A stretch of 64,000 bases of DNA from an uncultured Muribaculaceae bacterium. Its GTDB lineage: Bacteria; Bacteroidota; Bacteroidia; Bacteroidales; Muribaculaceae. Shown piece by piece: positions 1 to 64,000 of this stretch. The position numbers and the translations under genes are program-made. The stretch is from the NCBI GenBank assembly GCA_910578075.1, contig CAJTPK010000002.1, positions 46,479 to 110,478 of the forward strand, read 5' to 3'. The notes beneath the pieces were generated by a model that saw nothing but the letters and a program-made list of their open reading frames with translations, did no database searches and was not told where the DNA came from. How positions within the stretch are numbered: position 1 is the first letter of the stretch; every line of letters begins with the position of its first letter.

Positions 1-102
1 GAATTCATAGTCTGAATTATCACCCTCCAGCTTGTCGCATGAAACGGAAGCAAGCACGACTGCAGTGAGCAGAATCTTATTCAATATTGACAGTATATTC
101 AT
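1..102 (-). CDS. Partial CDS (first 34 codons, continues past window start): putative lipoprotein downstream of SusD in the same PUL
   Basis: Minus-strand ATG at 102. The translation MNILSILNKILLTAVVLASVSCDKLEG... has a signal peptide with a lipobox-like LASVSC. It lies 28 nt after the SusD stop on the same strand. Confidence 0.45.
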   Translation of the reverse strand, partial: MNILSILNKILLTAVVLASVSCDKLEGDNSDYEF

Positions 103-130
103 AAAAATCATTGTTATTTTGCATTGGGTT

Positions 131-1885
131 TTAGAAATTCAGACCATCATCCCATCCGGGATTCTGTGTGATATTACCTTGAGTAAGGATACGGTCGTCT
201 GTTGGGATCGGGTAAAGGTAGTCTCTGTCCTGACGGAACGTGCGGGGAAAATCCGTATGCAGGATTATATTTCCGCTTGAACCCTCTGACAGGAATATGT
301 CTTTTCCTATTTCATACACAATTGGCGCTGATGTGGCGGGTTTGTTACCGCTCCACAGACATAGATCGGTTGTTCCGTCACCGTTGAGATCATAATTGCC
401 GGGTCCTGCGAAATACATTCCGTAGAAAGTGCGGGTGAACCGCTGGCCCTCATGCCAACGCATTATATCCCAATATCTGAATCCTTCCATCATCAGTTCG
501 ATGGTGCGTTCGCGGCGTATTTCAAGGATAACACCGGTGTTGGTTCCGGTGACATTCTGATACCCTGTCACCGGATCGAGCAGATAAGGATCAGGATGCG
601 CGTTGGCGTTACTCAGCGAAAGATTTGTCACGCCTGCACGGTCGCGAAGCGGCTTGATGGAAATATCGATATCAGATTGTGTAAGCGTGCCTAACTCGGC
701 TTTAGCCTCCGAATAATTGAGATATACTTCAGCTGCACGGAAAAGGGGCATGTCTACGAAAGATGTGTTGTAGGCATCATACTGCGCAGCCTGAAGGTAT
801 TTCACAGGTTGATACCCTGTCTCACAAGCCGCAAGGTTAGGGGCGCTTTCGGTAGATTCTCCAATCCGTTTATAACCCGGTGAACGCAGTGTCTGCGCGA
901 ACCGTTTGTCGCGGTTTTGTGATTCCTGCGTTAGTGTCATTGTTTCGAAAGCAGGGCGGGAGGTGAAAGGGGTGCCGTCGGTCAGGAGATACATGTTGAC
1001 AATATCCTTCAATATTCCCGGTCTTCCCTGTGACATGGAGGTAAGATATCCGTTAAGGTCATGTACCAATCCGATTGAAGAATTGTATGCACGGGCGAGT
1101 ACAATCTCCGTGCCTACCGCATTGAGCGAGGAGAAAAGCGAAAGGTATGGAGTACTGCCTTCATTATAGATTGAATATCCTGAGTTTTTAATGAAATCCT
1201 CTGATGCATCCGCGCATATGCGGAGCAATTTTTCCCATCCTTCGATTCCGTGATATTTGCGGAATGTGCCCTCGAAAAGAGTCACACGGCTTTTGAGAGC
1301 GAGCGCGGTCCATTTGGTCACGGTGTAGAGACTGCGTGATGCATCGAGGTTGGCAATGGCAAAATCAAGGTCTTCAATCATATGCTCCACAACCTCCTGC
1401 CGTGGTGTCCGTCCCATGTATAGCCTCTCATCGTCAGAAGAAAGAGCCACATCAAGCCATGGCACATCACCGTATCTTTTCACTTTCTCATAGTAGAAAT
1501 AAGCGCGGAAGAATCTTGCCACACCTTCATACTTAAGCCTGTCTGCCGTAATCTCGCAGTTCTTGGAATATTCAAGGAAAAAATTGATATCCCGGAGTTT
1601 ATCCCATTTCCACGAGGATGCGGTAGAAGGCACTTGTTTATTACCTAATACTTCAGATATAAGACTGGTTTTGGATATGATGTCGGCAGACTCTCCGTAG
1701 ATGTCGGATGCCGAAGGGAACATGGTGTAGAAATCGTTTGTAAAAAGCTCACATTCCGTTGCATTGCGGAAGAATGTGTCGGGGGTGAGTTTATCCTTGG
1801 GGTAACGGTCAAGGGCGCTTTCGCATCCTGCGAGCATCAGCATTCCGATTCCTGCCAAAGTGAATTTATATAATCGTAGTTTCAT
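131..1885 (-). CDS. SusD/RagB-family nutrient-binding outer-membrane lipoprotein
   Basis: 584 aa. The N-terminus MKLRLYKFTLAGIGMLMLAGCES has a lipobox. Size and TPR-like composition are typical of SusD, and it sits immediately downstream of a SusC-like gene (13-nt gap). Confidence 0.9.
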   Translation of the reverse strand: MKLRLYKFTLAGIGMLMLAGCESALDRYPKDKLTPDTFFRNATECELFTNDFYTMFPSASDIYGESADIISKTSLISEVLGNKQVPSTASSWKWDKLRDINFFLEYSKNCEITADRLKYEGVARFFRAYFYYEKVKRYGDVPWLDVALSSDDERLYMGRTPRQEVVEHMIEDLDFAIANLDASRSLYTVTKWTALALKSRVTLFEGTFRKYHGIEGWEKLLRICADASEDFIKNSGYSIYNEGSTPYLSLFSSLNAVGTEIVLARAYNSSIGLVHDLNGYLTSMSQGRPGILKDIVNMYLLTDGTPFTSRPAFETMTLTQESQNRDKRFAQTLRSPGYKRIGESTESAPNLAACETGYQPVKYLQAAQYDAYNTSFVDMPLFRAAEVYLNYSEAKAELGTLTQSDIDISIKPLRDRAGVTNLSLSNANAHPDPYLLDPVTGYQNVTGTNTGVILEIRRERTIELMMEGFRYWDIMRWHEGQRFTRTFYGMYFAGPGNYDLNGDGTTDLCLWSGNKPATSAPIVYEIGKDIFLSEGSSGNIILHTDFPRTFRQDRDYLYPIPTDDRILTQGNITQNPGWDDGLNF

Positions 1886-1898
1886 ATGATATGCGTTG

Positions 1899-4800
1899 TT
1901 AGAAGGTCACGTTAAGTCCGAAGGAAAATGTCTTGCTCCAGGGGTATACATTGGAACGATTGTCGGAAGCGGCGCTTGCCTCTTCAGGATCTATGAATTT
2001 GCTTTTGAGAGCTGTCCATGTCACAAGATTCTCACCGGAGAAATAGACGCGTATTTTCTGGAGATATATTTTCTTTGTCCATTTCTCAGGAAAAGTGTAT
2101 CCGATGGTCAGGTTTTTCAGACGGCAGTATGCCAGGTTCTGAAGATAACGGTCGTTGGCATAATATATCGTTGTGTTTGTGGCTGATAGCGCTGCATATG
2201 CCCTCGGACGCGGAAAGTATGCGTCTGTGTTTGTCTCGCTCCATACGTCGCTCATGAAATTGCGGGGAACGAACGTTGAGTAAGGGCGGGAATATGGTCC
2301 CCAGAAGCGCAGGTTGTCACCTCCCGGATACCAGTCTTTTCTGCCGATACCCTGGAAAAACAGGGATAGGTCAACACCATACCAGCTTGCATCAAGGTTT
2401 ATGCCGTATCGGAAACGGGGCACGGAATTACCGATAATCACGCGGTCACCCGGATCATCGAGTGTGCTTTTACCTGCGTTCACGAAGCCGTCACCGTTGA
2501 GGTCAAGATATTTGGGATCACCACCGCGTACTCCGATACCGTAGGCTCCGGTGGCGTTATAACAACCTTTCATAACATGAGTGAGGTCGAGATTTGCGGC
2601 ATATGCGGCAGCTTCTTCATCATTTTTGAAAAGACCGTCTATGCGGTAGCCCCATATCTCGCCTGTTTTCTTTCCAACGTAAGGGTCAGACAGAAGACCT
2701 GATGGGTTGTCGCATTTGGTATACTCCGATTCATATCCTGAGAATGTTACGGAAACACCATAGCTGAAGGGACGATGGGCAAGGTTGAAGGAGTCGTTCC
2801 AGCTCAAAGTAGCTTCATAACCACGTGTACGCATGTTGTTGGCATTTACCTGAGGCTCAGATGCTCCATAAAGAGAGGGTAGAGATTTGCCTTGGGCGAG
2901 AATACCTTTGACATTGCGCTCATACAGTTCTCCTGTGAACGACAGTCTGTTGTTTAGGAAACCGAGATCGAGACCTACATTGATTGTCTCGACTTTCTCC
3001 CATGTCTGGTCACCGGAGACGGGATCTGATACGGTGGCGTGTTGCCCGAGACTTGTTCCGTTGAATGAATACCCCGACATATTGCCTCGTGTCGAGATAG
3101 TCTGGATAAAATCATAATATCCAATCTGCTGGTTTCCGAGGGAACCGTATGAAGCCCTGATCTTCGCGTTGCTGACCGCACTGCGTAGTGGTTCAAAGAA
3201 TTTTTCCTCGCTTATTCTCCATCCGGCTGAGAATGACGGGAAGAATCCAAAACGGTTGCCTCGTGGGAAGCGGGATGTACCGTCATATCGACCATTGAGC
3301 TCCACAAGGTATCTGCCGTCGTAGTTATACATCAGACGGTAGAACAGACCCATGATTGCATATTCGTTCTTGCCTCCTGTCATGAGGAAATTGTTGGTTC
3401 CCGTTGCAAGATTGAAGTCAGAGAGATCTTCGGAAAGAAGATCCGTATTTTTGGAAGTGAGATATTTATAATACTTTGCTTCGTAGTTGTAACCGGCTAT
3501 TGCAGAGAAGTTATGCACGTCTTTCCAGCAGTTGTCGTATGATGCGTAAACATCGGCCACGTAATAGTTGGATTCCCTCACCACTTCTTTATATGCATCG
3601 GAATGGGCGCCGCTCTTAGCTTCCTGCGCGATCACTCCGGGATATTGGGAATACTCCACGGCTACGCTGCGGAAATCATCGCGGCGATTTGTGTATGTAT
3701 AGCTGAAATCAGCTCTTACATTCAGATTTGGGGTTATCTTGTACATGAGATCGAACATAGTTGTCAACTCTCTTGTCCTGTTGTGACCCCCGGTCTTACC
3801 TTTCTGCAGAACCGCGTTATATCCGTCCATTAGATAATGGGCGGAGGAGTTTGTGGCGGAAGTGTGGCTCACAGCCGTGCCATCGGGATTCACAGGCACC
3901 ATGGATGCCAGAGCGTGAAGGGTAGGGCGGCGGAAGTTGTAATATTCACCATTGTTGTCGGAATCGTATCCTTTGTAGTTGTATTCTGAGTAGAAAAATT
4001 TCGTATTGTTTGAGAGAGTGAGATTGGGAAGAATATCAACCGACAGTTTGACGCGGGTGTTGTACGATTTGAATTTGTCAGGCTGAACACGGTTCACACC
4101 CTCCTGCTCATAATATCGTCCGGAGACGAGATATTTGAAGGATTTTGTTCCACCTGATACACTGATGTTATGATCCCATGAGGGACGTGTGTTGTCATAC
4201 ATATAGTTATACCAGTCAAAGTTGGCAAGGTAGAGGTATTCTTTCCTGCCATTCTTTGTCTGCGTTATCACCCATGGACGTTCAGGATTCTCTGTGACAT
4301 CATTACGACGGTCCCATAGCATCTGATATTCTTCATCCGTATAAGAAGTATATGGAGTGTTCTGTTGGGTTGTAAGGAAGAGGTCTGCTATCTTTGCGGA
4401 GTAATAACCACGTGTCTCGAAATCTGTGGATGTTGTAGTGGTGGAGAATGAATAACTGCCGCTGTAGCTTACAGTGGGTTTCTGATCGGTTTTACCATTC
4501 TTTGTCGTGATTAGGATTACACCGAATGCCGCTCTTGCACCATATATTGCTGCGGAGGCGGCATCTTTTAGGACAGATATGCTCTCAACGTCATTTGAAT
4601 TTATACGACTTATGTCACCTTCCACACCATCGATCAGCACCAACGGACTGCCTCCGTTGGGAGAGGTGGTGCCTCGCACGTTCAATGTCGCTCCTGCTCC
4701 CGGCTGTCCCGACTGTAATGTAACGTTAAGGTTAGGTACCATTCCCTGCAACTGACGACCGAGATTATCGATGGGGCGGTCTTTCAGATCTTCCGCAGAT

Positions 4801-5462
4801 ACAGTCGACACTGCTCCGGTGAGGTTTATTTTCTTTTGTGCACCATATCCGACAACAACCACTTCGTCAAGTAGTTCGGAACTTTCGGTCATGGAGATAT
4901 CGTAATTATCCTTGGTTCCGACTTTGAATGAAGCGGGGGTGTAACCGACATATGAAAGTGTAACCTCCTGTCCAGGGGTAACATCCGGAAGTGTGAAATT
5001 CCCGTCGATATCCGTTATGGCTCCTGTGGTTGTTCCTTTGGCCATGACAGTGACTCCGATAAGCGGTTCACCGGATTTGTCGGTTATTTTACCGGAAATA
5101 TTCCTTGTTGATGCTTTCTTTGGTTCCGGTTTGCTTGCTTTTGCTTTAGGAATTATAACAATGGATTTTGCACTGACAATCTCATAAGTCAAGGATGTCT
5201 TTTCAAAAAGTTTCTTAAGGACCTTGTCAAGCAACTGGTTGCGACAATTAATTGAGACTGGAGGAAGACCGGCGAGCACCGATTCCTTGAAGGAGAAACG
5301 ATAATCGGTCTGTTGCTCGATCTTCTTGAGAACTTGTTCCACTGGAACATCGCTGACATTCAGAGTAACTTTAGGGTAATCAGCTGCCCTTGCAGCGAAG
5401 TTTACCGTCAGGGTAATCAGAATAAGCAGCAAAGTGTGTTTATAAAAACCACGCTGTTTCAT
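1899..5462 (-). CDS. SusC/RagA-family TonB-dependent transporter with N-terminal STN signalling domain (trans-envelope signalling type)
   Basis: 1187 aa. After the signal peptide comes an STN-like extension (VTLNVSDVPVEQVLKKIEQQTDYRFSF...), then a CarboxypepD_reg-like segment (ISGKITDKSGEPLIGVTVMAKGTTTGAITDIDGNF), then plug and barrel, with a C-terminal aromatic ...GLNVTF. An anti-sigma/ECF sigma pair lies upstream. Confidence 0.92.
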   Translation of the reverse strand: MKQRGFYKHTLLLILITLTVNFAARAADYPKVTLNVSDVPVEQVLKKIEQQTDYRFSFKESVLAGLPPVSINCRNQLLDKVLKKLFEKTSLTYEIVSAKSIVIIPKAKASKPEPKKASTRNISGKITDKSGEPLIGVTVMAKGTTTGAITDIDGNFTLPDVTPGQEVTLSYVGYTPASFKVGTKDNYDISMTESSELLDEVVVVGYGAQKKINLTGAVSTVSAEDLKDRPIDNLGRQLQGMVPNLNVTLQSGQPGAGATLNVRGTTSPNGGSPLVLIDGVEGDISRINSNDVESISVLKDAASAAIYGARAAFGVILITTKNGKTDQKPTVSYSGSYSFSTTTTSTDFETRGYYSAKIADLFLTTQQNTPYTSYTDEEYQMLWDRRNDVTENPERPWVITQTKNGRKEYLYLANFDWYNYMYDNTRPSWDHNISVSGGTKSFKYLVSGRYYEQEGVNRVQPDKFKSYNTRVKLSVDILPNLTLSNNTKFFYSEYNYKGYDSDNNGEYYNFRRPTLHALASMVPVNPDGTAVSHTSATNSSAHYLMDGYNAVLQKGKTGGHNRTRELTTMFDLMYKITPNLNVRADFSYTYTNRRDDFRSVAVEYSQYPGVIAQEAKSGAHSDAYKEVVRESNYYVADVYASYDNCWKDVHNFSAIAGYNYEAKYYKYLTSKNTDLLSEDLSDFNLATGTNNFLMTGGKNEYAIMGLFYRLMYNYDGRYLVELNGRYDGTSRFPRGNRFGFFPSFSAGWRISEEKFFEPLRSAVSNAKIRASYGSLGNQQIGYYDFIQTISTRGNMSGYSFNGTSLGQHATVSDPVSGDQTWEKVETINVGLDLGFLNNRLSFTGELYERNVKGILAQGKSLPSLYGASEPQVNANNMRTRGYEATLSWNDSFNLAHRPFSYGVSVTFSGYESEYTKCDNPSGLLSDPYVGKKTGEIWGYRIDGLFKNDEEAAAYAANLDLTHVMKGCYNATGAYGIGVRGGDPKYLDLNGDGFVNAGKSTLDDPGDRVIIGNSVPRFRYGINLDASWYGVDLSLFFQGIGRKDWYPGGDNLRFWGPYSRPYSTFVPRNFMSDVWSETNTDAYFPRPRAYAALSATNTTIYYANDRYLQNLAYCRLKNLTIGYTFPEKWTKKIYLQKIRVYFSGENLVTWTALKSKFIDPEEASAASDNRSNVYPWSKTFSFGLNVTF

Positions 5463-5566
5463 GAATTTGAAGATTAGTTAACGTTTTTTTATTATTGTTG
5501 CCTAATCTTCTGATTCGTACTATCCTCAAAACATGTTTTTCAGCATACCTCCTTGAGCATGTTGGC

Positions 5567-5738
5567 TCAAACCATTATAACCAAGGGTAACCATTATACT
5601 TCAAATAAATATTAATCAAACCATTATAACCATTAAAAACTATCAAAAGCGAAGCTTTTGAATGGTTATAATGGTTTCTTATAATATGGTTTAAATTTCT
5701 GGAATAAAAATGGTTACCCTTGGTTATAATGGTTTGAG
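5567..5738. repeat. Nested palindromic 'AACCATT' element (family C) between the anti-sigma stop and the susC start
   Basis: A perfect 30-bp inverted repeat: ctcaaaccattataaccaagggtaaccatt (5567-5596) pairs with aatggttacccttggttataatggtttgag (5709-5738). It encloses a second IR (aaaccattataaccatt / aatggttataatggttt) and a central palindrome caaaagcgaagcttttg. Confidence 0.8.
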
Positions 5739-5794
5739 AAAATTAGTTGAATTTATAATGGTAAGATGTGTATTGTATGAAATTGGTTGGAGAG

Positions 5795-6733
5795 TCAGCG
5801 GGTGGCGTAGATGCGGGAGAGGATGCGGAGGGCATTGTCAAGATCATCGGCAGGGAGTGTGCCTGTGAAATTTTCATCAATGCTGTTCTTTATTTCCGGT
5901 TTAAGTGAGGTGTTGTAGTTTTGTTCTATGCGGTCGATGAGAAATTCCGGTGTGGCATTCTCGAAATGCAATTCCATTGTTGTCCATGAAGATGACCCTT
6001 GATGATAGTCTATGGGTTTGACAGTTATTTCACCTGATTCATTGTCAAGGATAATCTTTGTTCCGGGTTTCACGTCTACCGTCTTAGTGGTATTGTTTAC
6101 TTCTACTGTGACATTACCATTGTCGAGTGTCAATTCCGAATATTTTGCCCTGGGTCGTGACATGATATTGAAGGCTGTGCCTTTCACAGATACAGTCATG
6201 GATGGCGTAGTGATAATGAAAGGGGCTTCGGGATTGCTTGCGACTTCAAAATATGCCTCGCCGTCAAAAGATACCTCACGGCAATCTTTCTTGAAACCGG
6301 AAGGGAAGGAAAATGATGAATTCCCATTGATTTTTACGGACGTTCCGTCGGATAATGTCAGTGAAGATGTCTCGCCGGTGGCGGTTGTAACATTACAGAT
6401 TCCTTGCGGAGCCTGTTGTCTGCCGTCAAAATATATCCATGCTGCGCCAATGACGCAGATAGGCAGGATTACTGACGCTGCTATCCAAAGGGTACGTTTC
6501 CAACTCCATCCTTTACGATGGAAATTTTCTCCGAATAACTCTCCGTCGATGTTCTCTTTTGTACGGTCGATCATTTCCTGTGAAACCTGAACGGAATTAG
6601 TGTTCTCCAAATCAAGATTTCTGATGAGATCTTCAAGCTGCTCATCAGAAGCCGCGTTGAAACGTTTCCGCAACTCTAAGAGTTCCCGGGGAGAGAGCTT
6701 GTCATTTATAAGTTTTTCGAATAAATCATCCAT
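5795..6733 (-). CDS. FecR-family anti-sigma factor
   Basis: 312 aa with one central TM segment (LWIAASVILPICVIGAAWIYF) and a FecR-like periplasmic domain (DGEAYFEVA...TVSVKGTAFNI). It lies downstream of an ECF sigma gene. Confidence 0.85.
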   Translation of the reverse strand: MDDLFEKLINDKLSPRELLELRKRFNAASDEQLEDLIRNLDLENTNSVQVSQEMIDRTKENIDGELFGENFHRKGWSWKRTLWIAASVILPICVIGAAWIYFDGRQQAPQGICNVTTATGETSSLTLSDGTSVKINGNSSFSFPSGFKKDCREVSFDGEAYFEVASNPEAPFIITTPSMTVSVKGTAFNIMSRPRAKYSELTLDNGNVTVEVNNTTKTVDVKPGTKIILDNESGEITVKPIDYHQGSSSWTTMELHFENATPEFLIDRIEQNYNTSLKPEIKNSIDENFTGTLPADDLDNALRILSRIYATR

Positions 6734-6760
6734 GGTGAGAAGTCAATATAGGTGGTTAGA

Positions 6761-7357
6761 TTAGTTTATAATGGTATGTATATGCGCTGAGCACAATAGC
6801 AGAGGCATCAGTGGGAATATGTCTGGGTATCTGGAAAGCCGTTGTCTTAAGGTTTTAAGACCTGTAGACAACGCGTTTTTGACAGTCTGGATATTGAGAT
6901 TCATATTTTCTGCAATCTCCTTGTTTGATAGTCCGTGGAATTTTGAAAGTAATATTGCTTCTCTCTGTGACCGCGGAAGGTTGTTGATCTCATCAAGAAC
7001 GATTCTCCTGAACTCCTCATATTCAACCGGAGCATGGTTGTCAGTGGGGTGGATCTCATCACGTATATCAAGAAATTGCTCGTATATGGGGCTGTTAAGC
7101 TTCTTGCGGAAATAATACAGAATCTTATTTCGCAGTGCGCCATAAAGAAAAGGAGACAGAGTCTGTGTATTCTGAAGGGTATGCCGGTTTTTCCAAAGCG
7201 ATATGAAAATATCCTGTATTATCTCTTCCATATCCTCAACGATATGGATATAAGAGAGACAACTGGACATGAGTCTCGGGGCATACAATTCGTAAATCAT
7301 GTCGAATGCACGCCGGTCATCGTTTTTCAAACGTATTATAAGGTCTTGTTCCCTCAT
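6761..7357 (-). CDS. ECF (sigma-70 family) RNA polymerase sigma factor
   Basis: 198 aa with region 2 (FDMIYELYAPRLMSSCLSYI...QDIFISLW) and a region 4 HTH (LSNKEIAENMNLNIQTVKNALSTGLKTLR). Confidence 0.9.
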   Translation of the reverse strand: MREQDLIIRLKNDDRRAFDMIYELYAPRLMSSCLSYIHIVEDMEEIIQDIFISLWKNRHTLQNTQTLSPFLYGALRNKILYYFRKKLNSPIYEQFLDIRDEIHPTDNHAPVEYEEFRRIVLDEINNLPRSQREAILLSKFHGLSNKEIAENMNLNIQTVKNALSTGLKTLRQRLSRYPDIFPLMPLLLCSAHIHTIIN

Positions 7358-7525
7358 GCCGTCTCAATTGATACGCCCTGTCATATTTTCAGTTGCTCCA
7401 TATTTATTAAAGTACCATTATAAGTAGCGATTTAATTTGAACAGCTGCTTATGCACATTAATTTTATATTATAACTGAATATAAACGTATTTATTGGGTC
7501 GACGACAATTTTCTGAAACTGGGCC

Positions 7526-8779
7526 TTAATCGGGGAGTGTATGGTCAGCAGCGTTGAAGACGAAGCTTTTTCGGCAAATTATCGCCCAGATGAGGATGGC
7601 GACGGTGAATGTGCCGTTGAAGATGTATGCGAATTCGGGATCAGATCCGGCATGAAATATTTTTGACATTGCGTCAATGACAAAAGGAGTGATGGCTATA
7701 CCTACATAGTTGCCGGATAACAGATAAGAAAAATATCGCGTAGATGCGTCAGGCGAAGGTGCCACGCGCGTGGTTTTATCGTATACCACGGGCTGGATTA
7801 TGCCATATCCGAATCCGAATATGAAGATTGATATGCAGTAGGAAATGTCGGTATGGAAAATGGCCACACAGTAAAGACCTATGGCGATTATCAGAATAGC
7901 TGCCTGAATGGTGAGTTTTCCCATTACCTTAATAATGTAGGGGAGTAGGAATCCGGATACGGCTGCAGCGAGATAATACATGGCAGTTGCAATTCCTACC
8001 TGACCGGAATTGAAATTGAAATGCTGCATTGTGAATGGGATGTAGTAGCTTACAACCATCGTCCCGTATGTCATGGCGACATATATGCCAATCAATCCAG
8101 CCATCAGCCAGAATATACGCTTGGGAGTCAGTATGCCCGACGCTTTTTTCTCCGCTGTATTTACAACGGCTGTCTTTGTAGGATCGAGCTTGCGGTTGCG
8201 GCTGATGAAACGGTCGGTCATGAAGGGCACAAGAGCAAGCGGTATGACAGGTGTCAGATAAATCAGAAATGAATAATGCCAGTCGAACTCTGCCATCCAC
8301 CCAACGAATACAGTGCCGATAATTACCATGAAATTGCTTAGTCCGGATTTCTTACCGAGTGCACTGACCCTTGATTCTCCTTCGAAATATTGTGATATGA
8401 GACTTGCCGCCAATGGGATGACAAGACCGCATCCAATACCTAAGATACATCCCAAGATGATAAGTTGATTGATCGATGAGGCGAATAAATACGCTATCCC
8501 CGCTGCGGCGTATATTATCAGTCCTGCTGCCAACACGCCGATCTGCCGGCTGCGTGTGGCAATCTTGCCTGCGAGAAGTATGAATGGTATCACCACTACG
8601 TTTGGCAGGACTTCAAGAAGCTGTATCTGAAGATCTGACACGTGCGGAAACACATCATGAAGCTTACCCTCTATAGGGGAGATGGCAAGACCGGGAAGGT
8701 TCACTGTCAATGATATTGACAGGATCGCAAGCAGGGAGATAAGAGGCATCTGCCCGTTACCGGAATTTATGTAACGCAT
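7526..8779 (-). CDS. MFS-type transporter
   Basis: 417 aa with about 12 hydrophobic helices arranged as two halves around a central basic loop (RNRKLDPTKT...). Confidence 0.75.
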   Translation of the reverse strand: MRYINSGNGQMPLISLLAILSISLTVNLPGLAISPIEGKLHDVFPHVSDLQIQLLEVLPNVVVIPFILLAGKIATRSRQIGVLAAGLIIYAAAGIAYLFASSINQLIILGCILGIGCGLVIPLAASLISQYFEGESRVSALGKKSGLSNFMVIIGTVFVGWMAEFDWHYSFLIYLTPVIPLALVPFMTDRFISRNRKLDPTKTAVVNTAEKKASGILTPKRIFWLMAGLIGIYVAMTYGTMVVSYYIPFTMQHFNFNSGQVGIATAMYYLAAAVSGFLLPYIIKVMGKLTIQAAILIIAIGLYCVAIFHTDISYCISIFIFGFGYGIIQPVVYDKTTRVAPSPDASTRYFSYLLSGNYVGIAITPFVIDAMSKIFHAGSDPEFAYIFNGTFTVAILIWAIICRKSFVFNAADHTLPD

Positions 8780-8800
8780 GGCATATTAGTTTTATAAATA

Positions 8801-8836
8801 TAAAACGCGTCCAAGCCGTAAAGGTTTGGACGCGCT
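8801..8836 (-). terminator. Rho-independent-like terminator after the dedA-like gene
   Basis: GC-rich hairpin cgcgtccaa(gcc gtaaa ggt)ttggacgcg. On the minus strand it is followed by a T-rich run (ttttatatttat). Confidence 0.5.
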
Positions 8837-8882
8837 AAGTGCAAAGCACTGATATATTATGCCATTGCCATGAAGCGGACTC

Positions 8883-9557
8883 TTAGTGCTTCTTTTTTCG
8901 GAAAGCATTATAGAGTATATATGCCAGGCAAAGGAGTCCGAGTGCATATCCGGCGTATGTGAGATAGGAATTGTATTGTTCCACTTTCTCAAACAGCATG
9001 TCGGGGCTAACATGACGGGAGAGCCAATACCCGAGGAATGCAAGGATAGCGTTCCATACAAGTGCTCCTAATGAGGTGAACAAGGCGAATTGCGCCACGT
9101 TCATTTTTGATATGCCGGCCGGAATAGAGATTAGTTGTCGTATAGCCGGAATAAGCCGACCGATGAACGTGGATATCGCTCCATGACGGTCAAAATATGT
9201 TTCCGCTTTCTCAACTTTTTGCCTGTCTATGAGGCATGCGTGTCCCAAACGACTGTCGGCAAAGCGGTAGACAACCGGGCGCCCGATCCATAGGGCGAGA
9301 TAATAATTGATGAATGCGCCTACAAGAGCACCGAGTGTGGCAACCACCACTACCATGTATATGTTCATGTCGCTGCCTGCTCCTGCGTTTGTGCATGCAA
9401 GGTAAGCGGCGGGCGGAACAATTACTTCCGAGGGGAAGGGTATGAAACTGCTCTCGATCACCATAAATACAAATACGAAAAGATAGCTTGCGTGAGCCAC
9501 AAACCACTGGAAAAATTCACTGGCATCAAACAGAGCCAAAGGTATCAAGTCAAGCAT
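8883..9557 (-). CDS. DedA-family (SNARE-associated) membrane protein
   Basis: 224 aa with the DedA-like motif region VIESSFIPFPSEVIVPPAAY and multiple TM helices. Confidence 0.85.
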   Translation of the reverse strand: MLDLIPLALFDASEFFQWFVAHASYLFVFVFMVIESSFIPFPSEVIVPPAAYLACTNAGAGSDMNIYMVVVVATLGALVGAFINYYLALWIGRPVVYRFADSRLGHACLIDRQKVEKAETYFDRHGAISTFIGRLIPAIRQLISIPAGISKMNVAQFALFTSLGALVWNAILAFLGYWLSRHVSPDMLFEKVEQYNSYLTYAGYALGLLCLAYILYNAFRKKKH

Positions 9558-9659
9558 AGTTTTATTTAATAAGACTGTTCAGTTTATGTAATAAATCTTT
9601 AGTTATGATCAAAAGTTCCTCAATTTCATCCCGTTCATAGTCGAAGGTGTCGCTGTCAG

Positions 9660-9983
9660 TCATTCCCATAATACGATACCCTCTTTTGAAATATTATTGT
9701 AAAGATTAATGTAATGTTGTTTGCTATCCATTTCTGAAAAAGTGGATATTATCGGGTTAATTTCTACGTTAAGATCCCAGCCTAATTCTCTAAAAGGATA
9801 ACCGTAATCATCAATATCTTGTAGTGTCCTTTTGGATTTATTCGAAAGAACCAAGATATCCCAATCCGAGACTTCATTCGTTACTCCACGAGCTCTGGAA
9901 CCAAACAGAATTAGTTTGGCCCCCTGAGGGAGTATTGTTGAAGCAAGTTTCTTCATCGCAAGTATAATTTGTTTCCTATCCAT
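9660..9983 (-). CDS. Minimal nucleotidyltransferase (MNT-type, pol-beta superfamily; antitoxin-like)
   Basis: 107 aa with the GS-x-x-RG and DxD signature in LFGSRARGVTNEVSDWDILV. Confidence 0.8.
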   Translation of the reverse strand: MDRKQIILAMKKLASTILPQGAKLILFGSRARGVTNEVSDWDILVLSNKSKRTLQDIDDYGYPFRELGWDLNVEINPIISTFSEMDSKQHYINLYNNISKEGIVLWE

Positions 9984-10034
9984 TTTTATTAGATGAATTT
10001 GGTTTTAAGAACTTATTCTTATACACTGACCTAA

Positions 10035-10634
10035 CTATAGAATGTTGAGGTGGCGGAAGAGTCGGGCGTAGTATTCGGCTTTCTGTTCCACCGGGAGGGG
10101 GTATGCACGGCTTGTGGATGGCATTCGCCAGATTTCAAGCTTCTCCCCGTCAATGCGATATTCCGGAACGGAGAGAATGGTCGAAGTCATTTCTCCCATT
10201 TTAGGAATATCTGTATCTGTTAGCTCCGCTACGATGCCGGCGGCCTTTTCCCCCGTGGTAGCTACAGATTTGCAGTCAGGCATTTCTGATAACAGCTCGA
10301 ATAAAGGCACTGGTTCCACAACCTCAAGAAATTTGTCGCTGGCATTACCTTTAAGTCTTCTCGCTTTTCTTACCGTATCGTTGAGAGCTATGTGTTTTTC
10401 CCGCATCAGACTCTTTATCTTGTCGAGGTCATAGCTTTTCTTATTGTCAGAAAGCAAAGCGTCTTTGTCACCGAGAAAAAGGAGTCCGCAGACTTTCCAA
10501 AAGTCGTTTGTACGGTTGGGATAGTAGAAATCCATGCTCCAGCGTTTTGCTTGCGGAGGAAAAGTGCCCATTATCAGCACTCTTGCCCCTTCTGGAATAA
10601 ACGGGGGCCAGGGATGGGATTCTATCTCAATCAT
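10035..10634 (-). CDS. Uracil-DNA glycosylase superfamily protein (DNA-deoxyinosine/hypoxanthine glycosylase-like)
   Basis: 199 aa. The N-terminal VLIMGTFPPQAKRWSMDFYYPNRTNDFWKV pattern is typical of the UDG family 6-like group. Confidence 0.7.
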   Translation of the reverse strand: MIEIESHPWPPFIPEGARVLIMGTFPPQAKRWSMDFYYPNRTNDFWKVCGLLFLGDKDALLSDNKKSYDLDKIKSLMREKHIALNDTVRKARRLKGNASDKFLEVVEPVPLFELLSEMPDCKSVATTGEKAAGIVAELTDTDIPKMGEMTSTILSVPEYRIDGEKLEIWRMPSTSRAYPLPVEQKAEYYARLFRHLNIL

Positions 10635-11835
10635 TGGCCATCGCGCTTACCACGGTGCGTGCGAATTCGCGCACTTCCTCGCGGGTTGATTCAGATGCAG
10701 ACTGCTTCACGATCATGGATGCTGTCACCGGGAGTTTCATGCGGTCGGCAAAATCTTTGAGTTTGGCTGTCACGGCTCCGGCAGCCCATGTGTAGTTGCC
10801 GAACGTGGCGAATACCTTGTTTTTGATTTCGCGAGTCTCCATTGCGTTCATGAATGTTTCGACCGGCGGGAACAGGCGCATGGAATATGTAGCAGATCCA
10901 ACGATGAGAGTTTCGTAACGGAAAGCGTCATTTATGATGTCGCTCATGTTGGAGTGTGATGCATTGTGGATGATGATACGCTTTATGCCAAGGGCGGAGA
11001 TTTCACGCGCTATCATTTCTGCCACTTCAGCCGTGTTGCCATACATCGATCCGTATACAATCACAACGCCCCGTTCGCTTTTGTAGGATGCAAGCCTTGA
11101 CACTATATCCACAACTTCAGGAATCTTATCGCACCATACCGGACCATGTGTTGAGCAGATATATGAGAATTTCAATCCTGAAAGTTTTTCAAGGGCTTTT
11201 TCAACGAATCTGCCGTATTTCCCTACAATATTGGAGTAATAACGGTACATCTCGTTAATGAATACATCCGTTTCCATATCCTTGTCAGTCACGCCTCCGT
11301 TCAATGCTCCGAATGTTCCGAAAGCATCTCCTGAGAACAATACCTCCCTTTCTTCAACGTATGTCATCATGGTTTCAGGCCAATGCACCATCGGAGTAAG
11401 ATAAAATCTGAGAGTCATGTCTCCGAGCGGGAGCGTGTCGCCATCCTTGATCTCAAGGAATCTTTCATCTGAATCTATGTGATAGAATCCTTTGATCATG
11501 TCTATGGTTTTCGAATTGCCGACAATCCGGATGTCAGGGTAAGCTCTTACGATTTCCGGGATAGAGCCGGAATGGTCGGGCTCCATATGGTTGATGACAA
11601 GGTAATCGATCCGGCGGTTTCCGGCGATTGCATCTATATTATTGAAATATTCGCGCACTTCCTCTATGCAGACAGTGTCAATTAGAGCCACTTTCTCAGC
11701 TCCCGCTACGATATATGAATTGTAGCTTACTCCATAGGGCAGAGGCCACAGAGCCTCGAACTTATGTTTGACCCTGTCATTGACACCCACATAGAAAATG
11801 TCTTTCGTGATTTCCTGAATGTTCATAATATGCAT
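10627..11835 (-). CDS. Flavodiiron protein (FprA-type; metallo-beta-lactamase plus flavodoxin domains)
   Basis: 402 aa with the di-iron ligand motif INHMEPDHSGS and a C-terminal flavodoxin-like VVIVYGSMYGNTAEVA. Confidence 0.85.
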   Translation of the reverse strand: MHIMNIQEITKDIFYVGVNDRVKHKFEALWPLPYGVSYNSYIVAGAEKVALIDTVCIEEVREYFNNIDAIAGNRRIDYLVINHMEPDHSGSIPEIVRAYPDIRIVGNSKTIDMIKGFYHIDSDERFLEIKDGDTLPLGDMTLRFYLTPMVHWPETMMTYVEEREVLFSGDAFGTFGALNGGVTDKDMETDVFINEMYRYYSNIVGKYGRFVEKALEKLSGLKFSYICSTHGPVWCDKIPEVVDIVSRLASYKSERGVVIVYGSMYGNTAEVAEMIAREISALGIKRIIIHNASHSNMSDIINDAFRYETLIVGSATYSMRLFPPVETFMNAMETREIKNKVFATFGNYTWAAGAVTAKLKDFADRMKLPVTASMIVKQSASESTREEVREFARTVVSAMAND

Positions 11836-11836
11836 T

Positions 11837-12028
11837 GAAGTTGTTTAAACTAATTTACGAAACATAAAATGAAGCAGAAACTATTTCTTTTATTAACCTT
11901 TGCGGATCTTTTTGGCCGTTTTTGCCCCACTCATCAGCACCAACCGATAGGTTGCTGCCTCTTCGAGTGTCAAAACCGCCTCAAAAATATCTCGCAAATG
12001 TTAATAAAAAATTAGTTTAAACAACTTC
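11837..12028. repeat. MITE-like palindromic repeat, family A, copy 1
   Basis: Terminal inverted repeats gaagttgtttaaactaatt ... aattagtttaaacaacttc. About 190 bp and highly similar to 18010-18193. The left end starts 1 nt from the flavodiiron start codon. Confidence 0.8.
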
Positions 12029-12068
12029 ATTTCTATCTATGATTACGCAAAATTAATGAATTTCTTTG

Positions 12069-12076
12069 TAATTTTG
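12069..12076 (+). promoter_or_regulatory. Bacteroidetes-type -7 promoter box (TAATTTTG)
   Basis: Matches the TAnnTTTG consensus and lies 67 nt upstream of the ATG at 12143. Confidence 0.4.
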
Positions 12077-12142
12077 CACATGAAATTGAACTCATTCTCC
12101 GAAAGTATTATAAGGGTTCAGAAATTGTTCGATTATATAACA

Positions 12143-12520
12143 ATGAAAACAGCATTAATTACTATTCTCCTTCTTGTAATTTCCAATGTATTCATGACAT
12201 TCGCATGGTATGGTCATCTCAGGTTAAGCAATGCGGGAATATCGAAAAATTGGCCGTTGGTGGTGGTTATACTTCTTTCATGGGGTGTTGCCTTGCTGGA
12301 ATATTGTTTCATGATTCCGGCAAACAAAATGGGATTCCGGGATAATGGCGGACCATTCACGTTATTCCAGCTGAAGATAATACAGGAGGTAATCACACTT
12401 ACGGTTTTCACGATAATCGCGATGCTTTGTTTTCAGGGGCAGAAGTTTCAATGGAATCATGCGGCATCATATCTATGCCTTGTGGCAGCTGTGGTGTTCG
12501 CCTTTTTACCCAATAAATAA
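12143..12520 (+). CDS. DMT-superfamily small membrane protein (DUF486-like)
   Basis: MKTALITILLLVISNVFMTFAWYGHLRL... with 4 TM helices. I chose the ATG at 12143, downstream of the promoter box, over the track start at 12056. Confidence 0.7.
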   Translation: MKTALITILLLVISNVFMTFAWYGHLRLSNAGISKNWPLVVVILLSWGVALLEYCFMIPANKMGFRDNGGPFTLFQLKIIQEVITLTVFTIIAMLCFQGQKFQWNHAASYLCLVAAVVFAFLPNK

Positions 12521-12523
12521 AAA

Positions 12524-13456
12524 ATGAGTGATTTTAAGATAGACATAGCTCCTGTGCAGGGGCACACAGATGCGGCATGGCGCCATTTCCATCAGGAGAT
12601 ATATGGAGGAGCGCACGACTATTACACCCCTTTTATACGTCTTGAGAAGGGTGAGTTCCGCAAACATGATCTTAAGGATTTTCTTTCTGATCTGAATGCT
12701 AACCATTCGGTTGTGCCGCAGGTGATATTCCGGGATATGACGGAGCTTAAGCCGCTTATAGATGGTCTTGTATCCCAGGGAGCAAAACGTATTGATTTGA
12801 ATACGGGTTGTCCTTTCCCTCTTCAGACAGCCAAGGGCCGTGGTGCCGGATTTATAGCAAATTCAGAAGAGTATCATAAAATCCCTGCTTTGCTTGCTGA
12901 ATATCCGGAGGTCTCTTTCTCGCTTAAAATGCGTCTTGGCTTTGCAGATCCTGACGAATGGCGTCAGGTTGTGGATGCTATAGCAGACATGCCGTTGTGT
13001 CATGTCACTCTTCATCCCCGTGTGGCACGACAGCAATATGGCGGAGACCTATATTTAGACAGATTCTCTGACTTTATTAAGGAATGCGGCCATCCTGTTA
13101 TTTTCAATGGTGAGATAAAGACTCCGGGTGATATATCCGATATTCAGGTAAGATACCCGGAAATCGCAGGGGTTATGACAGCCCGCGGTGTGCTCGGCCG
13201 TCCCTCACTTGTAGCAGAGTATGAAGAGGGGCGTGAATGGAGCAGAGAGGAGAGAATCGGAAAGATGCTGAGATTCCATAGGGAGTTGCTATGCCACTAC
13301 GAAAATTCACTTTGTGGAGATTCCCAGATACTTTCAAAGATAAAACCATTTTGGGAATATGCCGAGACGGAAATCGGTCGCAAAGCCTGGAAAGCTATTC
13401 GTAAGGCATCAAATATGGCGAAATACCATTCGGCCGTAGCGATGGTGGAGCAATAG
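12524..13456 (+). CDS. tRNA-dihydrouridine synthase (Dus family)
   Basis: 310 aa with APVQGHTD near the N-terminus and the catalytic-Cys motif IDLNTGCP. Confidence 0.85.
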   Translation: MSDFKIDIAPVQGHTDAAWRHFHQEIYGGAHDYYTPFIRLEKGEFRKHDLKDFLSDLNANHSVVPQVIFRDMTELKPLIDGLVSQGAKRIDLNTGCPFPLQTAKGRGAGFIANSEEYHKIPALLAEYPEVSFSLKMRLGFADPDEWRQVVDAIADMPLCHVTLHPRVARQQYGGDLYLDRFSDFIKECGHPVIFNGEIKTPGDISDIQVRYPEIAGVMTARGVLGRPSLVAEYEEGREWSREERIGKMLRFHRELLCHYENSLCGDSQILSKIKPFWEYAETEIGRKAWKAIRKASNMAKYHSAVAMVEQ

Positions 13457-13552
13457 TATTGTTTATTAGGCTGAAAACAAATGTGCATTTGTGTAAACAA
13501 ATGTCATAATTGATGGTTACTATAATAAACAGTATATTAAAATTATATAATT

Positions 13553-13909
13553 ATGACATTTGGACAATCTATAAGCACGTGCTTTTCAAAGTACTGCACA
13601 TTTACAGGTCGAGCATCGCGCAGTGAATACTGGTGGTGGTTTCTTTTTACGTTCATCATCGGTTGTCTCTTCGGTATTCCGTCGGGTATTACCGCCGTTC
13701 ATGAATCTGCCGGTTCCGGATTACCGGTGATTTCTTACATAGTGTCGGCAATTCTGTTTCTGCCAAGTCTGGGGGTATTGATGCGCCGTCTGCATGATAC
13801 CGGTAAAAGCGGCTGGTGGTGGTTGATCGGCTTTATTCCGGTGCTGGGCACTATCGTGCTTATCATATTCCTTTGCCACCTACGACGGTATCTGCTTCAA
13901 CGTTCTTAG
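13553..13909 (+). CDS. DUF805-family inner-membrane protein
   Basis: GRASRSEYWWWFLF ... MRRLHDTGKSGWWWLI motifs. The 3' end overlaps the convergent acetyltransferase by 47 nt. Confidence 0.7.
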   Translation: MTFGQSISTCFSKYCTFTGRASRSEYWWWFLFTFIIGCLFGIPSGITAVHESAGSGLPVISYIVSAILFLPSLGVLMRRLHDTGKSGWWWLIGFIPVLGTIVLIIFLCHLRRYLLQRS

Positions 13910-14414
13910 TGACGACACTGCCGGCGCCAACAACCGCGTTGTCACCTATTGTCACGCCCGGTAATATAGTGGCGTTTCCTCCAATCCATACATTATTTCC
14001 AATGGTAACAGGTTCTGCCCATTGTACACGAGTATTTCTCGGTTCAGCTTCTATAGGATGGCATGCAGTGTAAATATTGACATTGGGACCGATGAAAACA
14101 TTATCACCAATTGACACCTTCGCCTCATCTAAGATTGTCAAATTGTAATTGGCAAAGAAATTATTGCCGATGGAGATATTGCATCCGTAGTCGCATCTGA
14201 ATGGTTGGTTGATATGGAACTCGTCACCGCAATTCTCAACTATTTCCCGGAATAATGCTTTCAGTCGTGCTACATTGGTCGGATCCATATTATTAAATTC
14301 CCATAGTTTGGAGCGGGTAGCCTCGAGTCTCCTTAAAAATTCCGGATGTACTGCGTCATAAACTTCGCCATTGAGCATTTTCGCCCATTCTCTCTCGAAC
14401 ATATCCATAATCAA
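13863..14414 (-). CDS. Maltose/galactoside O-acetyltransferase-like (left-handed beta-helix)
   Basis: 183 aa with an N-terminal Mac-like MLNGEVYD and hexapeptide repeats (IGDNVFIGPNVNI, IGNNVWIGGNATILPGVTIGDNAVVGAGSVV). Confidence 0.85.
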   Translation of the reverse strand: MIMDMFEREWAKMLNGEVYDAVHPEFLRRLEATRSKLWEFNNMDPTNVARLKALFREIVENCGDEFHINQPFRCDYGCNISIGNNFFANYNLTILDEAKVSIGDNVFIGPNVNIYTACHPIEAEPRNTRVQWAEPVTIGNNVWIGGNATILPGVTIGDNAVVGAGSVVTKNVEADTVVGGKGI

Positions 14415-14459
14415 TCAATAATTTGTAATCAGTTGCAAAATTACAACAAATCATCGTTT

Positions 14460-14560
14460 CTACAACCATATCCCACTAACCATTGATAACCAATCACTGG
14501 TTATTTCTCAACCATTAAAACCAATTGAAACCATTCAAAAGCTTCGCTTTTTTGTTTGAC
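14460..14560. repeat. Partial family C 'AACCATT' repeat (one arm, inverted relative to 5567-5738)
   Basis: gaaaccattcaaaagcttcgctttt is the reverse complement of the core aaaagcgaagcttttgaatggtt at 5646-5668. AACCAT-type motifs flank it. Confidence 0.55.
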
Positions 14561-14572
14561 AAAAGGGTATTG

Positions 14573-15018
14573 ACCAGAGATCCAAAGAACCATAGCATAG
14601 ATGCCTATTATCATTGGTCACAGTTCCATAGTGCCATACATTGACACTATGTTTCTGCGACGAAAGCTCGAAGAGCTGGAATAATTGTAACCCCACATCG
14701 AGATGGATGAGGAACGAAATCCATCGATGGTGTGGGGTTGGCTATCGCGACGGAACATGGCTTCGAAGAAGTCGATCAAAAACAGTGTACACGATAATTG
14801 GTCGACTTCTTCGAAGCCGTCAGCCGCCTCCTGGGTACCCCAAACCTTCGCGGGGCTGCGTTCCTTGCCCGGCTCGATGTGGGGTTACAATTATTCCAGC
14901 TCTTCGAGCTTTCGTCGCAGAAACGCAGCGTCAGTGTATGGTTATTCAGTGTATGGTTATATGGATCTAAGGTCTATAATAACCAACGTCTATGCTATGG
15001 CTGTGGGACTCTCTGGTC
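14573..15018. repeat. ~446-bp nested palindromic element (MITE-like or large structured RNA)
   Basis: Outer imperfect IR gaccagaga...ccatagcataga / tctatgctatgg...tctctggtc. Perfect 52-bp IR at 14651-14702 / 14873-14924. Inner hairpins at 14703-14724 and 14757-14820. Confidence 0.8.
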
Positions 15019-15105
15019 TACACATTTAGCGTCGGGGATGTCTGGTAACGTTGATAAAGGTATTTTTTTAGGTGATTTTGGTAAAGATGAGGAAAAATTG
15101 TTTTG

Positions 15106-15113
15106 TAATTTTG
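15106..15113 (+). promoter_or_regulatory. Bacteroidetes-type -7 promoter box (TAATTTTG)
   Basis: Matches TAnnTTTG and lies 34 nt upstream of the ATG at 15147. Confidence 0.4.
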
Positions 15114-15146
15114 TTATTATAAATATCGTAAATTATTTAAAGAAAT

Positions 15147-16907
15147 ATGAATATAAAAGATATTAAGAGTCCTGCCGATATCAGGAATCTGTCTGTATCG
15201 GAGTTGAGACTATTATGTCATGATTTGCGTGAAGCGTTGCTTCATAAACTGAGTGTTCATGGTGGTCATATAGGTCCGAATCTTGGAATGGTCGAGGCTG
15301 CGGTGGCATTGCATTATGTATTTGATACACCCAAAGACAAGATCGTGTTTGATGTCTCGCATCAGACATATGTCCATAAAATGTTGACCGGAAGAATAAA
15401 TGCTTTCCTTGACGAAGCCCATTACGATGATGTAACGGGATATACTAATCCCGGTGAGAGCGAGTATGACCTCTTTACCATAGGACACACATCTACGGCT
15501 GTAAGTCTCGCGGGAGGACTTGCCAAGGCAAGAGACTTGCGAGGCGGAAGCGAGAATGTAGTGGCTCTCGTAGGTGACGGTTCGCTCAGTGGCGGTGAGG
15601 CATTCGAAGGACTTGACTTCGGTGCTACACTCGATTCTAATTTCATTGTTGTTGTAAACGATAATGACATGTCGATTGCGGAGAATCATGGTGGTTTGTA
15701 TGAAAGCCTGCGTCAACTGCGTGAGACAGACGGTCAGTCAGAACCCAATTATTTCAAGTCGCTTGGATTTGATTATAAGTATGTGGCATATGGTAATGAT
15801 GTGGATGAGCTTATTAAGGCATTTGAAGGTGTGAAGGATATCAAGCATCCTGTCGTTGTGCATATCAATACGCAGAAGGGTAAAGGATACGCTCCCGCTG
15901 AGGCAGACAGGGAGACATTCCACTATGGAAGCCCCTTTGACATCCCGACCGGGCATCCGACGCATATAGACGAGACACCCGACTATGGAGATGTAACGGC
16001 GCGGCATCTTCTTCAGATGATGCACAAAGATTCAACCGTAGCGGCTATAACGGCAGGTACACCGGGTGTGTTTGGTTTTGATCCCGAAAGACGCAAACAG
16101 GCGGGCAACCAGTTTATAGATGTAGGAATTGCCGAGCAGGAGGCTGTGGCGTTGGCATCAGGTATGGCGAAGGGTGGTGCAAAACCTTTCTTCGGAGTCG
16201 TGAGTTCGTTTGTTCAACGGGCATATGATCAGCTTTCGCAGGATGTTGCAATCAACAATACACCGGTAGTTATAGGATTGTTTTATGCCACTATGTATGG
16301 CATGAACGATGTGACGCATCTCGGATGGTTTGATATAGCTCTTATCAGTAATATTCCGGGATTTGTTTATCTTGCCCCGACTTGCAAGGAGGAGTATCTC
16401 GCCATGCTTGACTGGGCTATGGCTCAGAATGAGCACCCTGTGGCAATCCGCATTCCCGGCACTGCTGTAGTTGAAACCGGCAGGACATTCCCTACAGATT
16501 ATTCTGATCTAAATAAATATAGTATTGACCGCAGGGGTAAGGATATGGCTATAATAGGAGCCGGAGCTTTTTACGGGCTTGGTGAGAAAGTGGTGGCTAT
16601 GCTCGTGGAAAAAGGTTTTGAGCCGACTTTGATAAATCCCCGCTATCTCAGTGGCGTTGATGAGGATTTGCTCAGAGATCTGGAGAAAGATCACAGACTT
16701 GTTGTCACGCTTGAAGATGGGGTGCTCGATGGAGGGTTTGGTGAAAAGATTGCCGGATTCTATGGTTTGACCCCCATGAAGGTGAAATGTTATGGACTGC
16801 GTAAAGAGTTTGCCGACCGTTATGATTATGGTGCACTTGCAGAAGCTAACCGTCTTAACCCATCGCTGATAACAGAAGATATTGAAAGAATTCTTAGTGA
16901 AAAATAA
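15147..16907 (+). CDS. 1-deoxy-D-xylulose-5-phosphate synthase family (transketolase-like) protein, short divergent form
   Basis: 586 aa with GGHIGPNLGMVE, DVSHQTYVHKMLTGR and the ThDP motif LVGDGSLSGGEAFEGL...NDN. Pyrimidine-binding and C-terminal domains are present. Confidence 0.75.
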   Translation: MNIKDIKSPADIRNLSVSELRLLCHDLREALLHKLSVHGGHIGPNLGMVEAAVALHYVFDTPKDKIVFDVSHQTYVHKMLTGRINAFLDEAHYDDVTGYTNPGESEYDLFTIGHTSTAVSLAGGLAKARDLRGGSENVVALVGDGSLSGGEAFEGLDFGATLDSNFIVVVNDNDMSIAENHGGLYESLRQLRETDGQSEPNYFKSLGFDYKYVAYGNDVDELIKAFEGVKDIKHPVVVHINTQKGKGYAPAEADRETFHYGSPFDIPTGHPTHIDETPDYGDVTARHLLQMMHKDSTVAAITAGTPGVFGFDPERRKQAGNQFIDVGIAEQEAVALASGMAKGGAKPFFGVVSSFVQRAYDQLSQDVAINNTPVVIGLFYATMYGMNDVTHLGWFDIALISNIPGFVYLAPTCKEEYLAMLDWAMAQNEHPVAIRIPGTAVVETGRTFPTDYSDLNKYSIDRRGKDMAIIGAGAFYGLGEKVVAMLVEKGFEPTLINPRYLSGVDEDLLRDLEKDHRLVVTLEDGVLDGGFGEKIAGFYGLTPMKVKCYGLRKEFADRYDYGALAEANRLNPSLITEDIERILSEK

Positions 16908-16943
16908 GATATCAAGATCCGGCACCTGTATATAATTAATATA

Positions 16944-16988
16944 AAAATACTCCCTGCGAACGATAGCGGCTTCGCAGGGAGTATTTTT
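16944..16988. terminator. Bidirectional rho-independent terminator between convergent genes
   Basis: aaaaatactccctgcgaa-cgatagcggc-ttcgcagggagtattttt: a 12-bp GC-rich stem flanked by A and T runs. Confidence 0.7.
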
Positions 16989-17970
16989 AAGGGTGATATG
17001 GTTTTACAATCTTAAGTTTGTCGCCTGACGTATCGACTTCAAAAAAATGCGGGATACGTAGATAATATCCGTTGATATCCTTATGACTGTGGCAAGCCAT
17101 GATTTTACGACCTTTAAAATCGGTGAAAATCATTCCATGCCCGAAATCGGGCGGTGTAATAGGTTCAGCCTCCTGAATCCATGGTCCGTCAAGTGTTCCG
17201 CTCTTTGAGTAAGCTACGCCCTGGGTGTAGACATTATAAATCCAGCTTGTCCATATCATGCCTAATTTCCCTGTTGCGGTCTTGAAGACGTATGGACCGT
17301 CTGTCACTCTGTTCGGACATATTTCCCCGTTTAGCTTCTCTCTGCTCCAGGGAGAGTCACTTGCTTTAAAGAGTATTTTACCCGAACCTGTTGTTGATGC
17401 GAAATCAGGGGTGAGTTCAATTTTTTCAACGGTTCCATTATCGTTCTGTATCCATTCATGGCAATAAATCATGTATGGCTTGCTGTCTTCATCTATCCAT
17501 AAAGTGGCATCAAGTGTCGGCTTATCCTCCGGTAGATAGTTCGCCTTGGAAATCGGTTTGTATGGCCCCTCCGGATTATCGCTTTCAAGGATATGACATG
17601 CCCTGCGTTCAATTTTTCGACCTTGTACTGTGTCGATGATGACATCTCGGTTGGTGAATGTGGCGAAATAATAGTATTTACCGTTGTGCTTGTGGATTTC
17701 GGCGGCCCATATCATCGGATTTGCTCCCATCCATGAATTCGGGTCTATTTCCACCACATTGTACGGACCCGCCCAGTTGGCAAGATCCGGGCTTTTCCAT
17801 AGTTGTCCACCGGTGCCTGTCATATAATATATTCCGGATGCCTTGTCGGCAAGAACAAACGGGTCGCTGAGGCGTATCGAATCTGTTGGAACAGGATAGA
17901 CGTCAGCACCGTTGGCAAAAGTGGATAATGCCATAAGAACGCTACTGAAAATGGTAAAAAATGGTCTCAT
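16987..17970 (-). CDS. Glycoside hydrolase family 43-like secreted protein
   Basis: 327 aa with a signal peptide, SDPFVLAD (catalytic Asp region), WAAEIHKHNGKYYYF and DATLWIDEDSKPYMIY. Confidence 0.8.
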   Translation of the reverse strand: MRPFFTIFSSVLMALSTFANGADVYPVPTDSIRLSDPFVLADKASGIYYMTGTGGQLWKSPDLANWAGPYNVVEIDPNSWMGANPMIWAAEIHKHNGKYYYFATFTNRDVIIDTVQGRKIERRACHILESDNPEGPYKPISKANYLPEDKPTLDATLWIDEDSKPYMIYCHEWIQNDNGTVEKIELTPDFASTTGSGKILFKASDSPWSREKLNGEICPNRVTDGPYVFKTATGKLGMIWTSWIYNVYTQGVAYSKSGTLDGPWIQEAEPITPPDFGHGMIFTDFKGRKIMACHSHKDINGYYLRIPHFFEVDTSGDKLKIVKPYHP

Positions 17971-18009
17971 AACTAATGAAGTTGTCTATACTTATTTAGG
18001 AAGTTGTTT

Positions 18010-18193
18010 AAACTAATTTACGAAACTTTAAAATGAAGTATGAACAATTTCTTTTATTAACCTTTGCGGATCTTTTTGGTCGCTTTGGTCTCTCTCATCG
18101 GCGCCAACCATTAGGTTGCTGCCTCTTCGAGTGTCAAAATCGACTCAAAAATATCTCGCAAATGTTAATAAAAAATTAGTTTAAACAAACTTC
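18010..18193. repeat. MITE-like palindromic repeat, family A, copy 2
   Basis: Same TIRs and the same internal blocks (ttattaacctttgcggatcttttt ... ggttgctgcctcttcgagtgtcaaaa ... aaaaatatctcgcaaatgttaataa) as 11837-12028. Confidence 0.8.
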
Positions 18194-18465
18194 TGTGTAG
18201 TTATAGCATTTTTTATTATTGGGGCTCCCTTTAAGCACCCATCTTTACTGAATGCGAAGATAGCCATTTTCGATGGATTTTACAATAGCATCTGACATTT
18301 GGGGATTGTTGTCATTTGAGCCATATAAGAATAGGGGATTATTGACAAAGATACTCATATTTATCTCAAAAAACAGAAGTGGAATGCCTCAAAAAAACGA
18401 AACGACCATCCTTGAAAGCTGAGTGTGATTTTGGGGTTACCATTGTGTACATCAGGATTTTTTGA

Positions 18466-18473
18466 TAATTTTG
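18466..18473 (+). promoter_or_regulatory. Bacteroidetes-type -7 promoter box (TAATTTTG), implies a very short or absent leader
   Basis: Matches TAnnTTTG and ends 4 nt before the ATG at 18478. Confidence 0.35.
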
Positions 18474-18477
18474 CTAT

Positions 18478-19890
18478 ATGAATCATGAGAATCGGAACAT
18501 AGAGCACAAGCGCATCTGGAAGGACGAATACCTGAAATGGGTATCCGGTTTTGCTAACGCGCAGGGTGGAAAGATTTATATTGGCATTGACGATGACTTA
18601 ACTATTGTTGGTGTAGAGAATCTCCATAAGCAGTTGGAGGATATTCCTAACAAGATTATCAACAATACAGGTGTATTTCCAGAGACCAATCATCTTACGA
18701 TGGAGGGCAAGGACGTTATTGAGATTGTTATCGAACCATGTGGAATGCCGATTTCTTATCGTGGCGTTTATTACTATCGTAGTGGTGCGACTAAACAAGA
18801 GTTTCGTGGGGCTGCTCTTCATCAGTTTCTTCTGAAAAAGATGGGATTGAATTGGGAAGACATTCCTTGTGATGGGTTTACGCTGGATGATATTGATGAC
18901 GGTGCGATTAATTATTTTTTGGATCACGCTATTGATGAGGGTCGAATGGATAACGAATCTCGTAAATCTGCCAAAGAAGATGTCCTATATAATTTAGGAC
19001 TTATTAAGGATGGAGTTCCAACAAACGGTGCAGTTCTGCTATTCGGAAAATATCCTCAACGCAGATTTGTAACCTCCAGTTTTAAGATTGGCAGGTTTGG
19101 TGCGGATGATGCAGACTTGTTAAGTCAAGACCAAATTGAAGGGAATCTTATTCAAATGACTGATAAGATAATGCAGGTGTTAAGCAGCAAGTATCTTATC
19201 CGTCCGATACATTATGAGGGATTGCAACGCAAAGAGCCATTGGAAATTCCTGAAGATGCTCTTCGTGAAATTATCTTCAATAGTATTGTACACAAACTCC
19301 AATTCGGCACATGGAATCAGATGAGTATCTACGATGACCATATTCGTTTATGGAATGAAGGTGTATTGCCTGAAGATTATACAGTAGAAACTCTAATGAG
19401 TAAGCACACATCCAAACCGCGTAATCCAAAGATGGCTCAGGTTTTCTACCGTGCCGGATTCATTGAGGCGTGGGGTCGCGGATACGAAAAGATAATGAAG
19501 GCTTTTGATAAAGCTAATCTTATGCGTCCGGAATTCACAGTTGAGCAGGGGGGTGTCACAGCCGTAATTTATCGTGAGATTTTCATGTCAATTAGAGGTG
19601 ATAAACACCCGATACAAACCGATATAAAATCGAACCAAAACTGGATCAAAACCGATACAGAATCGATACAGAACGATACAAAACCGATACAGAACCGAAC
19701 TAAATCTGAAGAGCGAACCATTATTTTAGGGGCAATCAAAAATAATCCGCTTATTACAATGGATGCTCTAAGTGATTTACTTAAGATAACTAAAAGTAGT
19801 GTCCAACGAAGATTAGATGCGCTTGTCAAAGAGGGGCGATTAAGACATATCGGACCGACAAAAGGAGGCTCTTGGGAAGTGATTGAATAA
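18478..19890 (+). CDS. AlbA_2/Schlafen-like divergent-AAA DNA-binding protein with C-terminal wHTH (often annotated 'RecG-like ATP-dependent DNA helicase domain')
   Basis: 470 aa. N-terminal NIEHKRIWKDEYLKWVSGFANAQGGKIYIGIDDD. A central HATPase_c_4-like region (NSIVHK...EAWGRGYEKI). A C-terminal HTH (KSSVQRRLDALVKEGRLRHIG). Confidence 0.65.
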   Translation: MNHENRNIEHKRIWKDEYLKWVSGFANAQGGKIYIGIDDDLTIVGVENLHKQLEDIPNKIINNTGVFPETNHLTMEGKDVIEIVIEPCGMPISYRGVYYYRSGATKQEFRGAALHQFLLKKMGLNWEDIPCDGFTLDDIDDGAINYFLDHAIDEGRMDNESRKSAKEDVLYNLGLIKDGVPTNGAVLLFGKYPQRRFVTSSFKIGRFGADDADLLSQDQIEGNLIQMTDKIMQVLSSKYLIRPIHYEGLQRKEPLEIPEDALREIIFNSIVHKLQFGTWNQMSIYDDHIRLWNEGVLPEDYTVETLMSKHTSKPRNPKMAQVFYRAGFIEAWGRGYEKIMKAFDKANLMRPEFTVEQGGVTAVIYREIFMSIRGDKHPIQTDIKSNQNWIKTDTESIQNDTKPIQNRTKSEERTIILGAIKNNPLITMDALSDLLKITKSSVQRRLDALVKEGRLRHIGPTKGGSWEVIE

Positions 19891-19967
19891 TCTTGAACTT
19901 GCTTCTTATAAATTATCTTACAACTCTTTTTGCACCTTGTGATAATAAGTTATAGTTAAAGGAAGAT

Positions 19968-20315
19968 ATGGATGATTTTTCTGAATTTATAAAAGGCATA
20001 AGACTTTCTTATGATAAAGAAAGCCCTATAAGGAAATTGGCTGATACAGTCTCTAAAGCAAATACTCTGCAAAAAGCCATTTATCTCAATGGAGAACGTG
20101 ACAGGCTGCAATCGGAATGCCGGCTATTGATATTGATGCAACAATTGTATCCGACTATTGATGTATCAGGGGATCTTAGATTTAGACAGGAGTTGCTAAA
20201 TCAATGCGTACAACTGCTCAATCAATTGGGGAGCGATGCCATTATCGATGAAACACAGGTAACAGTTGCTGACATTGGGCGAAAAAGATTAGAGGATGAA
20301 CGAAACCAATATTAG
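19968..20315 (+). CDS. Hypothetical protein (115 aa, predicted helical)
   Basis: Open frame with an ATG start. No motif recognised. Confidence 0.45.
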   Translation: MDDFSEFIKGIRLSYDKESPIRKLADTVSKANTLQKAIYLNGERDRLQSECRLLILMQQLYPTIDVSGDLRFRQELLNQCVQLLNQLGSDAIIDETQVTVADIGRKRLEDERNQY

Positions 20316-20340
20316 ACTTGCATTTTCTGCATTTTGAACG

Positions 20341-20904
20341 ATGGCACAGATCAACGATTTCCTTTCGCATATTGACTTTGAGGCGATGCGCGAGTATTGC
20401 ATGGCTAACGGCAAGACCGTCCGCTATGCAAAGGGAGATTGTTTTGCCGAAGTAGGACATGTCGGGAGATACGTTGGCTTCGTAAAATCGGGCTACTTCA
20501 AATATTGCGTACTGACATCAAAGGGCGATTATGCTGTCACGGGTTTTTCGTTTGCAGATGAATGTATTATGGATTTCACCCAGTCTTTTATCTTCGATAA
20601 GCCATCAAAAATTACAATAATCGCAGGTTGTGACTCCGAGGTCATGCAGGTTCCATTACGCACACTTCGTGATTTCATCACAAAGGATAATCCGGGTCTC
20701 ATACCTCACATGTCGGCAGTGGTCTTGGAAGAAGCGTATGGCCGTTATCTTCATCTCTATCAAAAATCGCCGACAGAGCGTTATCATGAACTTGTTGAAA
20801 AATATCCCGATGTCTTGAAGCAAGTAAAGCTTCGCGACATTGCCTCATATCTTCTCGTCTCGCCAATTCATCTTAGTCGCATCCGAAAGAAAATGGAAAA
20901 ATAG
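20341..20904 (+). CDS. Crp/Fnr-family transcriptional regulator
   Basis: 187 aa with a cNMP-binding-like beta-barrel and a C-terminal HTH (LRDIASYLLVSPIHLSRIRKK). Confidence 0.8.
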   Translation: MAQINDFLSHIDFEAMREYCMANGKTVRYAKGDCFAEVGHVGRYVGFVKSGYFKYCVLTSKGDYAVTGFSFADECIMDFTQSFIFDKPSKITIIAGCDSEVMQVPLRTLRDFITKDNPGLIPHMSAVVLEEAYGRYLHLYQKSPTERYHELVEKYPDVLKQVKLRDIASYLLVSPIHLSRIRKKMEK

Positions 20905-20984
20905 GATTAAGAAGTTGACTCTAAACATTTGTTTAGAGTTTTTATTTCTATTCACTGTAAATTTGTTGATTAAATCAGCAAAAG

Positions 20985-21671
20985 ATGAATATACTTATTA
21001 TAGGAGCGACCTCTGGAATTGGATATGAGTTGTGGAAGCATTATACCACGACTGGTAATACAGTTGCCATTACAGGACGACGGAATGAACTCCTGCAAAA
21101 ACAGATTAAAGACAACCCGGACAATACTGTTGCCTTTCAGTGTGATATTGCCGACTTGTCTTCGTTTGATTTTATGCTGAAAAACGTAATGTCAAAATTC
21201 GGGCATCTGGATTTGGCAATAATTTGTGCCGGAGTTGGAGAACTCAATCCAGAACTGGAATTATCAACTGAACTTGCAACCATTTCAGTAAATGTGAATG
21301 GATGGACTAACGCGGCTGATTTAATTTACAAAATCTTCGAGAATCAAAAATCAGGGCATCTTGTTGCAATAACTTCCGTTGGAGGATTACAACCTACGCC
21401 GATAGCTCCGTCTTATAGCGCATCGAAAGCTTTTCAGATAAACTATATCAAATCACTCCAGCAGAAGTCAAAGGGAACATCTCTTGTCGTTACTGAGATT
21501 CGCCCCGGACTTGTAAAGACACGAATGGCAAAGGGGGATGGGCTGTTTTGGGTAATGCCTTTGGATAGGGTCGTAAAGGAAATAGTAAAAGCAATCAACA
21601 AGAATAGAAGGCTTAAAATTGTTACCACTCGTTGGCGTATCATCAACTTTTTGCTTAAACATTTTGTGTAA
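20985..21671 (+). CDS. Short-chain dehydrogenase/reductase (SDR)
   Basis: IIGATSGIG (TGxxxGxG) and the catalytic YSASK. Confidence 0.85.
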   Translation: MNILIIGATSGIGYELWKHYTTTGNTVAITGRRNELLQKQIKDNPDNTVAFQCDIADLSSFDFMLKNVMSKFGHLDLAIICAGVGELNPELELSTELATISVNVNGWTNAADLIYKIFENQKSGHLVAITSVGGLQPTPIAPSYSASKAFQINYIKSLQQKSKGTSLVVTEIRPGLVKTRMAKGDGLFWVMPLDRVVKEIVKAINKNRRLKIVTTRWRIINFLLKHFV

Positions 21672-21696
21672 GTCGGAAACAGTTTTAGTTTCGATA

Positions 21697-21938
21697 ATAT
21701 TCATAAATCGGCATCTGTCAGGATATAACGGCGATTTTTATACGTGCAACCCACCCTAATGTCAAATATTCTTATTAACTTTGCGATAGGCTCTTATGAC
21801 AATCCGACAGAAATGCCTCCCGACCGAGCAAAAATAATTGGCATCTCCCGTCATCGCCTCTCCACCGACGGCGATGGTGTCACCACGCTTGTCGCTTTCC
21901 ACGGATGTCCGCTCCGCTGCCGTTACTGCCTCAATCCA
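21697..21938 (+). repeat. Direct repeat copy 1 (promoter plus 5' UTR plus first ~35-40 codons of the radical SAM gene)
   Basis: Near-identical to 29730-29971 (offset 8033 bp). There is one mismatch up to 21917, then partial similarity. Confidence 0.9.
21776..21783 (+). promoter_or_regulatory. Bacteroidetes-type -7 promoter box (TAACTTTG) inside the repeat
   Basis: The context cttattaactttgcg is the same extended context as the boxes upstream of etfB and the B12 riboswitch. It lies 30 nt upstream of the ATG at 21813. Confidence 0.5.
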
Positions 21939-22436
21939 CAATCGCTCGGCGACAGTAACCGTTTCAAGGAATACACTCCGCAGTCACTTTACGATGAAGT
22001 CAGAATTGATGAACTTTATTTCATCGCCACCAACGGTGGTGTGACTTTCGGCGGTGGAGAACCTGCATTACGACCTGATTTTATCCGCCGTTTCCGTGAG
22101 TTGTGTGGCCCGTCATGGAGACTGACATTAGAAACATCGCTGAATGTGCCGCAAGAAAATATTGAGGCTCTACTCCCGGCGGTAGATTCATGGATTATCG
22201 ACATCAAGGATATGGATGCGAACATTTATCGTCAATACACGGATAAGGATAATCCGCATGTGCTGTCCAATTTGCGCTTAATTGCTAAGGCTGACCGTCA
22301 GAAAGACTGCATGATACGGCTACCTCTTATCCCGGACTATAATACCGACACCGCCCGCGAGGTAAGCCGCAAGGCTCTCTCCGCACTTGGCTACTCCAAA
22401 TTCGATCTATTCACCTATCAAATCCGTAAACACTGA
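21813..22436 (+). CDS. Radical SAM enzyme, glycyl-radical-enzyme-activase-like (PflA/NrdG-like)
   Basis: STDGDGVTTLVAFHGCPLRCRYCLNPQS carries the CX3CX2C cluster motif in a PflA-like context. GGGEP follows downstream. The track start at 21744 is a GTG upstream of the promoter box, so I prefer the ATG at 21813. Confidence 0.8.
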   Translation: MPPDRAKIIGISRHRLSTDGDGVTTLVAFHGCPLRCRYCLNPQSLGDSNRFKEYTPQSLYDEVRIDELYFIATNGGVTFGGGEPALRPDFIRRFRELCGPSWRLTLETSLNVPQENIEALLPAVDSWIIDIKDMDANIYRQYTDKDNPHVLSNLRLIAKADRQKDCMIRLPLIPDYNTDTAREVSRKALSALGYSKFDLFTYQIRKH

Positions 22437-22438
22437 TT

Positions 22439-23230
22439 ATGGCACGAGGAAAGCAGACTTGCAAGATATTGAAGGAGATTCGTCGGCAGATAGCCGAAGC
22501 GAATGACATAGAGTTTGTAACGTCGGAGTGTCCCTACAAAGGTGATTGTCTCGGAACGTGTCCGAAATGCGAAGCCGAGGTGCGATATTTAGAGCAACAA
22601 CTTTGTAAGCGACAACTGATGGGTAAAGCCGTTGTGCTTGCCGGATTATCGGCCGGTATGATTGCATTATCAGGCTGCGGCAGTTCCTCAAGTCAGGCCA
22701 ACGACAGTTATAGCCTACAAGGTGAGCCTACGGAGTTGCTTGAGGGTGATGATGAATGGAATGTTGAAGGCGAATTGCCGGTGCAAGAAGTAATAGATTC
22801 AATTAGAGAAGCGGTGATGATGAAAGAGGGAGAGGTAGCCAATATTTCTGATGTTATTGTCACGCAGGGTGAAATGCCGGATGAATTACCTAAAAATCCA
22901 GATGACAGGGATATTTATAACTGTGTTGAACAAATGCCTGAATTTCCGGGAGGTAATGTTGCGATGTTGAATTTTATTGCCAAAAACTTGAAATATCCCA
23001 AAGAACAGTTGGACGCAGGTATTCAAGGAAGAGTTGTCATAAAATTCTATGTTGACACCTTTGGTAATGTTTGTGAGCCAAAGATTGTAAGAGGTAAGGA
23101 CTCTGCATTAGATAGAGAGGCTATCCGTCTTGTCAAATCTTTTCCTCAATTTAGTCCTGGAACACTTAACGGCAGGAAAGTCAATGTATGGTTTACGTTA
23201 CCCATAGTTTTCAAATTACCAGCAGAATAA
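22439..23230 (+). CDS. Membrane protein: five-Cys N-terminal cytoplasmic module, a TM/lipobox-like segment, and a TonB C-terminal domain
   Basis: N-terminus MARGKQTCKILKEIRRQIAEANDIEFVTSECPYKGDCLGTCPKCEAEVRYLEQQL. Hydrophobic AVVLAGLSAGMIALSGC. C-terminus EQMPEFPGG...GIQGRVVIKFYVDTFGNV...RKVNVWFTLPIVF (TonB_C-like). Confidence 0.75.
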   Translation: MARGKQTCKILKEIRRQIAEANDIEFVTSECPYKGDCLGTCPKCEAEVRYLEQQLCKRQLMGKAVVLAGLSAGMIALSGCGSSSSQANDSYSLQGEPTELLEGDDEWNVEGELPVQEVIDSIREAVMMKEGEVANISDVIVTQGEMPDELPKNPDDRDIYNCVEQMPEFPGGNVAMLNFIAKNLKYPKEQLDAGIQGRVVIKFYVDTFGNVCEPKIVRGKDSALDREAIRLVKSFPQFSPGTLNGRKVNVWFTLPIVFKLPAE

Positions 23231-23233
23231 AAT

Positions 23234-24175
23234 ATGGCACGAGGGAAGCAGACCTGCAAGATATTGAAAGAGATTCGTCGGCAGATAGCCGAGGCGAATG
23301 ACATAGAGTTTGTAACGTCGGAGTGTCGTTACAAAGGTGACTGTCTCGGAACCTGTCCGAAATGCGAAGCCGAGGTGCGATATTTGGAGCAACAGCTCCG
23401 CTCCCGTCAACTCATGGGTAAAGCCGTTGTGCTTGCTGGATTATCGGCAGGCGCAATAGCCATGCTTGCTCCTATTGCCGTGCAATCCCAAACTCCCGAC
23501 ACATCTTTGACAAAGGGTTATGTTGCTACTCAGGCAATGGCCGATACTGTCATGGTCAAAGGAGTTGTCCTTGATGGCGATACCTTAAAAGACGGCACTA
23601 TATCAAGAGAGCCTCTGGTAGGTGCTCCAATTATAAATCCACGAACAGGAATTGGTACCTGTTCAAATATTGATGGCAATTTTCAGATAGAGGTTTGCAA
23701 AGGCGACTCTTTGGAAATATCGTATATAGGGTATAATAAACAAAGAGTAATGGTTTTGGATGATACCCCTTTAGAAATAATATTAAATAGTGACGGATTG
23801 CGACTTACCGGAGATGTAGTAGTAATTGGTGCCATATCCGCCCCCGTTGACCGGGAGAATATGCTTGATTTGCATATTCTTGATGAAAATAAAAAGCCAA
23901 TCCCATATGAAGTTGTCACGATAGAACGTGTATATCTTGATGAAGATGGTGAGGAAGATTCTGACTTTCTTGACCCGGTATGGATTGAGGAAAAGGAAGT
24001 ATTCCGTTTTTATTGGAATGAGGATTCTGATTTTCAAGATGAAGATGGCAAGCCACTGAAAGAAGCAATATTGCGTATAGAGGTTGACGGTTACGACAAT
24101 CCCAAAACAATAAAAGTCAAATATCCCAAACGCAACACAAAGAAAACCATCAAGTTCAAACACAAAAGTGAATAA
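23234..24175 (+). CDS. Paralogous membrane protein: same five-Cys N-terminal module, a TM segment, and a CarboxypepD_reg-like domain
   Basis: The first ~215 nt are about 90% identical to 22439-22655. Downstream is VKGVVLDGDT...NIDGNFQIEVCKGDSLEISYIGYNKQRV. Confidence 0.7.
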   Translation: MARGKQTCKILKEIRRQIAEANDIEFVTSECRYKGDCLGTCPKCEAEVRYLEQQLRSRQLMGKAVVLAGLSAGAIAMLAPIAVQSQTPDTSLTKGYVATQAMADTVMVKGVVLDGDTLKDGTISREPLVGAPIINPRTGIGTCSNIDGNFQIEVCKGDSLEISYIGYNKQRVMVLDDTPLEIILNSDGLRLTGDVVVIGAISAPVDRENMLDLHILDENKKPIPYEVVTIERVYLDEDGEEDSDFLDPVWIEEKEVFRFYWNEDSDFQDEDGKPLKEAILRIEVDGYDNPKTIKVKYPKRNTKKTIKFKHKSE

Positions 24176-24180
24176 AAACC

Positions 24181-25353
24181 ATGAAGCTAAATAAATACAT
24201 ATCTTTTTATGCAACTCTGTTGATGTGTTTGATTTTAAATCTATCATCCTGCACAGTTGGCTATAAAAACGATGGCAAGGAAGTGACATGGCATACTTGG
24301 AATGAAGGGAGTGGGCATAACTCACGCAAAGTTGCCGCAGATCCCAACTCGTTTGAGGCTCTTGACGATGATTATGGACGCGATGCAGTACATGCTTTTT
24401 ATGAAGGAGATATCATTGAGGGTGCCGATGGAAGTTCATTCAAAACATTAGGAAATTGGTATGCATCCGATGATAAGCATGTCTATATTTCGGGGAATTT
24501 GATTAACGGAGCTGATGCCACCTCATTCAAAGTCCATCGCTACCGTTTAGGAGAAGACAAGAATGATTTTTACAATGATACCACCGCTCTCAATGTCAGG
24601 GACAAGGTTACTTTTGAAATCCTGAAATATTCATCGGGTAAAGAATCCAGTTATGCAAAGGATAAGTATAACGGATATTACATGAATGGCACTGTTATAC
24701 CGGATATTGATTATCATACATTTCATCCAGTCGATGTAGAATCATGGCAAGACCGTTGCTATGCCGCTGATAAAAATAAGGTCTACTATTATGGAGAAGT
24801 TGTGCCAATGGCTGACCCGGCGACATTCAAGGTCGTAGATTTTGCAATAGGTCAAGACAAGAACCGGGCCTATAAAGGCAAGGAGCCTACTCAAATAAAG
24901 GACTATACTAAATTAGAGAAGGTTGGGCCTGTTATGTACAATGACGGAACCAATATATATGACCTTAATTTCAAAATACTTCCGGATGTTGATGTCGCAA
25001 CATTCGAGCATATTGAGGATAATTGGTATAAAGACAAAAATAAGGTTTGGTGGATGTCTAAGCCTCTGCCGGGAGCAAATCCTCAAACCTTTATGCCTGT
25101 TGAAGTCTCATCATATAAATCTATATCTGGCAAAAAAGACCCATTCAGTGGAGGAGATTTCAACTTTGGAAAGGATGACAAATATGTTTTTTATCAAGAT
25201 TCAATTATTGTCGGAGCTGACCCTATGAGCTTTGAAAAGATTGATTTTCATGACGGAGATAGCTGGACCGTGTTTGACAAAAACAAAGTATATCAAGGGA
25301 AAGATTCTCCAAACAGGAGAAAGTATCTCAAAAAGAAATATGGTAAGCTATGA
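24181..25353 (+). CDS. DKNYY-repeat family protein (secreted or lipoprotein)
   Basis: Signal/lipobox-like LNLSSC. Repeated D(D/K)K(N/H)(K)VYY-type motifs (DDKHVYISG, DKNKVYYYGE, DKNKVWWMSK, DDKYVFYQD, DKNKVYQGK). Confidence 0.65.
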   Translation: MKLNKYISFYATLLMCLILNLSSCTVGYKNDGKEVTWHTWNEGSGHNSRKVAADPNSFEALDDDYGRDAVHAFYEGDIIEGADGSSFKTLGNWYASDDKHVYISGNLINGADATSFKVHRYRLGEDKNDFYNDTTALNVRDKVTFEILKYSSGKESSYAKDKYNGYYMNGTVIPDIDYHTFHPVDVESWQDRCYAADKNKVYYYGEVVPMADPATFKVVDFAIGQDKNRAYKGKEPTQIKDYTKLEKVGPVMYNDGTNIYDLNFKILPDVDVATFEHIEDNWYKDKNKVWWMSKPLPGANPQTFMPVEVSSYKSISGKKDPFSGGDFNFGKDDKYVFYQDSIIVGADPMSFEKIDFHDGDSWTVFDKNKVYQGKDSPNRRKYLKKKYGKL

Positions 25354-26150
25354 AAACCGTAAATGACAATGGTTTTAATCAGTCCATGAACAAGAAATCG
25401 GCTTTTCTGCGGTTCATGCGATATGTAGCTGTGGCATTAGTCTCAGTGACATTATTGTGTGTATTTATACTTAGTATTGGATTGGACGGATTCGATTTGG
25501 ATTTAGCTCTGTTTGCCTTTATTCTAATCTTTTCCAGCCTGTCTTTCATAACATTACCTATTATTGGATTTTGGATATATTCATTTGTCAAAGCCTTTAG
25601 ACGTCGAACAAAAACGGATAAGATTCTTCTGGGGTTCCACATTGTGGATCTGCTCCTGCTGGGAATAATTATATATCTTGCAAACCAACCACATCAGAAA
25701 TGTGATGCTGATATAATGGCTGAATATTATGAAGGTGAAAATGGGTTTTGGATGAGGAATATTGCTACCCGTTATCACAATATTCTCCCTGACAGCACTC
25801 GATTATGTTATGAGATTGATTATGAAAAATCTTACCCCTATGTTTTAAGCGAAGAGGATACAAAGAGGTTGAAAAGAGAGTTGAAAGATTGCGGTTGCAT
25901 AGGTATAGATATTGACAACTACTCCAGCAAAGGGTATTCAACTATCCGATTCCGGCGGATTGGAATGGGGATGTATTCTTACCGCTTCTACGATAAGCCC
26001 TTAACACTCCATGAGCAAGACAGCATCAATAATAACGAGTGCTTTATAGTCTATAATGATTCAACTGTGTTTGAATTTGGTGGTGGTGTCTTTGGAGTAC
26101 AGCACTTTGTCGGAAAAGAAGAATTTAGGGAAAAGTTACACAACTCATAA
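25350..26150 (+). CDS. Hypothetical membrane protein (3 TM plus soluble C-terminal domain)
   Basis: ATGA overlap with the upstream gene. Hydrophobic segments in residues ~25-110. Confidence 0.6.
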   Translation: MKTVNDNGFNQSMNKKSAFLRFMRYVAVALVSVTLLCVFILSIGLDGFDLDLALFAFILIFSSLSFITLPIIGFWIYSFVKAFRRRTKTDKILLGFHIVDLLLLGIIIYLANQPHQKCDADIMAEYYEGENGFWMRNIATRYHNILPDSTRLCYEIDYEKSYPYVLSEEDTKRLKRELKDCGCIGIDIDNYSSKGYSTIRFRRIGMGMYSYRFYDKPLTLHEQDSINNNECFIVYNDSTVFEFGGGVFGVQHFVGKEEFREKLHNS

Positions 26151-26162
26151 ATGGATTAGACA

Positions 26163-26339
26163 ATGGATAACATTGGCAAGCAACTGGCATCTGTGATAAT
26201 CGTATTCTGTGGTATGTTTACGACGATATTTTGCTTTGACTCTCCAAATATGATTACAAATCTGATATTGGTCTGCTCAATCATTTTAATATGCGGCGGC
26301 TTACTTTGGCTGCTTTGGCGGAAAGTAGGTAAGCGATGA
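26163..26339 (+). CDS. Unlisted 58-aa two-TM small protein
   Basis: MDNIGKQLASVIIVFCGMFTTIFCFDSPNMITNLILVCSIILICGGLLWLLWRKVGKR. The stop overlaps the next ATG (ATGA). It falls below the ORF-track length cutoff. Confidence 0.5.
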   Translation: MDNIGKQLASVIIVFCGMFTTIFCFDSPNMITNLILVCSIILICGGLLWLLWRKVGKR

Positions 26340-26635
26340 AACAGCTATACAAAATCAAATGGCTTATAATTGTCTTATCTGGAATAATGTGGGTTGTTTC
26401 ATTCGCAATATTATTTGCCGGAGGGACGGCTATACAAAACAGGATTGCGTTGGCTATAAATCTTGTCATGATTGTATTTCAGATAATGAATTGCTATCGG
26501 GCATTTGTTGTCAATCAGAAAGATGCCGCTATTGCACTTATCGTTTGCCTTCTAATCATACTTATGTTGATGTGGGCGACATATATCTGGGGTTGGAATT
26601 ATACAGTTAAGGCATTAACTATCGGATTTGAATAG
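26336..26635 (+). CDS. Hypothetical small membrane protein (99 aa, ~3 TM)
   Basis: Coupled start. Almost entirely hydrophobic helices. Confidence 0.6.
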   Translation: MKQLYKIKWLIIVLSGIMWVVSFAILFAGGTAIQNRIALAINLVMIVFQIMNCYRAFVVNQKDAAIALIVCLLIILMLMWATYIWGWNYTVKALTIGFE

Positions 26636-26636
26636 C

Positions 26637-26966
26637 ATGAAGGATAAGACGATAAACAATATTATACAAGCATGGTGGAATATTCAAATATTGGTATTCA
26701 TAACCCTGTTTATTCTTGCACCATATCGACCATTCCCGTTGTGGTGTATGATTTGCGCGTGTAGTCTTTTAGTAGTCTGTGCAAATTTAAGATTTCACCG
26801 CAGTTTATATGGCACTTTATCAAAGATTGTCCTTGTGTTATACACTATATCCTATGTTATTGTTGCCTTTATGTTTATCGGTGTTGCATCGCCTAAAATA
26901 TTGCTCGCCATTGTGATTGCTGTTGTAGGGCTAATAAATGTCTTGTGCTGTCTTAAATGGAACTGA
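26637..26966 (+). CDS. Hypothetical small membrane protein (~109 aa, 3 TM)
   Basis: The track start at 26628 is TTG. The ATG at 26637 lies 1 nt after the upstream stop. Confidence 0.6.
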   Translation: MKDKTINNIIQAWWNIQILVFITLFILAPYRPFPLWCMICACSLLVVCANLRFHRSLYGTLSKIVLVLYTISYVIVAFMFIGVASPKILLAIVIAVVGLINVLCCLKWN

Positions 26967-26973
26967 ATATGCT

Positions 26974-27522
26974 ATGGATAAGGTACACTTGATTATAAAA
27001 TGGCTATTTTATCTACTTGCCGCATTAGTGGTTATTGATTTATGGTGTATTGCCATATCAATAGTTTTTACTCTTGTCGGTATGAATGAAAAGTGCTTCC
27101 TGTTAGTCAAGATATTTTCAGCCATTCTCCCTGCTCTGATAATTTGGTCATACGCAGCTTTGTATATTATCATGTATCGAAGAACGGAATATGAAGATAT
27201 TATCTCGGTTGTATGGTCAAAAAGAATTAGGCTTATAATATGGTTGACATTTGGGTATTACAACACCTATCTTCTATCTCTATATTTCGTGAGATTCAGA
27301 TACTCACAGTATGAATTGTTGCAATATCGTGTAAATGTGATATATTCCGTCTTGTCAATGATCCCTATTCTGAATTTAATAGTATATTGGAGAGCAATTC
27401 ATGAATCTGAGATTCGATTATCGTTTATACAAGCTATAACCTTGTATTTTAAGGGAGAACTCATGTCGTATTTGATTAAGGAGAATTACTCACATCTTCT
27501 ACATCGTATAGAAAGCCAATAA
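26974..27522 (+). CDS. Hypothetical membrane protein (~182 aa, 5 TM)
   Basis: I prefer the start MDKVHLIIKWLFYLLAALVVIDLW because the duplicated fragment at 34006 begins at the equivalent ATG. Confidence 0.6.
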   Translation: MDKVHLIIKWLFYLLAALVVIDLWCIAISIVFTLVGMNEKCFLLVKIFSAILPALIIWSYAALYIIMYRRTEYEDIISVVWSKRIRLIIWLTFGYYNTYLLSLYFVRFRYSQYELLQYRVNVIYSVLSMIPILNLIVYWRAIHESEIRLSFIQAITLYFKGELMSYLIKENYSHLLHRIESQ

Positions 27523-27524
27523 AT

Positions 27525-28430
27525 ATGAAGTCTGACAGCAAATTATACCGATTCTTTCTTGGCGAGCGAGGAACAAGAGGTTTGCCAACTGTGGCTATCC
27601 TTATAGTTCTTGTACCGTTTTTGGTTTTCGGATTCTTTTTCAATAATAATAAACGGGAGAATTTGGCGAATAATCCGGTTTCTACAAGAGTGATAATCGA
27701 AGACATTTCAAGTGTTGGCAATTCATGGTCGATCTCCTACCATCTGAATATTGATGGGATTAGTTATAAAGGTAGTGGAAGACGATTAAAAGGGTTGGCC
27801 GTTGGTGATACTATTGGAGTCATGTATCAAAAGAATAATCCAGCCAATAATATGACCGTCTATGATTACTATGACCATAGTGACGATAAATGGCTTATTA
27901 TCATAATTCTTTTGGCTGCCGTTTTAGGCATATATCGTTGGTCAAAAGTAGGAAAAACCAATAACACGATTGAAATACCACAAGATAGAAATGCCAAATG
28001 TCAAATATACCGGACTTCAAAGCACTACATCTTCCTGACGGTTTATTATAGTATTGCAAGCAAACCAATCTATTTTCTATCACACGATTGTACTGATTCA
28101 GAATTTGAGAAAACTATGTTTGACTGTCTTGAAACAAGTGTTAAGAGCAGATATGAAGATATGAAAGCGTCTGAATTGATAAAAGCGATGAAGCAACAGT
28201 CTTGGCGGCAACTGTATCTGAACTCAACCATGTGCCTTGTAGAATATAGCAGTAAAGAATATCTTGGAGATAAATTGTCAATAGAAGTTGGCAAGAGGCG
28301 TAAAGATGGACGAGGTTTTGATTGGGACAGTAGTCGTTCCCGGTCATTCGATATGAAAGAGACCGACTGGCGACAAACAATAGGAATTATCCGAAACATT
28401 TTAGACCCGACAATCAATGAAACTGACTGA
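27525..28430 (+). CDS. Hypothetical membrane protein, DUF3592-like N-terminal module plus soluble C-terminal domain
   Basis: TM, then a beta-rich segment (VSTRVIIEDISSVGNSWSISYHLNIDGISYKGSG...IGVMYQKNNP), then TM, then ~150 aa soluble. Confidence 0.55.
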   Translation: MKSDSKLYRFFLGERGTRGLPTVAILIVLVPFLVFGFFFNNNKRENLANNPVSTRVIIEDISSVGNSWSISYHLNIDGISYKGSGRRLKGLAVGDTIGVMYQKNNPANNMTVYDYYDHSDDKWLIIIILLAAVLGIYRWSKVGKTNNTIEIPQDRNAKCQIYRTSKHYIFLTVYYSIASKPIYFLSHDCTDSEFEKTMFDCLETSVKSRYEDMKASELIKAMKQQSWRQLYLNSTMCLVEYSSKEYLGDKLSIEVGKRRKDGRGFDWDSSRSRSFDMKETDWRQTIGIIRNILDPTINETD

Positions 28431-28929
28431 TAAACGATTTTGGTACGGTACAAAAACGACCTATTATACCTCTTTTATATTTGCATTAAAAGATGCCCTC
28501 CTGTTCTCAATATCATGGGTGTTGGCAATTTGTATAATGTTATTTTCAATCTGCCTATTTATTCAAATGAATAATGGAGATACAATATCCGGTCAGGTCA
28601 TTACATTCGGATTACTCTTCATTCTCATTGTATTTGTTGTTTCAAACGGTATGTTTCTATATGATAATTGGCTTAAGCAATGTTACGTTATGCGAAAGAC
28701 AAAGAGACTTCTACCAGATAGTTGTGTTATTTTGGATACAAAGTATGACAATGTAAACAAGCAATACAAGATAATGCTGGATTATTCAGGAAAGCAGTTT
28801 GTGGTAACAGTAAATTTCCCTTTCTTTTATATATGTGAAAAAGGAACGCGTGCTCTTGGAGCATTGAATATTAATTCAAGAAAGTATTTTGCAAAGAATA
28901 AGTCGGCAATCGTGAATTATATGTCTTAA
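28417..28929 (+). CDS. Hypothetical membrane protein (170 aa)
   Basis: 14-nt overlap with the upstream gene. 3 TM plus a C-terminal beta-rich segment. Confidence 0.55.
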   Translation: MKLTDKRFWYGTKTTYYTSFIFALKDALLFSISWVLAICIMLFSICLFIQMNNGDTISGQVITFGLLFILIVFVVSNGMFLYDNWLKQCYVMRKTKRLLPDSCVILDTKYDNVNKQYKIMLDYSGKQFVVTVNFPFFYICEKGTRALGALNINSRKYFAKNKSAIVNYMS

Positions 28930-29267
28930 TGAAATGTTATATGGCACACTACAATACCCAATTTTGGTTATTATGGTTAATAGGGGCGGTTATGACTTTG
29001 TCAGTCTGCTTATGCTCATCATGGAGTGAAGATACATTGCTCCTTGCTGCGGCGTTTGCCCTGTCGCTGATTTCCATAGCCATTATCCATAAGTTCAGAA
29101 ACCATACTGCATTATGCAATATTCTATTTTGGTTGGGATATAATGCGTTGCTGTGTTACGGGCTGTTGTTCAAAAGCGAGGGTGGCGCAGGACTTACATG
29201 GTGGTTCTATCTGTTATGCCCTAATGTCTTACAGTTTATTTCCGATGCAATTATAGCGTATATCTAA
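28929..29267 (+). CDS. Hypothetical small membrane protein (112 aa, 4 TM)
   Basis: TAATG overlap with the upstream gene. Confidence 0.55.
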   Translation: MKCYMAHYNTQFWLLWLIGAVMTLSVCLCSSWSEDTLLLAAAFALSLISIAIIHKFRNHTALCNILFWLGYNALLCYGLLFKSEGGAGLTWWFYLLCPNVLQFISDAIIAYI

Positions 29268-29729
29268 TAATGAGTAGGTTGCGCTTTATGTATACAAAAC
29301 GGTTAACAGTGCTGTCTGCATCTTCAAATTTAACGGTTTCGGCTCTCTCAAGCGCCCATCTTTACTGAGTGCAAAGTTTGTAATTTTTGACTTAACCTCC
29401 AAACAAAATAGTTAAGATTTGGGGATTCGGTGCAGAAATACCTATATCAATTAGGGGATTTGGTGCAGATTTATTAAATCAAATTTGGGGATTCGGAGTA
29501 TTATGGGTAACGTTCTGTGAAAAATTCTCTTCACGAGTGAACCAACGTTACCTTATATATACAAAGGATTTACGCAAAGATGGCAATATAACTTACCTCC
29601 CGGCATACATGACACAATTTCTATAAATTACCTGCATTTTCTGCATTATCCGCATTTTGGGACAAAAGTCTATCTGTGAAATGTCAGTAAGAAAAAATGG
29701 CTCTGTTGATAGCGGATTATTGGGGTGTG

Positions 29730-29971
29730 ATATTCATAAATCGGCATCTGTCAGGATATAACGGCGATTTTTATACGTGCAACCCACCCTAATGTCAAAT
29801 ATTCTTATTAACTTTGCGATAGGCTCTTATGACAATCCGACAGAAATGCCTCCCGACCGAGCAAAAATAATTGGCATCTCCCGTCATCGCCTCTCCACCG
29901 ACGGCGATGGTGTGACCACGCTTGTCGCTTTCCACGGATGTCCGCTCCGCGACCTTTACTGCCTGAATCCG
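29730..29971 (+). repeat. Direct repeat copy 2 (promoter plus radical SAM 5' end)
   Basis: See 21697-21938. The TAACTTTG box is at 29809-29816. Confidence 0.9.
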
Positions 29972-30007
29972 AACTATTATTTTCAGGGAAGGAGGGTTGC
30001 AAGATGA
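29846..30007 (+). pseudogene. Truncated radical SAM gene remnant (cluster motif destroyed), possibly co-opted as a leader ORF
   Basis: Identical through ...VAFHGCPLR, then DLYCLNPNYYFQGRRVAR*. CPLRCRYC has become CPLRDLYC. The stop overlaps the next ATG (ATGA at 30004-30007). Confidence 0.8.
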
Positions 30008-31360
30008 AACCGATATGGTACATAATTGGTCTTGCCTGTTTTCTAATCTCTGCAATAGCAAGAATGGCAAACTCTATCTCAGATGTGTTAGTTGCAGTTG
30101 GCATTATCGCAGCGATTGGTGTGCTGATTTGGCTATATGAACAAGGTTATATAAAAATCAATTATCGAGTCAAGGAGATAGTTAAAGCCATTTTCAAGTG
30201 GGTTATCATTATCGCAGCCATTTTATATATTGTCTGTTTGATATGTTTTGTCGGATATAAAGCTATAGGAGGAGACGACTATGTTGGCTTGATCGTCATA
30301 GCCTTGGCGGGAGGAATATTTGGCGTGTCGTATTACTTGACACGTTGGCGCAGGTGGTGGATTAAATTCCTGAGAACATTTCTTCGGAAAGATCAGATGA
30401 GCGCCCTTGACTTGAAGTTTGGAGCTGACAGTTATGAAGAATATGATTGCAATAGCGGTGTCAGATACTGCCTCCGTCCGAAAGAAGGCGTATTTATAGG
30501 AACCACTCGCATATTCATATCACCTGATACTCTCGATGATTCCATGAATGAACGGTTAAGGAGATTTGACAATATGCTTCGGGAAAGTGGCATCGAGAAC
30601 ACACTCAACGTAGATTACACCGATGGTTGTATTTATGCGGACGTGTCGGTAACAGTAGATTGCCGACGAATGAATGTTGAAAAACAGACACTCTTACGCA
30701 ATGCGTTTATCTACCTTAAAGACAGTAATTATCAAGGCGATTACTTTGGGAAATATGTTGGAGAATACGGAACAATATTATTTCAATCAACAGCAGTCGA
30801 AATTATCCGTGCTGTAAGGGTAAAACCGCGTGAGGAATATTATATTTATCCCGACAGTGGTTTTCAATCGGAAGATGCGTATCTATTTATCGGAAGATGC
30901 GTATCTATTTATTGAATACTATCCGGACTGGACTAACGGTGAATACACACTCATAGCTGAAAAAGAGTTTTTCAGTCGATGGCGTAAGCGTACAGAATTT
31001 GATAATAAAGATCAAGCATATACCGATTTTGATGTATCTTCAACCGCCTATTTTGCTGCGATTGAAAATGGAGATAAAAAGGAGCAAAAATACAGTCGGG
31101 AAGACATAGAGAAGGCGGCTTTATGGTTAATCCGATACGATGAAGTTGATTATATTAAAGAATTGCTGTCAAATCCACATGATGAAACAGAATATTGGGC
31201 TGCCCGCTTTTTCCACGATGTCATTCCTGAACTTGCTGAAGCTATGGCTCAAACCCTTGTGGATAACTGCGACAAGCCGGTAATAGCAGCAAACGCCAAA
31301 CGACTGTTGGCTCAGTGGAGAAAAAATAAACAAGAAAAAGATAGCACTACGATAAGATGA
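30004..31360 (+). pseudogene. Membrane protein gene (4 TM plus large soluble domain) split by a 22-bp tandem duplication
   Basis: SEDAYLFI is encoded twice in two frames. Removing one copy of cggaagatgcgtatctatttat fuses 30004-30915 with 30830-31360 into a 444-aa ORF. The downstream track ORF starts with GTG. Confidence 0.7.
30869..30912 (+). repeat. Perfect 22-bp tandem duplication (2 copies)
   Basis: cggaagatgcgtatctatttat at 30869-30890 and again at 30891-30912. Confidence 0.95.
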
Positions 31361-32277
31361 AAGAATCTCTCCGTTATAAAGTATGCCTATGGATAGTGTG
31401 GGTGCAACTCGCACTCATACCTACTGTATATCTTATGATGTGGGTGGTCGATGGTACACCTTATATCTGGCGATGGAATCTTTTGTCTTGGGCTATCTTT
31501 ACAGGCTATCTGATTGGCTTCATCGCTTTGCCATTAAGTCGTGGTCTTGACAAACCTAAACTCTTAAAATGGTGGTTGCGGATTGATTTTGTAGCCTCAA
31601 TACTACTTTTTATACCTTTCTATTTCACGTTCATGGCGTCAAAGGCTAATTTTGTATCTGAAAGAGGTAAGTATATTCTATTTACAACAGGTGGAGGAAT
31701 GGCAAAGCCGACACTTAGGTTAGGAAAATCATATGGGTTATTTATCAAAGAATTATATAATTCAGATGCTGTGGCATTTGATATAAATGCTGAAGATTGG
31801 TTTGTTAATGAAGATTATGGTTATAGCAGCCTAAAAACTACTTACGATACTTATAAAAGTATCCATGTGTTTCCGATTGACAGTTCAGCTTATCACCAAC
31901 ATAATAATGTTATTGACACACAGATTGATAGCATATTTCATGCAAACATAATCGGTTATGACAAAATGGAATTTGTTATGCCGAAAGATTTTTCAACAAT
32001 CGAATACCGAGACAGCTCCAGTATTGAATATCACAGATCCGACTATATTCAGTTAGCAGAAATAGAGTATCGTTCATTCGGAAAAGGAAATCTTTTGGAT
32101 TCAGTATTGATAACCCTTTCTGTATCAAAAAATGACATATTATCGATAACTGACTCAGATACATTATTGGTGGAGAGAGTTGAAACGGAGAGACAAATAA
32201 AGATCCCGAAAGAATCTGTGCCGTGGATGTCTCCGACTGAAGTACATCGGTTCTTGAACGATTTGAAAAGGAGGTAA
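31357..32277 (+). CDS. Hypothetical membrane protein (306 aa; 4 TM plus soluble domain)
   Basis: ATGA overlap with the upstream ORF. Confidence 0.6.
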   Translation: MKESLRYKVCLWIVWVQLALIPTVYLMMWVVDGTPYIWRWNLLSWAIFTGYLIGFIALPLSRGLDKPKLLKWWLRIDFVASILLFIPFYFTFMASKANFVSERGKYILFTTGGGMAKPTLRLGKSYGLFIKELYNSDAVAFDINAEDWFVNEDYGYSSLKTTYDTYKSIHVFPIDSSAYHQHNNVIDTQIDSIFHANIIGYDKMEFVMPKDFSTIEYRDSSSIEYHRSDYIQLAEIEYRSFGKGNLLDSVLITLSVSKNDILSITDSDTLLVERVETERQIKIPKESVPWMSPTEVHRFLNDLKRR

Positions 32278-32280
32278 GCG

Positions 32281-32727
32281 ATGAAAACTGACGGATATAT
32301 TTTCAAAGATAGTTGGCTGGAATATATTTTATATGGCATATTATTGTGCCCTTTTATATGTCTATGGGTCAGTCTTGACACATTCCCATTTGGAGACAAA
32401 GGAGCTGTCGGATTATTTATTTTCATAATGGCTTTCATTATGATTTTGACCTTCTCTATATGGGGCATTGTTAAACATCCGAATCGACTGATAATTGGCA
32501 ACGATGGAATACATTATTATTGCCGTAGAGTTACATTGTCAAACAATTCATCGTTTTGGATTGATAATTATAAGCTTTATTCATGGGAGAAAATTCAAGG
32601 GTTCTATTTCGAATGGATGATGGCGCGTGGTGTTATGTCACATCGTTATCTTGTTCTTGAACATGAACATGATAAGGCAGCTTTTATACGATTAAACGAC
32701 TTAACCGGAAAAAATATGAGTATATAA
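32281..32727 (+). CDS. Hypothetical membrane protein (2 TM plus bPH-like domain), probably frameshifted at an A6 tract
   Basis: 148 aa as written. A +1 A at 32709-32714 would extend it to 32888, adding a C-terminal TM. Confidence 0.55.
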   Translation: MKTDGYIFKDSWLEYILYGILLCPFICLWVSLDTFPFGDKGAVGLFIFIMAFIMILTFSIWGIVKHPNRLIIGNDGIHYYCRRVTLSNNSSFWIDNYKLYSWEKIQGFYFEWMMARGVMSHRYLVLEHEHDKAAFIRLNDLTGKNMSI

Positions 32728-32887
32728 GTGCTATTGAGGAATGTAGCGATGGAAAATGTTTGTTAAACAGGGCAAAATATAACGAGAACAGAAAGATACG
32801 AAATAGATCATTGTGGAAATACTACATATTTCCGTTATTGATAGGAATAGCCCTTGCAATGTTACTGAATAAATTCGGAGTCAGATA

Positions 32888-33439
32888 ATGGAAAGCATAT
32901 TCCGGTATATTGTAATAATAGCCATAGCCTTTATGATAGGCAAGGAGGTGTTTCGGTCAATCAGGCAAAAGTCTGTTGACCGGTGTATTCTTGCGATAAT
33001 CGTGCTGTTTGGAATTGTGATTTTCATGAGCCGTAGTTTTTTAGTTTCTATTAGGAGTTATGGTTATCTCGAAATATGTATAACTGTCCTCGTTATCTTG
33101 GCATATCTTTTAGAGAGGTCAACGAAAATCTACAAACTGATTAGAGGTATGTCGATAGCAAGTCTTTTAGTGGCCATATCAGTCTTTACGTATTGGAATA
33201 TAAAGGCTCAGAAGATAACTGGTGAAATTGACATCGTAGAGTTGAATGGATTTACAATGGGGAGATTTGAGGAAGTTTTGTTCAAGTATGATGGTGAGCC
33301 ATTTAGTCGTCATTGCAGTTTGAAAGACTATTCAAGCAACGATGATTTGATGGATCGCTATAATGTGAAGTTAACGCTCAAACCACTTTACCCTCACATT
33401 GTCAAGTTAGAGTCTATTACCCTAATCCCTAAAGAATGA
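32888..33439 (+). CDS. Hypothetical membrane protein (183 aa; 4 TM plus soluble domain)
   Basis: ATG start; ATGA overlap with the next gene. Confidence 0.6.
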   Translation: MESIFRYIVIIAIAFMIGKEVFRSIRQKSVDRCILAIIVLFGIVIFMSRSFLVSIRSYGYLEICITVLVILAYLLERSTKIYKLIRGMSIASLLVAISVFTYWNIKAQKITGEIDIVELNGFTMGRFEEVLFKYDGEPFSRHCSLKDYSSNDDLMDRYNVKLTLKPLYPHIVKLESITLIPKE

Positions 33440-33996
33440 TTACGCATAATAACCAATATATAGCAAAAGAATCGCTGACGTTTCCACTGTTGGTAACGGT
33501 GATGTTTGGCGTGTCTTTATATGCTTCTATCTATGCACCTAAATTTTGGTGCATATTTGGTGCGGTCTTTTTCGGTTTGGGTGTGGCTGTATATGCCTAT
33601 AAATATATCCGCTATGGTAGAACCACGCTAATAATTTACAGCGAGGGAATAACAATAAAGGACTGGGGCAAGACCAAAACATATAATTGGTGGTGGGATA
33701 TAGTGAGCGTCTATACCAATTGGAACGTATCTTATTTTGCTCGTTTCGTGGAAAGATGGCTAAGAATCAAAACTTCAGTAAATGGTGAACAGTTTGAGTT
33801 CCACGATATTTGCCTATCCGATCTGTATTGCCGAAGCAAAAGTGTTCGTAAGGCGATTGAAAAATATGCAGGGCCGTCTCGTTTCGATTATGAGGCTTCA
33901 CAAGAAACAAAAAGTTATGTGTCTAAGATAGTGCTGCTGGCATCGATAGTCGCTGTTATTGGAATATTCATTTGCTTAACCTATTTTTCAGAGTGA
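33436..33996 (+). CDS. Hypothetical membrane protein (2 TM plus bPH-like domain plus C-terminal TM)
   Basis: 186 aa. Its architecture parallels the repaired 32281 gene. Confidence 0.6.
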   Translation: MITHNNQYIAKESLTFPLLVTVMFGVSLYASIYAPKFWCIFGAVFFGLGVAVYAYKYIRYGRTTLIIYSEGITIKDWGKTKTYNWWWDIVSVYTNWNVSYFARFVERWLRIKTSVNGEQFEFHDICLSDLYCRSKSVRKAIEKYAGPSRFDYEASQETKSYVSKIVLLASIVAVIGIFICLTYFSE

Positions 33997-34005
33997 TTCA
34001 ATGCT

Positions 34006-34104
34006 ATGGGTAAGGTACACTTAATTATAAAATGGCTATTTTATCTACTTGCCGCATTAGTGGCTATTGACTTATGGTGTATTGCCGATGCAGAAATTGT
34101 ATAA
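34006..34104 (+). pseudogene. Duplicated 5' fragment of the 26974 gene (32 codons)
   Basis: MGKVHLIIKWLFYLLAALVAIDLWCIADAEIV* compares with MDKVHLIIKWLFYLLAALVVIDLWCIAISIVF... There is ~90-nt nucleotide similarity between 34001-34089 and 26969-27057. Confidence 0.75.
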
Positions 34105-34134
34105 AGATTGATTTTAAGATAAGTTTAGACAATT

Positions 34135-34593
34135 TCAATTCTTTAAAATCTTCTTTTTTAGATATATCATGTCATTTAATGTCACGCCTTCTTCAATTAT
34201 CGGGTGATCATAATTGTTGGTGAAAAATCCCGGTATTGTGTGGGAGAAAACATAACCGCAGTTCTTGTAAAAGCGCAATGTCGATGGGGTTTCACCGGTG
34301 CCGAGTTGCAAAGTTTTGCCCTGGTATATAGACTCAACATGATCGAGCATTCTTCTTCCGATGCCCTGCCGTCTGTATTCAGAAATGACAGCGAGATTTT
34401 TTATCTCAATCGTAGTGTAGTCTTCTTCAGTTATGGCACAGCAGGAAACCGGTGTTTCGTTTATAAATCCAATGAAAAGTCGTCCATAGTCAAGATACCG
34501 GTCAATCATATCCTCTTGCTCATCACCGATAAGCAAAAGATTCATATATTTATATTTGGAAACCAATATTTCCCTGATTTCGAAATCTGTCAT
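34135..34593 (-). CDS. GNAT-family N-acetyltransferase
   Basis: Acetyl-CoA motif YRRQGIGRRML. I prefer the start MTDFEIREIL over the upstream ATG at 34620. Confidence 0.8.
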   Translation of the reverse strand: MTDFEIREILVSKYKYMNLLLIGDEQEDMIDRYLDYGRLFIGFINETPVSCCAITEEDYTTIEIKNLAVISEYRRQGIGRRMLDHVESIYQGKTLQLGTGETPSTLRFYKNCGYVFSHTIPGFFTNNYDHPIIEEGVTLNDMIYLKKKILKN

Positions 34594-34699
34594 GATAAAA
34601 CAAATAAAAGTCCGTTTCATGAAAAATTTAGCTTTAGTGTACGGACTCTAAGAGAATAACTTTGCTTTTTACTTTTTATTTGATGCTAAAGGGTGTAGA

Positions 34700-35309
34700 C
34701 TCAGCGTCTCTGCGTGATTAAAATTTTAACGCAGAGGAGCGGAGGAGGGGAGTTTCAGCCTTGATGTTTTAGCGACGCTGGAATCGCGTGGCGATTCTTG
34801 CCGAGGCGCGGAGACGTCGCTAAAATTTGTCGCGGTTTTTATAGACCAAAGATCCATAGGAACCAAAGCATTGCCGAGTATGCTTTCGTCTCAGACTATT
34901 CGCAACGGCTCTGCGCCTTCGCAGGAGTGGTAACGACCTCCGCGCCGAATTGAGCGGCATAAAACCTTTGCGGCTCAGCGTCTCTGCGTGATTAAATTTT
35001 TAACGCAGAGGAGCGGAGGAGGAGAGTTTTAGCCTCGACGTTTTAGCGACGCTGGAATCGCGTGGCGATTCTTGCCGAGGCGCGGAGACGTCGCTAAAAT
35101 TTGTCGCGGTTTTTATAGACCAAAGATCCATAGGAACCAAAGCATTGCCGAGTATGCTTTCGTCTCGGACTATTCGCAACGGCTCTGCGCCTTCGCAGGA
35201 GTGGTAACGACCTCCGCGCCGGATTGAGCGGCATAAAACTTTGCGACTCAGCGTCTCTGCGTGATTAAAATTTTAACGCAGAGGAGCGGAGGAGGGGAGT
35301 TTCAGCCTT
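34700..35309 (+). repeat. Tandem repeat, ~274-bp unit x ~2.2 (family B repeat, expanded form)
   Basis: Units start at 34700, 34974 and 35247 with ctcagcgtctctgcgtgattaaaatttta-acgcagagg. Internal hairpins ttttagcgacg...cgtcgctaaaa and gaatcgcgtggcgattc. Confidence 0.9.
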
Positions 35310-35422
35310 GTGGTTGGAGGTGTATTGTTTGAGTGTTTAAAACAGGTAATAGAAACTTGGGTTTGTTGGTTGAGGTGTTGGATGAGGTGGAAGATGGATT
35401 TGCAAAATAGAAATAGAATTTG

Positions 35423-35430
35423 TAACTTTG
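35423..35430 (+). promoter_or_regulatory. Bacteroidetes-type -7 promoter box (TAACTTTG) for the B12 operon
   Basis: The context tttgtaactttgcc sits immediately upstream of the riboswitch. Confidence 0.5.
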
Positions 35431-35436
35431 CCGATG

Positions 35437-35600
35437 AAAGCGGTTGGCCGTTGGCCATTAAAAGGGAACCGGGTGTGAATCCCGGACAGTCCCGCTGCGG
35501 TAAGTCTCTGTAAGACTTCGGCAAACATCTCTTTAAGCCACTGACAATGGTCGGGAAGGCATGCCGGATGTCGAGACAAGTCCGAAGACCTGCCGTTTTC
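35437..35600 (+). promoter_or_regulatory. Cobalamin (B12) riboswitch
   Basis: Conserved core AAAAGGGAACCGGGTGTGAATCCCGGACAGTCCCGC, plus GCCACTG...GGGAAGGC and the B12 box AAGTCCGAAGACCTGCC. It lies upstream of btuB. Confidence 0.85.
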
Positions 35601-35665
35601 GGGGAAGTAGTTCCAAAGGTGCTCTTTCCGGTATGTTGAACACTCTTTCGAGGAAAAGAGAACAT

Positions 35666-37663
35666 ATGAGATCAGGCAGAATAACATCTACAGCTTTAAC
35701 AGCAGTCATATCTATGTTTTCGGTCAATGCCGCAAACGACACTACCGCCCGGAATCTTCAGGAATTCGAGGTGGTCTCCGAACGTGTGCGCAAGGAAGTG
35801 ACCAGTACAGCGCCTCTTTTCAATCTCACCAACGAGAGGATGAAGACTATGGGCGTGACCGACATCTCGGATGCGCTTCATCGTCTGCCGGGGGTTAATA
35901 TCCGTGATTACGGCGGCGCTGGAGGTATGAAGACCGTGTCGGTACGCGGATTCGGCACAACGCACACCGGAGTGATCTATGATGGGATCGTATTGAGCGA
36001 CTGTCAGAGCGGCAAAATCGATTTGGCAAGGTATTCTCTCGACAATGTGGGAAGCCTGTCGCTTATAATCGGTGACAATAACGATATTTTTGTCCCGGCT
36101 AAAGCTTCTGCATCGGCAGCTTCCATAATCATAACCACAGAGTCTGTGCCAACAGCGAATGATTCTCTGTGGCATGTAACCGGGCAGATGCGTTTCGCCT
36201 CATTCGGCACATACAATCCCTATTTCAAGGTCGGTAAAACTTTAAATCCGAAATTCTCCTTCTCAGTGATAGGGGAGTACACTCATGCCCGTAATAATTA
36301 TCCATTCACGCTCACTAACGGAAAGCTCGTTACTCGCGAAAGACGCAACAACAGCATGATGAATTCCTGGCATGGAGAGATAAACACACGCTGGAGGCCA
36401 ACGTCATCCTCCACATTGGATGCCAAAATTTATTATTACGACAACAACCGGGAACTCCCCGGAGCAGTTATCTTATACAATCCTATATGTCGCGAAGAAT
36501 TGCGCGACCGCAATTTCTTCGGCCAGCTGACTTATAAGAATCTGTCGCTATCGAAATTTTCATTTCAAGGACTTGCAAAATTCAACTGGGATGCCTCCCT
36601 CTATCATGATGAGAACGGTAAATACCCGGGAGGTGTGCTTGATGAGGATTACTGGCAGAGGGAGGTGTATCTCTCCGGCTCGGCTATGTATCTGCCAACA
36701 GATAGGCTCTCTTTCAACTACTCGGCAGATTACATCTACAACGGTATGACCACTAACCAGATGGAGGTTGTGGGGCCATGGCGTCATTCCGTGCTGCAAT
36801 CGCTTACGGGAAAATTCAAAAACTCATGGCTTGTGGCGACTGCGCGTCTCTTACTCTCTGTCTATGAGAACGGAGCAAAAGAGGGAGAGGCGGCGCAGGA
36901 TCGCACCAAACTCTCGCCATCGGTTAGCGTGAGTGTGCAACCATGGCAAAGCCGAATGTTTTTCATCCGGGCTTCCTACAAGAATATCTTCAGGATGCCA
37001 ACATTCAACGAGAGCTATTACTTCCGCATGGGAAGCACGTCGTTGCGGCCGGAAGATACAAATCAGTTGAATGTCGGGTTGACATGGCAATATAATACTA
37101 CCGGTTGGATGAATTCTCTGGTGCTGACAGGCGATGTATATTACAATCATGTCAAAGACAAGATTGAAGCGGTGCCGACAAACATGTTTATCTGGCAGAT
37201 GAATAATATCGACAAAGTCCGCGCCTATGGTGCAGACGTAACGGCAAACGCCACATTCCGTCTTGGCCGCCGTCAGAATCTCGTATTTGCCGGCAACTAC
37301 AGTTGGCAGCGTGTTCAGCCGCGCACATCAAAACTTAATCCCGATTATAACAAACAGCTCGCCTACACTCCGATACATTCCGGAGCATTGTCGCTAAGTT
37401 GGGAGAATCCTTGGGTTGATGTTGTGCTTCACGGCACCGGAGTCAGCGACCGTTACGGAACCAGCACCAATCTTCCGATCACCCGTATAAAAGGGTACGT
37501 AGATTGCGGAGCTACACTTATGCGTTCATTCAAATTCAAGCGTAATGCAATCGATCTGCGCTTTGACCTGACCAATATTTTCGACACGCAGTATGAGATA
37601 GTCGCTGACTACCCGATGCCCGGTCGTGCTTGGAAATTCACAGTGACGTATAAAATTAATTGA
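35666..37663 (+). CDS. btuB: TonB-dependent cobalamin receptor (BtuB-like)
   Basis: The start at MRSGRITSTALTAVISMFSVNA (signal peptide) follows the riboswitch. TonB-box/plug region (EFEVVSERV...), a beta-barrel, and a C-terminal ...WKFTVTYKIN. Confidence 0.85.
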   Translation: MRSGRITSTALTAVISMFSVNAANDTTARNLQEFEVVSERVRKEVTSTAPLFNLTNERMKTMGVTDISDALHRLPGVNIRDYGGAGGMKTVSVRGFGTTHTGVIYDGIVLSDCQSGKIDLARYSLDNVGSLSLIIGDNNDIFVPAKASASAASIIITTESVPTANDSLWHVTGQMRFASFGTYNPYFKVGKTLNPKFSFSVIGEYTHARNNYPFTLTNGKLVTRERRNNSMMNSWHGEINTRWRPTSSSTLDAKIYYYDNNRELPGAVILYNPICREELRDRNFFGQLTYKNLSLSKFSFQGLAKFNWDASLYHDENGKYPGGVLDEDYWQREVYLSGSAMYLPTDRLSFNYSADYIYNGMTTNQMEVVGPWRHSVLQSLTGKFKNSWLVATARLLLSVYENGAKEGEAAQDRTKLSPSVSVSVQPWQSRMFFIRASYKNIFRMPTFNESYYFRMGSTSLRPEDTNQLNVGLTWQYNTTGWMNSLVLTGDVYYNHVKDKIEAVPTNMFIWQMNNIDKVRAYGADVTANATFRLGRRQNLVFAGNYSWQRVQPRTSKLNPDYNKQLAYTPIHSGALSLSWENPWVDVVLHGTGVSDRYGTSTNLPITRIKGYVDCGATLMRSFKFKRNAIDLRFDLTNIFDTQYEIVADYPMPGRAWKFTVTYKIN

Positions 37664-37707
37664 CAACGTTGTAATACAAAATATAGAAATTCAAAAAAAC
37701 GAAAGTA

Positions 37708-38856
37708 ATGAAAAAAATAGCTTATTTCCTTCTGTCCGTATGTCTCGCAGCCGGATTTACTGCTTGCGATGATGAGAATGGAAACGGTTCAGAAGCAACC
37801 GAGACCTTAAGCGGTTTCTACACTATTGATGGTGGTAATAAAAGTGGAAAGATTCCGGCTGAAATGACCGCCTATAATTTCGAGACAGGAGTCTCTACTC
37901 TAAATGCCTTTGAGGCAGCCAATGGCATTGGATTTGGTGATAATGGTCAGCAGGCCATAATTTGTGGAGATAAGATGTTTATCGCCATGTATGGTTCAAA
38001 TCTAATATGGGTGGTTGAACCGGAAACTTTGAAGATTATAAGCTCAATAAAGCCGGACGGAGATGCGACACTTCCCCGTGCATTCGCTCAGAAAGATGGT
38101 AAATTGTATTGCACAATGTATACCGGTTATGTAAGCGAGATTGACCCTTCTGCGATGAAGATTACACGTAGTGTTAAGGTGGGTCCGAATCCGGATCAGC
38201 TCGCTGTATGGGGAAACAAGCTTGTTGTTGCATGTTCCGATGGCCAGAATTCAAGCGGAAATGCTACAAATGGCGTGAAATATGGCAATTGTTGCGTTTC
38301 TATCGTAGATTTGGCTACATTCACAGAAACAAAAATCAGTGATTTAGATGTGATTTATAATCCAACCGATGTTGTTTCAAACGGAACCGATGTTTTTGTG
38401 AATTGTAAAGGTAATTATGATAAAGATGATAACACACTGATACGTTCATATGTGGTTAAGCTGAATGGTACCGATGTGAAGGATGTGCAAAAATTCTGTT
38501 ATGGTACAAATATGGCAATTAACGGCAAGACTTTGTATGTTATCTATGCTCAGAGTGGCAAACCCGCAAGTGAGATTACATATAAGAAATATAATGTCGA
38601 CACACTTCAGGAGATTGGTCAGATAGCCAATCAGTCTTCTTCGGAGGATGCTAAGATTTCATATCCGAATGGTGTATTTGTAGATCCGGCAAGTGGAAAC
38701 ATAGTAATGCTATCATACATAGTTGATGCAAATGGAACCGCGCAATATCGTCAGCCGACATATGCTAATATATATGATGGTAACGGTACATTCCAAAAGC
38801 GTGTTGAATGCGGTGTAGGCGCCCGCTACGTGACATTTGTTCACAAAGCTAAATGA
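37708..38856 (+). CDS. Surface lipoprotein, beta-propeller-like; BtuG-like by position
   Basis: Lipobox LAAGFTAC, 382 aa, beta-rich repeats. It sits immediately after btuB, as described for Bacteroides BtuG. I cannot verify homology here. Confidence 0.5.
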   Translation: MKKIAYFLLSVCLAAGFTACDDENGNGSEATETLSGFYTIDGGNKSGKIPAEMTAYNFETGVSTLNAFEAANGIGFGDNGQQAIICGDKMFIAMYGSNLIWVVEPETLKIISSIKPDGDATLPRAFAQKDGKLYCTMYTGYVSEIDPSAMKITRSVKVGPNPDQLAVWGNKLVVACSDGQNSSGNATNGVKYGNCCVSIVDLATFTETKISDLDVIYNPTDVVSNGTDVFVNCKGNYDKDDNTLIRSYVVKLNGTDVKDVQKFCYGTNMAINGKTLYVIYAQSGKPASEITYKKYNVDTLQEIGQIANQSSSEDAKISYPNGVFVDPASGNIVMLSYIVDANGTAQYRQPTYANIYDGNGTFQKRVECGVGARYVTFVHKAK

Positions 38857-40016
38857 TTATGACTTATAGATTGGTAGGTATAAAGAGACTGTGGTCTCTG
38901 ATGACCCTCATTTTGGTCGTGGCTTTCCTTGCGGGATGCAAGGGAAGCCACGCTTCTTCTTCTGATAAAACAGAAGGGAGTGAAATGGAACTGAAATATG
39001 CGGAGAATCTCACGCTTGAGGAGTTTCCCGGATATGTGGCTGCCACAGTCCGTAATCCTTGGGACACGACAAAGACTCTTCAGAAATATATCCTTGTTCG
39101 CCGCGACAGCGCGATGCCCGCAAATCTGCCTGCCGGAACGGTGGTCAGAGTTCCTGTCACAAACGCTTTGGTTTATTCTACCGTGCATAACAGCCTTATT
39201 TCAGAATTGGGTAGCGCGGATGCAATCGGTGGTATCTGTAACTCCAAGTATGTTAATGATAAAGAGCTGAAGCGGCGTCTTGCTTCCGGAGACATCGTTG
39301 ACTGCGGAGTCAGCATGAGTCCTGACTTGGAGAAGATCATCAAACTCAATCCGCAGGTGATAATGCTCTCACCCTTTGAGAATAATGATAAATATGCCAA
39401 GGTAGGGGAGTTGGGAATACCGATCATCGAGTGTGCCGACTATATGGAGACTTCGGCGTTGGGACGCGCTGAGTGGGTGAGATTCTATGGAATGCTGTTT
39501 GGAAAAAGCGAGAAAGCTGACAGCATGTTTGCAGATACGGAATCGAATTATCTGCGCATGAAGGCTGCCGCGGCTGATGCTCCCGATAAACCGAAGGTTA
39601 TAATAGACCAACGTTACGGACAGGTGTGGAACGTGCCCGGTGGCGTTTCCACAATGGGTAGGCTGATTGAGGATGCGGGAGGTGTTAATCCGTTTGCGTC
39701 GTATCGTCAGAGCGGGAGTGTACCTTTGGCTCCGGAGAAAGTGCTGGCTGAGGCTCATGATGCCGACATATGGTTTGTGAGGTACAATCAGGAGAAGGAA
39801 AAATCCATGAAAGAGCTTGCCTCCGATGCTCCGGTCAATTCTCAGTTCAAGGCATTCAAGGATGGTAATGTGTATGGTTGCAATACCCGTTATGTGGATT
39901 TTTATGAGGAGACACCGTTTCATCCTGACCGTATTCTTGGAGAAATGATCTCTGCCATGCATCCCGGACTGCTAACAGATACAGTTGTGCGTCATTATTA
40001 CCACAGAATGCAATAA
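38853..40016 (+). CDS. btuF: ABC-transporter periplasmic substrate-binding lipoprotein (BtuF/FecB-like)
   Basis: Lipobox FLAGCKGS. Cluster-A SBP-like sequence (PQVIMLSPFEN...GRAEWVRFYG). ATGA overlap with the upstream gene. Confidence 0.75.
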   Translation: MIMTYRLVGIKRLWSLMTLILVVAFLAGCKGSHASSSDKTEGSEMELKYAENLTLEEFPGYVAATVRNPWDTTKTLQKYILVRRDSAMPANLPAGTVVRVPVTNALVYSTVHNSLISELGSADAIGGICNSKYVNDKELKRRLASGDIVDCGVSMSPDLEKIIKLNPQVIMLSPFENNDKYAKVGELGIPIIECADYMETSALGRAEWVRFYGMLFGKSEKADSMFADTESNYLRMKAAAADAPDKPKVIIDQRYGQVWNVPGGVSTMGRLIEDAGGVNPFASYRQSGSVPLAPEKVLAEAHDADIWFVRYNQEKEKSMKELASDAPVNSQFKAFKDGNVYGCNTRYVDFYEETPFHPDRILGEMISAMHPGLLTDTVVRHYYHRMQ

Positions 40017-40059
40017 ATCCGAGTCCGTTTTCGTATCAGATGTAGAAGTTGTGCCAAAC

Positions 40060-40270
40060 ATCACGCAGAGGCGCAGAGGCGCAAAGCCAGGAGTTGGCAA
40101 GTTAGATGATAAGATGATAAAGAGCGCTGAGAATCGCGTGGCGATTTTTGCAAAGGCGCAGTGCTGGTGAGACCGCCTCTGTGTCTCGGCAAGAGTGGTA
40201 ACGACATCTGCGCCGAAAAGAGTGGCATGAAATCTTTGCGCCTCCGTGCCTCTGCGTGATTAAAATTTTA
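40060..40270 (+). repeat. Family B palindromic repeat (solo copy) inside the btuF-btuC gap
   Basis: TIRs atcacgcagagg...cctctgcgtgat plus taaaatttta. It shares gaatcgcgtggcgatt and agtggtaacgac blocks with 34700-35309 and 49439-49641. Family A-like ends flank it (gaagttgt at 40044; aattagtttgaacaacttc at 40290-40308). Confidence 0.8.
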
Positions 40271-40346
40271 CCGACAACAGTAATAAATAATTAGTTTGAA
40301 CAACTTCAATAACTTATTAGGGACGCACTGATGGTGCGTCCGCATT

Positions 40347-41363
40347 ATGCAAAATAATATGAGATTCATAATTCTGTCAATATCGCTTGTGGTGTTGTTT
40401 TTTCTGAACCTGTTCGTTGGCTCGGTGGCAATACCCCCCGCACAGGTGGTTGACATCCTTTTCAGCAACGCGGATGTTGACGGCCCGTTGCGTTTTATAG
40501 TTGTCGGGAGCCGTTTGCCTCAGGCGATAACTGCTGTGCTGGCAGGGGCGGCATTGACAGTGTCGGGTCTGATGCTTCAGACTGCATTCCGGAATCCTCT
40601 TGCGGGTCCTTCAATTCTCGGTATCACTTCCGGCTCCAGCCTCGGTGTCGCGTTGGTAATCCTGCTGTTTGGCGGCTCTGTGTCCGCGGCGGGATACTCA
40701 TTTGGCGGTTATATGGCGATATTGATAGGCTCGTTTGCCGGCAGCATCGCCATCATGGGTTTGTTGCTGCTGTTCTCAATGTGGCTGAAAAATGACCTTA
40801 TGCTACTGATTTCAGGAATCATGGTAGGATACCTCACATCCTCAGTCATAACCCTGTTGAATTATTTATCCACAGCCGAAGGGGTGCATGGATATGCAAT
40901 GTGGGGAATGGGAAATTTCAACGGTGTGGCACTTGGTCAGATCCCTCTTTTCTCAATAGCCATAGGGATAGGGTTGGTAATGTCGATATTGATGGTAAAG
41001 CCACTGAACATTATATTGCTCGGTGAAAATTATGCTCTCAATCTGGGAATAAGGATGCAATGGGTGCGTAATATGTTGCTGGTGACAACTGGAATACTTA
41101 CATCTGTGGTGACTGCATTCTGCGGACCGATCTCGTTTATCGGATTGGCGGTGCCGCATGTGGTGAGAATGATTTTCCGTACATCAGATCATCGCGTGAT
41201 TATCCCCGGTTGTATTCTTGCCGGAGGAGTCGTAGGGCTTGTCTGCAACTTTTTGTGTATATTGCCGGAAAATATTGTGCTCCCTCTGAATGGAGTCACG
41301 CCCTTGATAGGTGTGCCGGTAATAATGTATGTAATCTTTAAAGAGAGGTTTAAGAAACGATGA
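40347..41363 (+). CDS. btuC: FecCD-family ABC permease (BtuC-like)
   Basis: 338 aa, ~9-10 TM, with FecCD-like motifs (RNPLAGPSILGITSG). Confidence 0.85.
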   Translation: MQNNMRFIILSISLVVLFFLNLFVGSVAIPPAQVVDILFSNADVDGPLRFIVVGSRLPQAITAVLAGAALTVSGLMLQTAFRNPLAGPSILGITSGSSLGVALVILLFGGSVSAAGYSFGGYMAILIGSFAGSIAIMGLLLLFSMWLKNDLMLLISGIMVGYLTSSVITLLNYLSTAEGVHGYAMWGMGNFNGVALGQIPLFSIAIGIGLVMSILMVKPLNIILLGENYALNLGIRMQWVRNMLLVTTGILTSVVTAFCGPISFIGLAVPHVVRMIFRTSDHRVIIPGCILAGGVVGLVCNFLCILPENIVLPLNGVTPLIGVPVIMYVIFKERFKKR

Positions 41364-42148
41364 GTGCCGAGACGATAAAAGTTTGCGGGCTGACCACCGG
41401 TTACCGCAATTCGAAAGGTGACATATCCATTACCGGACCTCTCGATGCCACCCTTGAATCAGGTGAGCTGACATGCCTGCTTGGACCAAATGGAGCGGGT
41501 AAATCAACTTTGCTGCGTACGCTTGCCGGTTTTCAGAAGCCTCTTGCAGGGTATGTCAAGGTTGAGGGGAAAAAGCTTAGCGATTATTCCGGACGTGACC
41601 TTGCCCGAACAATAAGCGTTGTGCTGACTGAGAAACCACTTCTGGAGAATATGGACGTTGAGACTCTCGTTGGATTGGGGCGCGCTCCATACACAGGATT
41701 CTGGGGGCGATTCTCACCGGAGGATACAGAAGCGGTGGAGCGTGCGATATCGTTGATGGGTATTGATTCATTAAGGCACAGGATGGTGCAGAGCCTCAGT
41801 GATGGTGAACGACAGAAAACCATGATTGCAAAGGCATTCGCGCAGGAGACTCCTGTTATTTTTCTCGATGAACCCACGGCATTCCTTGATTATCCGAGTA
41901 AGGTTGAGATAATGCTTCTTCTATATTCTCTCGCGCATAAGATGGGTAAGACAATCTTCATGTCGACGCACGATCTTGATATGGCGCTTCAGCTCTCAGA
42001 TAAGATATGGCTGATGGATAAGAAATTGGGTGTGCGCACCGGAACTCATCGGGAACTTACGGATTCCGGGGATCTTGAACGGTATTTCGTTCGTCCGGGC
42101 ATACGTTTTGACCGTGAGGAGGGATTATTTAAAGTGGTGAGGTATTAG
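41360..42148 (+). CDS. btuD: ABC transporter ATP-binding protein (BtuD-like)
   Basis: Walker A GPNGAGKST, signature LSDGERQK and Walker B IFLDEPT. Confidence 0.85.
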   Translation: MSAETIKVCGLTTGYRNSKGDISITGPLDATLESGELTCLLGPNGAGKSTLLRTLAGFQKPLAGYVKVEGKKLSDYSGRDLARTISVVLTEKPLLENMDVETLVGLGRAPYTGFWGRFSPEDTEAVERAISLMGIDSLRHRMVQSLSDGERQKTMIAKAFAQETPVIFLDEPTAFLDYPSKVEIMLLLYSLAHKMGKTIFMSTHDLDMALQLSDKIWLMDKKLGVRTGTHRELTDSGDLERYFVRPGIRFDREEGLFKVVRY

Positions 42149-42157
42149 CTATTAGTG

Positions 42158-43492
42158 ATGAAGTGTTTTACAGGTAAAGCGGGATTTGTCATAGGCGCAG
42201 TATCGTCCGGTAGCGGGAAAACAACCGTCACCAACGGTTTGCTGCGCTCTTTTCGGTCAATGGGACTCAAAGCGGCTCCATTCAAGGTCGGACCCGATTA
42301 TATTGACACACATTTCCATAAGGTCGCTTCCGGTCGTGATTCGATAAATCTTGATGTCTTTATGGGCGGGGAGGATCACGTGAAGGGGTTGTTTGCTGAT
42401 TATTCACGTGGATGTGATGTCTGTGTTGTGGAAGGTGTGATGGGGCTGTTTGATGGTTACGATTGCAGAAAAGGTAGCGCGGCGCATATCGCGGAGATTT
42501 TGGGATTACCAGTGATACTGCTTATCAATGCAGCGTCATCAGCATATTCATTGGCAGCGGTATTGTCGGGTTTTAGGAATTTCAATCCTTCTGTCAATAT
42601 CGCTGGTGTGATCTTCAATAATGTTGCTTCAGATAACCATCTGAGGCTTCTGCGCTATGCTGCCCGTGATTCGGGTGTGGAGTTTTTAGGGTATGTTAAA
42701 CGTGATTCATCATTGATAGTTCCGTCCCGACATCTGGGACTGACTCTTGATGAAGATGATGTAATTGATAGATTTGTTGCAAATGCCGCTGAGGCTGTAT
42801 CTGAGAATGTAGATGTCGCCAGGATATTGGAAGTGACTGGAATTAAATCATCGGAGCACATATCCCGTAGTGTAAAACCTTTGCCTTTTTGCTCTTCCGA
42901 TAAAAAGAAATGCCGGATAGCTGTTGCCCACGATGAAGCATTCAACTTTATTTATCCTGCGAATCTGCATGCACTGGAATCTAATGACGTGCTTGGTATG
43001 GGATACGGTGAGATAGTCCGTTTCTCTCCGTTGCGTGATGAGGAGATGCCCGAAGCGGATCTGCTATATCTCCCGGGAGGGTATCCTGAATTATACAGGG
43101 AGAGGTTGTCTGCTAACAAGGGGATGAGGAAATCTATCAGAGAATTTATAGAGAATGGGGGATACACGATTGCCGAGTGTGGCGGAATGCTGTATCTTGG
43201 TGATGATATCGATGGAATTGAGATGTGTGGGATATTGCCCTTGAGCGGAACGATGGCGGGTGCACGGTTGAAACTCGGATACAGAACCGTCCGTTTTCAG
43301 GGATGCGAGATGCGCGGTCATGAATTTCATTATTCATCTGTGAGGGAGAATGAACCGTTGAGATCTGTCGCTTCGCAGACAGATGTGAGAGGAGAGGCGG
43401 TAGCCACTCCTGTATACAGATATAAAAACACAATCGCTGGATACACCCATCTCTATTGGGCGGAGAGTGACTTTTCAAAACTTTGGGAATGA
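42158..43492 (+). CDS. cbiA: Cobyrinate a,c-diamide synthase
   Basis: N-terminal GAVSSGSGKTTVT. C-terminal GATase region ECGGMLYLG...GHEFHYS. Confidence 0.88.
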   Translation: MKCFTGKAGFVIGAVSSGSGKTTVTNGLLRSFRSMGLKAAPFKVGPDYIDTHFHKVASGRDSINLDVFMGGEDHVKGLFADYSRGCDVCVVEGVMGLFDGYDCRKGSAAHIAEILGLPVILLINAASSAYSLAAVLSGFRNFNPSVNIAGVIFNNVASDNHLRLLRYAARDSGVEFLGYVKRDSSLIVPSRHLGLTLDEDDVIDRFVANAAEAVSENVDVARILEVTGIKSSEHISRSVKPLPFCSSDKKKCRIAVAHDEAFNFIYPANLHALESNDVLGMGYGEIVRFSPLRDEEMPEADLLYLPGGYPELYRERLSANKGMRKSIREFIENGGYTIAECGGMLYLGDDIDGIEMCGILPLSGTMAGARLKLGYRTVRFQGCEMRGHEFHYSSVRENEPLRSVASQTDVRGEAVATPVYRYKNTIAGYTHLYWAESDFSKLWE

Positions 43493-44061
43493 AGATATAT
43501 ACAAAAACCGGAGACCGGGGAACCACCGGTATACGAGGTGGTGAGAGGGTTTCTAAAACTGACCAACGTATCGAGGCTAACGGTACCATTGACGAACTTA
43601 ACAGCATACTTGGCATTGTTAGGGCGATTTCCTGTGATAAGATGACTCAGGAGGTAGTTGCGGAGATACAGACAAATCTCATGATAATCATGAGTCGCGT
43701 TGCAACGCGCTCTGAAAACCGCGCTGACAATCCACGTATCTTACCGGAGAATGCCGTGACTAAGATGGAGGTGGTATTGGATGATATCACATCTGCCGGA
43801 TATGTTACGCAGGATTTCATATTGCCCGGAGGTAATCCGGCAGGTGCGTTTCTGCATCAGGCTCGTTCTGTTTGCCGTAGGGCGGAAAGGGAGCTTTGGA
43901 GGCTTGATGAGCAGGATCCGGTAGAGCAGATGGTGATGTCGTATGTCAATAGGCTTTCAGATCTCCTTTTTGCGATGGCGAGGAGGGAGACATCATTGTC
44001 GGGTGGAACGGATGTAGATTGGGAGCGATTTGGTTCAGGAAAAGGCGTAAGGTCAAAGTAA
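43489..44061 (+). CDS. PduO-type ATP:cob(I)alamin adenosyltransferase
   Basis: MKIYTKTGDRGTTG... is the characteristic N-terminus. ATGA overlap with cbiA. Confidence 0.85.
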   Translation: MKIYTKTGDRGTTGIRGGERVSKTDQRIEANGTIDELNSILGIVRAISCDKMTQEVVAEIQTNLMIIMSRVATRSENRADNPRILPENAVTKMEVVLDDITSAGYVTQDFILPGGNPAGAFLHQARSVCRRAERELWRLDEQDPVEQMVMSYVNRLSDLLFAMARRETSLSGGTDVDWERFGSGKGVRSK

Positions 44062-44066
44062 AGAAT

Positions 44067-45572
44067 ATGAGACGGACTCTAAATATGGAGAGATTGAAAC
44101 CCATAATGCTTGGCGGAACAGGCAGTGATGTCGGCAAGAGTGTGCTTGCCGCCGGATTGTGCCGTATATTTTTGCAAGACGGTTATACTCCGGCACCTTT
44201 CAAGGCTCAGAACATGGCATTGAATTCCTATGTCACGCCAGATGGTCTTGAGATTGGGCGTGCACAGGCAGTGCAGGCGGAGGCTGCCGGAGTGGAGTGT
44301 ATGGCGGAGATGAATCCGGTGCTTCTTAAGCCCTCCGGAAAGATGACCTCGCAGGTTGTTCTGAATGGTCTTCCGGTCGGAAACAAGGATGCATACGACT
44401 ATTTCAGAAAGGAGAATAAGGAACCGCTCCGCAGGGAGGTGCATGCCGCTTTCGATCGTCTTAGCGCAAGATATAATCCTATAGTGATGGAGGGGGCAGG
44501 CAGTATCGCTGAGTTAAATCTTCGGGATTCCGACATTGTCAATATGTCGATGGCCGCATATGCGGATGCCGCGGTGATTCTTGTGGCAGACATTGACAAG
44601 GGCGGGGTTTTTGCTTCGGCTTATGGTTCTATAATGTTGCAGAAAGAGGAGGATCGTAAAAGGATAAAGGGGATCATTGTAAATAAATTCCGTGGAGATG
44701 AGAAGCTTTTCGAACAGGGACGGAAGATGATGGAGAAGATATGCGGTGTCCCGGTGATAGGGGTTGTGCCTTATCTGGATGATATCCATATCGAAGAGGA
44801 GGATTCTGTGTCGCTCGCAAAAAAATCCAACGCTCATACGGAGGAGAACTTGATAAATGTTGCAGTTGTAGCAACTCCACATATATCTAATTTTACGGAC
44901 TTTGATACAATATCGAGGGATCCGAGGGTGCATCTTTATTTTACGTCTGAACCTGCGGAACTGCTGAATGCAGATGTCATAATCCTCCCCGGAAGCAAGA
45001 ACACACTCTCAGACCTTAAGGCTATTCAGACAAACGGCTGTGCGGATGCAATAATAAAGGCTTCCGCGCTGGGTCGCACTGTGATGGGAATTTGCGGAGG
45101 ATATCAGATGATGGGGGAGAGTGTCGACGATCCGGATGGAGTGGAAGGTGAGCCGGATTCGATGGCTGGCTTGGGTCTTTTGCCTGTTAACACGGTGCTG
45201 AAAGGAAGCAAGACTGTCAGACGTGTGAGATTTACAATGGACGGATGCACAGATCTGAACTCCGGATATGAGATACATATGGGAATCTCAACTCTTGAGA
45301 ATGGCGCTTCTCCGATGGTGATCAAGGAGGATGGCTCAGTAGATGGTTGTCGTGTAAGTGAAATGGTATGCGGCAGCTATATTCATGGTATTTTAGATAA
45401 TACCGGTGTGATAGATATGTTGCTTAAACCTCATGCGTTGAGGAAGGGATTGCCCGAGTCGGGTAATGTGGAGCCTTACAGAGAATATAAAGAGAGGCAA
45501 TATGACGCGTTGGCACAAAGATTGCGTGACTGTCTTGATATAGATTTGTTATATAAAATCATGCGGGAATGA
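44067..45572 (+). CDS. cbiP: Cobyric acid synthase
   Basis: IMLGGTGSDVGKSVLAAGLCRIF. C-terminal GATase ICGGYQMMG...IHG. The track start at 44019 is TTG, inside the previous gene. Confidence 0.88.
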   Translation: MRRTLNMERLKPIMLGGTGSDVGKSVLAAGLCRIFLQDGYTPAPFKAQNMALNSYVTPDGLEIGRAQAVQAEAAGVECMAEMNPVLLKPSGKMTSQVVLNGLPVGNKDAYDYFRKENKEPLRREVHAAFDRLSARYNPIVMEGAGSIAELNLRDSDIVNMSMAAYADAAVILVADIDKGGVFASAYGSIMLQKEEDRKRIKGIIVNKFRGDEKLFEQGRKMMEKICGVPVIGVVPYLDDIHIEEEDSVSLAKKSNAHTEENLINVAVVATPHISNFTDFDTISRDPRVHLYFTSEPAELLNADVIILPGSKNTLSDLKAIQTNGCADAIIKASALGRTVMGICGGYQMMGESVDDPDGVEGEPDSMAGLGLLPVNTVLKGSKTVRRVRFTMDGCTDLNSGYEIHMGISTLENGASPMVIKEDGSVDGCRVSEMVCGSYIHGILDNTGVIDMLLKPHALRKGLPESGNVEPYREYKERQYDALAQRLRDCLDIDLLYKIMRE

Positions 45573-46576
45573 TAGAAGGACATGGAGATGACCTGTATCG
45601 CTACGGTGGTAAGGTAAAATATAATTTCAGCACAAATATTGTTTCCGATATGGATCATCGGAAACTCACCGGATATCTATCCACTGTAATGTCTTCGATA
45701 GGAAGCTATCCGGAGCCTGCACCGTTCTCATTGGAGAAAATGATAGCGAAGAAAATTGATGTGGAACCGGAGAATGTGGTGGTTACTAATGGTGCGACAG
45801 ATGCGATGTATCGTATCGCGCATATCAAATCTGGCAAACGCGCAGCTATCCGGATACCTACATTCAGGGAATATCAGGATGCATGCGTGGCATATGGTCA
45901 TGAGATTGCCTTTTTTAATGATATAGATAATGTTCCGGTTGCAGACAGCGTATGGTTATGCAATCCGAACAATCCCACGGGAGAGGTTCTTGATAAGTGT
46001 GAAATATTGCATTTGAGTAATAATAGAGACTCCACTTGGCTAATCGTGGATCAGGCATACGCAGACTATACTCAGCTTCCTGTAATTACGCCTGCGGAGG
46101 CTGTGGAATCCGGTAATGTGATTTTACTCAGTTCGTTGACCAAGAGATTTGCCATTCCGGGATTGCGGATAGGTTATCTGGTAGCTCCTCGGGAGATTGC
46201 GGCTGAAATCAGGTCTGCCGGTATGCCGTGGGCTGTGAATTCGCTTGCCATAGAGGCAGGTAAATATCTGCTGGGTCATGAAGCGGATTATCATATTGAT
46301 GCGGAAACTCTTCATGCTGAGGCATTGCGTATAGCTGAGGAATTCAGGAAATCAGGTATCAACTGCGAACCGACCGATTGCAATTTCATATTGTGCAGAT
46401 TGTCCGGAAGAAAAGCGTCAGATCTTAAAAAATATCTTGTGGAGAATCATGAGATTCTTATACGCGATGCATCCAATTTTGAAGGCTTGGATGAATCGTA
46501 TTTCAGAGTTGCAGCGCAGACTGCAGAACAGAATGACTTACTCATTAAAGCTATTGGGAAATGGATGAGAATATGA
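45569..46576 (+). CDS. cobD: Threonine-phosphate decarboxylase (class I/II aminotransferase fold)
   Basis: 335 aa with N-terminal GHGDD and an SLTKRFAIPGLRIGY Lys region. B12 operon context. Confidence 0.78.
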   Translation: MIEGHGDDLYRYGGKVKYNFSTNIVSDMDHRKLTGYLSTVMSSIGSYPEPAPFSLEKMIAKKIDVEPENVVVTNGATDAMYRIAHIKSGKRAAIRIPTFREYQDACVAYGHEIAFFNDIDNVPVADSVWLCNPNNPTGEVLDKCEILHLSNNRDSTWLIVDQAYADYTQLPVITPAEAVESGNVILLSSLTKRFAIPGLRIGYLVAPREIAAEIRSAGMPWAVNSLAIEAGKYLLGHEADYHIDAETLHAEALRIAEEFRKSGINCEPTDCNFILCRLSGRKASDLKKYLVENHEILIRDASNFEGLDESYFRVAAQTAEQNDLLIKAIGKWMRI

Positions 46577-47514
46577 TCAATTGGCAAGGGTATATGATTG
46601 TGGCGATTCCTTTGCTGGCAGGATGGCTGCTTGACCGAATCATGGGAGATCCTGCATGGTTGCCGCATCCGGTAGTGTTATATGGAAAAATCATATCCTT
46701 TTTTGAACATCAGTTGAATCAGGGTATCGGACGCAAGATGAAGGGAGGGATAATGTCATTTTTGCTTGTGCTGTCGGTTTTCATCATAGTCTGGCTTATA
46801 CTTTTGTTGTTGTCTCCATATTCGGTATTGAAGATTGTAGTGACAGCCATTGGTGTGTTCTATTGTCTCGCGGGAACAACGTTGTCGCGGGAAGTTAGGA
46901 TGGTATTTGACGCATGTGGAAGAGGGATAGAGGCAGCACGTAGACAGATAGCGCGTATTGTCGGTCGTGACACAGGTTCGCTTGACGAACAGGAGATAAA
47001 GACTGCAGCGTTGGAGACTCTTGCCGAGAATCTCAGTGATGGGGTGATTGCGCCTCTTTTTTGGTATCTGGTTTTAGGTTTACCGGGGATGATGGCGTAT
47101 AAGATGGTCAATACGCTCGATTCGATGATAGGTTACAAGAACGAGCGATATAAAGATTTCGGATGCTTTGCAGCCCGTATGGATGATGTGGCGAACTATC
47201 TTCCTGCGCGGCTGACATCATTTCTGATGATTCTATCGAGTGGAAAACTGCGGTTGCTTAAATTTGTGAGACGATACGGGCGATGTCATGCCAGTCCTAA
47301 TTCGGGATATCCGGAGGCGGCTCTCGCCGGCATTCTCGGCTGTCGCTTCGGTGGCACCCACGACTACTTCGGTCAGTCTGTCTACAAACCTTACATCGGT
47401 GAAACTCCGAAAACTCTTACGTCCTCCGACCTCCACATCTCCCTCCGCATCTGTTTCCGCTCCGAACTGCTGATGCTCCTCCTGACCCTCCTTATTATGC
47501 GGTTTTGCGTTTGA
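46573..47514 (+). CDS. cbiB: Adenosylcobinamide-phosphate synthase
   Basis: GDPAWLPHPVVLYGK motif, membrane protein. ATGA overlap with cobD (an alternative ATG is at 46561). Confidence 0.85.
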   Translation: MINWQGYMIVAIPLLAGWLLDRIMGDPAWLPHPVVLYGKIISFFEHQLNQGIGRKMKGGIMSFLLVLSVFIIVWLILLLLSPYSVLKIVVTAIGVFYCLAGTTLSREVRMVFDACGRGIEAARRQIARIVGRDTGSLDEQEIKTAALETLAENLSDGVIAPLFWYLVLGLPGMMAYKMVNTLDSMIGYKNERYKDFGCFAARMDDVANYLPARLTSFLMILSSGKLRLLKFVRRYGRCHASPNSGYPEAALAGILGCRFGGTHDYFGQSVYKPYIGETPKTLTSSDLHISLRICFRSELLMLLLTLLIMRFCV

Positions 47515-48793
47515 TCAGTATGGAGATGATGGTCATCAGTGCGAGGGTCCAGGGGTAATACAGATAGGGCCAGGGGGCAGCGGGGGATATGCCGGCCAAA
47601 CCTGTGGCGAGGAGTGTCTGCGCACCGTAGGGGATGAGGCATTGAACTATGCAGCTGCCTGTGTCGAGAAGGGAGGCGGTTTTCTGTGGTGATATCCCGT
47701 ATTTCTGTGCTATGTTTTGACTTAGCGATCCGACTGTGATGATTGCAACGGTATTGTTTGCGGTGCATAGATTTACTACTCCGACAAGCAATGTGATGCA
47801 TGCCTGAGCTCCTCTGGAGCCTTTCACTCTTGACGTGAGTTTTGTTAGCATCCAGTCGATTCCTCCCGTGGTTTTTATCATTCCCAGCATTCCTGCTGCA
47901 AGCAGGGTTATTATGATGAGCTGTCCCATGGAGTCGATGCCGTTTCCCATCATCCTGCATGCCTCGATTAATGAAACTCCTCGGATTGCGCCGAATGCAA
48001 GTGAAGTCAAGATACCCAATAGAAGCACGATAGTTACATTCATTCCTGTAAGGGACAAGACTATAATCACCATATATGGGGTCACAAGCCACCATGGTTC
48101 ATTCTGTTGCGGAGCCATAAGCTGACTGTCGTGCCCTATAAACATATACATTATCAGGGTGATAAGGGCAGCTGGGAGTACGGTTCTTATATTTGCCTTG
48201 AATTTATCTGCCATGGAACATCCCTGTGTGCGTGTGGCGGCGATGGTAGTGTCGGATATAAACGAGAGGTTGTCACCGAAGAATGCTCCACCTAAAGCTG
48301 TTGCAACATATAGCGAAAGATTCCCTCCCCCTTGCTCGGCCAATTCCACTATCAGTGGCACCAACGCCACGACAGTGCCGACGGAAGTGCCGATTGATAT
48401 GGATATGAAACAAGCCGCTGCAAATATTGCCGGCAACAGAAATGACGGAGGGAAAGCATTGAGGGTCAAGGCAACTGTGGCGTCTATGGCTCCTATGCCT
48501 TTAGCCAGCGATGCAAAGCCGCCGGCAAGCACAAAAATCCATACCATGTAAAGTATGTTGGAATGTCCCGCTGCTTTAGAGAAGATTTCGATTCTATCCT
48601 GCAACGATTTGTTGCGGCAGATGGCTACAGCCCATACCGATGCCGCCAGAAGTGCTACGGTAATGGGCATTATGTAGAAGTCTCCGATGATAAGCGACAC
48701 AGCGACATACATCAGAAGGAAGACAACGGCGGGTGACAATGACAGCCATCCCGGTATGGCGGCAATGCTATTTGAAGATGAAGTCTTTTTCAT
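47495..48793 (-). CDS. NhaC-family Na+/H+ antiporter-like transporter
   Basis: 432 aa, ~11-12 TM. Family assignment is by general resemblance only. Confidence 0.65.
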   Translation of the reverse strand: MKKTSSSNSIAAIPGWLSLSPAVVFLLMYVAVSLIIGDFYIMPITVALLAASVWAVAICRNKSLQDRIEIFSKAAGHSNILYMVWIFVLAGGFASLAKGIGAIDATVALTLNAFPPSFLLPAIFAAACFISISIGTSVGTVVALVPLIVELAEQGGGNLSLYVATALGGAFFGDNLSFISDTTIAATRTQGCSMADKFKANIRTVLPAALITLIMYMFIGHDSQLMAPQQNEPWWLVTPYMVIIVLSLTGMNVTIVLLLGILTSLAFGAIRGVSLIEACRMMGNGIDSMGQLIIITLLAAGMLGMIKTTGGIDWMLTKLTSRVKGSRGAQACITLLVGVVNLCTANNTVAIITVGSLSQNIAQKYGISPQKTASLLDTGSCIVQCLIPYGAQTLLATGLAGISPAAPWPYLYYPWTLALMTIISILIKRKTA

Positions 48794-48809
48794 TTTATGG
48801 GACGGACTC

Positions 48810-49358
48810 TTAAGGCAAGGTTATTTCAACAAGACCTCCATAAGGAGGTTGAAAAGAGAATAAGTTTTCGACAGTGGCACGACCGGTCACGAACATGGCG
48901 TTCATTATCACTCCTGCATGTGTGAAAACGAGTACGTTGTCCTGGCCGGAAGCCGACATCTCCTCAAGAAAGGATCTTACACGTTTGTTCTGATCGAGAA
49001 ATGATTCACCGCCTGTAGGTGTGATATGTAGCCAGTCGTCATACCATTGCTGTAGCCTCGGGTCGCGGATGTCATCGTAGCGTTTCATCTCCCACTCTCC
49101 GAAATCCATTTCAAGCAGGCGAGAATCCGATAAGGCATCCGGGTATCCACATGCCTCAGCAAGCAGGCGGCAACGGCTCAAAGGGCTACGGTATATGGCA
49201 TCAAACGCTTTGCCATTTTTTATTATAGCCTCCTCAATTGAAGATTTCACGAGCGCGGCTTCTTCCGGGAATGAGGGTTTCAGGGCGACATCGGTTCTGC
49301 CGTAGCATATTCCCGGCTCCACATCAACCGAGGTGTGGCGAACAAAAGTTATTTTCAT
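48810..49358 (-). CDS. cobC: Alpha-ribazole phosphatase (histidine phosphatase family)
   Basis: MKITFVRHTS carries the RHG-type motif. It lies downstream of cobS. Confidence 0.78.
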   Translation of the reverse strand: MKITFVRHTSVDVEPGICYGRTDVALKPSFPEEAALVKSSIEEAIIKNGKAFDAIYRSPLSRCRLLAEACGYPDALSDSRLLEMDFGEWEMKRYDDIRDPRLQQWYDDWLHITPTGGESFLDQNKRVRSFLEEMSASGQDNVLVFTHAGVIMNAMFVTGRATVENLFSFQPPYGGLVEITLP

Positions 49359-49438
49359 ATATAGATGTTTGTTAAATATGTGCAATCATAATGAAGAAAG
49401 AAATTTGGCCTTGACAATCCCCATTGTATGGTCAAAAC

Positions 49439-49641
49439 ATCACGCAGAGCCGCAAAGGCGCAAAGCCTGGAGTTGACAAGTCCGATGATAAAGATCACGG
49501 AGAATCGCGTGGCGATTTTTGCAAAGTCGCGGAGCAAGTGCCTCGGACTCTGTGTCTCGATAGGAGTGGTAACGACTTCTGCGCCAAATTGAGCGGCATG
49601 AATTCTTTGCGTCTCCGCGTCTCTGCGTGATTAAAATTTTA
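49439..49641 (+). repeat. Family B palindromic repeat (solo copy) between cobS and cobC
   Basis: atcacgcagagccgcaaaggcgcaaagcc ... ctttgcgtctccgcgtctctgcgtgat-taaaatttta. Collinear with 40060-40270. Confidence 0.8.
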
Positions 49642-49658
49642 CGGGACAGAAATAAATT

Positions 49659-50405
49659 TCATGAAAGTTTGAATATTGCTGCGGATGTAAGATAGAAAGC
49701 GAGTTCGCACAACAGCGCTGTTGCCCCGCAACAGTCGCCAGTGTAGCCTCCGATCTTATATCTGAGATAAAGAATCATACCGACAGCTATCAGCATCGGC
49801 AAGCACATGCATGCCCAATATGTGAACGGTAAAAGTAACATCGGCAGGAATCCGGCTGCCACACACATCAGAAATGCTGCGGGAGTCATGCGGTCATATA
49901 TGAGTTTGTTTTTTGCTTCCTCCTGTTTGCGGGCATAGGGGAGAGTATTTATAAGGAAAGATCCGCAGAATTTGCTCCATGGATCTGCCGCAAGCACTAC
50001 CAATGGGGAAAGATGCGACGGAAGGGATGCAACAGACGTTATCATGAGGATGAAATAAACGATAAGTCCAATCACTCCATATGATCCGATGCGGGAATCC
50101 TTCATTATCTCCAAGATGCGGTTACGGTCAGTTCCCCCTCCGAAGCCATCGATGAAATCGGCAAGGCCATCTTCATGCAGTCCACCGGTAAGGATCAGCC
50201 TGACAGCGAATGCAGCCATCACGGCAGTGACAGGGGGGAACACGTGCAGAGCTCCCCATAATGCTAATGCCGTAACGCCACCGGTGATCCATCCTGCCAA
50301 AGGCCATAGATCAACCACACGTTTATATTTGTCGGCCGGTATCTCACATATCTTCCATACCGGAATGCGCGTGAAGAACCCTACTGCCGCAAAAAATTTT
50401 TTCAT
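49659..50405 (-). CDS. cobS: Adenosylcobinamide-GDP ribazoletransferase (cobalamin synthase)
   Basis: FFTRIPV N-terminal motif; 248-aa polytopic membrane protein. Confidence 0.88.
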   Translation of the reverse strand: MKKFFAAVGFFTRIPVWKICEIPADKYKRVVDLWPLAGWITGGVTALALWGALHVFPPVTAVMAAFAVRLILTGGLHEDGLADFIDGFGGGTDRNRILEIMKDSRIGSYGVIGLIVYFILMITSVASLPSHLSPLVVLAADPWSKFCGSFLINTLPYARKQEEAKNKLIYDRMTPAAFLMCVAAGFLPMLLLPFTYWACMCLPMLIAVGMILYLRYKIGGYTGDCCGATALLCELAFYLTSAAIFKLS

Positions 50406-50413
50406 ACAGTTTC

Positions 50414-51451
50414 TTAGAAATATTTGGTGACGCCGACTGACTGGAAATTATCCATTTCGTTGATCATGCGCACAGCGGAGTCGAGGATAGGGTAGGCACA
50501 TACCGCGCCGCTGCCTTCTCCGAGACGGAGATCGAGATGCAGTATTGGGTCAGCGTTCATTGCCTGAAGCATGAGTTTGTGACCGGATTCATCTCCCTGA
50601 TGACCGAAGATAGCATAATCGAGCACTTCAGGATACAGCTTCGAGGCAGCAAGTATGCAGGCGGTCATGATAAAGCCGTCTACAAGGATAATCATGCCGA
50701 GTTCGGCTGCGCGGAGCATACCACCTACCGCCATGACCATCTCGTAACCTCCGAACCATTCAATATAGCTTTCCGGAGAACCGTCACCGTTGTAGTTCTC
50801 CCAGGCGCGTGTAAGCACGTCGAGTTTATGGCTGACCCCAGGTTTGTCGAGACCGGCACCCGCACCGATGCAGTCAGCGAGCGGTATTCCGGTGAACGCG
50901 TGCATCCACATTGATGATGAAGAGGTGTTGCCGCTACCCATCTCACCGAAGCTAACCACATTGCAACCATCGCAAAATACCTTGTCAACAACTCTTGAAC
51001 CTCGCTCGATTGCCGTTTCCATCTCCTCGCGGGTCATAGCCGGTCCATGAAGGAAATTGCGTGTGGATTTGCGGATCTTGCAATCGATGATACCTCTTCC
51101 TGTGGGAATGTCATAGTCCACTCCCGCATCGACAAGAACAAGTTTGAAACCATGCTGGTCGCAGAGGAAATTGATGCCGGCTCCGCCATGTGAGAAATGG
51201 GAGAGCTGTTGCCAAGTTACTTCCTTCGGAGAAACCGTCACACCTTCTTCTATTATGCCATGGTCGGCAGCGAAGAGGATATTGTGAGGCTTGGACAACT
51301 GCGGAGTCAGAGTCTGCTGGATGAGACCGACACGCGTTGCGAGAGTCTCAAGCTTTCCTAAAGAGCCTTTGGGTTTTGTAAGAAAATCGATTTTCTCAAG
51401 AAGGTCTTTCTCAATTTCTTTTGATGGGGAGATTATGTTGAAATGTCTCAT
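50414..51451 (-). CDS. cobT: Nicotinate-nucleotide--dimethylbenzimidazole phosphoribosyltransferase
   Basis: [21 protein letters not shown] and GEGSGA motifs. Confidence 0.9.
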
Positions 51452-51470
51452 GACTTATAATGTTTGTTCG

Positions 51471-51986
51471 TTATTTTATTTTTACCGGAATGCCGGCAAC
51501 AGTCAGATATACTTCATCAGCGAGAGAGGCTATAAACTGGTTGAACCAACCTTGAATATCAGTGAAACGTCGTGTCATGGCGTTTGGCGACACACCTCCG
51601 GAACCGATTTCATTCGACACAAAGATGTAGGTGGCGTCATGGGATGTGAATTTTGTGAACTCCTCCTTTAGTTTTGCAAGGGAGGACTGCACATCCTCAT
51701 TATATTTGAAGAAGACATTGGTCACCCACATTGTGACGCAGTCTATCAATACAGTCTTTCCTGTCATGTCGTGCCGTCCGAGTTCGATCTCCTCCTCGAC
51801 TGTGGTCCAGTCCGGTCCGCGGCGATTCTGATGTATGCGTACCCTTTCGCGGAATTCATCATCCATCACGTGCGCGGTGGCAAGGTATACCGGTGTGGCG
51901 GAATGTTTGAGCGCGAGTGATTCCGAAAACTCGCTTTTGCCTGACCGTTGTCCTCCGGTCACCAATATGATATTTTTATCGCTCAT
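51471..51986 (-). CDS. cobU: Bifunctional adenosylcobinamide kinase/adenosylcobinamide-phosphate guanylyltransferase
   Basis: P-loop VTGGQRSGKSEFSE; 171 aa. Confidence 0.9.
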   Translation of the reverse strand: MSDKNIILVTGGQRSGKSEFSESLALKHSATPVYLATAHVMDDEFRERVRIHQNRRGPDWTTVEEEIELGRHDMTGKTVLIDCVTMWVTNVFFKYNEDVQSSLAKLKEEFTKFTSHDATYIFVSNEIGSGGVSPNAMTRRFTDIQGWFNQFIASLADEVYLTVAGIPVKIK

Positions 51987-52960
51987 AGTTTGTATATATC
52001 TGAAATGGATGCCAGGGAACCATTCCTGACACTTTTCTCGGAAAAACGCTTTAGATTATCACCATCGATCCCTTGACGGAAATATACGAAGGGGGAGTTG
52101 CCGGAAGAGTGACATCCACTCTCGCATAGCGACGGATGATCTGACATCACGGCTATGGCTAAGTCTGATTCCGTTGTAGTGACAATTTCCAAAAGAGGAG
52201 AGATGATATGTTTGTCAATACTTTCGATTGAGTTGATTTTCCCGTTCACGTCCCGCGCATGCGAGGCGAAATCGCAAGCTTCTACATGGACAATGACCAG
52301 ATCGTAGTCATCAAGCGCACGGACTGCCGCTTCCCCTTTCCCTTTGAAATCAGTATGGATTGTGCCAGTGGCATGTTCGGGTTTGATCCAATCCGCACCA
52401 ATCTCAATTGCAATACCATGCAGAAGTGGAACAGCTCCGATTATAACAGTTTTCAGCGGAGTGCCGTCCTCTGTATGATGAATGGAGGTGAGAGGCGGAT
52501 ATGTGCGGTAGGAATCCCCGCTCCAAAAAGCAATATCCGATAGTTTAGCTAAAGTTGCGACATCATTAGATGGAGCAATACATATCCCTTTTGTGGCGGC
52601 AATAGGGATGAATGTGCAATCCTTGAATCGGGATCTTAATTCCTTAATGTTAAAATCTCCCGCATCGGTCAGATAGCGCATTGCCGTGTATCCTTCCGGA
52701 ATAGGTATGCCAAGACCAGATGCCTCCAGCGGCCCTCTGCCTGCCGGAAGTGAGGAGGGTTCGTATCCGAGAATGGTGAGAATCGCGACTTCGCTGCCGG
52801 GATAGAACCCGTCAGGCACGGTCTGCAAAGAACCGCATCTCCCTATTCGGGCAAGCTTATCCAATGCCGGAGTATGCGCATATTCGAGCGGAGTCTTGCC
52901 ACCTAATGAGGATACAGGCTCGTCAGCCATACCATCGCATATTACAATTACCCTTTTCAT
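51983..52960 (-). CDS. ApgM-like (cofactor-independent phosphoglycerate mutase/metalloenzyme superfamily) protein; function in the B12 context unknown
   Basis: MKRVIVICDGMADEPVSSLGGKTPLEYAHTPALDKLA...GSEVAILTILGY...GRGPLEA is the typical ApgM-family N-terminus. 4-nt overlap with cobU. Confidence 0.75.
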   Translation of the reverse strand: MKRVIVICDGMADEPVSSLGGKTPLEYAHTPALDKLARIGRCGSLQTVPDGFYPGSEVAILTILGYEPSSLPAGRGPLEASGLGIPIPEGYTAMRYLTDAGDFNIKELRSRFKDCTFIPIAATKGICIAPSNDVATLAKLSDIAFWSGDSYRTYPPLTSIHHTEDGTPLKTVIIGAVPLLHGIAIEIGADWIKPEHATGTIHTDFKGKGEAAVRALDDYDLVIVHVEACDFASHARDVNGKINSIESIDKHIISPLLEIVTTTESDLAIAVMSDHPSLCESGCHSSGNSPFVYFRQGIDGDNLKRFSEKSVRNGSLASISDIYKL

Positions 52961-53001
52961 TCCCTATATGTGGAGTATTAAAACCTAATAACTCGTCACT
53001 A

Positions 53002-53823
53002 TTACTTAATACATGATTTGAGGATTTCCAGTGCCTCATCGCGACCGGCATTGACAAGATCAGGATGATGTGCATCGGAGTTTACAACGATGGGAACATC
53101 AGCATCGTGAAGTTTCTGCCACCATTTCAGAGCAGGGAAGAAGCGGTTCTTGTCAGCAAGTGATTTAGTATTTACCTCAACGATCACACCTGCTGATTTC
53201 GCATGGGAGATTATGTCATCAATATAGGCTTCATACCATGGCTGATTTTCGATTTCAGGATCGGCAATCGCCGCATTACCAGCAATCTTATCGAAGTGAC
53301 CCAATATCTCGAAACCTCCATGCTCAAGCATCATGAGTACTTGTTCGAAATATTTTTCTGCGACATAACGGAGATCACCGTTATATCCGTCTTTGAGGAA
53401 TCTGGCAAAACGTTCGAACTTTCCGTCACAGTCAAGCCATACACCATCTTGGTTAGGGACGAAATGCACTGATGCAAGGCGATAGTCGAGAGGTAAATTC
53501 TGGAAATAATCAATGTGTGGACCGAAATCGGGACTCATATAATCGATTTCCAGGGAGGTTAGAACCGCCATCTTGCCATCGTATAGCTCTTTTAGTTTGG
53601 AAGCTTCCGCAAGATATTCGTCCATATCCTCCTTTATCATATTGCAGGGTTCCGGTTGATTGAGCGGAGAATGGGGTGATATGCCCCAGATTTCAAAACC
53701 TGCCTCATGAGCGGCATTCGCCATAACATCAATCGGTGCCCGGCCATCACAGAATTGCGAATGTGAATGGAAATTGTATCTGTCTGTATTTTTAATGAGA
53801 TTTAGAATATCAAAAGTATTCAT
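53002..53823 (-). CDS. PHP-family histidinol-phosphatase-like phosphoesterase
   Basis: NFHSHSQFCDG metal-binding start and a C-terminal NSDAHHP. I chose the ATG at 53823, which abuts the cstA stop. Confidence 0.72.
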   Translation of the reverse strand: MNTFDILNLIKNTDRYNFHSHSQFCDGRAPIDVMANAAHEAGFEIWGISPHSPLNQPEPCNMIKEDMDEYLAEASKLKELYDGKMAVLTSLEIDYMSPDFGPHIDYFQNLPLDYRLASVHFVPNQDGVWLDCDGKFERFARFLKDGYNGDLRYVAEKYFEQVLMMLEHGGFEILGHFDKIAGNAAIADPEIENQPWYEAYIDDIISHAKSAGVIVEVNTKSLADKNRFFPALKWWQKLHDADVPIVVNSDAHHPDLVNAGRDEALEILKSCIK

Positions 53824-53824
53824 G

Positions 53825-55300
53825 TCAGGATAATTGATTTGATGCAATAGTATCTGTGGAATAAGTAAGCCTGAGGAAGCGGGCAAACAATGCGAGCAGC
53901 AGGGCGGATGTGCCTATTCCGATAGCCAAAGCCCATTCATATGCTATGCTGATACCCCATAGTTTATCGGTCAATGCTCCGAATCCTTCAGGAGCGAAGA
54001 ATATATATGTCACGGTTACCGCTGTCATAAACAGAGCGGGAATGAGCGTTATGACATATAACTTTCTCTCTTTGGCAAGGTAGACGGTTAGCGCCCATAG
54101 TGTGAACACCGCGAGCACCTGGTTGCACCATGCGAAGTATCGCCACAGTGCCTCGTAAGGAAGAAGCATGATGATGAAACATATCGCGAATATCGGGAGT
54201 GATATCAGTAATCGCTTCACAATCTTACGTTGCTTCACGCCCATAAAGTCTGCTGCAATGAGCCGGGCAGAGCGAAGGGCTGTATCTCCTGATGTGATAG
54301 GGGCGGCTATTACGCCAAGAACAGCGAGGATGCCACCGGCTGTGCCAAGCCATGTTTTCGAAACATCATTAACGAGGATTGCCGGGCTGCCATTGCCCAG
54401 AAAACTCTGTAATCCGTCGTAACCTCCGGTGAAAGCAATTGCCGCTGCTGCCCATATCAGAGCCACAATACCTTCAGTCACCATCGCTCCGTAGAACACC
54501 GGCCGCGCATGACGCTCGTTTTTCAGACAGCGTGCCATCATGGGGGATTGGGTGGCATGGAAACCGGAGATTGCTCCGCATGCTATCGATACGAACATCA
54601 TCGGAAAAATCGGACTCGCCTCCGGATCCGCCTTGTGGTTATAAAAATTATCCCATATCTCGGGCATTGCGGAGGAGTGTGCATGTAATGCCACAAGAAT
54701 TCCCACCGCCATGAAAAGCAGCGCAAATCCGAAGACCGGGTATAATTTGCCGATCAGTTTGTCGATAGGCAGGAGAGTGGCGAGCATGTAATATGCGAAT
54801 ATGACCACAATCCAGAACAGACGGTCGAAACTTTCGGGAGTCAGCATTGCAAGCAGGTCGGCTGGGTTATAGACAAACACCGCTCCAACTAAAATCATCA
54901 GAAGCAGGGAGAACACGCGCATCGTGTTTTTTATGCCATTGCCAAGCTGGTTGCCCACAATCTCGGGCAGAGAGGCTCCGTTGCTGCGCAACGACAACAT
55001 TCCTGAAAGATAATCGTGGACAGCCCCTGCGAAAATTGTTCCGAAAACTATCCATAGAAAAGCTGCCGGTCCGAACATCACGCCCATTATAGCTCCGAAG
55101 ATCGGCCCGAGTCCGGCTATGTTGAGAAACTGGATGAGAAAAACTTTCCAGGTAGGTAGCTCTACAAAATCAACACCGTCGGCATGCTGTTTCACCGGGG
55201 TCGGGCGCGAAGGATCCTGTCCGAAAACTTTGGATACAAACGCTCCGTAAGTAAAGTATCCTGCAATCAGGATGATGAGTGCGAGTGTGAAGGAAAACAC
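53825..55300 (-). CDS. cstA: Carbon starvation protein A (CstA-family peptide/pyruvate transporter)
   Basis: 491 aa, polytopic, with a CstA-like N-terminus and conserved GPIFGAI-type segment. Confidence 0.85.
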   Translation of the reverse strand: MFSFTLALIILIAGYFTYGAFVSKVFGQDPSRPTPVKQHADGVDFVELPTWKVFLIQFLNIAGLGPIFGAIMGVMFGPAAFLWIVFGTIFAGAVHDYLSGMLSLRSNGASLPEIVGNQLGNGIKNTMRVFSLLLMILVGAVFVYNPADLLAMLTPESFDRLFWIVVIFAYYMLATLLPIDKLIGKLYPVFGFALLFMAVGILVALHAHSSAMPEIWDNFYNHKADPEASPIFPMMFVSIACGAISGFHATQSPMMARCLKNERHARPVFYGAMVTEGIVALIWAAAAIAFTGGYDGLQSFLGNGSPAILVNDVSKTWLGTAGGILAVLGVIAAPITSGDTALRSARLIAADFMGVKQRKIVKRLLISLPIFAICFIIMLLPYEALWRYFAWCNQVLAVFTLWALTVYLAKERKLYVITLIPALFMTAVTVTYIFFAPEGFGALTDKLWGISIAYEWALAIGIGTSALLLALFARFLRLTYSTDTIASNQLS

Positions 55301-55335
55301 GATAGGAAATGTTTAAGGTTAGGTGTTCAATAAAA

Positions 55336-56550
55336 TCAATGTCCTGTCTCGGCGCGGTAGACTTCGCTGCGCAGACGTCTCAGAGCTTCCCGGTCTTTTT
55401 CCACTTCAGTCTCGAGAGAGCGGATCTGGGGGCGAAGTGAAGAGCCTTTGTTTATTGCGAATTTACGACGCATTTCCGATAACTTCTCCTCTTTTTGCAG
55501 GAATGCCTTGCGTGCCGCGATATATTTTTTCATCATCGCGCGTCCGGATGAAGTCTGGAAATCGTCAAGTGTGGTATAATTCACTCCTCCTTTCATCGGA
55601 AAAATGAAATCCACCTGTTTTTTTGCAGGAGCCGGAGTGATGGAATGTATCTCTTCAAGTAAGTCGGTATAATCATTTTCACCCCAAGTCGATTTGTAAT
55701 CGCGAATGAAAGCGAGATCAGGAATGTTGTCGGTATCTTCCGCGCTGTAGTTTTTACGGAGATCATTTACCTTAAAAAGATATACAGTGAGATTATCCCC
55801 GAGCTGGTTGCGGTCGGTAGCCCACCAGCCGACACCGTTCAACTCATCGATTGCAAGCAGATAGTCATCGTAAGGGGAGTTGTACGGCATGCCGATATTC
55901 TGCGGCTGGAGGTATTCCCCGTCAGCGGCGTCACGCGTGGCGACAAAGATGTCATATCCACCGAGAGATTCCTCGTTGTCGGATGCGAAATATAATGTCA
56001 CGCCGTCCGACATCATGAATGGGTAAATGGCATTACCTCCGTTGTTAAGTATATCCGGAGTCTCTGTCGGTTCATGCCATGTCCCGTCAGTGAGTCTTAT
56101 TGACTCCACTATGCGGTATATTCCGGTGGAGTCCGGTTGCGCCCACATCTTGAAATCATTCCCCTCGTTTGTGAAGACATAGTCTGCATCCGGAGTTTCA
56201 AACGGGATGTCTGCTGCCGTACCAAGGTTTCCTGCTGAGAATGGAAGGCGATACGCCTTGAAAAAATCCGTTTTGGGCACAGAGATGCTGTCCAGGATGA
56301 CAAGCTGCTCCACACGTTCCAGGAAATTCTCGGCATTCATCAACTCGCGTTCCTGTTCCTCAAGCTGAGGCGGGATATTTTTTTTAGCTTTTTTGCGCGC
56401 TGCCGCATACTGTTTCGCAGCGTTCTCGAAATCATAATTGAGGAAAGATGCCCGCCCCTCGGCAAGCATTTCATCAACAGTCTGCGCACCTGCGTAATTC
56501 ACGCCTGTGGCACATATGATTGAGGCTAATATAAGTCTGGAATATCTCAT
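55336..56550 (-). CDS. Secreted hypothetical protein with a TPR-like N-terminus, PD40/TolB-like beta-propeller repeats and a C-terminal coiled coil
   Basis: Signal peptide. MSDGVTLYFASDNEESLGGYDIFVA is PD40-like. Confidence 0.5.
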   Translation of the reverse strand: MRYSRLILASIICATGVNYAGAQTVDEMLAEGRASFLNYDFENAAKQYAAARKKAKKNIPPQLEEQERELMNAENFLERVEQLVILDSISVPKTDFFKAYRLPFSAGNLGTAADIPFETPDADYVFTNEGNDFKMWAQPDSTGIYRIVESIRLTDGTWHEPTETPDILNNGGNAIYPFMMSDGVTLYFASDNEESLGGYDIFVATRDAADGEYLQPQNIGMPYNSPYDDYLLAIDELNGVGWWATDRNQLGDNLTVYLFKVNDLRKNYSAEDTDNIPDLAFIRDYKSTWGENDYTDLLEEIHSITPAPAKKQVDFIFPMKGGVNYTTLDDFQTSSGRAMMKKYIAARKAFLQKEEKLSEMRRKFAINKGSSLRPQIRSLETEVEKDREALRRLRSEVYRAETGH

Positions 56551-56751
56551 GAAGGATATATGTGTTTATTATGAGATGCATTTATGCGCCCCGTGAGGCG
56601 TCATGTGCATAGCAAAATTAATCAAATTATGTGATATTGCCAACAAGGATACTATTTTTATGAGGTGTAAATATGAAGTGGGCATACACGGATTTGCGGG
56701 TGATGGAATACACAAGTTTCGTGAAAGTGAGCATTTTTAAGAAAATTTTAT

Positions 56752-56759
56752 TAACTTTG
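56752..56759 (+). promoter_or_regulatory. Bacteroidetes-type -7 promoter box (TAACTTTG) for etfBA-acd
   Basis: The context ttattaactttgcagg lies 52 nt upstream of the ATG at 56811. Confidence 0.5.
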
Positions 56760-56810
56760 CAGGGAATTGTGTATTTTAGAATAATCAACAAACTAAAGAT
56801 ATATCAAATT

Positions 56811-57680
56811 ATGAGTTTGAACATCATTGTATTGGCCAAGCAGGTGCCCGACACCCGCAATGTCGGCAAGGATGCGATGAAGGAGGACGGCACAATCAAC
56901 CGCGCCGTGCTTCCCGCGATCTTCAACCCTGAGGATCTCAACGCTCTTGAGCAGGCCCTTAAGTTGAAAGAGATGTATCCCGGCACCACAGTGACCATGC
57001 TCACCATGGGTCCGGCACGCGCTGCTGAAATTGTGCGTGAAGGTCTTTACCGCGGTGCCGACCGTGGTATCGTGCTTTCTGACCGTGCATTCGCCGGTGC
57101 TGACACACTCGCCACTTCCTATGCCCTGAATGCCGCTGTGCGTAAGATCGGTGATTATGATCTTATCATCGGTGGTCGCCAGGCAATCGACGGTGATACT
57201 GCGCAGGTAGGTCCCCAGATCGCAGAGAAGCTGAAACTCCCCCAGGTTACATATGCAGAGGAGATCGTAGAGGTGAAAGATGGAAAAGTAACAGTGAAAC
57301 GCCGTCTGGAAGGTGGTGTTGAGACTGTGAAGGCTCCTCTTCCGCTCGTGATAACAGTAAACGGTTCTGCAGACGAATGCCGTCCCCGCAATGCCAAGAA
57401 CGTTCAGAAATATAAATATGCGGCAGTTCCTTCAGAGGTTGCCAACGATGAGGCAAAGAAAGCATTCATCGCAGCGCGTCCGTATCTTGAGATCGGTGAA
57501 TGGAACACCCAGACTGTCGAGGCTGACCTTTCACAGTGTGGTCTCGCAGGCTCGCCTACAAAAGTTAAGAGCATCGAGAATGTGGTTTTCACAGCTAAGG
57601 ATGCCCGCCGCGTAGAGAACAATGAGGAGGAACTCGAGAACCTTATCAAAGAATTAATCGCTAACCACACTATAGGCTAA
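56811..57680 (+). CDS. etfB: Electron transfer flavoprotein beta subunit
   Basis: MSLNIIVLAKQVPDT. The track ORF begins upstream of the promoter box. Confidence 0.9.
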   Translation: MSLNIIVLAKQVPDTRNVGKDAMKEDGTINRAVLPAIFNPEDLNALEQALKLKEMYPGTTVTMLTMGPARAAEIVREGLYRGADRGIVLSDRAFAGADTLATSYALNAAVRKIGDYDLIIGGRQAIDGDTAQVGPQIAEKLKLPQVTYAEEIVEVKDGKVTVKRRLEGGVETVKAPLPLVITVNGSADECRPRNAKNVQKYKYAAVPSEVANDEAKKAFIAARPYLEIGEWNTQTVEADLSQCGLAGSPTKVKSIENVVFTAKDARRVENNEEELENLIKELIANHTIG

Positions 57681-57684
57681 AACA

Positions 57685-58716
57685 ATGGCAACAGACAAAA
57701 ACAATTTGATCGTATATTGCGAATATGAGGATGGCAAGATTGCCGATGTCAGCCTTGAACTTCTCACCAAGGGCCGCACACTTGCCGACAAACTCGGTAT
57801 CAAGCTTGAGGCTGTGGTGGCTGGCGACAACCTCAAGGATATTGAGAAGCAGGTGTTCCCCTACGGTGTTGACCGTGTATATAAGGTGGAGGATTCACGT
57901 CTTTATCCTTACACATCTCTTCCCCACAGCTCTATCCTCATCAATCTTTTCAAGGAGATTGAGCCGCGTATCGCTTTCATGGGCGCTACAGCGATTGGCC
58001 GTGACCTCGGTCCCCGCGTTTCTTCAGCTCTTCACAGTGGTCTTACTGCAGACTGCACCGCTCTGGAAATCGGTGATCACAAAGATCCCAAGACCGGCAC
58101 AGAATATAAAGATCTTCTATATCAGATCCGTCCTGCTTTCGGTGGTAACATCGTTGCAACAATCGTCAATCCCGACTGCCGTCCGCAGATGGCGACCGTG
58201 CGTGAGGGTGTGATGAAGAAGGAGGTTCGCGATTCCAACTATGTAGGGGAGGTTGTTGACCTTGATGTCAACAAATACACCTCACCGGAGGATTATGTGG
58301 TAGAGGTTATCGACCGCCACATTGAGAAATCCAAGGTGAATCTCAAAGGATCTCCCGTAGTTGTAGCCGGTGGTTACGGAGTAGGAAGCAAGGAGAATTT
58401 CGACCTGCTTACCAAACTTGCCGATGTTCTCGGTGGTGAAGTGGGTGCAAGCCGCGCGGCTGTTGACGCAGGATGGGTTGACCATGACCGTCAGATAGGT
58501 CAGACCGGTGTTACAGTTCGCCCGAAGCTTTACATCGCTTGCGGTATTTCCGGTCAGATCCAGCATATCGCAGGTATGCAGGACAGCTCCATCATCATCT
58601 CCATCAACTCTGATCCCGAGGCTCCGATCAACACAATCGCAGACTATGTGATCACAGGCAAGATGGAGGATGTGGTTCCCAAATTAATCAAGTATTACAA
58701 AAAGAATTCCAAGTAA
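57685..58716 (+). CDS. etfA: Electron transfer flavoprotein alpha subunit
   Basis: C-terminal FAD motif PKLYIACGISGQIQHIAGM. Confidence 0.9.
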   Translation: MATDKNNLIVYCEYEDGKIADVSLELLTKGRTLADKLGIKLEAVVAGDNLKDIEKQVFPYGVDRVYKVEDSRLYPYTSLPHSSILINLFKEIEPRIAFMGATAIGRDLGPRVSSALHSGLTADCTALEIGDHKDPKTGTEYKDLLYQIRPAFGGNIVATIVNPDCRPQMATVREGVMKKEVRDSNYVGEVVDLDVNKYTSPEDYVVEVIDRHIEKSKVNLKGSPVVVAGGYGVGSKENFDLLTKLADVLGGEVGASRAAVDAGWVDHDRQIGQTGVTVRPKLYIACGISGQIQHIAGMQDSSIIISINSDPEAPINTIADYVITGKMEDVVPKLIKYYKKNSK

Positions 58717-58721
58717 ACAAG

Positions 58722-60428
58722 ATGGCTAATTTCTATACAGACAACGAGTCGCTGAAACTCCACCTGAATCATCCCATGATGAAGAAGATCGTGGAGCTCA
58801 AAGAGAGAAACTTCGCCGACGCTGATAAATTCGATTACGCTCCCCAGAATTTCGAGGATGCCATGGACAGCTATGACCGTGTGCTCGAGATCGTGGGTGA
58901 GCTCTGCGGTGACATCATCGCCGAGAATGCTGAGGACGTTGATCACAACGGTCCGCGCGTTGAGAACAGCCGCGTGATTTATGCAGACGGCACCAAGAAG
59001 AATCTTGACGCCTGCCGCAAAGCCGGTCTGATGGGTATGTCGATGCCCCGCCGTCTGGGTGGTCTTAACTTCCCGATCACTCCCTACATCATGGCTGCCG
59101 ATATGGTGAGCCGTGCTGATGCCGGATTCGAGAACCTCTGGGGTCTTCAGGACTGCGCGGAGACTATCTATGAGTTTGCCGACGACGCACAGAAGGAGAA
59201 ATACATTCCCCGTGTATGTGCAGGTGAGACAATGTCTATGGACCTTACCGAGCCGGATGCTGGTTCCGACCTTCAGTCAGTCATGCTTAAGGCCACTCAG
59301 AAGGAGGATGGCTCATGGGTGCTGAATGGTGTGAAACGATTCATCACAAACGGAGACAGTGATATCCATCTGGTGCTCGCCCGTTCAGAGGAGGGTACAA
59401 AGGATGGCCGCGGTCTTTCGATGTTTATCTATGACAAGCGCAACGGTGGTGTGAATGTCCGTCGTATCGAAAACAAGATGGGTATCAAAGGTAGCCCAAC
59501 ATGCGAGCTTGTTTACAAGGATGCTCCCGCTGAATTGGTAGGTAGCCGCAAACTTGGTCTGATCAAGTATGTGATGGCTCTTATGAACGGTGCACGTCTC
59601 GGTATCGCCGCACAGAGTGTCGGTATCAGCGAGCATGCTTACCGCGAGGCTCTGCAATATGCCAAGGAGCGCAAGCAGTTCGGCAAAGCCATCATTGAGT
59701 TCCCCGCTGTTTCTGAGATTCTTTCAGTGATGAAAGGTAAACTCGATGCAAGCCGCACACTTCTTTATGCATGCTCACGTTTCGTTGACATGTATAAGAT
59801 ATATGATGATATCGCCAAGGAGCGCAAGCTTGAGGTTGAGGAGAAGAAAGAGGCTAAATTCTACAGCCGTCTTGCCGATGCCTTCACTCCGCTTGCAAAG
59901 GGAATGACATCTGAGTTCTGTAACCAGAACGCATACGACTGCATCCAGATTCATGGCGGTTCCGGTTTCATGAAAGATTATGCTTGCGAGCAAATCTACC
60001 GTGACGCGCGCATCACATCAATCTACGAGGGAACAACACAGCTTCAGGTTGTGGCAGCTATCCGCCACGTCACCACCGGCACATATCTTGACTGGATCAA
60101 GAACGAGGAGGCTAAGCAGGTTGTTGCGGAGGATGAGTCTGTAAAGGCAACCCTTCAGTTCATGACTCAGCAGTATGCTGATGCTGTTCAGGCAGTGATG
60201 GGTGTAGATGACACCAAGTATCATGATTTCATGGCGCGTCGTCTTGTTGAGATGGCTGGCTATATCGTGATGGGTTATCTTCTTCTTGATGACACACAGC
60301 GCGATGCTTCTGTACGCAAATCTCTCAATGTATTCGTGAAATACGGTCAGGCAGAGGTTGCGAAGCACGCTGATTTCATCGCCAACTTCCGCCCAGAGCA
60401 GATCGAAAACTACCTCTACGCCGAGTAA
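58722..60428 (+). CDS. Acyl-CoA dehydrogenase (long, ~570-aa form)
   Basis: ACAD middle and C-terminal motifs (GSDLQS..., IYEGTTQLQ). It follows etfBA. Confidence 0.88.
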   Translation: MANFYTDNESLKLHLNHPMMKKIVELKERNFADADKFDYAPQNFEDAMDSYDRVLEIVGELCGDIIAENAEDVDHNGPRVENSRVIYADGTKKNLDACRKAGLMGMSMPRRLGGLNFPITPYIMAADMVSRADAGFENLWGLQDCAETIYEFADDAQKEKYIPRVCAGETMSMDLTEPDAGSDLQSVMLKATQKEDGSWVLNGVKRFITNGDSDIHLVLARSEEGTKDGRGLSMFIYDKRNGGVNVRRIENKMGIKGSPTCELVYKDAPAELVGSRKLGLIKYVMALMNGARLGIAAQSVGISEHAYREALQYAKERKQFGKAIIEFPAVSEILSVMKGKLDASRTLLYACSRFVDMYKIYDDIAKERKLEVEEKKEAKFYSRLADAFTPLAKGMTSEFCNQNAYDCIQIHGGSGFMKDYACEQIYRDARITSIYEGTTQLQVVAAIRHVTTGTYLDWIKNEEAKQVVAEDESVKATLQFMTQQYADAVQAVMGVDDTKYHDFMARRLVEMAGYIVMGYLLLDDTQRDASVRKSLNVFVKYGQAEVAKHADFIANFRPEQIENYLYAE

Positions 60429-60500
60429 TGGCTCAGGCATCATTCATGGAGTTTATATCCATGAATAATAAATAAGGTTTATATAACAGGAAGTTTATAT

Positions 60501-60564
60501 AACTAATTGCAAGGAGTTGAATCTTAGGTATCAAACTGAAGATTCAACTCCTTTGCAATTGGTT
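60501..60564 (+). terminator. Long hairpin downstream of acd (terminator-like, no clear U-tract)
   Basis: aactaattgcaaggagttgaatctt - 13-nt loop - aagattcaactcctttgcaattggtt. Confidence 0.45.
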
Positions 60565-61015
60565 ATATTATCGTCAGTCATACTGCTTTCAGACATTATT
60601 TAAACAAAATAATAGTAGTTAGGCGTTTTGAATTACAAAATATTTGCAATTTATGTTGTCGTCCTGTATTGAACCTTAATAATTTGAACGCTGAACTTCT
60701 TTGTTTCACTTTATGAACGCGGAACTCACGCGGAACTATGATATTTAGGCAAGTGTCGGGAAGAAACAAAGCGGACAAATCAGGACTGAAGTCCTGATTT
60801 GTGACGCTGAACGCAGGCGGAACGATAGGCTTAAGAGTATAATCCCTGCTTTCAATTGACTCAATTAGCCGGGTCGTTCCGCCTACGTTCCGCACCGTTA
60901 AGAAAGCCGGAGGCATTCTTGACAGTTGGTTTCTCCAATGGTTCGTTGGAGTTTTTCAGTATAAAAAACATACCATTTCTTCATATACTTTATGTGTTGC
61001 TTGGGCAGCGTAGTG

Positions 61016-63958
61016 TTATCGGTGGATGAGTTTGACGGTGGTGTCGAGGGTCTGGATTATGTATAGACCAGGGGTGATGCCTGAAATTTCGGATTGGGTT
61101 GTCTCTTGAACAAGAGTGCCGTCGAGTGTGTAGACGCGGGTGGTCGATCCGGCGGGAGCGTTTCTGATGATTATTTTACCGGCTTCGGAGGTAATTTTGA
61201 TCTTGTTAGTATCAGATGCTATATTCTCTACACCAGAATCGGAACCTCCTGTGAATTGATAATGTGCGATTGTTCCATCAGGTTTCGTGGCAAGTGTAGG
61301 ATCGTCTATAGCTCCTCTCGTAGAAGCGGAGGCAATAGATCTTACGTATAAATCATATTCCGTTTCGGTCAGCATCTCTGCATTAATAATCAGTTGACGC
61401 GATTCTCCTGATGCAAGAGTCAATTTATCGGAAGTGACTGAATTTATATTGCCGTTCTTCATATCGTATATCTGCAAATAAATCTGACCGTTAAATCCAC
61501 CGGATGCGATATTTTTCACATCCAACGTAAGCTTGTTCCCATTTTGTGTCAGGTTGCAAACCTCTATCATTGGCAATCCGGCATTGCGGTCAGCATTGAT
61601 AAAATGAGGTGTAGGGGTGCCAGGTAGACCTGTTGCCTTGTCAATATAATCCCAGGATTTTGGAAGTATGTCGCGTTCACCATCCGGTGTCAGGTATCTC
61701 AGATAGAAAATATATTCCCCTTCGAGAGGATATAGATTCCCCGGAAGATTTGTTGAATATGCCGAGAAATATTTTGTCGGGTCAAATGCAAACGAGGAAA
61801 TCATGATCTCCTCAGCGTCAGGATTATCTGCCTCTTTCGCGAATAGCATCATGTTTACCGGATTATAGTTGTTGTTTGACGGAGCAAAACCCTTATAGTT
61901 CGCGTTAATTCTCACTGCTATATTGTCTTTCCAGGTCTTATGATAGTCCTGTCCATAATGCCAGTTTGAGAGCATGAGCGTTCCTGTCATGTCATATTGT
62001 AAAATCGGATAATCCACAGCCGTAGCGACTTCTATATATATCGGTTCGGGAAATATCACACGCGGATCAGTGTTCAATGAATTGGATGCAAGCACGTCAA
62101 TCCGATACCGTCCCGCCGGCATAGTGAAGTTATTCTCAGTATTTAGCGGGGGAAGAATCTCTACCACACATTCATAGTCAAGACCTGAATAGTTATGGTT
62201 ATAGAGAGTTATCCTGTTTTGTGTGTTATATTTTTTACCGGTCTCAATATTGGTGAAACACAGATCGGCTGAACTTATGTCACTTGTTCCTATCGAAGAC
62301 AGAAGGGAGGTTGTATTTACGTGTGCGAAGAAGGGTGCCTTGGCGATGACATCAGTCAGCGGTGTGAAAGAATTGAACGACAGATATGCCGTCTCGTCAT
62401 TTCCACAGCCTTTCCCTTCAGGATAATCCTTATATCCATATCCCGTGATTGATCCGGCAGATATTGTGAAATACGGCCGCATTGGTACCTGTGTGGCTGT
62501 TACTTCTGAATCGGTATCCATGTCGACAGTCTGTACCATCATCTCATATTCGCCATCCTCCAGATCATAGGTGGTATCGAGCCTCATGTTCCATCTCATA
62601 TCTGTCCATGAGGGGAAGCATGCCCCTATAGCGGCGGATCCCAAAATATAATCTTGAGAAGGCGTGCCGATCTTGCGAAGAATTAGTCTTCTGCCGTATT
62701 TTGATTCGTCATAACTATTGGTAGTAACTGCACGTACGGCTCCTTCGATAGCTGTATTGCTATTGTAAGCAATTAGGTTTGTTGATGCTGTTGCGATATA
62801 TTTCTCCTGATATTTCTCACCGTTTCTGCGAGGTTCGATGTCGCATATCATCAATTGTTTTTGATAATAACCATCATCGTTGTCTGCGAAAATTTCGGGA
62901 TGGCAGAAAGTGATGTCATAATAACCGTCAGCCTGTCCGTCCCATCCCCAGTTGACGTGAACGTAATTTTCGGAGTCGATTCCATCGAGAACAAAAATGT
63001 GGGCTGAATATGTGGAATTACTTACTCCGGTTCCGGTGTAAAGTATCGGTTTACCGGCAGATAGATTCTCCTGAATCTTCCGCATCCAATACCCTGTCGG
63101 GAGGCCATCGCGGTACAGGTAATTGGCATTAATATTGAAAAATTTGTCAAGAGCCACTACCGGCCATTGACCGGAAGATTTATCAACGCTCCATTTTGTC
63201 ATACATGCCGCTCCAGTATAATACATCATTTCGGCAACAGCATTTGCCTGGGATTGAGAGTACTTACCCTCAGCGTAGACATTGAGCATATTGGCGTAAT
63301 CAAATTTACATTTGCTGAAATTCACACTGACTTCCTCCTGCGATCGCTCGTCAGCGTATTCAATTGTGAAATCATTGAAATTGTCAGCCATGTAATAGTG
63401 TAGCACTTGTCCTAAAGCCACTGCGTCGCACCCGGTAACCGAGCGGTATCCCTGGTACAGCGGGCATTTGCTGTTGAAAGGTTCTCCCTGTCCCCATTTG
63501 GTCCTGATGAATGGTTCGACAGGATTGATTGTAGGTATAGGGTAGGTTGGAGAGTCTTGTCCTGTAGGTCGGATTGCTCTTGTCGCCTTTCCACCTGATG
63601 CCGCCTCCTTATACCTGGCTATAAATTCAGCCGCAGCAGGTGGCAGAGACGCCACATCGATCGTGTCGGAGATGCTGTAGCCGACCATCGGCGAATCATC
63701 CGATGAACCGGCATACAGCACAAATCCGGCGTGATTACCGGTAATCATATTGATGGCAGTTATTCCCCCTGAGAGTGTTCGGGCGTTAATACGGGAAGCC
63801 TTTTTCAATTCTGAAGAAATGGCTTTTCTTTTTGCTGAAGAGTTCCAGCGGCTGCTGAGAAAATCTTGTGCCCGGTCTTTTAATGAATTTTCTGCATAGG
63901 ACGGTATTGACAAGGCAACACACGCCGACAGGAGGGCAATGGCAGGTAATTTTTGCAT
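61016..63958 (-). CDS. Peptidase C10 (streptopain-like) family cysteine protease with a T9SS C-terminal sorting domain
   Basis: Signal peptide. Spi-inhibitor-like N-terminus. WGQGEPFNSKCP, catalytic-Cys region TGCDAVALGQVLHYY, HIFVLDG and NWGWDGQADGYYD. C-terminus ...RVYTLDGTLVQE...GLYIIQTLDTTVKLIHR. Confidence 0.85.
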   Translation of the reverse strand: MQKLPAIALLSACVALSIPSYAENSLKDRAQDFLSSRWNSSAKRKAISSELKKASRINARTLSGGITAINMITGNHAGFVLYAGSSDDSPMVGYSISDTIDVASLPPAAAEFIARYKEAASGGKATRAIRPTGQDSPTYPIPTINPVEPFIRTKWGQGEPFNSKCPLYQGYRSVTGCDAVALGQVLHYYMADNFNDFTIEYADERSQEEVSVNFSKCKFDYANMLNVYAEGKYSQSQANAVAEMMYYTGAACMTKWSVDKSSGQWPVVALDKFFNINANYLYRDGLPTGYWMRKIQENLSAGKPILYTGTGVSNSTYSAHIFVLDGIDSENYVHVNWGWDGQADGYYDITFCHPEIFADNDDGYYQKQLMICDIEPRRNGEKYQEKYIATASTNLIAYNSNTAIEGAVRAVTTNSYDESKYGRRLILRKIGTPSQDYILGSAAIGACFPSWTDMRWNMRLDTTYDLEDGEYEMMVQTVDMDTDSEVTATQVPMRPYFTISAGSITGYGYKDYPEGKGCGNDETAYLSFNSFTPLTDVIAKAPFFAHVNTTSLLSSIGTSDISSADLCFTNIETGKKYNTQNRITLYNHNYSGLDYECVVEILPPLNTENNFTMPAGRYRIDVLASNSLNTDPRVIFPEPIYIEVATAVDYPILQYDMTGTLMLSNWHYGQDYHKTWKDNIAVRINANYKGFAPSNNNYNPVNMMLFAKEADNPDAEEIMISSFAFDPTKYFSAYSTNLPGNLYPLEGEYIFYLRYLTPDGERDILPKSWDYIDKATGLPGTPTPHFINADRNAGLPMIEVCNLTQNGNKLTLDVKNIASGGFNGQIYLQIYDMKNGNINSVTSDKLTLASGESRQLIINAEMLTETEYDLYVRSIASASTRGAIDDPTLATKPDGTIAHYQFTGGSDSGVENIASDTNKIKITSEAGKIIIRNAPAGSTTRVYTLDGTLVQETTQSEISGITPGLYIIQTLDTTVKLIHR

Positions 63959-64000
63959 AGAGTATCGTTGTTTGATGTTATTTTATGACGGCTCTTGGTG

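Follow-up and report, generated by a model that had tools for sequence, protein, structure and literature searches.

A conserved cassette of gut Bacteroidales linking a PflA-like radical SAM enzyme to a five-cysteine domain ahead of predicted signal peptides

The window, i.e., the whole 64-kb stretch of Muribaculaceae DNA that was analyzed, contains at 21813-24175 a cassette of three genes, the first encoding a small radical SAM enzyme and the following two (ORF2 and ORF3) encoding exported proteins with a common N-terminal domain of 60 residues, referred to below as the module. The cassette and its surroundings comprise the following features, all on the forward strand.

20341-20904 (+): gene for a Crp/Fnr-like (cNMP-binding) regulator (weak PF00027 match)
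21697-21812 (+): cassette promoter/leader, part of a 241-nt repeat (from the sequence)
21813-22436 (+): PflA-like radical SAM enzyme, 207 aa (PF04055, Fer4_12, PflA alignment)
22439-22618 (+): five-Cys module copy 1, ORF2 residues 1-60, predicted to be cytoplasmic (sequence, alignments, AF2)
22619-22678 (+): predicted signal-peptide n/h-region with lipobox L-S-G-C80 and predicted signal peptidase II site (sequence, homologue motif)
22679-23230 (+): predicted mature lipoprotein, a Ser/Gly/acidic linker and a TonB C-terminal domain (PF03544, TIGR01352)
23234-23413 (+): five-Cys module copy 2, ORF3 residues 1-60 (sequence, 219-nt repeat)
23414-23488 (+): predicted signal-peptide n/h-region ending in A-V-Q-S before Q86, predicted signal peptidase I site with Gln at +1 (motif counts)
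23489-24175 (+): predicted mature periplasmic protein, a CarboxypepD_reg-like (SusC NTE-like) domain and a C-terminal region (PF13715, TIGR04056)
24181-29267 (+): variable, low-GC, packed array, a DKNYY protein and then small membrane and hypothetical proteins, the latter with no Pfam family
29730-29970 (+): second copy of the cassette promoter (98%) with the first ~44 radical SAM codons (direct repeat D1, alignment)
29938-33996 (+): second stretch of the array behind the duplicated promoter, membrane and hypothetical proteins (ORFs)

The radical SAM ORF, which includes DGDGVTTLVAFHGCPLRCRYCLNP, extends from an ATG at 21813 to its stop at 22436, and since homologues share the same start Met in the alignment, the 207-aa form is correct and the 230-aa GTG form is not. 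ORF2 (22439-23230, 263 aa) starts 2 nt past the radical SAM stop and ORF3 (23234-24175, 313 aa) 3 nt past the ORF2 stop, the spacing given in the original prediction. The 5' ends of ORF2 and ORF3 are covered by a 219-nt direct repeat (22438-22656 and 23233-23451) of 91% identity, in agreement with the roughly 90% that had been noted for the first ~70 codons. About 10 of the 11 differences within the first 55 codons are synonymous, as counted by eye from the alignment, and at the protein level 76 of 95 N-terminal residues are identical (E=4e-49). The arrangement of one radical SAM gene and two module genes is thus real and not due to chance.

The PflA/NrdG-like character originally ascribed to the ~207-aa protein was borne out by database comparison. 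Its only Pfam matches are PF04055 (E=6e-18) and Fer4_12, and it is colinear with E. coli PflA (3C8F/8FO0) over 18-182 (E=4e-21). The alignment shows the cluster cysteines Cys32, Cys36 and Cys39 and a GGGEP SAM motif; a Gly-rich DGxG lies ahead of the CX3CX2C cluster motif (DGDGVTTLVAFHGCPLRCRYC), and outside this motif there are only two further cysteines, the invariant Cys98 and Cys166. The top NCBIfam matches are activase models of glycyl-radical enzymes, all of them under their cut-offs: TIGR02494 with 134.4 bits (cut-off, 174.35), TIGR02493 (PflA) with 100.2 bits (231.75) and the NrdG2 model with 44.4 bits (131.15). Neither a SPASM/twitch nor an RRE (PqqD-like) domain was found in the 207 residues with Pfam and NCBIfam. 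The absence of a nearby glycyl-radical enzyme, already remarked upon for this DNA, holds for all ORFs of at least 400 aa in the 64-kb window, which gave no Gly_radical/PFL match, and no such enzyme was found among the conserved neighbors of the related loci.

Both module copies contain Cys8, Cys31, Cys37, Cys41 and Cys44, as first read from the translations, and copy 1 has an additional Cys56. All five are retained in 206 of 208 distinct homologues; across 144 representatives, there is no exception for any of the five Cys or for Gly39, and almost none for Gly35. Between species, the module has a pN of 0.064 and a pS of 0.61 (radical SAM gene, 0.16 and 0.68), which reflects extreme purifying selection at the protein level. 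The AF2 model of the module is a helical hairpin, in which helices 3-21 and 42-60 are connected by a 20-residue Cys/Gly loop (22-41) of lower confidence. No relatives of the module were found in Pfam, NCBIfam, PADLOC and the PDB, and its loop lacks the glycyl-radical motif RVxG[FWY]. The module is devoid of residues specific to one class of exported protein and its copies evolve in concert within a genome, as would be expected if all copies had to fit the one resident enzyme.

The hydrophobic segment behind the module had been regarded as a transmembrane segment that links the module to periplasmic domains. The segment itself is present, but the motif counts speak against a lasting membrane link. 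Among homologues with a TonB-type C terminus (T class), 98 of 109 have a lipobox-type Cys, which is located at residue 80 in 88 of them, and 69 of 80 homologues with an NTE-like domain (C class) have the motif [ASGTV]x[ASGT] followed by a Gln exactly at residue 86. The latter motif was found in only 11 of the 109 T-class proteins at scattered positions, so that the two signatures are nearly mutually exclusive. Gln at +1 of the signal peptidase I site is known as the Q-rule of Bacteroidetes (PMC5837995). Both classes show the features of Sec signal peptides, i.e., a positive n-region, a hydrophobic core and either a lipobox or small-x-small before Gln, preceded by sixty conserved residues. The class-specific lipobox Cys and the fixed small-x-small before Gln86 thus indicate that the segment looks like a cleavable signal peptide, which would make the module an N-terminal, cytoplasmic addition to signal peptides that is probably split from the periplasmic domain after export. 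We know of no signal-peptide predictor that has been trained on n-regions of 60 residues. The LSGC of ORF2, which seemed topologically odd at first sight, is indeed a lipobox with Cys80, and as a class-conserved signal-peptide site it loses its oddness. For the TIGRFAM family of radical SAM-associated putative lipoproteins named in the original prediction, none of the three proteins gave an NCBIfam match; at E<=0.01 (release 20), ORF2 and ORF3 matched only TonB_Cterm/MxcH and SusC N-terminal models.

Downstream of the signal peptides, the two proteins diverge as described before, with Pfam matches to TonB_C in ORF2 and to a CarboxypepD_reg-like domain in ORF3. TonB_C covers residues 183-260 of ORF2 (PF03544, E=1.6e-18; TIGR01352, 48.3 bits, above the cut-off of 27.1) and in the translation shows the YP motif ('KYP') and the conserved Trp. 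The hydrophobic segment of ORF2 lacks a His and ends in a lipobox, and in both respects departs from a stable ExbB/ExbD-coupling anchor; exbB and exbD were not found among the annotated ORFs of the window and the conserved neighbors. ORF3 contains CarbopepD_reg_2 (PF13715) at residues 124-185 (E=2.3e-10) and matches positions 3-86 of the 981 positions of the SusC/RagA model TIGR04056 (E=8e-19, 67 bits; cut-off, 368). Pfam and NCBIfam revealed neither plug nor barrel in ORF3, and its similarity to SusC is limited to the NTE-like part. Of the 144 module representatives, 74 have TonB_C and 43 have CarbopepD_reg_2, and a single protein combines both in S. copri and in 6 of the 144, which indicates that the two domains act in one process. 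The same combination of PF13715 and TonB_C is found in TonB7 and TonB11 of Bacteroides thetaiotaomicron, and PF13715 is the domain ahead of the TonB box in SusC (PMC10350073, PMC7782687). Common to the TonB paralogues of Bacteroides, the SusC NTE and the proteins of the window are PF13715 and TonB_C with its YP motif; in contrast, the latter proteins show no stable ExbBD-coupled anchor but instead a lipobox or a signal peptidase I site, and they carry the five-Cys extension that is tied to a radical SAM gene. The two papers mention neither such an extension nor a radical SAM link.

The association of the enzyme with the module is conserved in both directions. Among the 75 genome loci that were retrieved with the module and could be assessed, 71 contain a radical SAM gene in the same orientation at a distance of at most 1.9 kb, so that the proposition that the module usually occurs without an adjacent radical SAM gene clearly fails, and the gap is at most 15 nt in 52 of these 71 loci. 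Conversely, a module gene lies directly downstream in 78 of 80 metagenome loci that were retrieved with the enzyme (57 to 94% identity); of the two exceptions, one is a deletion derivative (L118), and the downstream flank of the other is too short to tell (L119). Intact module genes with no radical SAM gene within 6 kb were found in L076 to L078. The adjacency has been kept across several Bacteroidales families, a single radical SAM gene is accompanied by one to five module genes, and in Prevotellaceae and Odoribacter the genes stay together despite an altered gene order. At 50% identity, the module family falls into 2848 clusters, and in nearly all of the 150 among the matches listed the module is N-terminal; at least 453 loci are present among species-representative genomes; members stem from Muribaculaceae, Bacteroides, Prevotella/Segatella, Barnesiella and Odoribacter. 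The counts support the functional connection of enzyme and module that had been proposed for the window. Nothing describing the cassette was found in the literature and databases searched, and it apparently represents a conserved, so far undescribed cassette of gut Bacteroidales.

The genomic surroundings are more variable. Within the leader, TAACTTTG at 21776-21783 fits TAnnTTTG, which we take to be the Bacteroides -7 motif, and in another genome with the same cassette (L162) homology begins about 55 nt upstream of the radical SAM ATG. The Crp/Fnr-like gene is a frequent, not a universal, upstream neighbor, with homologues in 20 of 159 related loci and an upstream position in 19 of 20 placements. 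The downstream array has a GC content of 35 to 39% (radical SAM and module genes, 43 to 46%), and several of its protein families are also located downstream of other loci of this type, e.g., the 306-aa protein encoded at 31357-32277, homologues of which occur in 29 related loci and in 28 of these lie downstream in the same orientation. In the duplicated promoter region, the 5' fragment of the radical SAM gene ends at the CX3CX2C motif, and comparable fragments occur in L001, L003, L007, L023 and L066. The low-GC array was also compared with rAID-1 arrays, in which a XerD-family recombinase heads an array of low-GC immunity genes (bioRxiv 10.1101/471110); this identity was rejected because no recombinase was detected among the window ORFs scanned, and the preprint contains no mention of radical SAM or TonB. 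The window has a single ECF sigma/FecR pair, at 5795-7357 next to a SusC gene.

Overall, the five-Cys domain is most likely the protein partner of the radical SAM enzyme and, as such, most likely its substrate. Our main reading, to which we assign a probability of about 0.4, is that the module is the dedicated substrate or partner of the enzyme and thereby determines how periplasmic modulators of TonB-SusC coupling are made. The gene of one PflA-like enzyme would be co-transcribed, in tight packing, with those of one to five exported proteins, whose precursors would consist of the cytoplasmic five-Cys domain, the Sec signal-peptide core and a cargo, either a lipoprotein with a TonB C-terminal domain (Cys80) or a soluble SusC-NTE-like protein cut before Gln86. 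We infer a physical interaction, in which the enzyme would dock onto the flexible loop at residues 31-41 (Gly39, Cys31/37/41/44), much as PflA does with the glycine loop of pyruvate formate-lyase, and hydrogen abstraction there may yield a glycyl radical, an epimerized residue or a cross-link. This modification, or mere binding, would govern export, cleavage or stability of the precursor or what becomes of the signal-peptide fragment that remains. The freed cargoes, lacking an ExbBD-coupled anchor, would then modulate TonB-SusC coupling in the periplasm, probably as competitors, an idea that leans on analogy and on E. coli work on periplasmic TonB fragments. A 60-residue domain would be a poor shield for a radical, which counts against a substrate, and a structural Zn or Fe-S site would account for the five invariant Cys no less well than a site of modification.

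The closest precedents are the activases of glycyl-radical enzymes (PflA with PFL/GrcA, NrdG with NrdD), which are likewise small, single-cluster proteins with a DGxG...GCxxxCxxC N terminus and a PflA-colinear core, and whose genetically dedicated partner is likewise a protein in which a flexible loop bears an invariant Gly. Their partners possess a glycyl-radical domain with RVxG[FWY], whereas the partner in the cassette is a 60-residue five-Cys extension of signal peptides, and the cassette enzyme, below all curated cut-offs, is a single one for one to five partner genes. In RiPP systems, radical SAM maturases are encoded with tandem precursor genes, e.g., in the SCIFF/ranthipeptide systems, and there, too, one radical SAM gene lies beside paralogues with a conserved Cys-rich N terminus and a variable remainder. 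The cassette enzyme, however, has neither SPASM/twitch nor RRE and hence lacks the clusters used by known Cys-cross-linking radical SAM enzymes; the 'precursors' are exported proteins of 260 to 340 aa with folded periplasmic domains, and their Cys are located in the conserved and not in the variable part. A conserved N-terminal extension ahead of a normal Sec signal peptide is also known from autotransporters, but their ESPR has about 25 residues, is not Cys rich and has no linked enzyme gene, while the extension in the cassette forms a domain of 60 residues to which a separate radical SAM enzyme is dedicated.

An unlikely alternative is that the module is a zinc-binding docking domain that tethers an inactive radical SAM enzyme at the membrane, with the periplasmic domain as sensor. 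Following the RsiV/sigma-V logic, a signal-peptidase cut and subsequent intramembrane proteolysis would free the enzyme to work on another substrate. In the ZAS domain of RsrA, the pattern is Cys11...His37-x3-Cys41-x2-Cys44, to which the spacing of the module (Cys8...Cys37-x3-Cys41-x2-Cys44) bears a resemblance, and the AF2 model places Cys8 on helix 1 and the CxxC at the start of helix 2. An effector gene followed within a few nucleotides by that of a single-pass, N-in membrane partner is sigma/anti-sigma-like, and it would be reasonable for one enzyme to have several module proteins that differ in what they 'sense.' Signal peptidase, moreover, is a documented site-1 protease of an anti-sigma factor (PMC4183432, PMC6066255). 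On the other hand, the module gave no match to zf-HC2 or any other anti-sigma domain even at E<=10, no anti-sigma structure was among its Foldseek and HMMER PDB matches, and it has no counterpart of the helix found in ZAS domains between the first ligand and HxxxCxxC; its motif is Cx3Cx2C and not the Hx3Cx2C of PF13490. The upstream gene encodes a radical SAM enzyme instead of a sigma factor, so that the bound partner would be an enzyme, and the conserved core encodes no alternative substrate for it. Lipoprotein processing by Lgt and LspA is normally constitutive and therefore ill-suited to a conditional cleavage in the T class.

It is distinctly improbable that the module coordinates an Fe-S cluster (or Zn) through its five Cys and serves in trans as the electron-transfer or auxiliary-cluster domain of an enzyme with a different real substrate. 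TIGR02494 aligns to the enzyme in two stretches, of which the one behind the cluster motif begins at profile position 102, consistent with the lack of the ferredoxin-like insert of activases, and the CX3CX2C among the invariant module Cys and a weak similarity to Zn ribbons (E about 0.02) would suit metal binding. PflA and NrdG, however, function without such a domain, the Cys spacing differs from the ferredoxin pattern CX2CX2CX3CP, and the neighborhood offers no other conserved candidate substrate. An electron donor needs no fusion in cis, yet in nearly all cases listed the module is fused to the N termini of exported paralogues. That the enzyme activates a glycyl-radical enzyme encoded elsewhere and is an incidental neighbor is very improbable: its sequence family is PflA-type, close homologues bear the database name 'pyruvate formate lyase activating enzyme,' and a 33%-identical relative in Enterococcus gilvus adjoins hypD, but the two-way adjacency from 94% down to 57% enzyme identity with gaps of 2 to 15 nt, its persistence through changes of gene order and the scores under every curated activase cut-off argue otherwise. 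Least credible of all is an annotation artifact with Met61 as true start and the upstream 60 codons as a conserved DNA or RNA element, e.g., a recombination site, for although M61-G-K-AVVLAGLSAG...SGC alone would be a textbook lipoprotein signal peptide and the 5' block is repeated at the DNA level, homologues differ at residue 61 (A, S, M, L or other), leaving no conserved internal start, the nearly saturated pS beside the low pN marks a translated, constrained protein, and no Rfam family matches the module region.

If the module is indeed the partner of the enzyme, the cassette would extend the substrates or partners of activase-type radical SAM enzymes, to our knowledge so far tied to glycyl-radical enzymes, by a new class. 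It would also be the first case known to us of a folded, enzyme-linked domain in the n-region of a cleavable Sec signal peptide, and it offers a clean two-component system for testing. More tentatively, a radical SAM-made modification of this n-region domain (glycyl radical, epimerization or cross-link) might turn the export of the TonB-domain and SusC-NTE-domain proteins, or the signal-peptide fragment that stays behind in the membrane, into an anaerobiosis- or redox-gated switch that tunes TonB-dependent uptake and possibly the entry of SusCD-dependent toxins, which would be a post-translational device of a kind not recognized before. The module family is large and common, and its cargo domains correspond to the two halves of the TonB-SusC contact that powers the uptake of glycans and vitamins in gut Bacteroidales. 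Antibacterial proteins, too, exploit SusCD transporters (PMC11467351). By setting TonB C-terminal and NTE-like domains free in the periplasm, a dedicated cassette could thus control nutrient uptake or the susceptibility to SusCD-dependent toxins.

A 207-aa PflA-like radical SAM enzyme and a 60-residue, five-cysteine N-terminal domain (the module), which is common to the products of the two following genes, constitute a mutually dependent gene pair in which the module is under extreme constraint and the enzyme has a PflA-like core. The system is real, widespread, and previously uncharacterized: no family model, defense-system model, solved structure, or paper on the pairing was found in the libraries searched, and the literature on radical SAM with TonB, Bacteroidales, and lipoprotein provided nothing relevant. 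In the window, the cassette consists of three genes:

21813-22436, plus strand: radical SAM gene (ATG to stop), 207 aa
22439-23230, plus strand: ORF2, 263 aa, starting 2 nt past the radical SAM gene; C-terminal TonB_C domain
23234-24175, plus strand: ORF3, 313 aa, starting 3 nt past ORF2; CarboxypepD_reg-like domain

These coordinates agree exactly with the 2-nt and 3-nt spacing of the original prediction. Because homologues begin at the same Met, the 207-aa form of the enzyme is favored over the GTG and 225-aa gene calls, which are longer and unlikely. The DNA identity of about 90% noted over some 70 codons corresponds to a 219-nt direct repeat (91% identity) representing the 5' ends of ORF2 and ORF3; the first 55 codons contain 11 differences, of which about 10, read by eye from the alignment, are synonymous. 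All five cysteines that had been described for both copies (C8, C31, C37, C41, and C44) are present. In BLASTP, the two proteins share 76 of 95 residues (E = 4e-49) and no similarity beyond, in line with their divergent TonB_C and CarboxypepD_reg-like domains, the latter also being similar to the initial 86 positions of the SusC/RagA model. The noted lack of a nearby glycyl-radical enzyme extends to the whole 64-kb window, in which no such gene was found.

The linkage of enzyme and module holds irrespective of the gene from which the search is seeded. A scan of species-representative genomes returned at least 453 true module matches. Among 79 module-seeded loci from such genomes plus the window, in which the radical SAM gene was mapped by phmmer, a full copy precedes the module gene on the same strand in 66 loci and lies downstream in 4, a frameshifted but adjacent copy is present in 1, and 5 loci are interrupted by contig ends. 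The distance between both genes is ≤15 nt in 52 of these loci, whereas 13 have a single additional gene, often DMP19-like, in between; the enzyme gene is missing within 6 kb only in a deletion fusion (L066) and in three further loci (L076 to L078). With the enzyme as a seed (80 metagenome loci, 57 to 94% enzyme identity), a module gene directly 3' of the radical SAM gene was found in 78 cases, the exceptions being a derivative with array genes immediately adjoining the enzyme gene (L118) and a locus whose downstream flank is too short for a decision (L119). The coupling claimed from the sequence thus withstood the test of whether the module usually occurs without an adjacent radical SAM gene.

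Several loci depart from the standard arrangement. In the deletion fusion (L066:5929-6348), a decay form, the first 24 radical SAM codons are fused in frame to the module gene and the remaining enzyme gene has been lost; a second decay form (L118:3965-5039) lacks a module gene, and array genes come immediately after its radical SAM gene. The three loci L076, L077, and L078 (module at 6001) have intact module genes in ordinary chromosomal contexts and no radical SAM gene within 6 kb on either side; the metagenome-assembled genome (MAG) of L078 does carry one, on contig L050. A variant at L075:5486-5995 lacks the whole Cys loop (roughly residues 17 to 50), retains the start of the N-terminal helix, the signal peptide, and the lipobox, and adjoins an intact module gene and a radical SAM gene. 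A typical Bacteroidales cassette is also present in a MAG recorded as "uncultured Staphylococcus sp." (L058), which is probably mislabeled or chimeric. Cultured strains with the system include Duncaniella muris DSM 103720, Bacteroides graminisolvens DSM 19988, Segatella copri HDE06, and Palleniella intestinalis PINT.

A profile search with the module over 1.84 billion representatives recovered 2848 clusters (E ≤ 0.001), and nearly all of the 150 matches listed carry it at residues 1 to 73. The cargo of 144 representatives is TonB_C in 74, CarbopepD_reg_2 in 43, and both in 6; C8, C31, C37, C41, C44, and G39 are invariant among them, and G35 is nearly so. Between species, synonymous sites of the module are near saturation (pS 0.61) at a pN of only 0.064 (enzyme: pS 0.68, pN 0.16); the conservation therefore acts at the protein level, and recent horizontal transfer or a DNA-level element is excluded as its cause. 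Paralogous modules within a genome are only partly homogenized (pS 0.33), the DNA identity between the copies of the TonB class (as in ORF2) and the NTE class (SusC-NTE-like cargo, as in ORF3) of one genome being 0.89, compared with 0.83 for TonB-class copies across genomes. No class-specific residues were found between the two types of module, whose copies are interchangeable and evolve in concert.

Neither Pfam nor NCBIfam contains a family for the module, the sole match being a weak Zn-ribbon (E of about 0.02); the TIGRFAM radical SAM-associated lipoprotein family mentioned in the original prediction likewise gave no NCBIfam match. No sequence match was found in the PDB and no cis-regulatory RNA of Rfam upstream. 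PADLOC had no match for the module or any other cassette or array protein, and a known defense system was rejected on this basis. The AlphaFold2 model of the module (66 residues, 97 sequences; pLDDT 78.9, pTM 0.66) comprises a helix (residues 3 to 21), a 20-residue Cys/Gly loop modeled less confidently, and a second helix (residues 42 to 60), and had no PDB neighbor in Foldseek at E < 1; a model including the hydrophobic tail was poor (pLDDT 58) and uninformative in Foldseek.

The only Pfam matches of the enzyme are Radical_SAM and Fer4_12. Its top NCBIfam models are glycyl-radical enzyme activases, with every score far below the curated cutoff, i.e., 134 versus 174 bits for TIGR02494, 100 versus 232 bits for PflA, and 44 versus 131 bits for NrdG2. 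The nearest solved structure is Escherichia coli PflA (3C8F/8FO0; E = 4e-21), which is colinear over residues 18 to 182. The alignment contains the cluster cysteines Cys32, Cys36, and Cys39, a GGGEP motif, and an invariant extra Cys98; a ferredoxin insert and a SPASM domain are absent. Public names of close homologues are restricted to "radical SAM protein" or the automatic "pyruvate formate lyase activating enzyme." A phage-borne system was rejected, as no module was found in IMG/VR and two "Bacteriophage sp." matches to the enzyme are unannotated, one of them (H3) an UNVERIFIED 10-kb fecal contig.

The hydrophobic segment noted behind the module is present; it had been taken for a transmembrane segment but resembles a signal peptide that can be cleaved. 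In a set of 208 distinct module proteins, a lipobox-type Cys directly follows the hydrophobic core in 98 of 109 members of the TonB class, 88 of them at residue 80, and the region behind it is rich in Ser, Gly, and Thr and almost free of acidic residues; within the NTE class, a Cys of this kind is present in only 2 of 80 proteins. In 69 of these 80, a small-x-small motif is followed by Gln at exactly residue 86 (e.g., SEA|Q, SQA|Q, and VQS|Q), which occurs in only 11 of 109 TonB-class proteins and at scattered positions. In Bacteroidetes, the preference of signal peptidase I sites for Gln in the +1 position is documented as the Q-rule (PMC5837995, PMC10653852). Since the two peptidase motifs are fixed in position and each is specific to one cargo class, both classes appear to be processed. 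The module would then extend the signal-peptide n-region by 60 residues on the cytoplasmic side and probably be separated from its cargo after export, as a fragment of roughly 9 kDa, and the lipobox, which had been regarded as topologically odd, loses this oddity.

We infer that the module is the dedicated partner of the enzyme, and the favored reading, to which we assign a probability of about 40%, is that it is the substrate. This preference is based on four observations: to our knowledge, every characterized close relative of the enzyme has a protein loop as its target; each enzyme gene is matched with one to five module genes; the module is needed in cis on every exported paralogue; and its most conserved Gly and Cys residues are located in a flexible loop. 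The candidate chemistry would be a glycyl radical, an epimerization with Cys98 as the hydrogen donor, or a cross-link. An unlikely alternative is an RsiV-like tether, from which the enzyme would be released after signal-peptidase cleavage; there is precedent for such a mechanism (PMC4183432, PMC6066255), but the module, in spite of a Cys spacing similar to that of ZAS anti-sigma factors, is matched neither by Pfam zf-HC2 nor by any PDB entry at the level of sequence or fold. We consider it rather improbable that the module, with its five invariant cysteines and its weak Zn-ribbon match, acts in trans as a metal or redox domain. An incidental activase would accord with the best-scoring models, but the two-way linkage makes an enzyme serving a remote glycyl-radical enzyme very unlikely, and a miscalled start can be practically dismissed, as residue 61, the candidate internal Met, is not conserved among homologues. 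The system can be viewed as an activase-type radical SAM enzyme with a dedicated protein partner; because the pair falls outside the definitions of ZAS anti-sigma factors, RiPP systems, and glycyl-radical enzyme/activase pairs, a device of an entirely new category is a possible, if doubtful, interpretation.

The window is chromosomal, with a SusC/SusD locus including an ECF sigma/FecR pair, DXP synthase, and a GH43 gene on one flank and a cobalamin riboswitch with B12 transport and cob genes on the other. Between them, at about 18.4 to 34 kb, lies an island in which a Schlafen/AlbA-type gene, genes for a Crp-like regulator and an SDR, and the cassette are followed by an array that starts with a DKNYY protein:

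18478-19890: Schlafen/AlbA_2 + HATPase_c_4 + wHTH protein, left edge of the island
24181-33996: low-GC array (35 to 39%) of about 17 same-strand genes, tightly packed or overlapping
35424-35500 onward: cobalamin riboswitch (47.5 bits; match truncated by the search range)

The riboswitch is followed by a TonB-dependent receptor gene (35561-37663) and then by B12-type ABC transport and cobyric/cobyrinic acid amidotransferase genes. The Schlafen/AlbA_2 protein matches pAgo-associated and SIR2-type PADLOC models (best E = 2.7e-13), and the Crp-like gene is upstream in 19 of its 20 placements. The array encodes one DKNYY protein and then about 15 small multi-transmembrane or hypothetical proteins without a Pfam or PADLOC family, of which a 58-aa and a 306-aa protein each recur downstream of other cassettes in 29 loci; DMP19-like and DUF4304 proteins occupy the array position elsewhere. 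It resembles immunity-gene arrays but lacks their recombinase, none being found among the window ORFs scanned; an identity with rAID-1 was rejected for this reason and because the rAID-1 paper contains no matching features. A Shine-Dalgarno-like sequence, (A)AGGAGGTAAGCGATGA(AA) or a close variant thereof, recurs at gene junctions of the window (about 26320-26342 and 32262-32284). It is read in different frames, so that some upstream proteins end in an RKGGKR/RKVGKR tail, which is also found on array proteins of L013 and L016. Bacteroidales mostly lack Shine-Dalgarno sequences, and such a junction is unusual there.

A 241-nt direct repeat (21697-21937 and 29730-29970, 98% identity) comprises the cassette promoter and the first ~44 radical SAM codons; its copy 8 kb downstream precedes an ORF for a 325-aa membrane protein and is interrupted exactly at the CX3CX2C motif. 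Five other loci contain comparable 5' fragments that all terminate close to this motif, namely L001 (102-245), L003 (fused ORF 8803-9561), L007 (7145-7270), L023 (3659-3769), and L066. In L162 (assembly GCA_949067285), the cassette and array are as in the window, with an identical ORF3, and stand behind a HisKA/response-regulator pair in place of the Crp-like and SDR genes. The homology of L162:1-2203 to window positions 20985-21830 begins only about 55 nt 5' of the radical SAM ATG, and the block has therefore moved between contexts. A divergent cassette of Segatella copri HDE06 (L160, NZ_CP137558.1, 3124-5612; enzyme 53% identical), whose proteins are named "energy transducer TonB" and "radical SAM protein" in RefSeq, has the order module-TonB, module-CarbopepD-TonB fusion, and radical SAM gene last, and resides on a 93-kb replicon, where relaxase, MobC, integrase, and transposase genes adjoin it. 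Both contexts indicate that the block moves and recombines.

With respect to the cargo, the product of the TonB class would be a periplasm-facing lipoprotein with a TonB C-terminal domain and that of the NTE class a soluble NTE-like protein, and both domains can occur fused in one protein. The two cargoes correspond, in unattached form, to the partners that meet in the TonB-SusC contact. In E. coli, TonB-dependent transport is inhibited by fragments of TonB in the periplasm. The NTE is needed for SusC function, with a suggested role in TonB specificity (PMC7782687), and Bacteroides thetaiotaomicron possesses TonB paralogues with PF13715 (PMC10350073). By analogy, the exported cargoes may plausibly act as modulators or competitors of TonB-SusC coupling.

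Follow-up and report, generated by a model that had tools for sequence, protein, structure and literature searches.

A truncated radical SAM operon head in front of a second gene array at a hypervariable Muribaculaceae locus

Recombinase-associated acquired interbacterial defence arrays (rAID-1) of Bacteroidales are recognised by criteria given in bioRxiv 10.1101/471110. They resemble the locus described here in that small, fast-changing genes of low GC content stand in long co-directional arrays on Bacteroidales chromosomes, a conserved gene opens the array at its 5' end, a short sequence recurs between some cassettes, and gene content differs between close strains (bioRxiv 10.1101/471110). 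The integron offers another likeness: one upstream promoter, at the Pc/attI end, reads into co-directional promoterless cassettes whose order varies among strains. In the orphan (displaced) modules of Rhs and CdiA, truncated segments of the conserved gene stay beside variable cargo after recombination, and the retained homology permits later recombination with the main gene; Rhs and CDI orphans keep the 3' end of the conserved core, without promoter and start. Gene conversion is also known to make dispersed repeats evolve in concert, for example tuf or rRNA operon copies, where, as here, copies within a genome are closer than orthologues between species and mosaic tracts occur.

The window analysed, that is, the whole stretch of 64,000 nucleotides, comes from an uncultured Muribaculaceae bacterium of the mouse gut. 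As required of rAID-1, at least two co-directional downstream genes have a GC content of 41% or less. However, the XerD-like tyrosine recombinase at the 5' end of rAID-1 is replaced here by a radical SAM (rSAM) enzyme, the motif that recurs is a start element resembling a Shine-Dalgarno sequence and not an integron-like repeat, and duplicated truncated 5' heads are present that have not been described for rAID-1 (bioRxiv 10.1101/471110). No recombinase was found in the Pfam tables of two window-identical loci (L081 and L091, reaching about 10 kb upstream and 7 kb downstream) or among 10 further window ORFs. The array proteins tested for homology to T6SS or other immunity proteins gave no Pfam match above gathering score and no PADLOC match, and toxin or immunity domains were not detected in the array. 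The locus departs from the integron in its several heads per genome and in having neither an integrase (IntI) nor attC-type imperfect inverted repeats flanking its cassettes. Unlike an Rhs or CDI orphan, the truncated head keeps a putative promoter and the 5' end of its gene, so that the cargo would stay expressible. In contrast to tuf and rRNA copies, one of the homogenised partners is a non-functional 5' stub, homogenised only in its promoter-proximal 184 nt.

Organisation of the locus and its repeated head

The locus is a hypervariable co-directional array belonging to a family of Muribaculaceae rSAM-headed operons, laid out as a PflA-like rSAM gene, one to five membrane proteins with a Cys-rich N-domain, and variable genes for small membrane proteins. 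It comprises 17 co-directional ORFs, with a GC content of 33-40% over 24000-34500 against 45-51% in the flanks; all features given below lie on the forward strand. Module A opens with the intact rSAM gene (21813..22436), whose 207-aa product is PflA-like, or glycyl-radical-activase-like, and combines the N-terminal CxxxCxxC [4Fe-4S] motif of the PflA/PflC family (CPLRCRYC) with a radical SAM core. It matches Pfam PF04055 at 6e-18, and also PF13353; its closest PDB match is PflA (2e-15), and its score of 134 bits against NCBIfam TIGR02494 is under the cut-off of 174. No glycyl radical enzyme was found in the rSAM operon. Two membrane proteins follow, T1 (22439-23230, C-terminal TonB_C) and T2 (23234-24175, C-terminal CarbopepD_reg), which have in common a TM segment and an N-terminal domain of about 60 aa, Cys-rich and highly conserved; the shared part is visible as a 219-nt direct repeat (22438-22656 and 23233-23451). 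Proteins with this domain lie directly downstream of the rSAM gene in most of 79 tabulated loci. The remainder of module A (24181..29267) consists of a gene for a DKNYY protein (24181-25353) and eight overlapping or tightly packed ORFs (A5-A11), with small, mostly multi-TM products that matched no known family.

A non-coding spacer of 462 nt (29268..29729), in which a search found no terminator-like hairpin, separates module A from the second head. One stretch in it resembles the sequence preceding the AlbA_2 gene (18233-18273). Behind the second head lies array B (30004..33996), six co-directional ORFs (B1-B6) without a Pfam family; all but B2, which has no predicted TM segment, are predicted to be multi-TM proteins. 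The array is closed by a deletion scar, A8' (34001..34086), an 86-nt fragment of the 5' end of cassette A8 broken off after 28 codons. It is 95% identical to A8 of the window (26969..27054), with which it forms a second direct repeat, and 98% identical to A8 of the sister species L003. Some gene junctions carry a linker, exemplified by the 20-nt GGAAAGTAGGTAAGCGATGA between A5b and A6 (26320..26339), an extended Shine-Dalgarno-like sequence with an ATGA stop/start overlap, and by GAAAAGGAGGTAAGCGATGA between B3 and B4 (32265..32284). The only inverted repeat in 15000-45000 lies outside the arrays, at 17986-18206.

The two heads form a 241-nt direct repeat (21697-21937 and 29730-29970) with a start-to-start distance of 8033 and 97.9% identity; at this length and identity chance origin is no issue. 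The preliminary description had placed the repeat correctly, although homology stops one base earlier than it claimed, after ...AATCC, and takes in about 42 rSAM codons instead of about 35. All five mismatches (copy-1 positions 21881, 21918-19, 21922 and 21932) fall within the final 57 nt, and the first 184 nt (21697-21880) contain none. Copy 1 carries an upstream region, a TAACTTTG -7 box (21776-21783), a short 5' UTR and the first 42 or so codons of the intact gene, starting at the ATG at 21813. Copy 2 has an identical promoter-type region and 5' UTR, with the box at 29809-29816 and the in-frame ATG at 29846, and a similar number of rSAM codons. As had been noticed before, its cluster motif reads CPLRDLYC, and its ORF (29846..30007; 53 sense codons and a stop) ends in an ATGA overlap with the first gene of another array, the TGA overlapping the ATG of B1 at 30004. 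The tail of this stub (29971-30007) is non-rSAM sequence containing a degenerate linker, GGGAAGGAGGGTTGCAAGATGA (29986-30007), and its resemblance to the canonical linker is weak.

Truncated heads in related genomes and metagenomes

Comparison with related genomes, which had been proposed as a check, showed that truncated heads recur. In the same species, a third head follows a gene for a two-component response regulator (RR) and leads through a 52-aa stub and an ATGA overlap into a gene for a 129-aa TM protein. This locus was found in L117 (and 10 similar places), L118 and L121-L124, and sample ERZ28662903 contains both it and a window-type scaffold. Second, truncated heads are also present in four sister species (L002, L003, L004 and L010; 91-92% rSAM amino acid identity), with one junction type (I) common to window copy 2 and L010 and another (II) common to L003 and L004. 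A metagenome scan found that 14 of 22 heads are truncated, with at least five junction types.

A Bacteroidia promoter would be identified by a -7 element of the form TAnnTTTG, some 20-30 nt ahead of the start codon, together with a mapped transcription start. All 11 aligned heads carry a candidate element of this kind (TAACTTTG, TATCTTTG or TAAATTTG), and each of the seven truncated heads inspected in detail retains TAnnTTTG, the rSAM ATG and the frame. Three of these seven finish in an ATGA overlap behind GGAAAGGAGG, two are in-frame fusions to the next gene (225 and 184 aa), and two stop 9-34 nt short of the next ORF. The proposal that a duplicated promoter/leader drives a second module is borne out in part: the comparisons support a promoter/leader unit of rSAM-operon type as the putative head of a second, unrelated gene array. 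Origin by a recent duplication that re-primed the array does not hold, because the stub junction is common to another species (L010) and is consequently old, and not private to the strain.

Over a 107-nt core, the two window copies are 100% identical, whereas window copy 2 and L010_c0, at the orthologous junction, are 89.9% identical; the two copies of L004 agree at 99.1%, and a CCTT insertion private to L010 is present in both of its copies. Copies within a genome are closer to each other than to same-junction copies of other species, the pattern of concerted evolution. Since the stub junction is common to another species, yet copy 2 matches copy 1 of its own genome, their near-identity appears best explained by gene conversion, in which the resident intact copy would have overwritten the 5' 184 nt of copy 2.

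Origin and possible role of the second head

In other species, intact rSAM genes are followed by homologues of B1-B6, none of which lies on the opposite strand; copy 2 is consequently best read as a relic of a second operon. From sequence comparison, we consider it probable that this relic is the head of a second rSAM operon that underwent internal deletion, its most likely origin, that it serves as promoter and coupling element, and that its 5' part was gene-converted. Gene order in L042 is rSAM, T, T, a 58-aa A5b-like ORF, a linker, and homologues of B1 and B2. From such an operon, the deletion would have taken the remainder of the rSAM gene, the genes for N-domain proteins and the greater part of the small upstream ORF, and left the promoter, 5' UTR, start codon and some 42-43 codons fused to the tail of the small ORF, which would bring with it the Shine-Dalgarno-like linker and the ATGA overlap with B1. 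The stub could then provide transcription from an rSAM-type promoter and translation of B1 by termination-reinitiation coupling, which would place array B under the same control as the intact operon. With three copies per genome, the heads would be substrates for homologous recombination, as would the A8/A8' repeat; module A could be lost in this way, or heads could become joined to other arrays. The deletion model leans on gene order in a single distant species, L042. In the window, L002 and L004 the intact operon precedes the truncated-head array, and in L003 and L010 it follows it; we reconstructed no single series of events that fits every order of arrays and operons.

Copy 2 might instead be debris of a decayed second operon with no role of its own, array B being reached by read-through from the module A promoter. 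The search that found no terminator-like site in the spacer, the destroyed cluster motif and the free variation of the stub tail among heads agree with this reading, and the conserved stub promoter may reflect gene conversion from the functional copy without selection. We regard it as unlikely, however: the third head lies behind an unrelated convergent RR gene, and its 129-aa gene has no other plausible promoter; truncated heads of L010 and L003 that follow unrelated upstream DNA keep the -7 box and the ATG; L003_c0, with a mere 86% identity to its partner and no homogenisation, still has TAAATTTG and the ATG; and the number of truncated heads in the metagenomes is high for pure debris. A programmed, integron-like system, in which the 20-nt motif GGAAAGGAGGCAAGCGATGA is a recombination site and cassettes are exchanged behind an rSAM head equivalent to the promoter/attI end, would account for the specificity of the motif. 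With up to two mismatches it has 26 matches in 80 loci plus the window, and with up to three mismatches and a terminal ATG it has 34; all lie on the rSAM strand and, except for two weak ones, at ORF starts beyond the 3' side of the rSAM gene. ATGA is found in 39 of 39 unique instances pooled over all loci, the flanks on both sides are unrelated, the ORF before it ends in either of two frames, conservation of the 'spacer' CAAGCG is close to that of the Shine-Dalgarno core, and the type I, type V and H3 stub heads join the rSAM fragment to the motif and then to different genes. But no recombinase or integrase gene was found within about 10 kb on either side or among the other window ORFs tested, the motif occurs at only three of some 17 window junctions and is missing from stub junction types II, III and IV, and an extended Shine-Dalgarno sequence with a coupled start explains most of it; we hold such a system to be very doubtful. 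Hardly more credit can be given to a dedicated cassette system without a nearby recombinase, in which the portable head and GGAAAGGAGGCAAGCGATGA, as an extended Shine-Dalgarno sequence, would permit swapping and expression of small membrane-protein genes. Bacteroidia ribosomes normally ignore Shine-Dalgarno sequences, and the junction motif, if it works as one, would add a rare natural example to those of rpsU and prfB in Bacteroidia. Were this system real, translation of the cassettes would hinge on ribosomes in a special state, for example without bS21 (PMC9976891), and the array would be a translationally gated, recombination-shuffled gene pool.

It had also been suggested that the repeats delete or amplify module A, and if head-head recombination did so often, functionally distinct subpopulations would result. 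The direct repeats, with 184 identical bases 8 kb apart, suit such a process; L089 has exactly the predicted 8-kb loss of module A (SDR, one head, then B1), L103 reads A11, spacer, head and full rSAM gene, and alternative head joins are seen in L082, L086, L103 and L109. Yet all five contigs cross the repeat through 130-184 identical bases, longer than typical assembly k-mers, so that their joins may be chimeras. In most contigs the native partner of the RR-side head is the 129-aa gene, and the minority joins may for this reason too be products of assembly. L089 is one of about 25 contigs across the SDR-head junction, comes from a mixed-strain sample and has a head SNP pattern absent from both window copies. 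The rSAM gene of L103 is 95.8% identical to that of the window and its order is of the L003/L010 type; with that identity, it represents another strain and not a circle junction of the window strain. No amplification junction was seen among the contigs. Furthermore, deletion would take the only intact rSAM and N-domain genes, and frequent on/off heterogeneity seems to us improbable. Phase variation by an invertible promoter, as in Bacteroides, finds no inverted repeats around either head and no nearby recombinase. Repeats this long do give chimeric joins in metagenome assemblies, and the second copy itself could in principle be a mis-join in the source assembly. This is almost certainly not so, since more than 13 public assemblies of the same species, made independently, show the two copies and agree in A11-spacer-head-B1 and in the five copy-specific differences, and equivalent structures exist in sister species.

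Strain-level variation in Muribaculaceae

Muribaculaceae are dominant, poorly studied bacteria of the mouse gut. The rSAM-headed type of locus is found in most of the Muribaculaceae loci retrieved, and it differs between near-identical strains: the close strains L098, L100 and L111 have different cassette content, and the stub junction of L098 differs as well. The locus is therefore probably a marker for a trait that varies from strain to strain and turns over fast. Because there are three near-identical heads, metagenome assemblies break or are joined wrongly at this place, and long reads are consequently needed to call the gene content of these genomes. The relic-head model would provide a simple route by which variable genes are kept expressed after rearrangement, since they inherit from the lead gene of the operon its promoter, its start codon and its first codons, with gene conversion holding the inherited head in step with the intact copy.

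The repeated head and its surroundings

Pairwise alignment and a repeat finder agree on a direct repeat of 241 nt, located at 21697-21937 and 29730-29970, with a start-to-start spacing of 8033. Each copy of this head, made of a promoter region, a 5' UTR and the start of a radical SAM (rSAM) gene, contains a -7 box candidate, TAACTTTG (21776-21783 and 29809-29816), which fits the Bacteroidia -7 consensus TAnnTTTG, and an in-frame rSAM ATG 29 nt past it (21813 in copy 1, 29846 in copy 2). The first 184 nt of the two copies are identical, and the 5 differences all fall within the last 57 nt. In copy 2 the rSAM sequence ends after ...AATCC, the cluster motif reads CPLRDLYC instead of the CPLRCRYC of copy 1, and the ORF, of 53 codons, stops in an ATGA overlap with the start of B1, the first gene of the following array, at 30004. 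The alignment, the repeat finder and this overlap bear out the repeat and the truncated rSAM ORF (the stub) of the preliminary description, which had placed the end of the repeat one base too far and counted ~35 rSAM codons in it, where we found ~42. A structured RNA in the head was rejected, since neither leader folded better than shuffled sequences (z = -0.3 and -0.6), as was a family-wide nucleotide-level element within the first rSAM codons, since among 43 species codons 1-40 showed no drop in third-position entropy relative to the remainder of the gene. The only Rfam match in the window was a cobalamin riboswitch away from the heads.

Copy 1 opens module A (21813-29267), which comprises the intact rSAM gene, two membrane proteins, T1 and T2, sharing a Cys-rich N-terminal domain (N-domain) and having different C-termini (TonB_C and CarbopepD_reg), a DKNYY protein and eight small ORFs, mostly multi-TM, overlapping and packed. 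A spacer of 462 nt, with no ORFs and no terminator-like hairpin, separates it from copy 2 and array B (B1-B6, 30004-33996), where five of the six proteins are predicted to be multi-TM membrane proteins. The array proteins A5-A11 and B1-B6 gave no match in Pfam, NCBIfam or PADLOC, and no immunity link was found in the literature on DKNYY, DUF4304 and DMP19. GC content is 33-40% in the arrays and 45-51% in the flanks. The flanking genes are unremarkable chromosomal ones: upstream lie those for DXP synthase, GH43, an AlbA_2/HTH protein, a cNMP-binding regulator and an SDR, and downstream those for a GNAT and for cobalamin uptake and salvage, the latter in a cluster. A second direct repeat of the same polarity is formed by the first 86 nt of A8 (26969-27054), found again at 34001-34086 as a cut-off piece directly after B6. 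A mobile element was rejected as the cause, there being no tRNA genes, no integrase, transposase or recombinase near the locus, and no matching inverted repeats. The host is a mouse-gut member of the Muribaculaceae, and contigs identical to the window come from mouse-gut metagenomes.

Other repeated sequences were observed nearby. A stretch of the spacer (29350-29470) shares ~80% identity with sequence upstream of the AlbA_2/HTH gene (18233-18330), and the spacer before copy 2 contains two copies of GGGGATT(C/T)GGTGCAGA; in a related locus, L006, rSAM is immediately preceded by an AlbA_2-like gene. A 274-bp tandem unit (34698-35308; 2.2 repeats, 96% identity) holding a hairpin (CTCTGCGT...ACGCAGAG) lies between GNAT and the cobalamin riboswitch (35424-35611), and 100 nt of related sequence were found at 40174-40273, upstream of a FecCD permease gene. 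An imperfect palindrome of ~308 bp (14634-14941), with arms of 105 nt that are 85% complementary and an inner pair of 30-nt arms, precedes the DXP synthase gene.

Recurrence, origin and role of truncated heads

The same species has a third head (L117 8688-9366, outside the window), behind a two-component response-regulator (RR) gene, with ~nine private substitutions and a 52-aa degenerate rSAM stub in ATGA overlap with a 129-aa multi-TM gene. This order of regulator, head and 129-aa gene is the arrangement in most contigs with the regulator, and one sample holds both this locus and a window-type scaffold. Four sister species (L002, L003, L004 and L010; rSAM 91-92% identical) have a second, truncated head less than 10 kb from the intact gene, and none was found in more distant loci. 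The truncation junctions sort into types common to several genomes: type I, ...AATCC followed by ATTATTTTCAGGRAAGGAGGGTTG, in window copy 2 and L010_c0; type II in L003_c0 and L004_c2; type III in L002_c2; and type IV in a close strain, L098. A 30-nt head pattern run against metagenomes found 22 heads, of which 8 are intact and 14 truncated, the latter being six of type II, three type IV-like, four with the stub joined to a GGAAAGGAGG linker, and one other. Two side observations concern the sister species: in L002 (8014-9765, 13941-15692) and L004 (1026-2777, 6917-8668) a larger unit is duplicated and a gene for a 583-aa TPR protein precedes each head, and in L010 a DDE transposase (IS; 5990-7213) lies inside the stub-headed array.

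The preliminary description had interpreted copy 2 as a promoter/leader cassette duplicated or recombined to drive a second module; a recent, private duplication is contradicted by the recurrence of the head in the genome (three heads), in four sister species and in metagenomes, and by the type I junction common to the window and L010. This common junction implies that the truncation is older than the split of the two lineages, or that it has been exchanged between them. Homologues of B1-B6 in other species lie downstream of intact rSAM genes, always in the same orientation and never on the opposite strand, and in the related locus L042 rSAM is followed by two N-domain genes, an ORF of 58 aa like A5b (a small module A ORF), the linker, homologues of B1 and B2, and a B6-like gene; for these reasons we regard copy 2, together with array B, as what is left of a second rSAM operon. 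If a deletion had begun near codon 44 of rSAM and extended as far as the final codons of the small ORF, the product would be copy 2, coupled to B1 by the ATGA, and the A8 fragment at the far end of array B would be the scar of a second deletion. The intact operon comes first in the window, L002 and L004, and the stub array first and the intact operon second in L003 and L010; the adjacency of A11, spacer and head continues into a full rSAM gene in L003, L010 and contig L103. No simple path through single crossovers at the heads or at A8 fits all of these orders.

Over a 107-nt core, window copy 2 is 100% identical to copy 1 and 89.9% identical to L010_c0, while the two copies of L004 are 99.1% alike and both copies of L010 have a CCTT insertion absent elsewhere. 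In the 184-nt tract ~18 differences between the two window copies would be expected at ~10% divergence and 0 are observed; five differences remain in the 3' 57 nt of copy 2, and two of these equal variants in the heads of other species. The five are polymorphic within the species, and L082 combines a type I stub with an intact CPLRCRYC. As the last diagnostic base is 5 nt from the junction, a k-mer assembler could not have made this combination out of window-type copies. The RR-side head is a mosaic, with private bases in promoter and UTR followed by ~130 bases identical to the other heads. As judged from these comparisons, copy 2 is an old operon remnant maintained by gene conversion, and the genome has three heads in all.

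In each of the seven truncated heads examined, the -7 box and the rSAM ATG are preserved and the frame is open. Three have ORFs of 52-53 aa with an ATGA overlap onto the next gene, two have in-frame fusions (225 and 184 aa) that place 19 or 29 rSAM residues ahead of a protein with a signal or lipoprotein-like N-terminus, and in the remaining two the ORF stops 9 or 34 nt short of the next. L003_c0 shares only 86% identity with the intact head in the same genome but retains TAAATTTG and the ATG, which argues for some selection and not for copying alone. The stub peptides differ freely past about residue 30, and two have lost the cluster motif; therefore the stubs would be leaders at most, not enzymes. 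The earlier proposal that the head drives a second module holds insofar as copy 2 precedes array B and, judged by comparison, very likely serves it as promoter/leader; the head is an old remnant, however.

Alternative joins and the junction motif

Related strains differ in gene content. In L098 a DMP19-family gene follows rSAM, without DKNYY and A5-A8, the stub junction is different and other genes lie ahead of B3; L100 passes from T1 through a 164-aa ORF to A9; and L111 has lost part of T2 and A5b-A7. Contigs crossing a head mostly read SDR-head-rSAM or A11-spacer-head-B1. Minority joins were also found: SDR, a single head and B1, which is the exact loss of module A (L089); the RR-side head joined to module A (L109) or to array B (L082, L086); and A11-spacer joined to a full rSAM gene only 95.8% identical to that of the window, and consequently from another strain (L103). 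Since the 130-184 identical bases exceed common assembly k-mers, such joins may be chimeras, and we take them as leads, not proof, of rearrangement; module A may be deleted in part of the population, and no amplification junction was seen among the contigs. Three independent assemblies (L086, L087, L089) end at ~32197, the 3' end of B3, where mosaic boundaries of the sister species also lie, which suggests strain-level variation at the B3/B4 linker. In L001, L008, L016, L019, L035, L037, L052 and for many of the proteins P0121-P0240, the contig ends a few hundred bases past rSAM or inside the N-domain repeat. Loci headed by rSAM systematically fragment short-read assemblies.

A 20-nt motif, GGAAAGGAGG(C/T)AAGC(G/C)ATGA, occurs at 26320-26339 (A5b/A6) and 32265-32284 (B3/B4), 2 matches against 0.01 expected, and in a looser form at 29986-30007, ahead of B1. 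Eighty related loci and the window gave 26 matches at ≤2 mismatches and 34 at ≤3 mismatches with a terminal ATG, 100% on the rSAM strand and, except for two weak ones, at ORF starts downstream of rSAM. Among 39 unique instances pooled from all loci, ATGA is present in every one and the flanks are unrelated on both sides; the upstream ORF ends at the motif's TGA in 28 and at an internal TAA, in a different frame, in 8. The motif looks like an extended Shine-Dalgarno (SD) sequence with a stop/start overlap, which is unexpected here because ribosomes of Bacteroidia sequester the anti-SD and ignore SD sequences (PMC7797042, PMC9976891, PMC13000453). We take it to be a translational coupling device; given that its spacer is conserved, it may also play a part in recombination.

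The rSAM operon and known systems

Copy 1 runs on into a 207-aa rSAM protein (Pfam Radical_SAM, 6e-18), whose closest curated family is that of glycyl-radical-enzyme activases, with a score below the cut-off. Among solved structures its best matches are those of PflA, and the operon was found to lack a partner of the glycyl radical enzyme kind. An exact look-up of the protein starting at ATG 21813 gave no match, because gene callers begin at an upstream codon and call a product of 225 aa; the best matches are 92% identical proteins from Duncaniella/Muribaculaceae MAGs. The constant partners of rSAM are the uncharacterised Cys-rich N-domain proteins, present in 1-5 copies after it in most of the Muribaculaceae loci retrieved (L001-L080). 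The N-domain, found in T1 and T2 at 22438-22656 and 23233-23451, has the pattern MARGKQTCKILKEIRRQIAEANDIEF.TSEC.YKGDCLGTCPKCEAEVRYLEQQL and is followed by a TM segment; its conservation is mostly 80-98% aa (tblastn), and the C-terminal domains differ between proteins. The domain has no match in Pfam or among PDB sequences; an AlphaFold model (pLDDT 71) shows a helix, a Cys loop and a long helix, and Foldseek returned nothing at E ≤ 0.001 (best E = 1.8). Homologue searches found chiefly contig-end fragments, labelled 'energy transducer TonB' or unnamed. These proteins are candidate substrates or partners of the rSAM enzyme.

A literature search on this operon type found nothing relevant, and two known systems offer a partial likeness. 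Like rAID-1 arrays, the locus is low-GC, co-directional and fast-changing, and has both a conserved gene at its 5' end and a junction sequence that recurs; unlike them, it gave a negative result in the defining recombinase test, and immunity homologues were not found among the array proteins searched. As in Rhs/CDI orphan modules, truncated conserved segments are left beside variable cargo, but the polarity is opposite, so that here the cargo keeps the promoter. An integron and an invertible-promoter switch were both ruled out by a repeat search of the locus. The processes proposed here are known ones, namely operon decay, promoter retention and gene conversion, in an uncharacterised and widespread type of Muribaculaceae locus.

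Follow-up and report, generated by a model that had tools for sequence, protein, structure and literature searches.

A two-unit mosaic array of membrane-protein cassettes in a mouse-gut Muribaculaceae genome most resembles, by association, orphan immunity islands

The window analysed here (the whole stretch of 64,000 nt, from a mouse-gut Muribaculaceae genome) carries a chromosomal array flanked by housekeeping genes. Fifteen co-oriented, tightly packed ORFs lie between 24181 and 33996, all on the plus strand, and represent 14 genes because ORFs 29938-30915 and 30830-31360 belong to a single broken gene. The features are listed below, where f numbers are protein families; L numbers, used further on, are related loci and contigs.

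20341-20904, plus strand: Crp/Fnr-family (cNMP-binding) regulator (Pfam cNMP_binding, E 6e-6), recurrent at the heads of related arrays
21744-22436, plus strand: small radical-SAM (rSAM) enzyme, glycyl-radical-activase-like, without a SPASM domain; conserved head gene 1 (Pfam Radical_SAM, E 8e-18)
22439-23230, plus strand: head gene 2, Cys-rich N-terminal domain, TM segment and TonB_C (Pfam, E 1.6e-18)
23234-24175, plus strand: head gene 3, same Cys-rich N-terminal domain, TM segment and CarboxypepD_reg-like domain (Pfam CarbopepD_reg_2, E 2e-10)
24181-25353, plus strand: cassette A, DKNYY, lipoprotein-like, 390 aa (Pfam DKNYY, E 8e-46; f7, 8 loci)
25350-26150, plus strand: cassette B, 266 aa, about 3 TM and a soluble tail (f11, 6 loci)
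26163-26339, plus strand: cassette C, 58 aa, 2 TM (f2, 10 loci), frequently placed directly behind the head
26336-26635, plus strand: cassette D, 99 aa, 3 TM (f9, 7 loci)
26637-26966, plus strand: cassette E, 109 aa, about 4 TM (f37, 3 loci)
26938-27522, plus strand: cassette F, 194 aa, about 4 TM; 5' end duplicated at 34001-34086
27525-28430, plus strand: cassette G, 301 aa, TM, beta domain, TM, alpha/beta domain, weakly DUF3592-like (f3, 10 loci)
28417-28929, plus strand: cassette H, 170 aa, 2 TM and a 75-aa soluble domain; begins with the 27-nt leader ATGAAACTGACTGATAAACGATTTTGG
28929-29267, plus strand: cassette I, 112 aa, 2-3 TM, 3'-truncated; alignment with related genes breaks off at about 29240
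29240-29729, no strand: spacer between units, with a 33-nt tandem repeat (2.4 copies) at 29417-29496
29730-29970, plus strand: remnant of a second head, rSAM upstream region and first ~65 codons, 98% identical to 21697-21937
30004-31360, plus strand: cassette J (including ORF "K"), 444-aa gene, 4 TM and a large soluble domain, reading frame disrupted by a perfect 22-nt tandem duplication at 30867-30910
31357-32277, plus strand: cassette L, 306 aa, 3 TM and a beta-rich soluble domain (f1, 15 loci; 73 homologue clusters)
32281-32885, plus strand: cassette M, ~200-aa gene, 2 TM, frameshifted near 32680-32712; the called ORF stops at 32727
32888-33439, plus strand: cassette N, 183 aa, 4-5 TM and a tail (f10, 7 loci)
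33436-33996, plus strand: cassette O, 186 aa, 2 N-terminal TM, soluble domain and C-terminal TM, weakly STM3941/bPH-like (f4, 10 loci)
34001-34086, plus strand: fragment, second copy (86 nt) of the cassette F 5' end, 95% identical, bracketing a 7,032-nt segment with 26969-27054
34135-34620, minus strand: GNAT acetyltransferase (Pfam), 3' boundary of the array, accompanying cassettes J-O in other contexts

An earlier note on this DNA, made from the sequence alone, had described about 15 plus-strand ORFs with overlapping or tiny-gap junctions. All 15 were called, the gene count fell to 14, and the close packing was confirmed. The junctions in order were -4, +12, -4, -8 (+1 counted from the ATG at 26637), -29, +2, -14 and -1 nt, followed by the mid-array gap of 670 nt (736 nt if measured to the likely ATG at 30004) and by -4, +3, +160 and -4 nt. 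The higher AT content judged by eye was borne out by calculation, with a GC of 0.373 in the array and 0.462 in the remaining window ORFs, and the mostly membrane character of the products by Kyte-Doolittle hydropathy, which predicted at least two TM segments in 13 of the 14 genes. The products were mutually unrelated in an all-against-all BLASTP comparison. Among the modules previously recognised, DKNYY was retained, while the DUF3592-like and bPH-like assignments rest on sub-threshold matches (a cassette G homologue to DUF3592, E 0.003; cassette O to NCBIfam STM3941_fam, E 5e-7, below cutoff). The window ORFs scanned showed no toxin, T6SS, Rhs or tyrosine-recombinase domain, as the note had stated. 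No window protein matched Imm, CdiI or other immunity models in Pfam or NCBIfam, and no window array protein matched a PADLOC or PHROG family. None of the 126 homologue clusters of cassette G had a precomputed Pfam hit, two bore names (both mouse-gut Bacteroidales), and its AF2 model was poor (pLDDT 57). The cluster of cassette O at 90% identity or more includes proteins of Sangeribacter muris and B. acidifaciens, and in L056 a separate 76-aa ORF consists of the C-terminal domain of cassette H alone (55% identical).

Sequence comparison resolves the array into two units fused head to tail at 29240-30003. Unit 1 comprises an intact head (the rSAM and two TonB-like Cys-rich-domain proteins) with cassettes A-I, and unit 2 a head remnant with cassettes J-O. 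The remnant (241 nt) covers 47 nt upstream of the rSAM gene and 5' coding sequence, and in L036 an intact head occupies its position, following the same F-G-H-I block. The same head fragment lies upstream of J, there intact, in B. acidifaciens L110 (94%), and L032 and L040 each hold two copies of it. Cassette I belongs to a family (f6) that is commonly last in arrays, and the first 136 nt of the ~490-nt spacer are ~80% identical to the region upstream of the array carried by an integrative conjugative element (ICE) in L016-L019. At the 3' end, the 34001-34086 fragment is 98% identical to the start of F in L036; alternative flanks for the GNAT/J-O context were seen in L011/L249 and L246. The two-unit fusion had not been noticed in the earlier note.

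Gene fragments and two frameshifts, both reported previously, were confirmed. The array holds three fragments in total (29730-29970, 34001-34086 and the truncated gene at 28929-29267). Cassette J is inactivated by its 22-nt tandem duplication; an intact 444-aa homologue is present in B. acidifaciens, and most full-length homologue clusters measure 430-445 aa. What looks like a +160-nt "gap" belongs to M, whose 3' end continues out of frame to 32885; the L057 homologue aligns across two frames. Together with the J duplication, this shows that both frameshifts are real.

The ORFs had been called orphans, a description that missed the trio at 21744-24175, which lies 5 nt upstream in the same orientation (24175/24181) and makes the array part of a widespread head-anchored architecture. 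The rSAM gene matched NCBIfam PFLE_PFLC (E 7e-39, below the model cutoff). The N-terminal 219 nt of head gene 2 are 91% identical to head gene 3, and this Cys-rich domain had no Pfam match but was matched by 2,721 50%-identity cluster representatives (E<=0.001). A search with it returned 78 loci in Muribaculaceae, Bacteroides, Barnesiella and Prevotellaceae, in which a small rSAM gene and one to five membrane proteins of the TonB_C or CarboxypepD_reg type precede 0-17 low-GC ORFs in the same orientation. An rSAM homologue adjoined the Cys-rich-domain genes in 69 of the 78 loci, and head gene 3 homologues were present in 58. In an uncultured Duncaniella sp. the upstream regulator bears the name Crp/Fnr. 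The window regulator shares 49% identity with the one immediately preceding the L016 ICE-borne array, and a similar regulator heads a 17-gene array in L241/L242.

Array GC was below flank GC in 25 of 27 loci. When pooled, the 337 array proteins fell into 138 families in mosaic arrangement, which shows a cassette pool of more than 100 unrelated families whose order varies from array to array, whether the array follows this head or a Crp/Fnr regulator or rides on a conjugative element. Every window family recurs in other arrays, the K fragment excepted. At least two TM segments were predicted in 56% of array proteins, compared with 12% of other ORFs in the same loci. By Pfam on family representatives, the commonest pool family was Imm32 (17 members in 13 loci), with other matches to DUF2750/Imm16, CdiI_3 and DUF4304. 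Arrays holding relatives of window genes contained Imm32, Imm16/DUF2750, Imm40 and CdiI_3, e.g. the L041 array (C-f8-N-L-A-Imm16-f33-Imm32-...-G), a pentapeptide and Imm40 protein adjoining a cassette G homologue, and an ICE-borne array containing CdiI_3 and headed by a cassette J homologue. The gene at L061:17656-18417 joins a 4-TM module to a C-terminal domain that shares 61% identity with the GGD-motif (Imm40 signature) domain at L016:9133-10011, which suits an immunity domain tethered to the membrane. A survey for homologues beside effectors found no toxin, Rhs, PAAR or T6SS gene next to window-cassette homologues in the dozen or so distinct genomic contexts inspected. Array neighbours also include a DUF1016/YhcG nuclease, a HEPN/MNT pair and a Schlafen/AlbA_2-HATPase_c_4 protein.

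A 27-nt in-frame leader (MKLTDKRFW) or an SD-like junction is common to many unrelated cassettes. The leader stands at the start of at least 13 unrelated families, matched 84 times on the array strand and never on the opposite one, and was found in at least 119 metagenome contigs at ORF starts inside co-oriented arrays. Among 2.9 million viral contigs searched for it, the leader occurred in 6 and the head domain in none.

Integrative conjugative or mobilizable elements carry related arrays (L016-L019, L106-L109, L239), among them arrays that hold homologues of G, L or J. Blocks of the window are 90-93% nucleotide-identical overall to other Duncaniella and Bacteroides acidifaciens, e.g. 90.5% for 29731-32287 against a B. 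acidifaciens contig and 92.6% for the F-G-H-I block against another Duncaniella. The dS of array genes was 0.08-0.34; that of the neighbouring SDR gene was 0.95, from a different comparison (window and Palleniella L044). The dN/dS ratio was 0.12-0.45 in eight array genes and 0.11-0.20 in the rSAM gene, with 0.15 for cassette B (92.6% amino-acid identity to Duncaniella L032), 0.16 for F (94% to L036) and 0.28 for L (against B. acidifaciens). These alignments show purifying selection on the array genes and their recent transfer from one bacterial family to another. The rapid turnover proposed before holds between species, whereas the contigs L001-L015, fetched by two protein look-ups with 23 contigs read in each, were 99.5-100% identical to the window; invariance within its own species argues against strong ongoing diversifying pressure there.

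Published polyimmunity (Zhang et al. 2012, PMC3482391) and rAID (Ross et al. 2019, bioRxiv 10.1101/471110; PMC12247911) loci are described as co-oriented, tightly packed, low-GC runs of immunity genes, and the array matches these and downstream-rAID-1 descriptions in orientation, in junctions that overlap or span 12 nt or less, in being uninterrupted by a toxin and in low GC. As in heterogeneous polyimmunity loci, its genes are tandem, closely spaced, structurally unrelated, toxin-free and variable between genomes, and Imm32, Imm16, Imm40 and CdiI-type genes occur in sibling arrays; however, those loci are defined by known, mostly cytoplasmic globular immunity domains, which no window gene and only a minority of pool families match. 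It shares with rAID-1 a mosaic, horizontally exchanged repertoire, the lack of a toxin gene and immunity families in sibling arrays, but the 5' end has the rSAM and TonB_C/CarboxypepD_reg trio or a Crp/Fnr regulator in place of a XerD-like tyrosine recombinase, the near absence of intergenic DNA leaves no intergenic repeats, the shared sequence is instead the leader or SD-like junction, and the products are mostly membrane proteins without homology to known T6SS immunity genes. Identity with rAID-1 was rejected, since the defining recombinase, toxin and T6SS gene are lacking within the window. AID-1/AID-2 orphan immunity clusters likewise travel on mobile elements as near-identical blocks across species, but their genes, closely homologous to B. 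fragilis GA3 immunity genes, have been shown to protect (Ross et al. 2019); nothing comparable is recognisable here, and the window copy is chromosomal. Integron arrays are similar as promoter-proximal stacks of promoterless, co-oriented, unrelated cassettes with recurrent boundaries and mosaic order; here IntI integrase, attI and attC hairpins are absent, and the cassette borders fall within coding sequence, where stop and start codons overlap or at the leader. Cassettes C, D, E and I (58-112 aa, 2-4 TM) fit pore-forming-colicin immunity proteins and 2-TM Imm17/CdiI types in size and topology, a likeness of topology with no sequence match.

By association, the array most resembles the orphan immunity islands used by gut Bacteroidales against the toxins of rivals. 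We give about even chances to the reading that it is a heterogeneous polyimmunity or acquired-interbacterial-defence-like locus, one of a family of mosaic cassette arrays that gut Bacteroidales exchange horizontally, in this case chromosomal and lacking a recombinase. Of the options offered earlier, the comparative data favour this one, through the Imm/CdiI genes of sibling arrays and carriage as mobile cargo, with the reservation that no window protein itself matches an immunity family. Long polycistronic messages might arise from the head promoter and its putative internal copy, with translation coupled through overlapping stop/start codons. Each product would be an inner-membrane-anchored protein neutralising one incoming toxin, possibly by blocking its membrane insertion or entry, as pore-forming-colicin immunity proteins and 2-TM Imm17/CdiI types act at the membrane, or alternatively by holding a small binding domain there. 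Changes in the repertoire may come from recombination at the recurring leader, junction and head sequences, with no dedicated recombinase involved. Several points count against the immunity reading. Only ~15% of pool family representatives had any Pfam hit, so most of the pool could have another role; classical polyimmunity and rAID products are mostly soluble and cytoplasmic, whereas these are almost all membrane proteins; the one usable structure model (cassette L, pLDDT 77) had no fold match in PDB or BFVD; and two of the 14 genes are frameshifted and one is truncated.

To our knowledge, tight linkage to an rSAM/TonB-like head is also without precedent in immunity islands. The adjacency and shared orientation of head and array could instead mean that the cassettes are accessory parts of a head-run envelope system, in which the rSAM would act on the Cys-rich cytoplasmic domains of the TonB-like proteins, modifying or activating them, and the cassettes would be interchangeable partners, e.g. 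substrate-specific adaptors, sensors or stress factors. The frequent pairing of rSAM and Cys-rich-domain genes ahead of arrays in several bacterial families agrees with this, as do head 5' fragments kept inside arrays, travel of the head with arrays on ICEs and the DKNYY cassette placed between rSAM and Cys-rich-domain gene in L044. We consider it fairly unlikely, given that many heads are followed by a very short array or none, that headless arrays of the same cassettes exist (L016, L020, L026, L239, L241), that cassette content is mosaic and mostly unshared between species, unlike machine subunits, and that soluble toxin-immunity families share these arrays.

Superinfection-exclusion factors are typically small N-terminally anchored membrane proteins, and carriage by conjugative elements and the nuclease, HEPN/MNT and Schlafen neighbours are what phage- or conjugation-exclusion (superinfection-exclusion or abortive-infection-like) defence cargo might show. 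The phage-exclusion option of the earlier note nevertheless found no support and seems improbable: the sole PADLOC/PHROG matches fit the Schlafen/HATPase protein or the rSAM, apart from a few weak matches to unnamed PHROG families that were not assigned to any protein, the markers are nearly absent from viral contigs, and the recognisable sibling-array families are anti-toxin rather than anti-phage. That the array is decaying, functionless acquired DNA hitch-hiking at a permissive site is very improbable. The frameshifted and truncated genes, two gene fragments, spacer, atypical composition and lack of any functional annotation found for the array would suit such decay, but dN/dS ratios are comparable to that of the rSAM gene, the locus is near-identical across many mouse-gut samples, and 11 of the 14 genes are intact and conserved across species and families at 40-93% amino-acid identity.

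The ORFs of the window form an uninterrupted run on the plus strand from 24181 to 33996, in which neighbouring ORFs overlap by up to 29 nt or are separated by no more than 12 nt. There are two exceptions, 670 nt (29268-29937) between cassettes I and J (the array genes being lettered A-O in order) and 160 nt at 32728-32887. A homologue of ORF 32281-32727 matches the window in one frame to about position 32712 and in another frame on to 32885, so this gene (cassette M) is frameshifted and the 160-nt stretch does not count as intergenic. ORFs 29938-30915 and 30830-31360 are a single gene (cassette J) split by a perfect 22-nt tandem duplication at 30867-30910. Homologues of J with 436-437 aa span both halves in two frames, uninterrupted 444-aa versions are present in Bacteroides acidifaciens contigs, and most full-length homologue clusters measure 430-445 aa. 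With the two ORFs of J counted as one gene, the array has 14 genes, of which 11 are intact, two are frameshifted and one (cassette I, 28929-29267) loses homology to its relatives near the 3' end, about 28 nt ahead of the stop codon.

Array genes had a GC content of 0.32-0.41 (mean 0.373), compared with a mean of 0.462 for the other window ORFs, and at least two transmembrane (TM) segments were predicted by hydropathy in 13 of the 14. The products are mutually unrelated by BLASTP. The first is a DKNYY lipoprotein-like protein (DKNYY E 8e-46); Pfam and NCBIfam searches over all 15 ORFs otherwise returned sub-threshold matches only, and homologues of ten window families added nothing except DUF3592 at E 0.003. 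No toxin, T6SS, Rhs or recombinase domain was observed among the window ORFs scanned, and the array is flanked by housekeeping genes (SusC/D, DXP synthase, cobalamin uptake and synthesis, ETF, acyl-CoA dehydrogenase).

Directly upstream of the array (21744-24175) lie three genes, here called the head: a small radical-SAM (rSAM) enzyme of the glycyl-radical-activase type and two paralogues. At the N terminus both paralogues carry the same Cys-rich domain (MARGKQTCKILKEIRRQIAEAND...CLGTCPKCE), which is highly conserved; after it come a TM helix and either a TonB_C or a CarboxypepD_reg domain. The Cys-rich domain, which no Pfam model matches, is about 60 aa long with C8, C31 and C37xxxC41xxC44 (window 22439-22650 and 23234-23445; head loci L028-L105), and its CxxxCxxC spacing resembles the radical-SAM cluster motif. 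It matched 2,721 representatives of 50%-identity clusters, 1,829 of them at E<=1e-10. Among the best 150 matches the domain is 72-96% identical and the rest of the protein diverges, and a small SPASM-less radical-SAM gene almost always adjoins the gene that encodes it. A hyper-polymorphic character of these proteins was ruled out, the C-termini being mainly of two types (TonB_C and CarboxypepD_reg), and a PDB-sequence profile search with the TonB-like head protein recovered only TonB C-terminal domains. A DMP19-family ORF lies between the rSAM and TonB-like genes in L107-L109, and an MNT/HEPN toxin-antitoxin pair precedes one head (L022, 2842-3403). In contigs L241 and L242 (3733-6423) nrdD-nrdG lies immediately upstream of a Crp/Fnr-headed array; NrdG is another small activase-type radical-SAM enzyme.

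Two fragments, one of the head and one of an array gene, were found in and just beyond the array:

29730-29970, a 241-nt copy, 98% identical, of the rSAM gene's upstream 47 nt and its first ~65 codons
34001-34086, an 86-nt copy, 95% identical, of the 5' end of gene 26938 (cassette F)

The two copies of the F 5' end bracket exactly 7,032 nt. In the locus L036 of another Duncaniella, the block F-G-H-I (92.6% identity) ends at a point equivalent to window position 29240 and is followed by an intact head, while the window retains only the first 241 nt of this second head. The intact head of L036 and the remnant in the window together indicate that the window array is two fused units. Unit 1 comprises head-A-B-C-D-E-F-G-H-I, and unit 2 the head remnant-J-L-M-N-O followed by the F fragment. 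This head fragment also stands before the intact J in B. acidifaciens, and it occurs twice each in loci L032 and L040. The first 136 nt of the spacer between I and J resemble the region upstream of an ICE-borne array (L016). Ahead of the head remnant the spacer also holds 2.4 copies of a 33-nt repeat (29417-29496; ATTTGGGGATTCGGTGCAGAAATAC...), which was ruled out as a general regulatory site because among the fetched loci it was observed only in this species' locus.

The earlier note had described a same-strand, tightly packed, AT-rich array of membrane proteins with gene fragments and two frameshifts but no effector, Rhs/T6SS or recombinase gene, and this description was borne out, the GC difference now by calculation. 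Its roughly 15 ORFs correspond to 14 genes. Among its domain calls the DKNYY-like one stood, while the DUF3592-like and bPH-like ones were found below threshold only, and the duplicated segment that it called a promoter is a putative one.

Several parts of the array have close relatives in other bacterial families. Window 29731-32287 (head remnant, J and L) has 90.5% nucleotide identity to a contig with proteins named from B. acidifaciens, in which the identity for cassette O is 92%, and both cassette M and the rSAM gene are about 91% identical to Palleniella (Prevotellaceae). Synonymous divergence was 0.08-0.34 for the array genes and 0.95 for the neighbouring SDR gene (vs Palleniella), and dN/dS was 0.12-0.45 for array genes and 0.11-0.20 for rSAM. 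Together, these identities and values indicate that the cassettes encode constrained proteins which moved recently between bacterial families. Cassette O (33436-33996) has 186 aa in the window, and its relatives from Sangeribacter muris and B. acidifaciens (P0269-P0278, a cluster at >=90% identity) have 286-291 aa, so the family also exists with an additional ~100 aa, arising from either a fusion or an alternative start.

The window locus itself is 99.5-100% identical in 15 contigs (L001-L015, taken from two protein look-ups with 23 contigs read by each), and turnover is therefore visible between species but not within the window's species. Strain-level cassette variation, suspected from differing gene calls, was ruled out by this identity. 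The rapid turnover proposed in the earlier note thus applies between species, where differences in array content were large (the arrays of L241 and L242 also differ), and not within its own. Mouse-gut metagenomes and MAGs are the source of the contigs that are identical to the window. The Crp/Fnr regulator upstream of the head belongs to a cluster (at least 90% identity) named from an uncultured Duncaniella sp.; the closest head-domain locus, at 99% identity, is from a MAG labelled 'uncultured Porphyromonadaceae bacterium', and the remaining best matches are Muribaculaceae MAGs. These matches make a Duncaniella-like member of the Muribaculaceae the most probable source. In one MAG (GCA_949057975.1, L011/L249) cassettes J-O and the following GNAT gene (cf. 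window 29790-34752) are 99.7% identical and lie beside response-regulator/SprA, and in a metagenome contig (L246) the GNAT end of this block adjoins an SLT/LysM-ParAB context. These changed flanks represent either true relocation or assembly mis-joins.

A scan with the head N-terminal domain, using one genome per species, yielded 255 relatives from which 78 loci were kept. These were mostly from Muribaculaceae (Duncaniella, Muribaculum, Paramuribaculum, Sangeribacter, Heminiphilus) and also included Barnesiella, Palleniella and Bacteroides or Prevotella MAGs. The rSAM gene was adjacent to the Cys-rich-domain genes in 69 of the 78 loci, with 0-17 co-oriented ORFs downstream of the head at a GC mostly of 0.32-0.45. 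Array GC was below that of the rest of the locus in 25 of the 27 loci with at least four such ORFs, and in most loci was about 0.39-0.41 irrespective of the GC of the host flanks (0.42 to 0.55). Clustering of 337 array proteins gave 138 families, 80 of them singletons, and about 85% of the families had no Pfam match (one representative each). The arrays are mosaic, their strings of family labels showing the same families in varied orders and combinations, and homologues of each window cassette were present in 2-17 of the 78 loci. At least two TM segments were predicted in 172 of 305 array proteins (56%), compared with 143 of 1,146 other ORFs of the same loci (12%).

At least 13 unrelated families start with near-identical DNA, ATGAAACTGACYGATAAACGATTTTGG, encoding MKLTDKRFW. 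The homology of this leader extends from the ATG over about 27-30 nt. With up to 3 mismatches, its 20-mer core had 84 occurrences in the fetched loci, every one of them on the array strand. In the window the leader heads cassette H, and G and M begin with degenerate versions. Exact matches were found in at least 119 metagenome contigs, many labelled human gut; among the matches listed, the leader stood at the starts of 62-544-aa ORFs inside co-oriented arrays, which also hold Imm32, CdiI_3, DKNYY and TonB_C proteins. A second type of junction, AAAGGAGGTAAGCG-ATGAAA, places a Shine-Dalgarno-like (SD-like) sequence inside the 3' end of the upstream ORF. The AAAGGAGGTAAGCG-ATGA form was observed at window 25336-25355, 26322-26341 and 32267-32286, and also in L076, L089 and L093. 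Since little use of SD pairing is generally assumed for Bacteroidetes, this embedded junction is unusual; it could be a coupling signal or a mere recombination scar. The leader, the SD-like junction and the head fragments would provide the homology by which cassettes are shuffled and stacked. A sigma-70 promoter scan gave slightly more than the shuffled expectation and a terminator scan no more than that expectation, both with models ill-suited to Bacteroidetes, and the Bacteroidetes -33/-7 pattern matched once, outside the array, which is below chance.

Recognised immunity families co-occur with window families in these arrays. Imm32 was the commonest pool family with 17 members in 13 loci (Pfam, one representative per family), and other matches among the representatives were DUF2750, CdiI_3, DUF4304, DUF1877 and bPH_4, of which DUF2750 is listed as Imm16 (Zhang et al. 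2012, PMC3482391). One locus (L041) has the order C-f8-N-L-A-Imm16-f33-Imm32-f34-f23-f35-G-f14-f30-(pentapeptide/Imm40), the f-numbers being cassette families. A G homologue adjoins a pentapeptide+Imm40 protein in contigs with a protein named from B. caecimuris, in an array headed by a Crp/Fnr regulator (49% identical to that of the window) and lying between Tra genes and a relaxase/integrase module. Human-gut contigs with a 34% identical L homologue carry a head-plus-array unit, including DUF2750 and DUF1877, between TraG and relaxase/integrase genes. A J homologue with 85% identity heads a CdiI_3-containing array on another mobilizable element, and one with 45% identity belongs to an array with a Crp/Fnr regulator at its head and about 17 genes, which is not the same in the two contigs that hold it. 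In the protein at L061:17656-18417 a 4-TM module is fused to a C-terminal domain with 61% identity to the GGD-motif domain of the pentapeptide/Imm40 protein, GGD being the Imm40 signature (Zhang et al. 2012, PMC3482391), and the soluble tail of window cassette H occurs elsewhere as a stand-alone 76-aa ORF. Membrane anchors are linked to immunity domains by such domain shuffling. Imm or CdiI matches were confined to the sibling arrays, with none for the window cassettes in Pfam or NCBIfam.

[quoted passage not shown] 2019, 10.1101/471110). The window array is similar in its 14 plus-strand genes and in its GC of 0.32-0.41 per gene. Its 5' neighbours are instead rSAM, TonB_C and CarbopepD_reg proteins, Phage_integrase had no match in the window ORFs scanned on either side, and without the recombinase the array falls outside the definition of rAID-1. 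The intergenic repeats by which rAID-1 are described also set them apart from the in-frame leader and SD-like junction of the window array, where most junctions overlap or leave at most 12 nt, and Pfam and NCBIfam models gave no immunity homology for the cassettes. Assignment of the leader-bearing human-gut arrays to rAID-1 was not established: their common 5' ORFs of ~321-333 aa are not integrases, and Phage_integrase matched only once among 90 representatives. Heterogeneous polyimmunity loci consist of tandem genes in the same orientation with small intergenic distances, never interrupted by a toxin; their members come from recognised immunity families, vary in number and type even between close strains, and protect against cognate toxins (Zhang et al. 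2012, PMC3482391). The window array has this layout (tandem, co-oriented, short gaps, no toxin gene) but no recognised immunity family, while its sibling arrays hold Imm32, Imm16, Imm40 and CdiI_3. An integron has IntI and flanking attC; neither was found here, a repeat search gave no inverted-repeat sites between cassettes, and the array is therefore not an integron. In the literature searched, neither a radical-SAM gene nor Muribaculaceae was linked to immunity arrays, and work on rAID, AID-1/2 and polyimmunity described no rSAM/TonB-like head, shared in-frame leader or Muribaculaceae arrays.

We give an even chance to the reading that the array is a recombinase-less, membrane-biased variant of a polyimmunity or acquired-interbacterial-defence island; a putative promoter in the head would drive its expression, and recombination at the shared junctions would diversify it. 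The case for an immunity role is one of association: genes for Imm32, Imm16, Imm40 and CdiI_3 occur in the same arrays, arrays are carried on ICEs, composition and packing fit, and in one protein an Imm40-like domain is tethered to the membrane. The resemblance to an immunity island raised in the earlier note thus gained from the company in sibling arrays and from ICE carriage, but no window protein matched an immunity family and no cognate toxin was found. Its phage-exclusion option fared worse. PADLOC, whose results are family-level counts rather than per-protein tables, gave no cassette match, its hits fitting only rSAM families or the Schlafen/HATPase protein at 18478-19890; nothing in PHROG was attributable to the cassettes, the leader occurred in only 6 of 2.9 million viral contigs, and the head domain in none. 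Structure and profile searches added no assignment: the model of cassette L (pLDDT 77, three TM helices and a beta-rich domain) had no Foldseek match in PDB or BFVD better than E 0.005 and TM 0.2, the model of G was unusable (pLDDT 57), and PDB-sequence profile searches with families G and L gave no match. In the main rival reading, which we regard as unlikely, the head of rSAM and TonB-like proteins would have an envelope function in which the cassettes assist. This is kept alive by the persistent linkage of head and array; head-less arrays and the mosaic cassette content both weaken it.

A bolder form of the defence-island reading, which we offer tentatively and regard as rather unlikely, makes these arrays a distinct class of interbacterial defence that needs no recombinase. 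The 27-nt leader (MKLTDKRFW) and SD-like junctions would allow in-frame exchange of membrane-anchored immunity cassettes, and these would be stacked by recombination at the conserved head, which would supply the promoter and may sense or energise a response to envelope attack. If true, this would be a new mechanism of acquisition and would bring with it a large number of membrane immunity families so far unknown; Muribaculaceae and Bacteroides would then be expected to have membrane-targeting toxins that are likewise unknown. The mouse gut is dominated by Muribaculaceae, and to our knowledge almost nothing is known of how they resist antagonism. If the arrays are defensive, they hold more than 100 unannotated protein families, mostly membrane-anchored, point to membrane-acting toxins not yet described, and represent immunity islands that are assembled and exchanged with no rAID recombinase, also among Muribaculaceae, Bacteroidaceae and Prevotellaceae; the 27-nt leader and the rSAM/TonB-like head are handles for finding such islands in metagenomes. 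If they are not, gut Bacteroidales commonly carry an envelope system, as yet uncharacterised, made up of a conserved head and variable membrane cassettes.

Further features were observed on either side of the array. The gene at 18478-19890, just upstream of the Crp/Fnr regulator, encodes a 470-aa protein with Schlafen/AlbA_2, HATPase_c_4 and wHTH domains, probably the source of the PADLOC pAgo-associated and SIR2-PNTD-type hits, and the array spacer (29350-29390) holds a second copy, 80% identical, of 41 nt that lie upstream of this gene (18233-18273). Downstream, between the GNAT gene and a cobalamin riboswitch, a 274-nt tandem repeat (34698-35308; 2.2 copies, 96% identity) holds a GC-rich inverted repeat in every unit, and different gene spacing in contig L245 suggests that its copy number varies. 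Downstream of the riboswitch (35424-35611; Rfam RF00174, 104.5 bits) come a TonB-dependent receptor and a cluster for cobalamin ABC transport and synthesis. The listed ORF 35561-37663 begins within the riboswitch, so its real start is probably further downstream; public gene calls give 649 aa.
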